DNA of 32,000 nucleotides from Ignicoccus pacificus DSM 13166 (GTDB lineage: Archaea; Thermoproteota; Thermoprotei_A; Sulfolobales; Ignicoccaceae). The translations under genes and the position numbers were made by a program. Below, in pieces: positions 1 through 32,000 of the stretch. The stretch is from assembly GCA_025340205.1 (NCBI GenBank), contig CP006868.1, positions 480,001 to 512,000 on the forward strand, read 5' to 3'. Every line of letters starts with the position of its first letter. Positions within the stretch are counted from its first letter, which is position 1. Under the pieces are notes generated by a model that saw only the letters and a list, made by a program, of their open reading frames with translations, was not told where the DNA came from and searched no databases.

Positions 1-453
1 TAGGTCGAGCACTAGGACGTTGAACTCTTTGACGTCCTCATTCGAGTGCCTCTTGTTGTAGGAGACCCAAGCTCTGAGCCTCTCATTGAGCTCGAAGTCA
101 TTATCTTTCAGCTCCTCGAGCTTCACTATCCCAAGTGCCACGTAGGTCTCAGCGTTACCCAAGGCCTCAAGGAAGTCTCTATCCTCCAAGAGCTTTAGCA
201 GATCACCCTTCCGCTCGAAGGCTAACGTTAGCGAGCCCCTCTCCTCCTTCTGCCAAATGATAACAGGCTTGTCCTCGTTCCCCGTTATCAGCCTCAAGTG
301 TTCAACGATCTCGCTGGTCCTAACCTTGGGTTCTTCCCTAGTAGCCCGCTCGAGGGCTTCCTTGAGCCCCTTTGTCCAAACGTTAACTTTTTCAGGACCA
401 TTGGACCCTTCGTTATCGGGTAGCTGCGAGGGGGAGGTGACTACGGCCGTCAT
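1..453 (-). CDS. Hypothetical protein, partial (C-terminus lies beyond the window start)
   Basis: ATG at 453-451 overlaps the TGA of the upstream ORF (ATGA). The frame stays open down to position 1 (151 codons, MTAVVTSPSQLPDNEG...LKDNDFELNERLRAWV...). It is absent from the ORF track because no stop lies in the window. Confidence 0.45.
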   Translation of the reverse strand, partial: MTAVVTSPSQLPDNEGSNGPEKVNVWTKGLKEALERATREEPKVRTSEIVEHLRLITGNEDKPVIIWQKEERGSLTLAFERKGDLLKLLEDRDFLEALGNAETYVALGIVKLEELKDNDFELNERLRAWVSYNKRHSNEDVKEFNVLVLDL

Positions 454-656
454 TGGTCCACCACCTCCTCTCCCTCCTTCAAGCTTCCGCACATCGCCTC
501 GTACAACAGGAGAGCCCTCGTCACGACCTCGTTGTCCGCATGGCCGTGGAAGACGTAACCTTCGCACATCTCCCTCGCCATCTCCTCTGCTTCCTTCCTG
601 AGCTCGGAACCAAGGTCCTTGAGGACTTCCTCGATACGTTGCTCGATCTCCTTCAT
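450..656 (-). CDS. Hypothetical small protein (68 aa)
   Basis: K/E-rich helical composition. ATGA overlaps at both ends link it to neighbouring ORFs. The plus-strand ORFs across it are S/L/P-rich and look like antisense artefacts. Confidence 0.45.
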   Translation of the reverse strand: MKEIEQRIEEVLKDLGSELRKEAEEMAREMCEGYVFHGHADNEVVTRALLLYEAMCGSLKEGEEVVDQ

Positions 657-979
657 TGCTTACACCTCCTCACAGCTCTCTTTAAGGCCTCCTTGGTGAG
701 CGGAGTTTGAGGAAGCTCCTCGCCTTTGCAGATCCTTTCTACGAGCCTCTCGATCTCTAGCTCGTTCACCACCACTTCGGGCTCATAGCCCAAGCGCTTC
801 AACTCCTTGTCGACGAGCCTCTCGAGAGTCTCCCTGAGGCTTTGGTCGTAAACCGTTGCGAGGAAGCAGAGCTTAGCGTGGAGCCCCTCGCTCGCTGGCA
901 GAGTCTTAGGCTTTCCATTTATTACCTGGTACTTTGCCACAGTGGTGGCCGCGAGGTCGCGGAGCGCGGCTTTTCTCAC
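653..979 (-). CDS. Hypothetical protein (108 aa)
   Basis: GTG start overlaps the upstream stop (GTGA at 976-979), and its stop overlaps the downstream ATG. No motif recognised. Confidence 0.5.
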   Translation of the reverse strand: MRKAALRDLAATTVAKYQVINGKPKTLPASEGLHAKLCFLATVYDQSLRETLERLVDKELKRLGYEPEVVVNELEIERLVERICKGEELPQTPLTKEALKRAVRRCKQ

Positions 980-1440
980 TGCGCCTCACCCCCAACCCTC
1001 TTGATTATCTCTTCTGCCTCCTTCAGCATCTTACACTTACTGAGCTTCTCGAGTAGGGCCTTGAGCTCGTCCTCGTGCTTCCTCATTATCTCCAGCAAGG
1101 CCTTAGTTATCGCCACGTTCGGTAGTCTGTGCTCTTTCCTCAGCTCGATTACCGCCTCTGCGAAGTCTCTCGCCACCTTGAGCTTGGTGAATTCCTTCTC
1201 TTCAAAAAAGCTCGAGAACTTCTCGCAGCTTTCTTGTTTTCCGGTCTTCACAGTTCCACCCGTATCTACCTGGGGTACCAGTGGTTGCTCATGGTGAGTC
1301 GAATCTTGCATCTCATTTCCCCTCACCCAACGTAGGGTACCTAGTCCGTTGCGCACGCTCCCTCCCGTATCCCCCAAGGGTACCAACCGCTCTGCCATGG
1401 TTACTCCCTCACCCTTACCGAGGGTACCATTGCTCACCAC
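976..1440 (-). CDS. Hypothetical protein (154 aa) with an internal LVPxxDTGGxVxxG peptide repeat
   Basis: GTG at 1440 overlaps the upstream ORF by 7 nt; an alternative ATG lies at 1398. The N-terminal ~75 codons coincide with the GGGTACC-core DNA repeats. The C-terminal half is K/E-rich and helical. Confidence 0.4.
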   Translation of the reverse strand: MVSNGTLGKGEGVTMAERLVPLGDTGGSVRNGLGTLRWVRGNEMQDSTHHEQPLVPQVDTGGTVKTGKQESCEKFSSFFEEKEFTKLKVARDFAEAVIELRKEHRLPNVAITKALLEIMRKHEDELKALLEKLSKCKMLKEAEEIIKRVGGEAQ

Positions 1441-1759
1441 TTCATCCTCGCCAAGCGACTATCCCACTTGTACACTTCTTTCGCCCTCAGCTTCTTGCAG
1501 AATCTGATGTCCTCGATGGTCTTCCTGAACTCCTCCTCGTGCCTCTTCAGGACGTAGTAAGCGGCCATAGTTACTGTGTGGTTCGTCGTGTTCAGCTCCT
1601 TCCTTAGCCTCAGCACCAGCAAGGCGAACCAGCTTGAAACGGTGAGCCTCGACTTGATTTCGAGCAAGTGGTCCTCCTCTTCGATGTCCTTGCACCTAGG
1701 GTGCTTCTGCCACTCGTACTCCTCCACAAGCATCCCCGCCCAGAGCTGGGGTACCAGTG
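1270..1759. repeat. Cluster of five GGGTACC-core repeats, including an exact 14-nt direct repeat CTGGGGTACCAGTG (1270-1283 and 1746-1759)
   Basis: GGTACC occurs at 1274, 1336, 1379, 1423 and 1750. Copies 1 and 3 share the extended form CCCGTATC-N4/5-GGGTACCA. Confidence 0.6.
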
Positions 1760-1787
1760 CGCTAGCGGTGAAACGGAGTAGTCGCAT
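1434..1787 (-). CDS. Hypothetical protein (117 aa), first gene of the overlapped operon
   Basis: ATG at 1787-1785 and protein-like composition. No motif recognised. Confidence 0.5.
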   Translation of the reverse strand: MRLLRFTASALVPQLWAGMLVEEYEWQKHPRCKDIEEEDHLLEIKSRLTVSSWFALLVLRLRKELNTTNHTVTMAAYYVLKRHEEEFRKTIEDIRFCKKLRAKEVYKWDSRLARMKW

Positions 1788-1930
1788 TTTGATGGCGAGT
1801 ACTGGGACGAAAGGTCTGCCTAGCAGAGAAATTGGTTAGACCTTCGAAGGAAGCGGGCATAACGGTGAAACGGAAAGCTTCAGCTGGGAGCTCGCTTGAG
1901 TAAGAGGAGGAAAAGGAACTCGAGGGGGAC

Positions 1931-1987
1931 TAGGACGCCGGCCTGCCACGCCGGAGATCCCGGGTTCAAATCCCGGCCGCCGCACCA
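1931..1987 (+). tRNA. Truncated tRNA-Gly(GCC): 3' portion only (att-like fragment), not a functional gene
   Basis: Sequence is TAGGAC-G-CCGGC/CTGCCAC/GCCGG-AGATC-CCGGG/TTCAAAT/CCCGG-CCGCCGC-A-CCA. The anticodon arm, T arm, 3' acceptor strand and CCA are all intact. The complementary 5' acceptor strand GCGGCGG and the D-arm 5' half are absent from the upstream 140 nt. Confidence 0.75.
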
Positions 1988-1993
1988 TTCTTC

Positions 1994-2464
1994 CTAATTA
2001 TCCCGAGATCCTCCGTCGTGACAACCAAGCATCGCTAAGAGGTCATTACCCTCACTAAGCACATAGAAAGAACGGATCTTGGCACGCTTAGCATTAATTG
2101 CTTGAACTTTGTCACTAGTTACCAACACAGCATCCATAACCTTCGCCACTCCCAAGTAGTATGAATCTGCACCCCTCGAACCAGTGCTCAACGCTAGCTC
2201 TACAGCATCTTCGTAAAATATATCGTCGGGGACTGTTATAACCGATTCCTTTAATATAGAAATTACTGAAGCCACTCTTTCTGGTGGTATAAACCTAACC
2301 AAGACCCCAGCAACTTCTACAAGGAGAAGCCTAGGAGCGAGCAACTTAATTCCTTTCTTTTGAAAGCATTCGAATAAGGCTTCGGTCACTCTAACCCTTT
2401 CCTTGTTTCTTCCCGCAAACAAGTCGATAACTACTGACGCGTCGAGAACTACCTTATCGATCAC
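1994..2464 (-). CDS. vapC: PIN-domain ribonuclease toxin (VapC family)
   Basis: N-terminal VVLDASVVID, and later acidic positions (LLLVEVAG, GADSYYL, LVTSDKV) spaced as in PIN domains. 4-nt overlap with the upstream antitoxin gene. Confidence 0.85.
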   Translation of the reverse strand: MIDKVVLDASVVIDLFAGRNKERVRVTEALFECFQKKGIKLLAPRLLLVEVAGVLVRFIPPERVASVISILKESVITVPDDIFYEDAVELALSTGSRGADSYYLGVAKVMDAVLVTSDKVQAINAKRAKIRSFYVLSEGNDLLAMLGCHDGGSRDN

Positions 2465-2664
2465 GTCTCGAACCTCTTCCTCTCTTCACTCAGAATTTCG
2501 GAGGGTTCGCGATCTGATCGAACGAGTGCGCGCACACGTCTTGCCACTTCTACGAGATCCTCTTGTACAAGTAACGTCACTACCTCACCATCTCTTAAAT
2601 CAATGTCTTCAAGGGGTACTAGTCTTCCCCCTTTAACTACAGCTTTGATTAGCCTCTTCCTCAT
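2461..2664 (-). CDS. vapB: VapB-type antitoxin, AF2212/DUF104-like (67 aa)
   Basis: N-terminal IKAVVKGGRLVPLEDIDLRDGEVVTLLV matches the small beta-domain antitoxins paired with archaeal PIN toxins. Overlaps vapC. Confidence 0.7.
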   Translation of the reverse strand: MRKRLIKAVVKGGRLVPLEDIDLRDGEVVTLLVQEDLVEVARRVRALVRSDREPSEILSEERKRFET

Positions 2665-2740
2665 GGTTTCTCAGCAATACTTCCTATGTTCGTCGAATTT
2701 TAAACCAACTAGAAGTCCCAAGATGATGACCTTCCAAGTA

Positions 2741-2772
2741 GGCGATCCCGATTCAAAATCCCGGCTACACCA
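2741..2772 (+). repeat. Degenerate tRNA 3'-end-like remnant (T-arm/acceptor/CCA-like)
   Basis: GGCGATCCCGATTCAAAATCCCGGCTACACCA aligns with GGAGATCCCGGGTTCAAATCCCGGCCGCCGCACCA of the 1931-1987 fragment. It shares GATCCCG, TTCAAA, TCCCGGC and ACCA, but the stems no longer pair. Confidence 0.35.
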
Positions 2773-3504
2773 ATTGCCTTCTCTTAACTCCTTCCACGAT
2801 CCTCACTTAGAGACACACCATGTTTCACTAACTGGACATTCGAGAACAGGAAGCTATAGAGGTTCTCCTTTCAAACACACCTTGAGTCGCACGGAACATA
2901 TCAGCGAAGTGCAACTGAAGTTAATAAACAAACGTGATGCTTGGGCCTAAGTGGAGCTAATCCGTTCGGCCTCTCGAACGTTTTACGCGAAAGAACTTCT
3001 CGAAGGTACTTAGGATAAGATCGAAGAGCGTTGTAAATACTGCCTTGGAATCAAGAGAGGAAGGACGAGTGCTTTATGAATCTTCACGAGCAATGAAACG
3101 TTTGAGATTTTGACGAGGTTACCCTTTAGCTTCTCTAGACATTACGTGAGTAAGAAAGTCCAAGGTGCCGGAAACACTAGAACCCTCGAAACTTCGCAAG
3201 TCAGGATTGCTAGTAAGCAACTTCGAAAGCACGTTAATCTTGGAAGCGAGAAGAGCTAAAGTAGTGATAGCTAAGGATTATGGAATAAGCATAGAAGACG
3301 TTGAGGCAGTATTATTATTGAGTATCTAAAGTCGAGGAGGAAGTGCTTGAAGCTATTGCTAGGTGAAAAGACAAAGATTTGATTGAAGTTTAAGCGTCTT
3401 GAATTACTGACATTCTTAAAACAAAGGTAGTATAAGAATTGTAATTGTTTTCTCAGAGACGTATCTTATCGTAGCTGTGCGTCTCGGAAACATTTAATAT
3501 TTTC

Positions 3505-3522
3505 TATAAAGGAACCTTTATA
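3505..3522. promoter_or_regulatory. Perfect palindrome TATAAAGG-AA-CCTTTATA overlapping the TATA region of the 3547 gene
   Basis: 8-bp inverted repeat with a 2-nt spacer, 25-42 nt upstream of the GTG at 3547. Confidence 0.45.
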
Positions 3523-3546
3523 ACAAAAAGAGAAAATGTAGAATAT

Positions 3547-4719
3547 GTGGTGAAAACACCAATGGCACTATCTGAAAAGTTAAACGGCCTATTCACATTA
3601 GTGATGTTAATAGCTATAGTAATAACCTTAGCAATGACAACAGTTGTACATTATTTAGATATCGAGTCCTCTATTGCCACAAATCTAGTGTTAATCGTTA
3701 TAGCTGTCGCAGTGTTGAGCGGTCTAGGCGCTATCATTACAGATCTCTTTGCAATAAAAATGCCTTCAATTGAAGTCGGAAACCTAGAGACCGCGACTTT
3801 TCATACAAGTTCATCAGAAGATAGAAGCGAAAAAGAAGCTATTCTCACTAGTAAGAGATCGGAGTACGAAAGTTTTCGTTCAAGCACTCAAAAGAGTGAG
3901 AACAGGAAAGAGGAGAGCAAGCGTGAGACTGTTCTTCAAGTAACCTCATTAGAAGAACTAATGGTCCTACTAAAGCATCTCAAGGAAATCCATAGAGATG
4001 CGGATAGGACTGATGCGATAATATCTCCGTGGATATTCGCATGGCCCTTCATGTTCCTCGGATTTGCTCTTCTGATAGCTCTTTTGACAGCTGCCTCGGC
4101 AAGCGTCTCTCCTTATCCAAGCGAAGTCGGTGCTATCGGCTTCGCCAGTATCGTAATTTTCATAGGTGCAGCTCTCGTAGTTGCCGTGGGTATCGCCGTA
4201 TATCTTCCCTATAAGCTCATTAAGAGAAGGAACGAACACTTCGGAAGGACGCTTAAGTTCTATCGTACCCTCTTAGATCTACTAAAACACATGAAGGTAG
4301 ATAGTGGCATTGTAAATAGAATCGAGGTCACAGTTATCGACATGGAACAAGAGAGTCAACCAAGGAATCCCTTCCTTTGGATACTTCTAGAATATTTATT
4401 CGCACCAGTAACCTTTTACGTCTACCACTTCCTCAACAAGGATTTCTATAAACACGAACAGAGGGAAATAGAGATTTATAGGAACTTAAGAATAGCGTTG
4501 AGCGAAGTAGGCATATCAATACCTCAGATGAACCCAACCATACCGAGCAGAAGTACGATACTTTATATCATAGCTACCTTGCTCACCGGTGGAGTCTTCG
4601 GTCTCTATTGGCTCTATACCTTGATAAAGGATCCAAATGAACATTTTAAACAACACAGATACGTGGAGTCTGAGCTCATTGCTGCAATAGAACGAGCGCT
4701 AAGAAGTGCTAAGACATAG
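3547..4719 (+). CDS. Polytopic membrane protein with a Ser/Glu/Lys-rich linker and repeated TM-hairpin + LIKxxNEHF modules (DUF4234-like, tentative)
   Basis: Two N-terminal TM helices, then an acidic/Ser-rich ~80-aa linker, then further TM segments. The motif YKLIKRRNEHF is repeated as YTLIKDPNEHF, with a weaker copy FLNKDFYKHEQ. GVFGLYWLY resembles DUF4234. G+C is low. Confidence 0.7.
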   Translation: MVKTPMALSEKLNGLFTLVMLIAIVITLAMTTVVHYLDIESSIATNLVLIVIAVAVLSGLGAIITDLFAIKMPSIEVGNLETATFHTSSSEDRSEKEAILTSKRSEYESFRSSTQKSENRKEESKRETVLQVTSLEELMVLLKHLKEIHRDADRTDAIISPWIFAWPFMFLGFALLIALLTAASASVSPYPSEVGAIGFASIVIFIGAALVVAVGIAVYLPYKLIKRRNEHFGRTLKFYRTLLDLLKHMKVDSGIVNRIEVTVIDMEQESQPRNPFLWILLEYLFAPVTFYVYHFLNKDFYKHEQREIEIYRNLRIALSEVGISIPQMNPTIPSRSTILYIIATLLTGGVFGLYWLYTLIKDPNEHFKQHRYVESELIAAIERALRSAKT

Positions 4720-4755
4720 CTTTTCTATAAAGTATAATTACATTTTATTAAAATA

Positions 4756-5532
4756 TTAAAAAGAAGGTTTAATTAGATTCAAAGCGTCCTTCCATACTTT
4801 GTCACACTCTACTTTTCTACTCAAGAACTCCGAAAGGTTCACACCCTTTTCCTCCAGAGCTCTGCCTATGAACTTCTTCGGTATAGCAGTTGAGTCTATC
4901 GGTTCTTGATCGCTATAATGCTTGCCTCTAAAGAGTAAAGCGGCAGCGCTATCCGCAACGCTTACGAAGCCAGCTAGAACGAATGCTTCTCTCTTGAGTC
5001 TCGAAGCTATGAGCGTTTCAGCTAAATCTAGTACCTTGTTCTTGACCTCATTTGCCATAACTTCCTTTCCTTCGGTCTCTTTCAAACTCGGAAAGAGCTC
5101 GGCTAGTCTCGAGGAAGCAATTCCCTTAATCTTAAATACTCCTATATTCCGTGCTTCCATATCGAAAGCGTCTCTCATAGCATGATGATGCATAGCTACA
5201 GCGTAAATCGTCGGTCCTAGGAGGTCTTCTGGAATGCCTAGGGAGAGTAAGTCGTCCTTCAACCACTTGTAGGTCATGTAGGCTGAAAGAGCTTCGTGGA
5301 ACGGAAAGGTACTCTTTCCTCCTCTATCTCTCCTTATTCCTACTTTCCCTATGTCATGCAGGATTGCAACTAGATAGGCTGCCTTCTCGATTCCCTTTAC
5401 CTTTCTTGAAAGGGCTCTTAACTCCTTTTCGAACAACTCGTTCATCATAAGAACTATAAGGGCACTGTGACAGTAGAGGGGTTCCTCAACGCTTCTTGAT
5501 CTATCGTAGAAGGAGAGAGGTTCTTTACACAA
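4756..5532 (-). CDS. Stand-alone HD-domain nuclease of the Cas3''/Cas3-HD type
   Basis: The ordered motifs are LYCHSAL, ILHDIGK, FPFHEALS, AMHHHAM and VSVADSAAA. These follow the five-motif H / HDxGK / H / HH / ADxxxS pattern of Cas3 HD domains. No helicase, Cascade, cas1/2 genes or CRISPR array is in the window. Confidence 0.65.
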   Translation of the reverse strand: MCKEPLSFYDRSRSVEEPLYCHSALIVLMMNELFEKELRALSRKVKGIEKAAYLVAILHDIGKVGIRRDRGGKSTFPFHEALSAYMTYKWLKDDLLSLGIPEDLLGPTIYAVAMHHHAMRDAFDMEARNIGVFKIKGIASSRLAELFPSLKETEGKEVMANEVKNKVLDLAETLIASRLKREAFVLAGFVSVADSAAALLFRGKHYSDQEPIDSTAIPKKFIGRALEEKGVNLSEFLSRKVECDKVWKDALNLIKPSF

Positions 5533-5667
5533 ACCCTATCCCCCTTGTATAAGAATGAGGTGCGTGAATCTCGAAACCCAAAAGATCATGTTGTTCTTCC
5601 TTTACATGACACGTAAAGAGTATTCGCTGTATTGTATGTCAGTGTTAAAATGTCTTTGTAAGCACTA

Positions 5668-5686
5668 CTTTATGATTATCATAAAG
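5668..5686. promoter_or_regulatory. Perfect 19-bp palindrome CTTTATGAT-T-ATCATAAAG in the divergent HD / DUF1152 intergenic region
   Basis: 9-bp inverted repeat centred about 21 nt upstream of the TTG start at 5698. It overlaps the only TATA-like sequence for that gene. Confidence 0.45.
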
Positions 5687-5697
5687 CTTCTCTATAC

Positions 5698-6636
5698 TTG
5701 GTGCTTCCTCTAGTGATCATAGGTGGTATAGGAGGAGGCGGAGACATAGGGTTAGCATTAGTCCTCAAGGATTATCTCAACCTCATTCCAGCTTCAGTTC
5801 TCAGCTTCCTTAACTGCCCCTCCAAGAAGCTACCAGTTCCAGGAAAGAAAGCTTACAAAGGTCTTTGGATTCCCTCAGTCGAACATCCTAGGCTCTTCGA
5901 GGCAAAACTGAATGTGATGGAGCCAAACCTCAGTGTCTTTGCCATATGTACTCGCGAACATTGGAACGTTGTGAAGAGAGGATTGGATTACTTCATGAAG
6001 TTATTCGATCCTAAGATAACGCTCCACACTGACTTGGGAGGGGATGCGATAGTTCTCGGGTATGAAAGTAACTTCGGTAGTTACAAAACTGATGCATTGG
6101 GAAGAGCTGCTCTCCATTACTTAAGTACGGAGTACGGCGTTAGAGTTTATCTAGCTGTAGGAAACGTTGGAGCAGAAGCTTGGAAGCTTCACGAGCTCGT
6201 CGCTATATTGAAGTACTTAAAAGAGGAGGGTGTCTTCGTTGGCTCAATACTTCCATCAAAAGAATCTCTTGTTAAGGCAAAGCTCCTTGCCTCCCTCGGC
6301 TGCTCGGGAATGCTTCCGCTGTACCTCAACGCCGTTGAGGGAAAGAAAGTGGTAGAGGAGAGGCTCTGCTACTTGAAGCCTCCGATAAAGATCAAACCGT
6401 GGTACAAGTACTCCCTAATCTTCGATCTTAAGGAACTCTGCGAGCTCTCTCCCCTTTGCATGAAGGCCAGAAGGGAGTGGATAGGAGGTCTAAAAGGATG
6501 GAAATCTCTAGAACCTCCAGCGAAATTGAAAGAGCTTTTGAAATATTACGAGGATATGGGAGAAACTGATATAGAAAATGAAATCTTAAAAATAATTGAG
6601 AGTGAGGCACTAAGTACTTCAATATTTGAGGATTGA
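5698..6636 (+). CDS. DUF1152-like protein of unknown function
   Basis: N-terminal IIGGIGGGGDIG and a second HTDLGGDAIV motif, as I remember for the archaeal DUF1152 family. The assignment is from memory and is not verified. Confidence 0.55.
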   Translation: MVLPLVIIGGIGGGGDIGLALVLKDYLNLIPASVLSFLNCPSKKLPVPGKKAYKGLWIPSVEHPRLFEAKLNVMEPNLSVFAICTREHWNVVKRGLDYFMKLFDPKITLHTDLGGDAIVLGYESNFGSYKTDALGRAALHYLSTEYGVRVYLAVGNVGAEAWKLHELVAILKYLKEEGVFVGSILPSKESLVKAKLLASLGCSGMLPLYLNAVEGKKVVEERLCYLKPPIKIKPWYKYSLIFDLKELCELSPLCMKARREWIGGLKGWKSLEPPAKLKELLKYYEDMGETDIENEILKIIESEALSTSIFED

Positions 6637-6697
6637 GGTACTTCTCCGCATGTATGACATATATCCCTCCTTTTCGTGTGGGCGCTAAGGGATCAGC

Positions 6698-8152
6698 ATG
6701 TACAGAGTGAGGCTAGCGGAGCGAGCGGAGTTCTTGAGAAAGCTGAGGGAGGAGAGCATAGACACTCCCGACTACGAGGTAATAGATTCGCCCAAGCCCG
6801 AGCTGTACAAGTTCATCTTCCCCTTCAAGAGCGCTCCTAGGATATTCTTCGATGGAATAATACTACCAGTAGAGGTGCCCAAGGAGATATGGATAACCGA
6901 CACTACCTTCAGAGACGGCCAGCAAGCCAGGGAGCCCTACACGGTGGAGCAAATAGTTACGCTCTACAAGTTCCTCCACAGGCTCGGTGGAGAGAACTGC
7001 AGAATCCTGACCAGCGAGTTCTTCCTATATACCGAAAAGGACAGGGAGGCCGTCAGGAGGGTCAAGGCCCTAGGCTACAGATGTCCCAAAGTAACCGCTT
7101 GGATAAGGGCGAACAAGGAGGAGCTTAGGCTAGTCAAGGAGGCTGGAATAGAGGAGACCGGAATACTCTCGTCCATAAGCGACTACCACATCTACTACAA
7201 GTTCAGGAGCAGCAGGAGGAAGGTCGTGGAGAAGTACTTGAGCGTGGTAGAAGAGGCACTGAAGATGGGAATAGTACCAAGGGTGCACTTGGAGGACATA
7301 ACGAGGGCTAACATATTCGAGGTAGTAGTGCCTTTCGTGAAGAAGTTGATGAAGCTCAGCGAGAAGTATGGGTTACCGGTAAAGGTGAGGTATCCCGACA
7401 CCTTGGGAGTGGGAGTTCCCATACCGGAGGCCATGCTTCCGAGGAGCATTCCAAAGCTCACTTGGGTTCTGAGGCACGTAGCCGGGGTTCCCAGCGAGTG
7501 GTTGGAGTTCCACGGTCACAACGACTTCCACTTGGGAGTTGCCAACGCCACCAGCGCTTGGCTCTACGGGGCTTCTCTAAACAATGGAACGCTCCTAGGA
7601 ATAGGGGAGAGGGCCGGAAACGTTCCCATAGAGGCCTTGGTCTTCATGTATGCTCAGATCAAGCACTCCTTTGACGGAATGAACCCCAAGGTGATAACCG
7701 AGATAGCGAAGTACTACAGAGACGAGCTGGGCTACGAGGTGCCTCCATACTATCCGATCGTGGGAAGAAACTTCGCCACCACTAGGGCTGGAATACATGC
7801 AGACGGCCTCCTCAAGAATCCCGAGACCTACTTGCCCTTCGACACCGAGGGAATCCTAGGAGTGAAGCCCGGAATAGCGATAACCCCTTACGCCGGCTTG
7901 GCCGGAATAGCCTACTGGATAAACAAGACGTTTGACCTAAAGGGCGATGAAGTAATAAACAAGAAGGATCCAAGGGTGCAGAAGATCTACGAAGATGTGA
8001 TGAAGCAGTTCGAGCATGGCAGGCTTACTGCCTTGAGCGACGCCGAGATGCTAAACTTAGTAGCGAAGCACATGCCGGAGCTCGTGGAGAAGTACTGGGA
8101 TAGGTTGCCAGAGGACCTGAGGATAAAGTTCTTGGAAGCGAAGAAGAAGTAG
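6698..8152 (+). CDS. HMGL-like (DRE-TIM) Claisen-condensing enzyme of the LeuA/CimA/NifV/Re-citrate synthase family
   Basis: WITDTTFRDGQQA near residue 65 and HGHNDFHLGVANATSA are the metal-binding motifs of 2-isopropylmalate/homocitrate synthase-type enzymes. There is a ~60-aa N-terminal extension. Confidence 0.85.
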   Translation: MYRVRLAERAEFLRKLREESIDTPDYEVIDSPKPELYKFIFPFKSAPRIFFDGIILPVEVPKEIWITDTTFRDGQQAREPYTVEQIVTLYKFLHRLGGENCRILTSEFFLYTEKDREAVRRVKALGYRCPKVTAWIRANKEELRLVKEAGIEETGILSSISDYHIYYKFRSSRRKVVEKYLSVVEEALKMGIVPRVHLEDITRANIFEVVVPFVKKLMKLSEKYGLPVKVRYPDTLGVGVPIPEAMLPRSIPKLTWVLRHVAGVPSEWLEFHGHNDFHLGVANATSAWLYGASLNNGTLLGIGERAGNVPIEALVFMYAQIKHSFDGMNPKVITEIAKYYRDELGYEVPPYYPIVGRNFATTRAGIHADGLLKNPETYLPFDTEGILGVKPGIAITPYAGLAGIAYWINKTFDLKGDEVINKKDPRVQKIYEDVMKQFEHGRLTALSDAEMLNLVAKHMPELVEKYWDRLPEDLRIKFLEAKKK

Positions 8153-8157
8153 CTCTT

Positions 8158-8400
8158 TTACGATGTAAGTTCCTCGTGACGCGTTCTCTGGGTCTCATAC
8201 ATGCTCTTAAATACCAAGACGTTGCCGACCTTTTCAAACCTTGATTCAAATAAAGTCTTGGAGAGCTTCATGAGCTTTATTAGATCCTCCTCTCTCCTCC
8301 TCTTTCCGCCATGCCTTGTTCTTTCCGGAAAGGTAACGATGACCGGCTTCTTTACCCACCTTCTCTTCAGCTCTTCTATCTTGATAACCTTCTGAGCCAT
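8158..8400 (-). CDS. Small basic protein (80 aa) overlapping the 3' end of the nucleotidyltransferase gene
   Basis: ORF with an HGGKRRREED basic patch and a 25-nt overlap with the upstream gene. No motif recognised. Confidence 0.4.
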   Translation of the reverse strand: MAQKVIKIEELKRRWVKKPVIVTFPERTRHGGKRRREEDLIKLMKLSKTLFESRFEKVGNVLVFKSMYETQRTRHEELTS

Positions 8401-8963
8401 CTTCTCACTTCTTCCAGCTTATCTTCAACTAGTTCCTTTTTAGCTAACCTCTCAAGTATTTCCCAATCAAGATGATCTGACCACGCGTAAGCGAGCATCA
8501 GAGCCTTATCCCTATCCTCGGTGCTGTTCCAATACTTCCAAGCTGCTAGGTACCTTACTAACAACCTTTCGGGACGCTCTACATAGAGCTTCCCGCAAGG
8601 CGTCTCTATAATTAGACATTCCTCTACTTCAGAAGGAAGTAAGTCTATTGCCTTGAGTAAGCCTTGAAATATCCACTCCCTTCCTCCTCTTTCCGCTATC
8701 TCATTAAGTGCTTCTTCCAATAAGTCTGCAACACTCGGATTGTCCAGTTTTACATCTATGTCAGCAGTCCTGTAAGACGCTCCAGTATAAAGTTCCACTG
8801 CAAACCCTCCAGTTACTTGTAGCCTTGTTCCTAACTTCTCTAAGACCTCATTGAGACAAGCCAAGAAGCACGCGACTCTTTCGGTTTCATCACTAAAATC
8901 TTTGGACTTTCTCAGACATTCTGATATTGCGTATCTTAATAGTTCTTTCATTTTCTTATCCAA
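8376..8963 (-). CDS. Pol-beta-superfamily nucleotidyltransferase-fold protein (DUF2204/DUF6036/AbiEii-like, tentative)
   Basis: VTGGFAVELYTGASYRTADIDV fits the hG[GS]-x9-13-Dh[DE]h signature. The C-terminal half is helical. Confidence 0.6.
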   Translation of the reverse strand: MDKKMKELLRYAISECLRKSKDFSDETERVACFLACLNEVLEKLGTRLQVTGGFAVELYTGASYRTADIDVKLDNPSVADLLEEALNEIAERGGREWIFQGLLKAIDLLPSEVEECLIIETPCGKLYVERPERLLVRYLAAWKYWNSTEDRDKALMLAYAWSDHLDWEILERLAKKELVEDKLEEVRRWLRRLSR

Positions 8964-9260
8964 ATTTGTTATCCCTATTAGGAATTCTACCAGTTAGAGT
9001 TAATCCCTAAGTCTCATTTTGAATCCCATTTCATCACAAAGACTAAGAGACTTAAGATGAAAATGTAGTTGCAATAAAACTCGGTACTTTGGACACCTAT
9101 GTAAAGTATTAATAGAGAAAGAGAATGAAACCGATATACTCCTAGAAATATCAAGGCTTTCTGAGAGATGCTGTAAGATAGGAAGCGAGGGTAGAAGGAC
9201 CGTTTAGCTTGGAGAGCTTCATTAGGAAGCGAATATCCGATCCTCACTCTTAGTATTTTT

Positions 9261-9497
9261 CTATGATATCTTGAAAGATATTAATGCGCTCATTATATAT
9301 GATATCATACTTACTATTGCATTTATGTCAATCAAATTTCTTGGTTTAAAGTGCTGGAGATAACTATCGTGTAAGAATTGAGCAATTTCATATGATCTAG
9401 TATCGTCGCTTAATTTGGACTCCAATATACATTCTGAAAGTTCGACGACTACCGCGTTCTTAATGTCCAAAAGGTGTTTTTGATGTTTTGTACCCAA
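9261..9497 (-). CDS. Hypothetical small protein (78 aa) in the AT-rich island
   Basis: ORF only; the composition is plausible for a protein. No motif. Confidence 0.3.
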   Translation of the reverse strand: MGTKHQKHLLDIKNAVVVELSECILESKLSDDTRSYEIAQFLHDSYLQHFKPRNLIDINAIVSMISYIMSALISFKIS

Positions 9498-9516
9498 GCT
9501 CGAGAGCTACCTAGGA

Positions 9517-9750
9517 GTGAGGCCTTATTGGAGAGCTATTGTGCACTCCGCAATAGCTTCGATCCTTAGTGTTTATCGAGAACGCTTCAAGCTAAACAAC
9601 TTAGAAATCACTTTTTCACTTGCTATGCTGCTTGAGTGTAATGAAGAGGTTGCTGAGAAGTTCGTTGAGTTGCTTATGGAGTTCCAGAGGAGGAAGAGTG
9701 AGGGTAAGAGGAACGAGTTGTTGAGGGTAAGTGGAGTGCTCAAGGGATAG
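9517..9750 (+). CDS. Hypothetical small protein (77 aa) in the AT-rich island
   Basis: ORF only, with a helical K/E-rich C-terminus. No motif. Confidence 0.3.
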   Translation: MRPYWRAIVHSAIASILSVYRERFKLNNLEITFSLAMLLECNEEVAEKFVELLMEFQRRKSEGKRNELLRVSGVLKG

Positions 9751-9799
9751 TTTCGATGAGCTCTGCTTTTTGATTATCTCGAAGGAGCTAGAGGACATT

Positions 9800-9875
9800 G
9801 GCGGGCGGGGGTGATGAGAAGTCCCTCGGGAGATGGGTGATCGACGGATGACACTCTGATCCCGACCCGCCCGCC
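9800..9875 (+). ncRNA. Candidate C/D-box sRNA (2'-O-methylation guide) closed by a 10-bp G+C clamp
   Basis: Layout: GGCGGGCGGG-G, C box GTGATGA (9811-9817), 12 nt, GAGA (D'-like), TGG, GTGATCG (C'-like), 12 nt, D box CTGA (9856-9859), TCCCGA-CCCGCCCGCC. It is a G+C-rich islet in an AT-rich intergenic region. Confidence 0.5.
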
Positions 9876-9910
9876 TTCGTGAGAAGGAAGGGAAAGAGGG
9901 TTAATTAACT

Positions 9911-10189
9911 TCAGATCTTCCTACATCCAGCTAAACATTGTTGGTATTCTTTAGTGCAGTTGGAAGTACACTCGTTATAACAAGCGTGATAGCGTGTGTT
10001 ATCGACGAAGAAGATTATACTGTGCTTCTCGGCGCAGTAGCTTCTACACTCTTCTTTACATATCTTGAACCTTTCCTCGCACTTGTTTATGCAAGCAGCA
10101 ACCACAGCGTCTCCAGCTACTATTCCGAACTTTTCCTCCGGCACCTTTCTTTCCCTCGCTAATAACCTTTCTTTCCCGAGCGTATACAC
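9911..10189 (-). CDS. Small cysteine-rich protein (92 aa, 10 Cys in CX3C arrays)
   Basis: Cys at residues 33, 37, 44, 48, 52 and 70, 74, 78, 85, 89. The spacings are 3,6,3,3 and then the mirror 3,3,6,3. Confidence 0.5.
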   Translation of the reverse strand: MYTLGKERLLARERKVPEEKFGIVAGDAVVAACINKCEERFKICKEECRSYCAEKHSIIFFVDNTRYHACYNECTSNCTKEYQQCLAGCRKI

Positions 10190-10316
10190 TTAGTAATTTG
10201 AATTTGTACGAAGGAACGCATCGAGGTGTCTGCATTAACCTGAGCAGTGCTATACGCTTTCACTCTCACGTCGCACCTACGCAACCAAAAGGATAATTGA
10301 TTTCAGTGTAAATTTC

Positions 10317-10538
10317 TCAACGTAACTTCTTCATTAATTCCCATGATAAACTATACACATATATTAGAGACCACTTTTCCAAGGGACTAGAAATAAGTTC
10401 AAAAACATACAACAAGTACAATGAAAGATCATAGGCATCATAGATTCGATATTCTATGGTTCGGTTAGAAACCGAAGGACTGACAAACACATGGGTTGTA
10501 CTCTTGCTTTTATCAAGCGCCTTCGCTAGCTCTTCCAC
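10317..10538 (-). pseudogene. Possible N-terminally truncated remnant of a winged-helix regulator gene
   Basis: VEELAKALDKSKSTTHVFV resembles the recognition-helix region LTEIAKALNTSKSVVWKHV of the 10858-11202 regulator. A stop lies just upstream in frame, and the rest of the ORF is aromatic-rich and low-complexity. Confidence 0.3.
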
Positions 10539-10752
10539 CGTGAAACGTTCGAGAGCTTAACGGACTAGCTTGACCCTACCCCAGTCCTCAGGCTCCTTAG
10601 CGAACCTCAGTACATGGAGTTGATATGGTTCGTGCGACTGACGGAGGGTTCGAGAAAGGAACCTCCAGGGCTTCCTGAGGTCTGGACTGTGTGGAGTGAA
10701 CGTCTATAGAAGTCGGAGGAGTTGATTGAGGATGCGTTAGGACCCGGTAAGG

Positions 10753-10829
10753 TGGAGCCGCCGCCGGGGTTCGAACCCGGGACCTCCGCCTTACCAGGGC
10801 GGCGCTCTGCCAGGCTGAGCTACGGCGGC
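10753..10829 (-). tRNA. tRNA-Thr (anticodon GGU), CCA encoded
   Basis: The reverse complement folds as GCCGCCG-TA-GCTC-AGCCTGGCA-GAGC-G-CCGCC-CTGGTAA-GGCGG-AGGTC-CCGGG-TTCGAAC-CCCGG-CGGCGGC-T-CCA. All four stems are Watson-Crick paired. Confidence 0.95.
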
Positions 10830-10857
10830 TCTCCGTGTCATGGGAAGAGCACTCAGA

Positions 10858-10863
10858 TTATAA
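10858..10863 (-). promoter_or_regulatory. TATA-like box (TTATAA) for tRNA-Thr
   Basis: Centred about 31 nt upstream of the tRNA 5' end at 10829. It overlaps the stop codon of the upstream wHTH gene. Confidence 0.4.
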
Positions 10864-11202
10864 GCTTTCCCCTTCGGATTCCGATCCCTCTACGCCCTCT
10901 CTAGCACATCTCGAGACGGCTTCCAAGAGCTCAGCGTATTTCAAGAGCTCCTTCAATCCCTTTGGAGTTATCTTGACCACCATCTGAGGATGAGCCCCTA
11001 AGGTGTACCTGACGCTGACCAGCTCCTTTTCCTTCATCTCCTTTACGTGCTTCCATACTACCGACTTAGAGGTGTTGAGAGCCTTAGCTATCTCAGTTAG
11101 CTTCGCCTCTCCCACAGTACCCAAGTACAGCAGCACCGCTAATTTCATAGTGTTGAGCTTGCTCTTACCCAGTACCTTGGCTACCTCCTTGCAGTCAAGC
11201 AT
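10858..11202 (-). CDS. Winged-helix transcriptional regulator (ArsR/MarR-like)
   Basis: LYLGTVGEAKLTEIAKALNTSKSVVWKHVKEMKEKELV is a typical HTH plus wing. The C-terminal tail is acidic. Confidence 0.75.
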   Translation of the reverse strand: MLDCKEVAKVLGKSKLNTMKLAVLLYLGTVGEAKLTEIAKALNTSKSVVWKHVKEMKEKELVSVRYTLGAHPQMVVKITPKGLKELLKYAELLEAVSRCAREGVEGSESEGESL

Positions 11203-11801
11203 TTCCTAACACCTACCAGTGCGAGGCCTAATATCGCTAGTACGTCGCTGGCCGTCATGGTGGCGAACACGTGGATTGGCGAGGGAGCGGTGACGTAAAG
11301 CTCTACCAAGGCATATGGTATGGACGCTAAGGTCAGCGCGACGGCGGCGAAAGCAAAGCAATAGGGTACGATAAACCATGCATAGATGCCCGCCGTTACT
11401 ACTATTAGAGATGCTACCCCCAAATAGATCGCGTAGCTTGGAGTTACGTTTGCCCAATAGAGCAGAATGGTGGCTAGCGCTGCTAAGCTTACTACGAGTT
11501 CCGTTCTTCCCCTCTCGTTGCACTCTAAGCTCTTCGCTGCAATTGCCCCCAAATACATCATTCCCTTCACTCCCCTACCGCTCTCTACCCCCAGCCTAGC
11601 TAGAGCTATTATCAGTATCCTGACTATTATGTAAGGTAAAGCTAGATACTTCAAAGGTATAGCGATCGATAGAGGTAGGAATATTATATTTATTATAGAA
11701 AGCACTGCTATGAACGAGATCCAGTAGACCGCTACCGTGTTGCACAAGTGCGCTAACTCTAATGTCTTTATCGAACCCCTTAGAGGGTCACTCTCCCTCA
11801 T
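11181..11801 (-). CDS. Polytopic membrane protein (~6 TM), unknown function
   Basis: Six long hydrophobic segments. The 3' end overlaps the wHTH gene by 22 nt. Confidence 0.65.
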   Translation of the reverse strand: MRESDPLRGSIKTLELAHLCNTVAVYWISFIAVLSIINIIFLPLSIAIPLKYLALPYIIVRILIIALARLGVESGRGVKGMMYLGAIAAKSLECNERGRTELVVSLAALATILLYWANVTPSYAIYLGVASLIVVTAGIYAWFIVPYCFAFAAVALTLASIPYALVELYVTAPSPIHVFATMTASDVLAILGLALVGVRKCLTARR

Positions 11802-11874
11802 GATTACTTTCTCCAGAAAAACCGAACCCGCTCGTGTATAAAGCTAGCTCACTTCACCTCAGCAGGGTAGTGAC

Positions 11875-14136
11875 TTGAAGAGAAGAGGTTTCAGCGCTTA
11901 TCTCTCAAGGGCTGAGGAGCTGATCTCCGAACCCAAGGTAGCGATACCTATCCTCGTCGCCGTAGTACTCATCGCCTTCTACATAAGGCTATCTCCCTAC
12001 TTCATGTACTCCCACTACGGCATCTGGCTCCAATACGACGACAGCATGTTTGAGTATTGGCTCTCCAAGGTGCTCTATCAACACGGCATAACTTACTGGT
12101 ACCAGCTCACCCCTCAGAACACTAGACACTTGTGGTGGTGGCCGGAGGGAAGGGACATAACGAGGACAGAGTTCCCCGGGCTAGGCTTCACCGGAGCGAT
12201 GCTGTACCCGATAGCTAAGCTCTTCGGATTGAGGATGGTCGATTGGGTCGGCATAATTCCGGCCTTCTACGGAATGCTTACCGTCATTGTAACCGCAATA
12301 CTTGGATGGGTAATAGGAGGTCCTATACTATCAATCTTGATGGCAATAGCGGTCGCCTTCCAGTACGCCTTCCTACAGAGAAGCATTGCCAGCTTCGTCG
12401 AGAAGATGTCACCAACAACCTTCTTCTCAACGATATATCTGATAACCTTCGCCCTAACTATCAAGAAGTACGTAAAGAGCAAGGAGCCAGAGAAGTACGC
12501 CTTGCTCATGGGATTCATAGGAGGCATCGCCTTAGCCATGTCCTCCGCCTTCTGGGGAGGCTTTCTGGCGTTCATAGGAGTGGTGATAATAGGAATAGCC
12601 CTGTTCCCGTTCATCAAGGGAGATGCTGAGATCTCGAAGGTAATGGTAATGTTTGCCATAGGGACCGTAATAGGTTACTTAGCCTCTTCTTGGTGGATAA
12701 CCACCGTATGGAAGAGGAAGCTCGGAATAGCTACCACCCTCCTCTTATCGGCGCTGGTTGTTGAAAGCGGGGTTCAGTACTTCGTGCTTAAGCGCTTCAA
12801 GGACGGAGTGAAGATATGGGGATACATCAACATAGCTATAATCGCTATACTACTGCTCCTCGCTCACACCACCCACATATTGCACCAAATCCTCTCGCCG
12901 AGGTACCTCTTCATGATAATGCCTTGGCTTAGACACGCCGCCAGCCCTCTAGAGAGAAGCGTTGCCGAGCACCAAGGAATTCTACAAGTGATCAATCCCA
13001 ACAGCTTCCCGAGCGTCTTCGGAGTAGGAGTACTGGCTCCTCTATCTCTACTGATCGCCTTGATGTATCTACTCAAGAAGGAGAAACAAGAGGTCCTCCT
13101 AATGACCATGCCTCTGATAGCCATGGCCCTGTTCGCCACTTACCTAGTTCTCGCCGACACCTCGGTGTACTTGACCACACTGCTCGGATTCATGTTAGCG
13201 GTTGGAGGCGCCTTAACGGTCTACTGGCTCTTAGAGGACTTCCCAAGACTAAATGCATTTGAGAAGCTGTTTGCCGGAATAGTATTGCTAATAGCCTTGG
13301 TGCTCTACGTATCAGGATCGATAGCTGGAATAAACTTCGCCGTTCACTATCCCCCTCCGAGCTACCTCTCAGCGGGAACGGCTCTCTACACCCCGCTCTA
13401 CCCAGATACAATGCACTTCATAAAGAATCATTGCAAATTCGTTCTGGCTTGGTGGGACTACGGCTACATGATAGGAACCGTAGCTAACGCTACCACCGTG
13501 GTGGATCCAGCTACCTTAAGCATGTGGAAGATTTCAAAGGTAGCGCTGGCTTTGACCGGAACTGAGGAAGACTTGGTGAAGGTGGCTAAACTCTTCAAGC
13601 TTCCAGCTAACGAGACTTGTGTCTTCGCCTACGAGGTCTTCCCGTACGTTCCCAATACCAAGACGATACTGGGGATACCTCAAGTTGGAGACTTCGCCAA
13701 GTCGGTGTGGATGCTGAGGATAAGGGGACTCAACGACAGTCAGATCTATGGACATTACATAATGTACTTGGTTAGCGGAGAGCTGGCTAACGGTCAAGTG
13801 GCGAGCGTGCTAGTCCCTTCACCTCAGTCCATAAGGGTTGTAGGAAACGCCATAGAGGTCAGGACGCTTAACGGGAGGCTCCTCCTCTTCGCCAGAATCC
13901 TACAAATAGTTCCGGTGGTGAACATAAACAAGGCTCTCCTCTACAAGATGATATACTACGGAGTGGTAAGCTCCGGCTATCACTTCCAGGAGCCGGGCCT
14001 TCCGGTACCTAAGCACGTAGAGTTCAAGCACTTGAAGTTACTCAAGGCGTTCATAGAAAAACTATACATACCGAATACAAACAAGGCAATACCAAACATA
14101 AGGGCAGTAAGCGTGGTCTACCTCTACACTGGCTAA
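11875..14136 (+). CDS. aglB: Archaeal oligosaccharyltransferase AglB (STT3 family)
   Basis: It has the WWDYGY motif (VLAWWDYGYMIG), a multi-TM N-terminal ~470 aa and a soluble C-terminal domain. TTG start with GTGTATAAAGC about 35 nt upstream. Confidence 0.9.
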   Translation: MKRRGFSAYLSRAEELISEPKVAIPILVAVVLIAFYIRLSPYFMYSHYGIWLQYDDSMFEYWLSKVLYQHGITYWYQLTPQNTRHLWWWPEGRDITRTEFPGLGFTGAMLYPIAKLFGLRMVDWVGIIPAFYGMLTVIVTAILGWVIGGPILSILMAIAVAFQYAFLQRSIASFVEKMSPTTFFSTIYLITFALTIKKYVKSKEPEKYALLMGFIGGIALAMSSAFWGGFLAFIGVVIIGIALFPFIKGDAEISKVMVMFAIGTVIGYLASSWWITTVWKRKLGIATTLLLSALVVESGVQYFVLKRFKDGVKIWGYINIAIIAILLLLAHTTHILHQILSPRYLFMIMPWLRHAASPLERSVAEHQGILQVINPNSFPSVFGVGVLAPLSLLIALMYLLKKEKQEVLLMTMPLIAMALFATYLVLADTSVYLTTLLGFMLAVGGALTVYWLLEDFPRLNAFEKLFAGIVLLIALVLYVSGSIAGINFAVHYPPPSYLSAGTALYTPLYPDTMHFIKNHCKFVLAWWDYGYMIGTVANATTVVDPATLSMWKISKVALALTGTEEDLVKVAKLFKLPANETCVFAYEVFPYVPNTKTILGIPQVGDFAKSVWMLRIRGLNDSQIYGHYIMYLVSGELANGQVASVLVPSPQSIRVVGNAIEVRTLNGRLLLFARILQIVPVVNINKALLYKMIYYGVVSSGYHFQEPGLPVPKHVEFKHLKLLKAFIEKLYIPNTNKAIPNIRAVSVVYLYTG

Positions 14137-15473
14137 CACTCAACCTTTCTTCCCATTACTCCCTCTGCGTAAGCTATCGCCCTTTCAATTAATTTATCCG
14201 CTTGTCCCAAGTAGGTCTTCTGGGAGCAGAGGACCGCCAGCTCCTCCTCAGATAGGTATTTACCCAGCTCTCCTTCCAAAGCCTTCTCCAAGTCCCCGTA
14301 TTCCCTAACTGCCTTCATAACGAGCTTGTGGGCGTCGTTCCTAGCGAGCCCCTTCTGGAGGGTCAGGTATACCATTATCCTCTCAGCTAAGTTCAAGCAC
14401 TTTACCTTCTCCAAGTTCTCCTTTATTCTTTCTTCATTAACCAATAACTTCTTCAGCAGCTTCTTGAACGACCTCAGCTGCTCATCTAAGGTCAAGAATT
14501 GGTGAGGAATTATTATCCTCTCTGAAGAGGAATTGGTCAAGTCCCTCTCGTGCCACAAGGGGATGTTCTCCATTTCTCCTATCACGAAGCTCCTAGCTAC
14601 CTTTGCCAGTCCAGAGATCTTCTCAGCCGTTATCGGGTTGGCCTTATGGGGCATGGTGCTCGATCCCACTTGACCCTTTGCCACTCCCTCGACGAGCTCC
14701 CCTATCTCGGGCCTGCTTAGCTCCCTCACTTCTAAAGCGAACCTATCTAGGACGGAGGAAAGTATTGCTAAATTGGACATCAGCTCGGCGAAGCCATCCC
14801 TAGGAGCTATCTGAGTGCTTATCTCGTGGGGCTTCAACCCTAGCTCTTCAGAGACGATCCTCTCTATCTCGAGGCCCTTATCTCCCCAAGCTGCCATCGT
14901 CCCCACCGCTCCGGCCATCTTCAACCTCACGACCCTCTCCTCCGTCTCCTTCAGCCTTTCGTAGGACCTCGCTATCTCATAGACATAGTTAGCAAACTTG
15001 AAGCCCAAGGTTATCGGAACGGCCCACTGGCCGTGAGTCCTCCCGAGCATGACCAGATCCTTGTACTTCCTAGCCATGCAGGAAAGCTGAATCAGAATAT
15101 CCTCGAGGTAAGAGTAGATGAGCTTGAGGGCCTCTCTAAATTGCAACGCCCAGACCGTGTCAACTATGTCGTAGCTAGTCGCTCCTAGGTGCAAGTACTT
15201 CCCGGCCTCTCCCATTCTCCTTCTCAAAGCCTCAGTGAAGGCCATAATATCGTGGCCCAGCTCCTTCTCCAGCTCATCGACCTCTGAGGGATCCAGCTCC
15301 TTTACCGCTTCCCTTACCTCATCATAGTTTACTTTGGGTATCATCCCAACCTCTACCAAGGCCTTTAACAGAGCTCTCTCGACCTCTGCCATGAGCTCCA
15401 GTCTCCTCTTCCTCGACCAGATCCTCCTCATCTCCTCGCTTCCGTACCTCCACTCGAAGACGCAAACCTCCAA
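14133..15473 (-). CDS. purB: Adenylosuccinate lyase
   Basis: Fumarate-lyase signature GSSTMPHKANP, N-terminal RYGSEEMRRIWS, length 446 aa. Confidence 0.92.
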   Translation of the reverse strand: MEVCVFEWRYGSEEMRRIWSRKRRLELMAEVERALLKALVEVGMIPKVNYDEVREAVKELDPSEVDELEKELGHDIMAFTEALRRRMGEAGKYLHLGATSYDIVDTVWALQFREALKLIYSYLEDILIQLSCMARKYKDLVMLGRTHGQWAVPITLGFKFANYVYEIARSYERLKETEERVVRLKMAGAVGTMAAWGDKGLEIERIVSEELGLKPHEISTQIAPRDGFAELMSNLAILSSVLDRFALEVRELSRPEIGELVEGVAKGQVGSSTMPHKANPITAEKISGLAKVARSFVIGEMENIPLWHERDLTNSSSERIIIPHQFLTLDEQLRSFKKLLKKLLVNEERIKENLEKVKCLNLAERIMVYLTLQKGLARNDAHKLVMKAVREYGDLEKALEGELGKYLSEEELAVLCSQKTYLGQADKLIERAIAYAEGVMGRKVEC

Positions 15474-15507
15474 GGTAGCACCTAGGAGGAGTGGGAAAGG
15501 GGAACCT

Positions 15508-16146
15508 TTACCCCTTAAGGCAAGAGTACATCTCCTCCAAGGTCTTAGCCGGGTCCTCGCTCAAGGTGACGCTCCTCCCGACTATCTCGTAGTCCGCTCC
15601 GGCCCTAAGGGCCTCACAAGGCCTCGCCCCTTGGGCACCTATTCCCGGACTAATTATCTCCTTGCTCCAATACTTCCTTATCTCCCTGAGTACGCTGGTC
15701 CTAGTGGCAGGGGCAACCAAGCCGTCGGCGACCAAGTAGGCCAAGAGCAAGAACTCCCTCCAGTGTTTGTCAATGAAGTGAACGGAGCCGGGGTGACTCA
15801 TGGAAGCTACCAAGTAGAGCTTCTTCCCCTCCAACTCTTCCCTCAGCTCCTTCAAGGCACCTTCATATCCCACGAAGGCATGGGCTATGAAGGCGTCCGC
15901 CTCTACTCTCTTAACCACCTTAATCATTGTAGCTCCTATGTCTGCTAGCTTTAGGTCCGCTATCACAGGTCCGTACTCCTTGAGCTCCTCCACCCTATTT
16001 CCTTCTAAGAGTAAAGGCCATCCGACCTTGAATGCCTTTACCTTACCCTTGAGCTTAGAAGCTATGTCAAACGCCCACTCCCATCCCTTTCCCGGAGGAG
16101 GATCCAACGCTATTATTACCGGGTACATCTCCTTCAACCCTTCCAT
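15508..16146 (-). CDS. pyrF: Orotidine-5'-phosphate decarboxylase
   Basis: Motifs IIALD, KVG, DLKLADIG, SPGIGAQG and IVGRS. The longest ORF starts at TTG 16179; in-frame ATGs at 16146 and 16128 give a more typical N-terminus. Confidence 0.88.
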   Translation of the reverse strand: MEGLKEMYPVIIALDPPPGKGWEWAFDIASKLKGKVKAFKVGWPLLLEGNRVEELKEYGPVIADLKLADIGATMIKVVKRVEADAFIAHAFVGYEGALKELREELEGKKLYLVASMSHPGSVHFIDKHWREFLLLAYLVADGLVAPATRTSVLREIRKYWSKEIISPGIGAQGARPCEALRAGADYEIVGRSVTLSEDPAKTLEEMYSCLKG

Positions 16147-16225
16147 AGAAAAGTGGAGCGATTTTAGGTCAGCGTGCAAGAACGCTTACGCCCAGCTTAA
16201 AGAGGGGTAGTGGAAGTTCACCACG

Positions 16226-16780
16226 GTGAACCGCGTGAAGAAGTTAGCGATAGCTTTAATCTTCGCCGTTACCTTGATGGCAGCTCAGACCAGCATAACT
16301 GGAACGGTAGTCGCTGTGAGCGGAAGGTACTTGGTGCTAAACGTAAACGGCGAGACGCTAACGGTAGTGCTCCCTCAGAGCATGGTACTGAAGACCAACG
16401 TCTCCAAGGCTCTAGCTCCCGGCACCAACGTGACCATAGTCGGAACGAGCAACCCTTACGGCGTAATCCTCGCCAAGGAGGTGATCGTAGGCAACCTTAC
16501 CTACACTCCCGGAGGAGTTAAGGTAATGAAAATGAACATGACTAGGAACATGACTAAGGCTATGCATCAGTACAGGATAAACGCCACCGGAAACGGAACT
16601 ATGGCTATGAACCAGTCCAGAGCCATGACTCAAGCGATGAATCAAACTAGAAGCATGGTAATGACCAGAACTATGACCAACACTATGCCAATGCCCATGA
16701 CCACAAGAGAAGTTACCATAAGCATACCTCAGCCTACTAAGACCGCTCCTCCGATGGGAGGAGGAAAGGGTAAGAAGTAA
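16226..16780 (+). CDS. Secreted protein with an N-terminal beta domain and a Met/Thr/Asn-rich tail
   Basis: Signal-like KKLAIALIFAVTLMAAQTS. There are 15 Met in about 62 residues (MNMTRNMTKAM...TMPMPMTT) and nine N-x-S/T sequons. The C-terminal end is GGGKGKK. Confidence 0.65.
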   Translation: MNRVKKLAIALIFAVTLMAAQTSITGTVVAVSGRYLVLNVNGETLTVVLPQSMVLKTNVSKALAPGTNVTIVGTSNPYGVILAKEVIVGNLTYTPGGVKVMKMNMTRNMTKAMHQYRINATGNGTMAMNQSRAMTQAMNQTRSMVMTRTMTNTMPMPMTTREVTISIPQPTKTAPPMGGGKGKK

Positions 16781-16781
16781 G

Positions 16782-17045
16782 CTAGAGCTTGAAGCCGAGA
16801 GCCTCCATCATGTCTTTTAACTCCTTCAGCTTTTTGAGAGCTTTCCTGCCTTCAGAAGTAACCTCAAGCTTCCCGTCGCTCCTCTTTCTCAAGTAACCCT
16901 TCTCAATCATCCTCTCCACTATCCCCTTTGCCCTGTCATATGGAAGGTTCGCACAAGTAGCAACCTTTGTGAGTACCTCCGGCTCCTCCAAGCACTCCAA
17001 GATATCCAACATTATCCCCGCGACGCTCCTGTACTTCCTCCTCAT
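16782..17045 (-). CDS. Small winged-helix DNA-binding protein (87 aa)
   Basis: IMLDILECLEEPEVLTKVATCANLPYDRAKGIVERMIEKGYLRK is a wHTH. ATGA overlap with the upstream membrane protein gene. Confidence 0.7.
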   Translation of the reverse strand: MRRKYRSVAGIMLDILECLEEPEVLTKVATCANLPYDRAKGIVERMIEKGYLRKRSDGKLEVTSEGRKALKKLKELKDMMEALGFKL

Positions 17046-17641
17046 GACCTACACCTCGAAGCACAGAAGGGAATTATCGGAGCCAGGCCTCTGACCACGT
17101 AGCCTGCCATGAAGAGCGTGGGAATAGCTGAGAAGGCTCCTATAGCGGAGAGCAAGTGACCGAAGCCCAAGGTCAAGAGGAAGAGGCTCCAAGATATTCC
17201 TCTGGAGCCCAGCTTCGCATAAGTTAAGATTGAGCTTATGAGAAGTATTATTACGGATAAGGCGTTGTAGTCCATGTAGAGAAGAAGCACTATGGGAAGC
17301 GAAAGCAAGGAGGAGCACTTGCTTGAGACGTATATCCCGGCGAAGTAGAGCACGTAGGAGATCAAGTAGAAGGACGAAGCCAGTATTGACAAGTCGTAAG
17401 TCCTCATCATTCTGAGCACGGGATGCATCCTCCAGCCGTAGTGGAGACCCCTCTCCGGAGGGCTCGGCGCTAGAAAGTCGAAACCTTCTAAGAGAAGGGC
17501 TCCGGCCAACAAGGCCAAAGCTAAGGACACTAGGAACGTTCCGGGATCGTCCGTTATCTCCGAGACCTCCAGAAGCTTAGCTGCTAAGTAAAGGCTAAGG
17601 ACGCCTCCTATAATTCCAATTATCGAGAGCAGCAGCGTCAA
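17042..17641 (-). CDS. Polytopic membrane protein (~6-7 TM), unknown function
   Basis: Hydrophobic segments run throughout. Translationally coupled to the wHTH gene. Confidence 0.65.
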   Translation of the reverse strand: MTLLLSIIGIIGGVLSLYLAAKLLEVSEITDDPGTFLVSLALALLAGALLLEGFDFLAPSPPERGLHYGWRMHPVLRMMRTYDLSILASSFYLISYVLYFAGIYVSSKCSSLLSLPIVLLLYMDYNALSVIILLISSILTYAKLGSRGISWSLFLLTLGFGHLLSAIGAFSAIPTLFMAGYVVRGLAPIIPFCASRCRS

Positions 17642-17713
17642 AGCGGTATCTCCTAAGGAGGAGAGGGAACAACGCTATAACGCCTCTTCGCACAAGTCAA
17701 GGGGCTATGGAAG

Positions 17714-18463
17714 TTGCTCAAGGTAGATCCCTCTAGAAGGCCTTGGCTCGTGGCATACCTAACCCTAGGCTACCCGGATGAGGAAAAGTTCTTGAAGGCG
17801 TTGGAGTTCCTAAAAGATAAGGCAGAGCTAATAGAAGTGGGCATACCCCCGGATTTCGCGAAGTACGACGGTCCTACCATAAGGAGGAGCTATGAGGTGG
17901 TAAGAAAGAGAGGAATAAGCTTGGAGAACTTCGAAGAGCTCTTGAGAAAGGCTTGTGAGGTGGTGCCTCCTGAAAGGCTGATAGCGATGACTTACTACGA
18001 TGAAGTCAAGGATGATTATGAGAAGTTCTTGGAAAAGGTGTGCGCTGGAGGAGTCCTCTTCGCTGATGCTATAATAGACTTCGTTGACGAAGTTGAAAAC
18101 ATAACAAAGAAGGCTAAAGAAAAGGGGAAGGACACAGTATACTTCGTCTCCCCCACCGTCCCCGATCACATAATCAAGAGGGTCGCTGAGCTGAGCGACC
18201 CGGTACTCTATTTAGGAGTGAGGCCGGCGACCGGAATTCCCCTGCCGGTGGGAATACCGAACCTGCTAGAGAGAATAAGATCGCTCACGGATAAGCCGGT
18301 GGTGGTGGGCTTCGGCCTCAAGATAGAGGAGGTGCCTCAGGCAATAGAGCATGGAGCGTCGGGAATAGTGGTGGGAAGCGCGTTCGTAAAGGCCCTTGGA
18401 GAGAGCTTTGAGGCCTTTGAGAAAAAGGTTGAGGAGTACTTGAAGGTCCTCGGAAAGGCTTAG
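17714..18463 (+). CDS. trpA: Tryptophan synthase alpha-chain-like protein (divergent, no trpB neighbour)
   Basis: LIEVGIPPDFAKYDGPTIRRS corresponds to the canonical ELGxPFSDPxADGPxIQ, with the Glu and Asp retained. The C-terminal VVVGFGL...GASGIVVGSAFVK phosphate-binding region is present. TTG start with CGCTATAAC about 27 nt upstream. Confidence 0.7.
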   Translation: MLKVDPSRRPWLVAYLTLGYPDEEKFLKALEFLKDKAELIEVGIPPDFAKYDGPTIRRSYEVVRKRGISLENFEELLRKACEVVPPERLIAMTYYDEVKDDYEKFLEKVCAGGVLFADAIIDFVDEVENITKKAKEKGKDTVYFVSPTVPDHIIKRVAELSDPVLYLGVRPATGIPLPVGIPNLLERIRSLTDKPVVVGFGLKIEEVPQAIEHGASGIVVGSAFVKALGESFEAFEKKVEEYLKVLGKA

Positions 18464-18933
18464 AGGGTTAGGTCCAGTATCTGCCTAGCCCTTTCCAAGT
18501 CCTCCTTGGAGGGTCTTCTGGCTCCGGGGTCCACGAGCTTTATGATGTATCCCTCGAGAACCAGGAGCGTTCCCACGAGCTTAGGCAAGTTCTCCTTAAC
18601 GTCGTCACTCACCTTGTCGTAGTCGATTATTCCGCTTAGGTACTCAGCTATTGGTCCCAAGTCCAGCTTTTCCTCTCCCAACTCTTCCCTCTTCCTCTCG
18701 AACCTCTCCATGGTTTCAGCTAATCCCTTAGTTATTGGTAGATCCTTCCAAGTAACGTAGTCCCTTCCCTCCGCCTCGGCCCTCTGGAAGGCCACGTCGA
18801 AGAGGTCCGCTAGCTTCTTCTCAGCGGTCTCTATTATCTCTATAGCCTTAGCCTTGTCTATGTCTAGACCTACGGACCTTCTGTAAAGAGTCTGCAACCT
18901 GGTGAAGCCTATTACCTTGGCCACCGATCTCAC
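18460..18933 (-). CDS. Conserved hypothetical protein, possibly histone-fold DUF1931-like (tentative)
   Basis: Clean 157-aa ORF with a GTG start and a helical K/E-rich sequence. The family assignment is from memory only. Confidence 0.55.
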   Translation of the reverse strand: MRSVAKVIGFTRLQTLYRRSVGLDIDKAKAIEIIETAEKKLADLFDVAFQRAEAEGRDYVTWKDLPITKGLAETMERFERKREELGEEKLDLGPIAEYLSGIIDYDKVSDDVKENLPKLVGTLLVLEGYIIKLVDPGARRPSKEDLERARQILDLTL

Positions 18934-19061
18934 CGAAGCTCTGTGCTCGGAGGAGTTTAAAAGAAGATATCATCAACGCTTCTATAAAAACACTACAACG
19001 ATCCTCTTCAAAAAGATACCCTTGGTCCTTTTCATGCATTCAAAGATGCAGAGCTAGGAAG

Positions 19062-19526
19062 CTATATGGAAGCGAATATCCTCTTCAGCTCGTCCTCCAA
19101 GTAATCGAAGTACTCGCAAACGTATTCCTTTCACTTTCTCAATAAAAGCTCCAAGCGGTCCTTCACGTCTTTTTCATCTGTTTCCTCTTGACTTAAATGC
19201 TGACAATCGTAGAGGTCTGAAGCCTCAGCAGTCCACGTTACGATGTCCTTCACCCCGACCTCTTCCAGTAGCACGCTCAGAGCCTTGAGCTCGTGCGGAG
19301 GGGCTTGTATTCCTTCATTTATGAACCATTTCCTCCTCTCCTCGTCGTTAAGTATCTTCAGTATTTCATCCTTCTTCAGATAGAGCAATGCAGAGATCAG
19401 GTCCCTCCAAGCTTGAAAGGCCTTCTAACAAGCGCTCTTGATGAAGCCTTCTCCAAGTAGCTTCTTAGCTAGGTAAGCGTTATAGACACTGTCTTCAATT
19501 TTCTTATTGATGAATTCTTTCTTCAT
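19062..19526 (-). pseudogene. PaREP1/HEPN-like helical protein gene interrupted by two in-frame stop codons
   Basis: A single frame reads MKKEFINKKIEDSVYNAYLAKKLLGEGFIKSAC-TAG-KAFQAWRDLISALLYLKK...DRLELLLRK-TGA-KEYVCEYFDYLEDELKRIFASI-TAG. The internal stops lie at 19425-19427 and 19131-19133, with no frameshift. A GGAGGGAG/GGGGGA SD-like stretch precedes the ATG. Confidence 0.55.
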
Positions 19527-19714
19527 CGGTCCCCCAACTCCCTCCGCTTCCTCGGCGAGGGACAAAGCGGAGTCCCCCTAGAGGGAAATGTAAAAAGAAT
19601 AAAAGATTAGAGTCAATCTTTTTACCAAGTAGGTTCAACTCACTATCTCCAACGATTTTCCTTCTGAAAGCTTTGTATTAACCCTCGTGACACTCCTCAA
19701 GTAGGAATCATGAG

Positions 19715-21259
19715 TTGGAACTGGAAAAGGTTCTCGGAAGAATTGACGGCAGGGGGTACAAGGCTTACAAGGACTTAAAGGGATTGAGGTGGAAGGTAAG
19801 GAACTTTGAGTTTACATTTAAGAAGATTCAAGGGGATCCCTTCGCTCCTCCGAGCGTGGTGGAGGTAAGACTACCTATTAGAGGAGAAGGGCTTCCGGTA
19901 GAGGATCTGCTTCATAGGGTCCTTTGGAAGGTCCTAAGGAGACATTCGAGAAAGAGGGGAGAGGGCAAAGGAGGCCTCCTCGCCTTACCGAAGCCTAGTA
20001 ACGCCATGTTGAGGAGGAGCTCAGTAAAAGCGTCGGGGGAGGTCAGAGCAAGGATATGGGTCGGCCTTCCTTCGAGAAGGAGGAGGGTCTTAGCGGACGA
20101 GGCCTTAGAGATGCTAACTAAGGACCTTCCTAGAGCTCTGGAAGAGGGACTTAAGGAGTTCGAGAACAGAAGGGAGGAGCACGAGAGAACGTACAATATT
20201 TACATGGAGATCAGAAAGAAGCTAGAGAAGTTAAAGCTGATCTCCTTCGTAGCCGACGGCTCCGTTTTACCTCGAGCTTGCTCCTCTTGTGAAGAGCCCT
20301 TGGAGGGAGCAGTCCCCTTCGAATCTCCTTCATCTCTGAGGATTGAGGTGGAGACCTCCTACGGAACAATCGCCGGTATGGGACTCAAAGTGGGAATAGT
20401 CTCAATAACCGGCCCTGCCTTTCACGGAAAGACTACTCTGCTCGAGGCCATAGCTAGAGGGATCTGGCCCCACGTTCCCGGAGACGGGAGGGAGAGGGTG
20501 GTCACAAGGGAAGACGCCTTCTACGTCAGATCGGAGGATGGGAGAAGGGTCTCTTGCGTAGACATCTCTACTTTTCTTAACTTAAAGAACTCGGAGTGCT
20601 TCAACACCGAGGACGCCTCCGGGGCTACCAGCGCCGCCTCCACGCTTCAAGAATCCGTTGAAGGAGGGTCAAGGCTTCTTCTCTTAGATGAGGACTATAC
20701 TGCCACGAACTTCCTCTACTTCGATGATAGACTCAAAGGGCTTTATGACGTAAAGACCGTTTATACCATTTCTGAAAAGCTGAAGAGCATGAAGGAGAAG
20801 GGTCTCAGCATGATAGTTGTGGCCAGCGGCTCCGCTCCGATACTCGCCCAGTCCGATGCCGTAATTTACATGAAAAACTACTTGCCTCACGATATAACAA
20901 GTAAGGCCAATAAGATAAGCGTAGAAGTAGAGGCAATTCCTTACGAGTTTCCAAGAGAAAGGGAGCTGTCTTACAAGGCTCCGGAGAAGGTAAAGGTCAG
21001 GGGTCCCTGGTTAGAGAGCAAGGAATGGAGATCTCCGATTAGGACTGAGGCGAATATTCATTTGGTTGAAGAGGGTCAGCTGGAGTTCCTAGCCAGACTC
21101 CTCCAAAGGCCCTTCAGGGGAAGAGCTAGAAGCGCGAAGGTTCCTGACCCCTGGGATCTTTGCACATCTCCCGGATGCTCGGAAGTTAGGACTTTGGATT
21201 ATTTGTTCGTCTTGAACAGGAGTGAGGGGTTGAGAGCTAGGCTACTTGGTAGCGGCTGA
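19715..21259 (+). CDS. Predicted ATPase of the ABC class (PF09818-like)
   Basis: The N-terminal IDGRGYKAYKDLKG...IQGDPFAPPS and the Walker A ITGPAFHGKTTLLEAI match my memory of this family. LLLLDEDYTATNF is Walker B-like. Confidence 0.7.
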   Translation: MELEKVLGRIDGRGYKAYKDLKGLRWKVRNFEFTFKKIQGDPFAPPSVVEVRLPIRGEGLPVEDLLHRVLWKVLRRHSRKRGEGKGGLLALPKPSNAMLRRSSVKASGEVRARIWVGLPSRRRRVLADEALEMLTKDLPRALEEGLKEFENRREEHERTYNIYMEIRKKLEKLKLISFVADGSVLPRACSSCEEPLEGAVPFESPSSLRIEVETSYGTIAGMGLKVGIVSITGPAFHGKTTLLEAIARGIWPHVPGDGRERVVTREDAFYVRSEDGRRVSCVDISTFLNLKNSECFNTEDASGATSAASTLQESVEGGSRLLLLDEDYTATNFLYFDDRLKGLYDVKTVYTISEKLKSMKEKGLSMIVVASGSAPILAQSDAVIYMKNYLPHDITSKANKISVEVEAIPYEFPRERELSYKAPEKVKVRGPWLESKEWRSPIRTEANIHLVEEGQLEFLARLLQRPFRGRARSAKVPDPWDLCTSPGCSEVRTLDYLFVLNRSEGLRARLLGSG

Positions 21260-21928
21260 AACCATCCCGTACAACATTACCGCAAAGCCCAACGTCCAGA
21301 GGGCATCCTTTGTTACCAGCATCAGCAAGAAGGAGCCGGTGCTGTGAAGCACCGCCAAGCCCAAGAAGATCCCGAGGGAGTATATTATCAATCCGGCTCC
21401 GAAGGCCAAGGCTCCAGGATCCCCCGTCTCCTTGTAAGCCTTGAAGAGTACCCCCGCCACGAAGAGGGGTATGATTCCAGTTAGGAGGACGTGGGGCACG
21501 TCGAACAACCAGAGCTTCATAGGCTTCAAATGGAAGAGGACGTAGCTGGCTACAGCGATGGAAAAGTAGGCGGCAGAACCAATTATTATCGCCAATATCC
21601 ACGGCTTTGCCTTATTCAGCGCCTTCAATAGTGAGTATAGTATTAGGACAAGCGAGAAGGCCCTCAAGGGAGGCGTAACCGCTCCGTGAGGAAGTCTCCA
21701 AGCGACCAGCTGCTCCGTTATGAGTGTCATTCCGTGTAGTGCCATGCCTACGGCAAACACCTTGAGCCAGCTCATCGAAGGTGCTTCCCTGCTGAGCCTC
21801 CACGCTATGAACGCTATCATTAGCTCTATTATACATAGAAGTATCCTTATGAGTACAGCGTACAAGCGCTCTCTCACCAGCTGGGCTACCAAGTTTTCTA
21901 TATAAAGATTTTCAATTGAGTCAATCAT
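21242..21928 (-). CDS. Seven-TM membrane protein, unknown function
   Basis: Seven hydrophobic segments. The 3' end overlaps the convergent ATPase gene by 18 nt. Confidence 0.65.
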   Translation of the reverse strand: MIDSIENLYIENLVAQLVRERLYAVLIRILLCIIELMIAFIAWRLSREAPSMSWLKVFAVGMALHGMTLITEQLVAWRLPHGAVTPPLRAFSLVLILYSLLKALNKAKPWILAIIIGSAAYFSIAVASYVLFHLKPMKLWLFDVPHVLLTGIIPLFVAGVLFKAYKETGDPGALAFGAGLIIYSLGIFLGLAVLHSTGSFLLMLVTKDALWTLGFAVMLYGMVSAATK

Positions 21929-21956
21929 AAAAATTTACTATAAAGAGAGAAGAAAA

Positions 21957-23435
21957 TCACTTCTTCCTCTGGTCGAGGAAGACTTGTAGCTTGTATCCCT
22001 TCCAGACGCTCTCTCCGGGCTTGATCCATATGATCTCCACGTCCTCTGGGCTCAGTCCTACCTCTCTTGCGATGATCTCCCTCGCGGCCTTGTCGTACTC
22101 CGGTGGAGGCGGTATGGGCTTCCTGGTCTCTATCTGTATCTTCAGCTTGTCCATCTTGTCGTCGTATACTATGATGTTGTAGGCTCCGGTGGTGTCGGGT
22201 ATCTGGCTCACGGCGTTCTCCACGACTATCGGGAACAGTAGCTTACCCTTTACGGTGAACATCCACTCGACTCTTCCGGGTATGAGCTCAGCGAACCTAC
22301 AGTGGGTTATTCCTAGCTCCGGAGTGGGCTCACAGATGAACTCGTTCTTCACGTAGTCGCCTAGGCTGTACCTTATCAAGGGCATGGTATAGTGGGTGAG
22401 CAAGGTGGCTATCAGCTCTCCCCTCTCTCCCTCTCCAGCGGGCTCTCCGGCGGGGTTCTCCTCGTAGCTTCCGGGAACGACTATGTCGAACATTTGCGTG
22501 TCCTCCCAGAAGACCAGGGTGCCGGGGGCGTCCGGAGGCTCAATCGCCATGTGACCGTCGGTAGTGCCCCAGACGCTTATGACTCTCTCCACGTTGGGGT
22601 GGACCTCCATAAGCTTCTCCTTGGTCTTCTCGGCAGCAGCTCCTCCGTGGAGCAGAAGGACCTTGAAGGGAGTGACCCATCCCTCCTGCTTGGCCCACTC
22701 TCCTATCCATCTGTGAAGCCACGGAGTGGTGGCGAAGACGTCCACCTTCCACAGCTTCATTATCAGCATGTGCCTGTCCTTCCATGTGAAGAAGGTCTCT
22801 CCTCCTCCAGCTATGGCAGTAGCACCGCACCTCCACATGGCAGTCTCCACGAGAGGCGGTCCCCAGCTGTAGAATCCGCTCATGTTGAGGTAGTTGGCGT
22901 AAACGACTCCAGGCCTGAGGCCGGCGAAGGTCCAGAGGTACCTGGCTTGCTGCTCCTCGAAGTAGTCCAGCTCAACCCTTCCCCATCCTTGGAAGGTGGG
23001 CATTCCGGTGCTTCCGGAGGTTGCTCCGACGAAGTGGATGTACTTGGCCAGCTCCGGAACCATTATGGTTCCGTAGGGAGGGTTGCTCTTGAGGTCAGCT
23101 CTTAGGTCCTTCTTGGTCAAGACCGGTATCTTGACCACGTCCTCGTGGGTCTTTATCATGTCAGGGTGGAAGCCCTTGCTCTTCCAGAACTTGCGGTAGA
23201 ACTCGGTGTTCTCCCACGCCCACTTCACTATGGCCTTTAGCCTCTGAGTCTTGATCTTCTCCAGTTCCTCCCTAGGCATCCTCATTATCTTAGGGTTCCA
23301 CAACACTTCGTCTCTATTAGGAGGATAGTCGGTCCTGATGAAGCCCTCCTGTCTAAACTGCTTGCCCTTCTCTAGGTAGTCACCTAGAGGAGTTGCTCTG
23401 GTGAAGTAGTCGAACATAGCCCTCACTCCGCCCAC
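21957..23435 (-). CDS. Phenylacetate-CoA ligase / coenzyme F390 synthetase-family adenylating enzyme (PaaK-like)
   Basis: The AMP-binding loop [12 protein letters not shown], the 492-aa length and the overall PaaK-like layout. The GTG at 23435 lies about 25 nt downstream of TATAAA (23457-23462), consistent with a leaderless mRNA. An alternative ATG lies at 23417. Confidence 0.8.
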
Positions 23436-23590
23436 ATCTACCCTGGAACCGTTTATAGGCGTGTATAGGTGGCATATACTTGAGTTGTAGTTACTCTTCC
23501 ATGAACTGTATTACATTTACAAAACTTTCAGTCATCTCTCTGAGTAAAATATCTTGAAGACACAAGTGTTGGAAGTGGGGTTGAAAGGCT

Positions 23591-24508
23591 GTGGGCAGAG
23601 GGACAAAGACGTACTCATTCGGAGTCGGTAAAAGAGAAGCCCACGATTCCTCGCCGTTCTATTCAAGGAAGATGTATCAGAACTTGAAGTTCCCTAAACC
23701 TTCAAAGGAGGACTTGATCGAAAATCCTCTTCCTGAGAAGTTCTTGGATAAGATAATCCTCGGGGATGCTAGAGAGGTGCTGAGAGAGGTTCCAGACAAG
23801 TCGATTCACCTAATGGTCACCTCTCCTCCGTACAACGTGGGAAAGGAATACGATCAAGATCTGACCTTAGGAGAATACTTGGACTTCATCGAAGAGGTAA
23901 TGAGAGAGGTTTACAGAACCTTAGTATGGGGCGGGAGGGTTTGCTTCAACGTAGCTGATTTGGGAAGAAAGCCCTTCATTCCCTTGCACGCATACCTAAT
24001 CGAGAGGTTTGAGAAAATAGGATTCTTGATGAGGGGAATAATAATTTGGGATAAGGGAGATGCGGTAGCTGCTTCCTCGACCGCTTGGGGCACTTGGATG
24101 AGCCCGGTCAACCCTACGCTAAGGGATCAGCACGAGTACATAATAGTGCTGAGCAAGGGCGATTTCAAGAGGCCGAAGCCCAGCGACCCGGAGAAAGTAC
24201 CTACTATATCCAAGGAAGAGTTCGTGGAGTTCACCAAGAGCATATGGAGGTTCAAGCCAGAGAGCGCGAGAAGGGTAGGTCACCCTGCTCCGTTTCCAGA
24301 GGAGCTACCTTATCGTTGTATTCAACTCTACACGTTCAAGAAGGACGTAGTCTTAGATCCCTTCGTCGGAAGCGGTACAACTTGTGTCGTAGCTAAGAAG
24401 ACTGGGAGGCACTTCTTGGGTATAGATATAAATGAGGAGTACGTGGAGCTCTCCAAGAGAAGGGTAGAGAGGTGGCTAAAGCAAAGAAGCCTCGCTCAGT
24501 TCATCTAG
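23591..24508 (+). CDS. Beta-class N4/N6 DNA methyltransferase (SPPY type, likely m4C)
   Basis: Motif IV TSPPYNVGKEY precedes motif I LDPFVGSGTT, which is the beta-class order. Confidence 0.9.
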   Translation: MGRGTKTYSFGVGKREAHDSSPFYSRKMYQNLKFPKPSKEDLIENPLPEKFLDKIILGDAREVLREVPDKSIHLMVTSPPYNVGKEYDQDLTLGEYLDFIEEVMREVYRTLVWGGRVCFNVADLGRKPFIPLHAYLIERFEKIGFLMRGIIIWDKGDAVAASSTAWGTWMSPVNPTLRDQHEYIIVLSKGDFKRPKPSDPEKVPTISKEEFVEFTKSIWRFKPESARRVGHPAPFPEELPYRCIQLYTFKKDVVLDPFVGSGTTCVVAKKTGRHFLGIDINEEYVELSKRRVERWLKQRSLAQFI

Positions 24509-24510
24509 GC

Positions 24511-25146
24511 TTACAGCATTTCCCTTAATTTAATTAGATCTTTAAAATCCGTTGCTAACAGCACCGCGTCCACAAGCCCCGATCTTAGCGATATATCCAT
24601 GATGCACTTTGAGTTCCCCGATTCGGGTTTATGACTAGTTATTATCACATACTTGATATTTCCTTTTATTCCAAACTTCAACTGTACCGCATTAGCCAAT
24701 GCTTTTTTCATCGTGTCCGTTCTAATGAGTCCGGGCCTTGACAGTTCCACTACCTTCCCCTTACACGAGTATTGGTGTGCGGAACCCTTTGCCTCAATGA
24801 CCATTTTCAGGGCGCCTTCTTTCAGTACTGCAAAATCGGCCGCGCCCACTCCTACCATGCATGCCTCCGGTATCTCATATTCTCGGATGAGTTCAATGTT
24901 CTCAATATCTTGGAGAACGAACTTGCGGAGCACGTACTCTAGGAAGTCCTCAAAGGCTTCGCCGAACACCTTTGCCCTCTTTTGAAAGTCTGCTTTGACG
25001 TCGCAAAGTTTATTATACATCAAATATTTCTCAAACGTTTTCTCCAAAGCTATTTTGAGTAGAGTTGGGGATGACTCTAATCTCTTCAGATCTATCGAGA
25101 GTTCATCAAACACGCTATCTACTAATTCCAGCTTGTTTTCCTTCAA
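24511..25146 (-). CDS. Putative type II restriction endonuclease (PD-(D/E)xK)
   Basis: GAADFAVLKEGALKMVIEAKGS gives a D...ExK core. It is convergent with the methyltransferase, with a 2-nt gap between stops. G+C is lower than in the methylase gene. TTAAATA lies about 37 nt upstream of the start. Confidence 0.6.
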   Translation of the reverse strand: MKENKLELVDSVFDELSIDLKRLESSPTLLKIALEKTFEKYLMYNKLCDVKADFQKRAKVFGEAFEDFLEYVLRKFVLQDIENIELIREYEIPEACMVGVGAADFAVLKEGALKMVIEAKGSAHQYSCKGKVVELSRPGLIRTDTMKKALANAVQLKFGIKGNIKYVIITSHKPESGNSKCIMDISLRSGLVDAVLLATDFKDLIKLREML

Positions 25147-25239
25147 AAGGGTGCCCGGGATTCCAGGCCTCTATAGCTCTATTTAATGACCCTCCGCCCT
25201 TTTGCCGTGCTCATCACCTATCAGGGCACCGGCTTGAGG

Positions 25240-27009
25240 TCATCGGGCCTTGAGCATGGCGTTGAGGAGCTCCTCCGAGGTAACCTTGGTTACCTCCCTA
25301 TACGGCACTATCCTATCCAAGTACTCCTCAAACCTATAGTCGGCTAATATTACCAAGCCCTTGTCTTGGGGACTCCTTATCATCCTTCCTATAGCTTGCT
25401 TTACCTTCATTATCATCAATTCTTCATACATACTTTCGAGCACTTTCTCATAGTTATCCTTGTCCAAGCTCTTAGCCACATCTTCCAGGAAGGCGGAGGG
25501 CATTGGAAAGGGAGCTCCAATGATTGATACTACCTTTATCAAGCTTTTTCCATTTTCAGTTAGCTCCACCCCTTCCGTTATCTGATCTCCCGCTACGGCA
25601 GCTATAACGCAAGTCCTCAGCTTCCTAGCTCTGCTCAAGACCGCCGCTCCTCCTCCCCTCTCGCTCGGAATCAACTCCACGTCCAGTTCCTTTGCTATTA
25701 CCTTTAGCGTAACTAAGACGCTCTTCAGCATGGCATAGGATGGATATACCATTAACGCCGTTCCCTTGAGCCTCTTCGCTAAGAGCATGGTCGCCCTCTC
25801 AACCATCTCCCTCCTCTTCACGAAATCCTTATCGTACCTCACCTTGTACCTGCTAGTGTAGTCGGTAACTACTATTACCTTAGCGTTCTCAGGTCTATAC
25901 AATTTAAAGTACTCTTCCCTTAGCTCCTTGTCACCTAACAAGCTCAAGTATTTGTCTAATCTCCCCAAGAACCTCCGCAAGAACTCCGGAGAGGGCATGG
26001 TTCCGCTCATTAGCACCGCTCCGGAAGCTCCTTCCTCCAAGTACTTCCCTATCCAAGGTCTGAGCTCCTTCACCCTCAAGTACTCCCCATCCATATAGAC
26101 CATTGTGTTGGGCTCTCTGGCAAGCAAGAAGAAGTCCATTACTGACTTCAGCTTTTCCACAAGATCGAAGAGTGGGTGAGACTCCATTGCTAGCACTAAA
26201 GCTACCTTGTCTATCACCTTTCCCAGCATGTCCAGCTCGGGACCGCTCACCTCCTTTATCTCGGGGACCCTAACCCCCTTCCCGACGCTCCTGTAGACCT
26301 CGGTAGCCTTGAGAACAGTTCTCAAAGTTTGGAAGAGGGGACCGTAGGAGCCCAGCTCGTCTGCCAGATCCTTGTTCAGCTCTCTCAGCCCTCTAACTAT
26401 CTTGGGGACTTGGGAAATCATCGCTACTCCGAAGGAGGGCTTTAATGACTCTTCTCTCATGAAGTTGAACAGATTGTGGGCCTCGTCGAAGATCAGCAGC
26501 GCTCCCTCTACGTCCAATCCCATCACCTTGAACACGCTTGGGTTCATGTAGGCACTAGGCATTACTATTACTTCTGCATCCTTGCTGAAGGCCTTGAGTC
26601 CCATGTAGGGGCAGTGAGCCCTCCTCTTCCACTCGTCTATCCAATCGAAAAGTCCTACCCAGCTGGAGGGCTTGGGAGGTATTCGATCCCTCCAAGGACA
26701 TACCTTGCAGAGGCTTACCGTCGAAGTTCCTATGGGGCATGCCCTCTCCTTTCCCACCAAGGGGGAGATGCTGAGGGAGGTGAACCTCTCTGCATCCCTT
26801 ACAGGGGGAATGACTTGAGTTACCGTTCTTACTAAGAAGAACGCCTTCCTTATCAATCCTCTTTTCAACGATTCCTCGATTATCTTCAAGGCAGTTAAGG
26901 TTTTGCCGCTACCGGTAGGGGAGTCTATCGCTATCACCGCCGGCCTCTTCTCCTCCAGAGCCCTCACTGACTCCTCGACGAACCTCCTCTGCCACGGCCT
27001 CAGCATCAC
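25240..27009 (-). CDS. xpd: XPD/Rad3-family 5'-3' DNA helicase with a 4Fe-4S domain
   Basis: Walker A SPTGSGKT, DEAH box FDEAHNL, and four Cys (ACPIG, CKVC, HCPYM) between motifs I and II. Later motifs are LMSGTM, YPSYAML, EGVEL and VKQAIGRMIRS. Confidence 0.9.
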   Translation of the reverse strand: MMLRPWQRRFVEESVRALEEKRPAVIAIDSPTGSGKTLTALKIIEESLKRGLIRKAFFLVRTVTQVIPPVRDAERFTSLSISPLVGKERACPIGTSTVSLCKVCPWRDRIPPKPSSWVGLFDWIDEWKRRAHCPYMGLKAFSKDAEVIVMPSAYMNPSVFKVMGLDVEGALLIFDEAHNLFNFMREESLKPSFGVAMISQVPKIVRGLRELNKDLADELGSYGPLFQTLRTVLKATEVYRSVGKGVRVPEIKEVSGPELDMLGKVIDKVALVLAMESHPLFDLVEKLKSVMDFFLLAREPNTMVYMDGEYLRVKELRPWIGKYLEEGASGAVLMSGTMPSPEFLRRFLGRLDKYLSLLGDKELREEYFKLYRPENAKVIVVTDYTSRYKVRYDKDFVKRREMVERATMLLAKRLKGTALMVYPSYAMLKSVLVTLKVIAKELDVELIPSERGGGAAVLSRARKLRTCVIAAVAGDQITEGVELTENGKSLIKVVSIIGAPFPMPSAFLEDVAKSLDKDNYEKVLESMYEELMIMKVKQAIGRMIRSPQDKGLVILADYRFEEYLDRIVPYREVTKVTSEELLNAMLKAR

Positions 27010-27055
27010 TTAGACCTCACCGTATGGGAGAGAGCTTGGTTATGTGTTGGAGCTA

Positions 27056-27754
27056 TTAAAGTAGACTCAAGTTCAGCCAGCTCCTCAAGTTGCTCAATAC
27101 TACCTCTTTTACTCTCTCGGCGCTAATTCCCTTAACCTCAGCTATCTTTTGGATCTCCTCCCTTACCATTGATGGCTTGAGCGTTATTCCCCTGTACTTA
27201 TAGGGACCATCGCTTTCCGTCAAGATGGCCTTAAGAGGTGCTCTTTCCAGAACCCTCAAGTGCTTCTTCTGTATCTTTATAGCTGCGTTTATCCCTATGT
27301 AATAGCCTTGAGAGGTTATCTCTTCTATCAAGTCGAGGGGGCCGTTGTACCAGTGAAAGTAAGCTCTCTTGATATCGTATTTGAGAAGCAAGTCGAATAC
27401 CTCTCTCCAAGCGTCCAAAGCATGAAGGTTCATCGGAAGGTCATACTCCCTTGAAAGGTTCAAGAAGAACTCGAAGAACTTCCTCTCCCTTTCCCTGTTC
27501 TTAACGAAGCGATAGTCCAATCCCACCTCTCCTAAGCAGTGAGCGCTTTCTGCTAACTCCTCGATCTTCTTGAGGTCGCTTTCTCTGCTCTCCTCCACCT
27601 CCCAAGGGTGTATTCCAACGCACTTGAAAACTCCTTCGAGCTTCAAGGTCTTAATAGAGCTCTCCAAGTCGTCTGAGACGGCCACTATGAGAAAATCCTT
27701 CTCAATTAAGGAAGGATCTTCATGTAAGTGAACGTGGGCATCCACGTAGCTCAA
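27056..27754 (-). CDS. tatD: TatD-family metal-dependent hydrolase/nuclease
   Basis: Motifs DAHVHL, GEVGLDYRF, NLHALDA, YFHWYNG and LTESDGPY. Confidence 0.88.
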   Translation of the reverse strand: MSYVDAHVHLHEDPSLIEKDFLIVAVSDDLESSIKTLKLEGVFKCVGIHPWEVEESRESDLKKIEELAESAHCLGEVGLDYRFVKNRERERKFFEFFLNLSREYDLPMNLHALDAWREVFDLLLKYDIKRAYFHWYNGPLDLIEEITSQGYYIGINAAIKIQKKHLRVLERAPLKAILTESDGPYKYRGITLKPSMVREEIQKIAEVKGISAERVKEVVLSNLRSWLNLSLL

Positions 27755-28485
27755 AGGACTCCCTTTCCTGGTCCTACATCCTCTTGCTTAAGCTTACTCA
27801 TGCACAAGCTCAGTAACTCGTTCCTTTTCACTACATGAGTTGCTTCGACTTCTGTCCTTAGCTTATTGAGTCTGCTCATGTACTCACTTATTTCCTTGAG
27901 CTTGCCAGGATCTTTGTTCAAATAGGCAATGTTCCACATTTCGAGAGTATTCTGAAGGCGATCGAATATTTCCTTGAAGGCAACGGCGTAGGAAGAGACG
28001 TATTTCTCGAAGAGATCCAGATCCATCGGCTCTTCACAATTAGGGAAGTCGTTAACTAGCTCCTTGAAATCTTCTACTGCCTTCTCCAAAGAGTCTAACG
28101 CCTTCGGCATGTCCTCTATGACTTCCCCTCCTTCACTTCTAGACGCTAAGTCTTCTAAGACTGAGTGAAGCCTCCCGCCTATCCTCTCAAGCACCTCATA
28201 CGTTTGAGAAAATATTTGCTTATCCACCTCTCCGAACTTGCCAGCGTCAAACTCGCCCAACATGACCGGTATTATCCTGTCTCTTAGAAACGCAATATCC
28301 CTCATGTAAAATGTTAAAGGAACTTGAGACATCAGAAGGCCTACCTTAGGAGCCTCCTTCATCATCTCGACTATTCTAACTGCATGAAAGGTCTCAGTAG
28401 GAAACATACCTAGCACTTGATTGTTCTCCACAATCCTCGTGATGACAGTAGAGGGAACTTCATCGCGAAGTTCCTCGAACCTCAC
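27751..28485 (-). CDS. Hypothetical protein (244 aa), first gene of the tatD-xpd cluster
   Basis: Clean ORF with a 4-nt overlap with tatD. The C-terminal half is helical and acidic. No motif recognised. Confidence 0.6.
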   Translation of the reverse strand: MRFEELRDEVPSTVITRIVENNQVLGMFPTETFHAVRIVEMMKEAPKVGLLMSQVPLTFYMRDIAFLRDRIIPVMLGEFDAGKFGEVDKQIFSQTYEVLERIGGRLHSVLEDLASRSEGGEVIEDMPKALDSLEKAVEDFKELVNDFPNCEEPMDLDLFEKYVSSYAVAFKEIFDRLQNTLEMWNIAYLNKDPGKLKEISEYMSRLNKLRTEVEATHVVKRNELLSLCMSKLKQEDVGPGKGVL

Positions 28486-28549
28486 GACCCTTCCCGAAAA
28501 GGTATACCTAGAGATCCCTAATAAATCTTCCTAAAAAGAGAAAAGATCG

Positions 28550-30085
28550 TTATTGTTCCTTCTGCTTCTTCCTCTCCGGCTTCTCCTCGGGGTTGATTCC
28601 AGCTAACCTTAGGGCGTAGTCCTCCATCTCCTCGAGCGGGTAGAACCTCCTCATCCAGATCCTCTGGGCCTCTGGGCTTCCGGCTCCGTGGACGCTCTCT
28701 ATTAGGAACTCCACGCTCAGGGTTAGGTTCTCTAAGAGCCTTAGGACCCTGTGCCTCCACTCGGCTGGGTACTCCGGTAGGCACTTGAGGTACTCTTGTA
28801 GGTACTTGCCTATCTTCTCGTGGATTAGGTCCTTGTAGCTGGGCAAGGTTCCGATTATTCCTCCGGCTATGTCGTGGCTCAGCCTAGCTATCTCGTAGGG
28901 GAACCTAGTTACCATCTGCTTGGTAACGTTGGCCATCATCTGGTCGACGTAGTAGGTTCCAGAGGCGGCCTTGTGGCCCTCCCAAGCGGCCGCTAGACCT
29001 CCGGCGTGCATTGCCTCGGCTAGGAATATCATCTCAGTTAGCTTCTCCCTTATGTGGCACTTGTTGGCTATGCCCATCTGCTTGGCTAGGTGGTAGGTTC
29101 CTCCAATGATGACGTCAGCCAGACCGGGCTTGCAGCCTCCGTAGGCTTGCCTGTGGTAGCTGGAGAATATCTCCACCAGTTCGGCGGCGAACTGATACTC
29201 CCTAAACATGAAGACCCTCTCCCAAGGTACGAAGACGTCGTCGAAGACCACTATAGCCTCAGCCGGGAAGACTCCGGGCAAGGCATCGACGTTGGGATCC
29301 TCGAACCTCCTGGTGTCGTTGGTATACCTTCCTACGATTAGAGTTACTCCTTCTGCATCTATTGGAACGGCAAAGGCTATGGCGAAGTCCTTGTCGGCCT
29401 CGGTCATAGCTCTGGTGGGCATCACTATCATTTCCTCGCTTGCTAGCACTCCAGTTATGTTCGCCTTAGCACCCCTAACGATTATTCCGTCGTCCCTTAC
29501 CTCTTTCACGTGGACGTAGACGTCCTTGTTAGGCTGCTGGTGAGGCCTAAGGGACCTCACTCCCTTAGCGTCGGTCATGACTCCAGCTAGGGCTATGTCC
29601 TCCTTCTGTACGTACTTGAGGAACTTGAGGAACCTCTCATAGTAGGTGCCGAAGTGCTCGAAGTGCTCCGGCTTCTCTCCCTTCTTCTCATACCACTTGT
29701 CGATGTCATAGGAGATAATGCTTATGGTGTTTATAGCGTCCCAGCCCACACATCTCTGGAAGCAGGAGCCGGCCTTGTGGGATAGCTTCCTGAAGTACTT
29801 TACCTTAATAGCTAGGTCCTTAGGAGACTGGTGAATGTGGTTGAACCTGTTTACCTCTTCATTGATGAACGGGGAGTAAGCCTTGGCTAGGTGCTCCCCC
29901 ATCTCCTCGTCGTAGAAGTCAGGGTCCCAAGGGGCCTTGTAGGTCCACTCGAAGGCCTTTACCGCTGGAAGGGTGAAGGGGTGCTTGGTGACGTCCTCCA
30001 CCTTCTCTCCTAGGACGTAGATCTCAGCTCTCCTGCTCCTCTCGCTGAGCGCTTTGATGTACTCTTCGGGCTTCCTTAGCCCCAT
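28550..30085 (-). CDS. abfD: 4-hydroxybutyryl-CoA dehydratase / vinylacetyl-CoA isomerase (AbfD family)
   Basis: GSCFQRCVG (C-x3-C) and YHRQAYGGCK (H-x6-C) match the FeS ligand pattern Cys99/Cys103/His292/Cys299 of the Clostridium aminobutyricum enzyme. HpaB-like length of 511 aa. Confidence 0.88.
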   Translation of the reverse strand: MGLRKPEEYIKALSERSRRAEIYVLGEKVEDVTKHPFTLPAVKAFEWTYKAPWDPDFYDEEMGEHLAKAYSPFINEEVNRFNHIHQSPKDLAIKVKYFRKLSHKAGSCFQRCVGWDAINTISIISYDIDKWYEKKGEKPEHFEHFGTYYERFLKFLKYVQKEDIALAGVMTDAKGVRSLRPHQQPNKDVYVHVKEVRDDGIIVRGAKANITGVLASEEMIVMPTRAMTEADKDFAIAFAVPIDAEGVTLIVGRYTNDTRRFEDPNVDALPGVFPAEAIVVFDDVFVPWERVFMFREYQFAAELVEIFSSYHRQAYGGCKPGLADVIIGGTYHLAKQMGIANKCHIREKLTEMIFLAEAMHAGGLAAAWEGHKAASGTYYVDQMMANVTKQMVTRFPYEIARLSHDIAGGIIGTLPSYKDLIHEKIGKYLQEYLKCLPEYPAEWRHRVLRLLENLTLSVEFLIESVHGAGSPEAQRIWMRRFYPLEEMEDYALRLAGINPEEKPERKKQKEQ

Positions 30086-30206
30086 TCCTATACACCGCTC
30101 TCCCCTTACCGTTGCGACAATTTATACCTATCTTTACAGTATTTACTCGTTTATATGGTAGGAGAGGGTTCCTACAAGAAGGTTCTCGAGTTAAGGCATT
30201 GAGAAT

Positions 30207-30212
30207 AAAAAA
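30207..30212 (-). terminator. T6 run (A6 on the plus strand) downstream of the surface-protein gene
   Basis: An oligo-T tract 19-24 nt after the stop at 30231-30233. Archaeal termination commonly uses T-runs. Confidence 0.3.
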
Positions 30213-30230
30213 GAGTATTATAAGAGCGGC

Positions 30231-32000
30231 TTAGCCTTGGTATAGCACCATCTTACATGTTAACGAGGTCAAGGATATGTTGATAGTGTTTACGTTGTTG
30301 GCTTCTCCGATCAGCGGGTTCTGCGCACAACTGCAGAAGCAATTTCCGGAGTTCTGAGAGTTGGTGGGCGAGGGGGCGATTTGCACGCTCGGAGAGTTAC
30401 AGTTGATACACTGTGCTCCTCCGATGAGCATGTAAAGATTACCTTGGTATTGTGCTAGAATGTCCCAACTTGTAGTTAGAGCAACGCTCATGTAATCACC
30501 GTTCCTGCTTACTGTTAAGTTACCTATGGGCAGCTTCTGCCACACCAGGTTGGTATCAGGAGCCTTAGGTATCTTAGGTCTGTTGAAGAGATCCATACCA
30601 CTCCACACGTCACTGAAGAGTCCAACTTGTTGATATCCCCTATCAGTTCCCTTGGCAGTACTCAAGATCACGAAACTGGCCCGCGAGCCGCTTGAAGTGC
30701 TTCCCTTGAAGCCTATAGTCATTGAGTCCAGACCTACTGCATCCGTCAAGTTGGCTCCCGGAAAGAGGAAGTCCGTTCTATCATATTGGAGCAAGAAGTC
30801 GCCGCTCTCGTAGAGTATTACGCCGAATCTACCTCTCATCCACGGCGAGTAGGTAGTGTTCGGATGACCTTCTTCGTCCCACCATATAGCGCTCCACTTC
30901 TGTCCGTGACTGTAACCGTACTGAGCCCACGTGGCCAGATGAGCCCCTTCCCAGCCGTAGTACTGCGCGGTAGTGTTCCTACTCATATCAAAGGGACTCT
31001 CGGCTATCGCGATAGTAGCATTGGCCCCTCCGTTGCTAAATACTAGCGAACCTATTCCGGGCGTGATGCTTACGTTGGTATAATTTATTCCATAGAGCTC
31101 AAAGCTGGGCAACTGCAACGAAGCATTGCTAGGCAGTATGGAGAGCGTCACCCATGGCCAGCTGTTGTTCACTGACGCACCACTCAAGCTGGAGTAGCTT
31201 AAGGTAGTAAGGGCTCCAACAGTTCCCGGCGGGATGTAGGTTCCATTCTCGCTGACTCCCCAGAGCTGATAATTCACGGAGGTCGGCGCCTCCCTTTCCC
31301 AAGGTGGTACGTCATAGGGATCCTTACTGGCAACGTATTCCAAATACATTCCGTTGGTTTTCACCCAACTATTATTAGCGAGGGCGATCAATTTCTGAGG
31401 ATCCTTGATGCTGGTCTTCGGAACTATTAATGTTATGTTATCAATGTATACGGCACCGGCAACGTTGCTACCCGTTGTAGCACTGAAGCCCATGAACCAG
31501 TACCTAGGAATGCTAAACCCAGCCGAACCAGCTGTAGTGTTAAGCACCAACTTTCCGTCTATGAACACCAATACCTTTCCTCCACAAGTAGCAGTACTTG
31601 TCTTGAATGAGAAATCGGTTAAGCTGGGTGAGCGGTCATAATAACAATTGCCGGCCCATGTCGGATCGACGTAAATGGTAACGCTGTGCCATTTGCCATC
31701 GTTGAGGATATTGGCTAAAGGCACGCCATGGTATCCTATGTGATTGTATGGCGAGTCTTTCACCAGAGCCACATGACTGCCGGTGTTCACTTGAAGACCC
31801 TTCTCCAAAGTTAAACCGGGTATGCTGCTGACGTTATTTAAGACGTAATCGAACTCAACGGCGTAACCTGGGCTGTAACCGGCCTTGGGTCCAGCTAGAA
31901 GACCTAGGGCGCTTCCACCCATAGGTCTTACCTCCCACACGCTACTCAAATTATTGGGTGCCATTGGGTAGAATCTCTTGTAAAAGAAGAAGGCAAAGCC
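30231..32000 (-). CDS. Large secreted/surface protein, beta-rich, ConA/LamG-like region (tentative), Cys-rich C-terminus; N-terminus lies outside the window
   Basis: The frame stays open upstream of the tracked Met to position 32000 (GFAFFFYKRFYP-MAPNN...), which looks like the end of a signal/anchor segment. DGKWHSVTIYVDP is LamG/lectin-like. There are many N-x-S/T sequons. The C-terminal cluster is CINCNSP...GNCFCSCAQ...LTCK. Confidence 0.7.
   Translation of the reverse strand, partial: GFAFFFYKRFYPMAPNNLSSVWEVRPMGGSALGLLAGPKAGYSPGYAVEFDYVLNNVSSIPGLTLEKGLQVNTGSHVALVKDSPYNHIGYHGVPLANILNDGKWHSVTIYVDPTWAGNCYYDRSPSLTDFSFKTSTATCGGKVLVFIDGKLVLNTTAGSAGFSIPRYWFMGFSATTGSNVAGAVYIDNITLIVPKTSIKDPQKLIALANNSWVKTNGMYLEYVASKDPYDVPPWEREAPTSVNYQLWGVSENGTYIPPGTVGALTTLSYSSLSGASVNNSWPWVTLSILPSNASLQLPSFELYGINYTNVSITPGIGSLVFSNGGANATIAIAESPFDMSRNTTAQYYGWEGAHLATWAQYGYSHGQKWSAIWWDEEGHPNTTYSPWMRGRFGVILYESGDFLLQYDRTDFLFPGANLTDAVGLDSMTIGFKGSTSSGSRASFVILSTAKGTDRGYQQVGLFSDVWSGMDLFNRPKIPKAPDTNLVWQKLPIGNLTVSRNGDYMSVALTTSWDILAQYQGNLYMLIGGAQCINCNSPSVQIAPSPTNSQNSGNCFCSCAQNPLIGEANNVNTINISLTSLTCKMVLYQG

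What the first reader, a model, noticed from the sequence alone, without database searches (positions are those of the whole stretch)
3500..6636. Low-G+C three-gene island: repeat-containing membrane protein, orphan Cas3''-type HD nuclease and DUF1152-like protein
By eye, G+C drops clearly across this block compared with the flanking core gene at 6698. It contains three genes.
1. A 390-aa membrane protein with an internal duplication: TM hairpins each followed by (Y)xLIKxxNEHF, plus a Ser/Glu/Lys-rich linker.
2. A 258-aa protein with the full ordered Cas3 HD motif set (H, HDIGK, H, HHH, ADS). It has no Cas3 helicase, Cascade, cas1/cas2 or CRISPR array anywhere in 32 kb.
3. A protein with two GGD-type glycine-rich motifs (GGGGD, DLGGD) that I associate with the uncharacterised DUF1152 family. 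It is transcribed divergently from the HD gene.
The island sits beside a TA module and att remnants, the usual neighbourhood of defence genes. A stand-alone Cas3-type nuclease teamed with a membrane protein and a putative nucleotide-binding protein does not correspond to any described system that I know.
Basis: partly seen in the sequence, partly recalled or inferred. Interest (0 to 1): 0.7.

Follow-up and report, generated by a model that had tools for sequence, protein, structure and literature searches.

The report
Solo cas3'' gene beside unrelated neighbours
The block holds a real but stranded CRISPR nuclease gene (type I-A Cas3'') in Ignicoccus pacificus, sitting between a membrane-protein gene and a gene of unknown function that are never its neighbours in other genomes, so it is an orphan cas gene in a variable, low-G+C stretch of chromosome and not a new three-gene defence system.

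Summary
Three ORFs (3547-4719 +, 4756-5532 -, 5698-6636 +) lie in a low-G+C tract of Ignicoccus pacificus DSM 13166, with GC3 of 0.42-0.47 against 0.62 +/- 0.07 for other genes. The motifs, the VapBC pair and the tRNA-fragment remnants are all present, and no other cas gene or CRISPR array occurs in 32 kb.

The interpretation as a new system does not hold. The HD protein is a true Cas3'' of the type I-A kind. All six relatives with readable context directly follow a cas3' helicase gene, in Csa5-Cas7-x-x-Cas3'-Cas3'' operons wherever the contig extends far enough, and one of them is in the sister species I. islandicus. Its best PDB matches by profile and by fold are Cas3'' proteins. None of 21 DUF1152 loci has an HD neighbour. 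None of 80 loci of the membrane-protein family has an HD or DUF1152 neighbour; their usual partner is a SpoIIM-like gene. None of the HD loci has a relative of either neighbour gene.

The three genes form three separate transcription units. Best reading: a solo cas3'' with intact catalytic residues, acquired horizontally or left over from a lost type I-A module, beside two unrelated genes. I could not determine whether I. pacificus encodes Cascade/Cas3' elsewhere. Interest is low.

The parts
4756..5532 (-). Solo cas3'' gene (IPA_02800), encoding a 258-aa type I-A-like Cas3 HD nuclease with an intact HD motif set
   Evidence: Pfam Cas3_HD above cutoff and PADLOC Cas3/Cas3a2 at about 1e-14. H22, H59, D60, K63, H79, H115, H116 and D194 are invariant. 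PDB profile hits are 8wth, 3s4l and 7r2k_Q/7tr8_Q. The top five Foldseek hits are all Cas3 HD. All six relatives with readable context directly follow cas3'.
3547..4719 (+). Membrane-protein gene, 390 aa, with a DUF4234-like tandem module. It is convergent with cas3''.
   Evidence: ORF. DUF4234 scores 24.3 bits, just under its 25.3 cutoff. Hydrophobic segments and two Y.LIK..NEHF motifs. 183 metagenomic relatives were found and 80 loci fetched.
3547..3960 (+). N-terminal extension of the membrane protein: two hydrophobic segments plus an E/S/T/K-rich linker. Relatives lack it, and an in-frame ATG lies at 3961.
   Evidence: Relatives align only to about residues 130-385. Internal Met139 is at window position 3961. 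G+C is 0.39 here against 0.43 for the rest of the gene. A TATA-like TTTATAA about 25 nt upstream of the GTG at 3547 is read from the sequence.
3961..4719 (+). Conserved core of the membrane protein (about 245 aa), the part shared with the widespread family
   Evidence: 40% identity over the full length of the 243-aa L002 protein. 80 loci show 31-47% identity in their best aligned segment.
5698..6636 (+). DUF1152-family gene (IPA_02805), 312 aa, with a Rossmann-like alpha/beta fold and GGGGD and DxGGD motifs. It is divergent from cas3''.
   Evidence: Pfam DUF1152 37.3 bits, above the 27-bit cutoff. Relatives at 33-51% identity. Model pLDDT 91. No convincing PDB fold match, TM <= 0.39. No conserved neighbour.
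5533..5697 (.). AT-rich divergent intergenic region between cas3'' and the DUF1152 gene. Each gene presumably has its own promoter here.
   Evidence: Sequence read directly. The promoter assignment is an inference and was not tested.
1994..2664 (-). VapBC-like toxin-antitoxin pair (PIN toxin at 1994-2464, AF2212-like antitoxin at 2461-2664). It lies in the same low-G+C tract.
   Evidence: Pfam PIN 36.9 bits and AF2212-like 28.9 bits. GC3 0.42 and 0.41.
1936..1987 (+). 3'-half fragment of a tRNA ending in CCA, likely an att remnant
   Evidence: Rfam tRNA match at 29.6 bits, just above its 29-bit gathering score. 79% complementary to the 3' half of tRNA-Thr at 10753-10804. No matching 5' acceptor strand is visible upstream.
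2730..2765 (+). Second, degenerate direct copy of the tRNA T-arm/acceptor fragment. With 1942-1977 it brackets the VapBC pair.
   Evidence: Direct repeat family D2, 75% identity.
6698..8152 (+). HMGL-like (homocitrate / isopropylmalate synthase family) gene with core-type composition. It marks the right edge of this low-G+C block.
   Evidence: Pfam HMGL-like at 2.9e-35. GC3 0.71.

Best explanation
The block is not one system. It is a patch of accessory, low-G+C DNA in the Ignicoccus pacificus chromosome that carries three unrelated, separately transcribed genes.

(1) The middle gene is a solo cas3''. It encodes the stand-alone HD nuclease subunit that in type I-A CRISPR-Cas systems is made from the same operon as the Cas3' helicase and built into the Cascade complex. 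There it cuts single-stranded DNA using divalent metal ions once the crRNA has found its target. In this window the gene is separated from cas3', from Cascade genes and from any array. Its catalytic residues are intact, and it is no more divergent than the operon-embedded copy of I. islandicus. The most likely history is that it arrived by horizontal transfer as a fragment of a type I-A effector module, or was left behind when the rest of such a module was lost. On its own it has no means of targeting. So it is either inert or a spare part that works only if a Cascade/Cas3' is encoded elsewhere in the genome.

(2) The membrane protein belongs to a widespread DUF4234-like family whose usual neighbour is a SpoIIM-like membrane protein. 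Here it carries an extra N-terminal extension.

(3) The DUF1152 protein is a Rossmann-like protein of unknown function with no conserved gene partner.

Shown: the family assignments, the lack of co-occurrence and the composition. Inferred: the horizontal origin and the present functional state of the nuclease.
For: - Source organism and gene identities: IPA_02800; IPA_02805.
- Cas3'' membership: Pfam, NCBIfam and PADLOC hits; invariant catalytic residues; PDB profile hits to Cas3'' proteins at 5e-20 to 1e-11, against 2e-8 for the best non-Cas3 HD domain, a poly A polymerase; a model with pLDDT 86.5 whose top five Foldseek hits are all Cas3 HD.
- Context of relatives: P0008 in a Csa5-Cas7-x-x-Cas3'-Cas3'' operon; P0009 in the same operon in I. 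islandicus CP006867; P0002 and P0010 preceded by Cas3' C-termini; P0011 in a complete type I-A locus with Cas4, Cas2, Cas1, Csa1 and Cas6; P0014 preceded by Cas3'.
- No cas relics or arrays in the window.
- No co-occurrence in 21 DUF1152 loci, 80 membrane-protein loci and the HD loci.
- The membrane family's recurrent neighbour is a SpoIIM-family gene, in 36 of 80 loci.
- DUF1152 genes have no conserved neighbour.
- GC3 is 2-3 SD below the window's other genes, a property shared with the adjacent TA genes. tRNA-fragment remnants lie nearby.
- The I. pacificus copy is only 30% identical to the I. islandicus Cas3'', so it is not a vertical orthologue, and its branch is not unusually long.
- Type I-A Cas3' and Cas3'' are integral Cascade subunits, and nuclease activity needs the HD residues (PMC4005679).
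Against: - The catalytic residues are fully intact and the ORF is uninterrupted, which a long-dead remnant would not be expected to keep.
- I could not inspect the rest of the I. pacificus genome. A Cascade/Cas3' partner elsewhere, or just outside the window, remains possible.
- The search with I. islandicus Cas3' found no I. pacificus protein. It also missed I. hospitalis, which is reported to have type I-A (PMC12195208), so that negative result is weak.
- L002 has a DUF1152 gene and a membrane-protein homologue within 7 kb. That hints at a loose linkage of those two genes which I cannot fully dismiss.
- Low G+C alone does not prove horizontal transfer.
Confidence: 0.75

Rival explanations
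1. Displaced but working subunit. I. pacificus encodes a type I-A (or other type I) Cascade and Cas3' helicase elsewhere in its 1.69-Mb chromosome, and this cas3'' supplies, or backs up, the HD nuclease in trans. This agrees with the best explanation on what the gene is and differs only on its present function.
For: - The catalytic motif set is intact and the C-terminal extension is shared with operon-embedded relatives.
- The branch length is no longer than that of the functional-looking I. islandicus copy.
- The related species I. islandicus has type I-A, and I. hospitalis is reported to have it (PMC12195208).
- In T. tenax, a Cas7 from a distant cas cluster was pulled down with Cascade, so mixing of subunits in trans has a precedent (PMC4005679).
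Against: - No I. pacificus hit appears among 116 Cas3' relatives, although this negative is weak.
- In all six relatives examined, cas3'' directly follows cas3', overlapping it in five. That suggests tight co-expression is the rule.
- The gene is only 30% identical to the I. islandicus copy and has foreign-looking GC3.
Confidence: 0.3
2. One reading: the membrane protein, the stand-alone Cas3''-type nuclease and the DUF1152 protein together form a new, CRISPR-independent defence system.
For: - The three genes are adjacent in a low-G+C tract next to a TA module and att remnants.
- The nuclease has an intact active site.
- No PADLOC model matches the membrane or DUF1152 proteins, so they are not part of a known system.
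Against: - No co-occurrence of HD with either partner in 21 + 80 loci of the partner families or in the HD loci.
- The HD family is otherwise embedded in type I-A operons.
- The three genes have convergent and divergent orientation, so they do not form an operon.
- The membrane family's conserved partner is SpoIIM-like.
- DUF1152 genes have no conserved partner, and in L004 two of them flank a pyruvate:ferredoxin oxidoreductase gene cluster.
- No relatives were found on viral contigs, phages or plasmids.
Confidence: 0.03
3. Co-opted solo nuclease. The cas3'' gene is kept under selection for a role outside CRISPR, such as DNA repair, degradation of foreign DNA without a guide, or a toxin-like role. 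It acts alone and is unrelated to its neighbours.
For: - The ORF and active site are intact despite the apparent loss of partners.
- Nuclease domains of Cas3 enzymes show guide-independent endo- and exonucleolytic ssDNA cleavage (earlier work cited in PMC4005679).
Against: - Only one such solo copy is known. The family has just 22 members at E <= 1e-3 among 1.8 billion representative proteins, and every relative checked lies in a cas operon.
- With no population of solo copies, there is nothing to show selection on the solo state.
Confidence: 0.1

Closest known systems
Type I-A Cas3'' (stand-alone Cas3 HD nuclease; Pfam PF18019, TIGR01596; e.g. M. jannaschii MJ0384 / PDB 3s4l, the P. furiosus Cas3-HD subunit in PDB 7tr8/7r2k, T. 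tenax Cas3'')
   Same: It has the same size class (about 240-260 aa), the same ordered HD motif set and the same fold. Its nearest relatives, including the I. islandicus protein, are the last gene of Csa5-Cas7-x-x-Cas3'-Cas3'' operons.
   Different: In this window it is monocistronic, with no cas3', Cascade, adaptation genes or array within 32 kb. It is very divergent, at most 38% identical to anything in 1.8 billion representative proteins. It scores just under the TIGR01596 cutoff.
DUF1152 (Pfam PF06626), an uncharacterised archaeal protein family
   Same: It scores above the Pfam gathering threshold and shares the invariant GGGGD and DxGGD motifs with relatives from Desulfurococcales/Acidilobaceae MAGs.
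   Different: Nothing distinguishes it from its family apart from its chance position next to cas3''. The family has no solved structural homologue and does not occur in the searchable literature library.
DUF4234-like (Pfam PF14018) two-hairpin membrane proteins that pair with SpoIIM-family genes
   Same: The C-terminal 245 aa align end to end with a 243-aa DUF4234 protein in L002 (40% identity) and with 80 metagenomic relatives. The YK.IKRRNEHF, YHFLNKDF.KHE and KDPNEHF motifs are conserved.
   Different: It has an extra roughly 140-aa N-terminal extension (two hydrophobic segments plus a charged linker) that relatives lack. No SpoIIM-like gene lies convergent downstream of it; that position is taken by cas3''. 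The Pfam score is marginally below the cutoff.
Orphan cas genes outside complete CRISPR-Cas loci
   Same: It is a single cas gene without the rest of its module, in a variable region next to TA genes and integration scars.
   Different: The one paper found that uses the term 'orphan cas3' concerns mycobacteria (PMC10333696; not read). I found no description of a solo type I-A cas3'' in a crenarchaeon, and I did not search exhaustively.

Membership tests
Cas3'' HD nuclease (PF18019 / TIGR01596) | Ordered HD-superfamily metal-binding motifs of the Cas3 type (H ... HD ... H ... HH ... D) | tested here: met
   H22, H59, D60, H79, H115, H116 and D194 are invariant in the 15-sequence alignment A1. 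H22, H59 and D60 appear to correspond, by motif position, to T. tenax H19, H55 and D56, whose mutation impairs the nuclease (PMC4005679).
Cas3'' HD nuclease (PF18019 / TIGR01596) | Profile score above the curated threshold | tested here: inconclusive
   Pfam Cas3_HD scores 30.8 bits, above its 23.1 cutoff. TIGR01596 scores 41.6 bits, below its 43.45 cutoff. PADLOC Cas3/Cas3a2 give 1.3e-14 and 2.2e-14.
Cas3'' HD nuclease (PF18019 / TIGR01596) | Fold of solved Cas3 HD domains, closer than to housekeeping HD enzymes | tested here: met
   The profile search against the PDB gives 8wth 5e-20, 3s4l 4e-17 and 7r2k_Q 2e-15, against 2e-8 for the best non-Cas3 HD domain, a poly A polymerase. Foldseek ranks 3s4l (TM 0.62, prob 1.00), 7tr8_Q, 4qqy, 7r2k_Q and 7tra_Q on top, while SAMHD1 and dNTPase score prob <= 0.12.
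Cas3'' HD nuclease (PF18019 / TIGR01596) | Metal-dependent ssDNA nuclease activity | not testable with these tools
   This needs a biochemical assay.
Type I-A CRISPR-Cas system (as a locus) | cas3'' adjacent to cas3' helicase and Cascade genes (csa5, cas7, cas5, cas8a) | tested here: not met
   tblastn of three type I-A gene sets (from L007, L008 and L108) against the window hits only cas3''. The only helicase in the window, at 25240-27009, is XPD-like (DEAD_2 / Helicase_C_2).
Type I-A CRISPR-Cas system (as a locus) | CRISPR array and adaptation genes (cas1, cas2, cas4) | tested here: not met
   The window has no tandem array, no repeated 20-mer and no Cas1, Cas2, Cas4, Csa1 or Cas6 hit. The rest of the genome could not be examined.
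DUF1152 (PF06626) | Profile score above the gathering threshold and the family's glycine-rich motifs | tested here: met
   37.3 bits, above the 27-bit cutoff. G12-G15, D16, D112, G114, G115 and D116 are invariant among relatives.
DUF4234 (PF14018) | Profile score above the gathering threshold | tested here: inconclusive
   24.3 bits, below the 25.3 cutoff, covering residues 335-371 only. However, its 40%-identical L002 homologue is recorded as a DUF4234 protein.
Multi-gene defence system (any, known or new) | Conserved co-occurrence of the component genes across unrelated genomes | tested here: not met
   0 of 21 DUF1152 loci and 0 of 80 membrane-protein loci have an HD neighbour. None of the 5 HD loci scanned has either partner, and neither partner is listed among the called genes of the 2 HD loci fetched later. 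One locus (L002) has DUF1152 and the membrane homologue 6.3 kb apart.
Multi-gene defence system (any, known or new) | Match of the partner proteins to known defence-system models | tested here: not met
   PADLOC returns no family for the membrane protein or the DUF1152 protein.
VapBC toxin-antitoxin (neighbouring module) | PIN-domain toxin gene preceded by a small overlapping antitoxin gene | tested here: met
   PIN scores 36.9 bits at 1994-2464 and AF2212-like scores 28.9 bits at 2461-2664, with a 4-nt overlap.

The most novel reading that the evidence does not exclude
The solo Cas3'' has been kept intact because it was co-opted as a guide-independent nuclease with a role outside CRISPR. It could act alone or be loosely coupled to the neighbouring membrane or DUF1152 proteins. 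That would be a first example of a type I-A Cas3'' working without Cas3' and Cascade.
Probability: 0.07. Interest if true: 0.5.

Novelty: new member of a known kind. Interest (0 to 1): 0.15.

Why it matters
It matters little beyond annotation. The result shows that an apparent new defence trio is a chance neighbourhood. The HD protein should be named Cas3'' (type I-A-like, solo) and not treated as the core of a new system. Two small points may interest specialists. First, the Ignicoccus-type Cas3'' clade is very sparsely sampled: only 22 proteins at E <= 1e-3 among 1.8 billion representatives. Second, I. pacificus keeps an intact, highly divergent solo copy, which could serve as a natural test of whether a type I-A HD subunit can survive, or act, without its helicase and Cascade. 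The census also gives the first context information for two families of unknown function: the DUF4234-like membrane family pairs with SpoIIM-like genes, and DUF1152 has no conserved partner.

Tried and rejected
- **Looking up the I. pacificus genome by exact protein.** This failed twice because the genome is not in that index. I could not walk beyond the window or list its cas genes.
- **Using the I. islandicus Cas3' to find an I. pacificus Cas3'.** There was no hit, but I. hospitalis was also missed, so the result is inconclusive.
- **Literature.** I found nothing on DUF1152, on accession CP006868, or on CRISPR-Cas in I. pacificus.
- **Relics of neighbouring cas genes in the window.** None were found.
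- **Decay hypothesis from branch length.** The orphan is no more divergent than the operon-embedded I. islandicus copy, so branch length gives no support for decay.
- **Function of DUF1152 from structure.** The model is confident, but PDB matches are only generic Rossmann-like folds with TM of about 0.2-0.4. No functional call could be made.
- **Mobile-element origin.** The HD and membrane profiles found no relatives on viral contigs. The HD protein found none in phage or plasmid records, and the DUF1152 protein found none in plasmid records.
- **Synteny between the window and L002 beyond the two shared genes.** None at E < 1e-6.
- It contained a disallowed sequence and was not counted.
- **CRISPR array after the I. 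islandicus operon.** TRF found none in L008 10500-12600.

Full report
**Source and observation.** The window comes from Ignicoccus pacificus DSM 13166. The HD protein is identical to IPA_02800 and the DUF1152-like protein to IPA_02805, both on a 1,685,057-bp contig. The first two are convergent, 36 bp apart. The last two are divergent, 165 bp apart. They therefore form three transcription units and not an operon.

**Composition.** Windowed G+C falls to 0.36-0.46 across about 3000-6600, against roughly 0.50-0.55 elsewhere. At the codon level, GC3 of the three genes is 0.42, 0.46 and 0.47, against 0.62 +/- 0.07 for the window's other genes longer than 200 aa. The HMGL-like gene at 6698 has 0.71. 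The low-G+C character is real but not specific to the trio. The VapBC pair at 1994-2664 (0.42/0.41) and a DUF6036 nucleotidyltransferase gene at 8376-8963 (0.40) share it. The region from about 1.9 to 10.7 kb is thus a mosaic of accessory genes interrupted by one core-type gene.

**att remnants.** These are real too. A tRNA 3' half ending in CCA lies at 1936-1987 (Rfam 29.6 bits; 79% complementary to the 3' half of tRNA-Thr at 10753-10829). A second, degenerate copy lies at 2730-2765. Together the two copies bracket the VapBC pair.

**The HD protein is a Cas3''.**
- Family models: Pfam Cas3_HD scores 30.8 bits (cutoff 23.1). TIGR01596 scores 41.6 bits, just below its 43.45 cutoff. PADLOC Cas3/Cas3a2 models give about 1e-14.
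- Rarity: an exhaustive HMMER search of 1.84 billion representative proteins found only 22 proteins at E <= 1e-3. Nearly all are 190-315 aa stand-alone HD proteins, and the best is 38% identical over the matched stretch.
- Motifs: in an alignment of 15 of them, H22, H59, D60, G62, K63, H79, E80, S83, H115, H116 and D194 are invariant. The closest clade also shares a C-terminal extension (D-S-x-x-x-P-x-K-F ... L-x-E-[RK]-G).
- Solved structures: a profile of this alignment hits PDB Cas3'' proteins best: 8wth at 5e-20, M. jannaschii MJ0384 (3s4l) at 4e-17, and the Cas3-HD subunit of type I-A Cascade complexes (7r2k_Q, 7tr8_Q) at 2e-15 to 1e-11. The best non-Cas3 HD domain, a poly A polymerase, scores 2e-8.
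- Fold: an AlphaFold model (pLDDT 86.5) has Cas3 HD structures as its top five Foldseek matches (3s4l with TM 0.62 and prob 1.00, then 7tr8_Q, 4qqy, 7r2k_Q and 7tra_Q). SAMHD1 and dNTPase-type HD enzymes score at noise level.

**Where its relatives live.** Every relative whose context I could read directly follows a cas3' helicase gene, overlapping it in five of the six.
- P0008: a Csa5-Cas7(DevR)-x-x-Cas3'-Cas3'' operon in a MAG.
- P0009: the same operon in the sister species I. islandicus, CP006867.
- P0002 and P0010: on short contigs, where the upstream ORFs match Cas3' C-termini at 1e-19 and 6e-8.
- P0011: a complete type I-A locus that also has Csa3, Cas4, Cas2, Cas1, Csa1 and Cas6.
- P0014: the upstream gene matches Cas3' at 2e-47.

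The family is therefore the type I-A Cas3''. Experimental work on Thermoproteus tenax shows that type I-A Cas3' and Cas3'' are co-transcribed with Cascade genes and are integral parts of the complex. It also shows that ssDNA cleavage depends on Mn2+/Mg2+ and on the HD residues H19, H55 and D56 (PMC4005679). By motif position these correspond to H22, H59 and D60 here.

**The I. pacificus copy is solo within the window.** tblastn with all genes of three type I-A loci (L007, L008, L108) against the window finds only cas3'' itself. There is no tandem array and no repeated 20-mer. The only helicase in the window is XPD-like. The remainder of the window is housekeeping: adenylosuccinate lyase, OMP decarboxylase, TrpA, an ABC-class ATPase, a DNA methylase, TatD, an HpaB-like enzyme and an STT3-like protein.

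**The rest of the genome could not be seen.** The exact-protein index does not hold it. A search with I. islandicus Cas3' returned 116 relatives, none from a 1,685,057-bp contig. It also returned none from I. hospitalis, which is reported to have types I-A and III-B (PMC12195208). That negative is therefore weak.

**State of the gene.** The solo copy is about 32% identical to its clade, the same as the operon-embedded I. islandicus protein. Branch length gives no sign of decay. At 30% identity to the I. islandicus copy it is not a vertical orthologue, which fits the foreign GC3.

**Do the three genes co-occur elsewhere? No.**
- I collected 21 loci with DUF1152 relatives: L001-L005 by exact-protein look-up and L011-L026 from a scan of 185,579 species genomes.
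- I collected 80 loci with relatives of the membrane protein from metagenomes, 552 kb in total, 25 of them at least 10 kb long.
- HMM searches of all stop-to-stop ORFs found no Cas3''-HD relative in any DUF1152 or membrane-protein locus, and no DUF1152 relative in any membrane-protein locus. The five HD loci then in hand held neither a DUF1152 nor a membrane-protein relative. The called genes of the two HD loci fetched later list neither.
- The single partial exception is L002, where a DUF1152 gene and a 243-aa homologue of the membrane protein (40% identity, E = 2e-47) lie 6.3 kb apart with eight genes between them. Nothing else in L002 is syntenic with the window.
- Neighbour clustering shows that the membrane family's recurrent partner is a convergent downstream SpoIIM-family membrane protein, in 36 of 80 loci.
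- DUF1152 genes have no conserved neighbour; the largest cluster covers 3 of 19 loci. In L004 two DUF1152 paralogues flank a pyruvate:ferredoxin oxidoreductase gene cluster.
- Neither partner protein matches any PADLOC defence model.
- No relatives were found on viral contigs, phages or plasmids.

**The two neighbour proteins.**
- Membrane protein: the conserved core is residues about 140-385. It has hydrophobic hairpins followed by YKLIKRRNEHF (222) and YTLIKDPNEHF (357), plus a conserved YHFLNKDFxKHE element. The first 138 residues (two hydrophobic segments and an E/S/T/K-rich linker) have no counterpart in relatives, and an in-frame ATG lies at 3961. However, a TATA-like TTTATAA lies about 25 nt upstream of the GTG at 3547, so the long form is plausible (inference).
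- DUF1152 protein: it gives a confident model (pLDDT 91) of alternating strands and helices. The best PDB matches are generic Rossmann-like folds with TM of 0.2-0.4. Its function stays unknown. The invariant GGGGD and DxGGD loops suggest phosphate or nucleotide binding, but that is conjecture.

**Conclusion.** The proposal of a new three-gene system is not supported. The best-supported account is a solo, catalytically intact type I-A cas3'' in a horizontally shaped, low-G+C variable tract, flanked by two unrelated genes. Whether it is a stranded remnant or a subunit serving a Cascade encoded elsewhere depends on a whole-genome cas inventory that I could not run. The finding is a new (solo, divergent) member of a known kind, and its interest is low.

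Noticed in passing
window 1936-1987 and 2730-2765 (with the VapBC pair at 1994-2664 between them): Two direct copies of a tRNA 3'-half fragment bracket the VapBC pair. The first ends in CCA and has an anticodon-arm-like stem with a GCC-containing loop. The second is 75% identical. They look like attL/attR scars of a small integrated element that carried the TA module.
   Followed up: partly
window 1-1800 (- strand ORFs at 653-979, 976-1440 and 1434-1787): Three overlapping ORFs with no Pfam match and unusually high GC3 (0.65-0.81) abut the tRNA fragment. This may be the edge of another integrated element with a composition different from the low-G+C tract.
   Followed up: no
L002 10001-10951 and 17238-17969: A DUF1152 gene and a close homologue of the window's membrane protein lie 6.3 kb apart on a 239-kb metagenomic scaffold. 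This is the only other place where any two of the three families come near each other. It is the only such case among the 21 DUF1152 and 80 membrane-protein loci, so it is probably chance or distant residual synteny.
   Followed up: partly
L027-L106 (e.g. L061 1214-1990): In 36 of 80 loci the DUF4234-like membrane-protein gene is followed by a convergent SpoIIM-family (PF01944) membrane-protein gene. I know of no published description of this conserved pairing of two families of unknown function.
   Followed up: partly
L004 4036-5073 and 8364-9329; L020 3922-5061 and 8045-8872: Two DUF1152 paralogues lie in one locus. In L004 they flank a pyruvate:ferredoxin oxidoreductase (POR) gene cluster, which hints at a metabolic and not a defence context for this family.
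   Followed up: no
L001 8509-9901 and L017 729-1160: The closest DUF1152 homologue (51% identity) also sits next to TA modules (HEPN/NTase and PIN/RHH), as in the window. DUF1152 genes may tend to lie in variable regions without being functionally tied to them.
   Followed up: no
window 8158-8963: A low-G+C DUF6036-type nucleotidyltransferase gene (8376-8963, GC3 0.40) overlaps a small 80-aa ORF (8158-8400). This may be another TA-like or MNT-type pair just past the core HMGL-like gene.
   Followed up: no
window 9000-10540: This is a second low-G+C patch (0.37-0.46) of small unannotated ORFs next to tRNA-Thr (10753-10829). It includes a Cys-rich 92-aa ORF at 9911-10189 that contains a 22-nt tandem duplication (10143-10186). 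It may be another integration remnant.
   Followed up: no
window 23591-25146: An N6/N4 DNA methylase gene (23591-24508) is followed by a convergent, lower-G+C 211-aa ORF with no Pfam match (24511-25146, GC3 0.51). It could be the restriction partner of an R-M pair.
   Followed up: no
L008 4191-4376 and 10789-12480 (I. islandicus CP006867): The I. islandicus type I-A operon is preceded by a 61-aa RAMP fragment. It is followed by about 1.7 kb holding only tiny ORFs, and TRF finds no CRISPR array there. The array for this module must lie elsewhere.
   Followed up: partly
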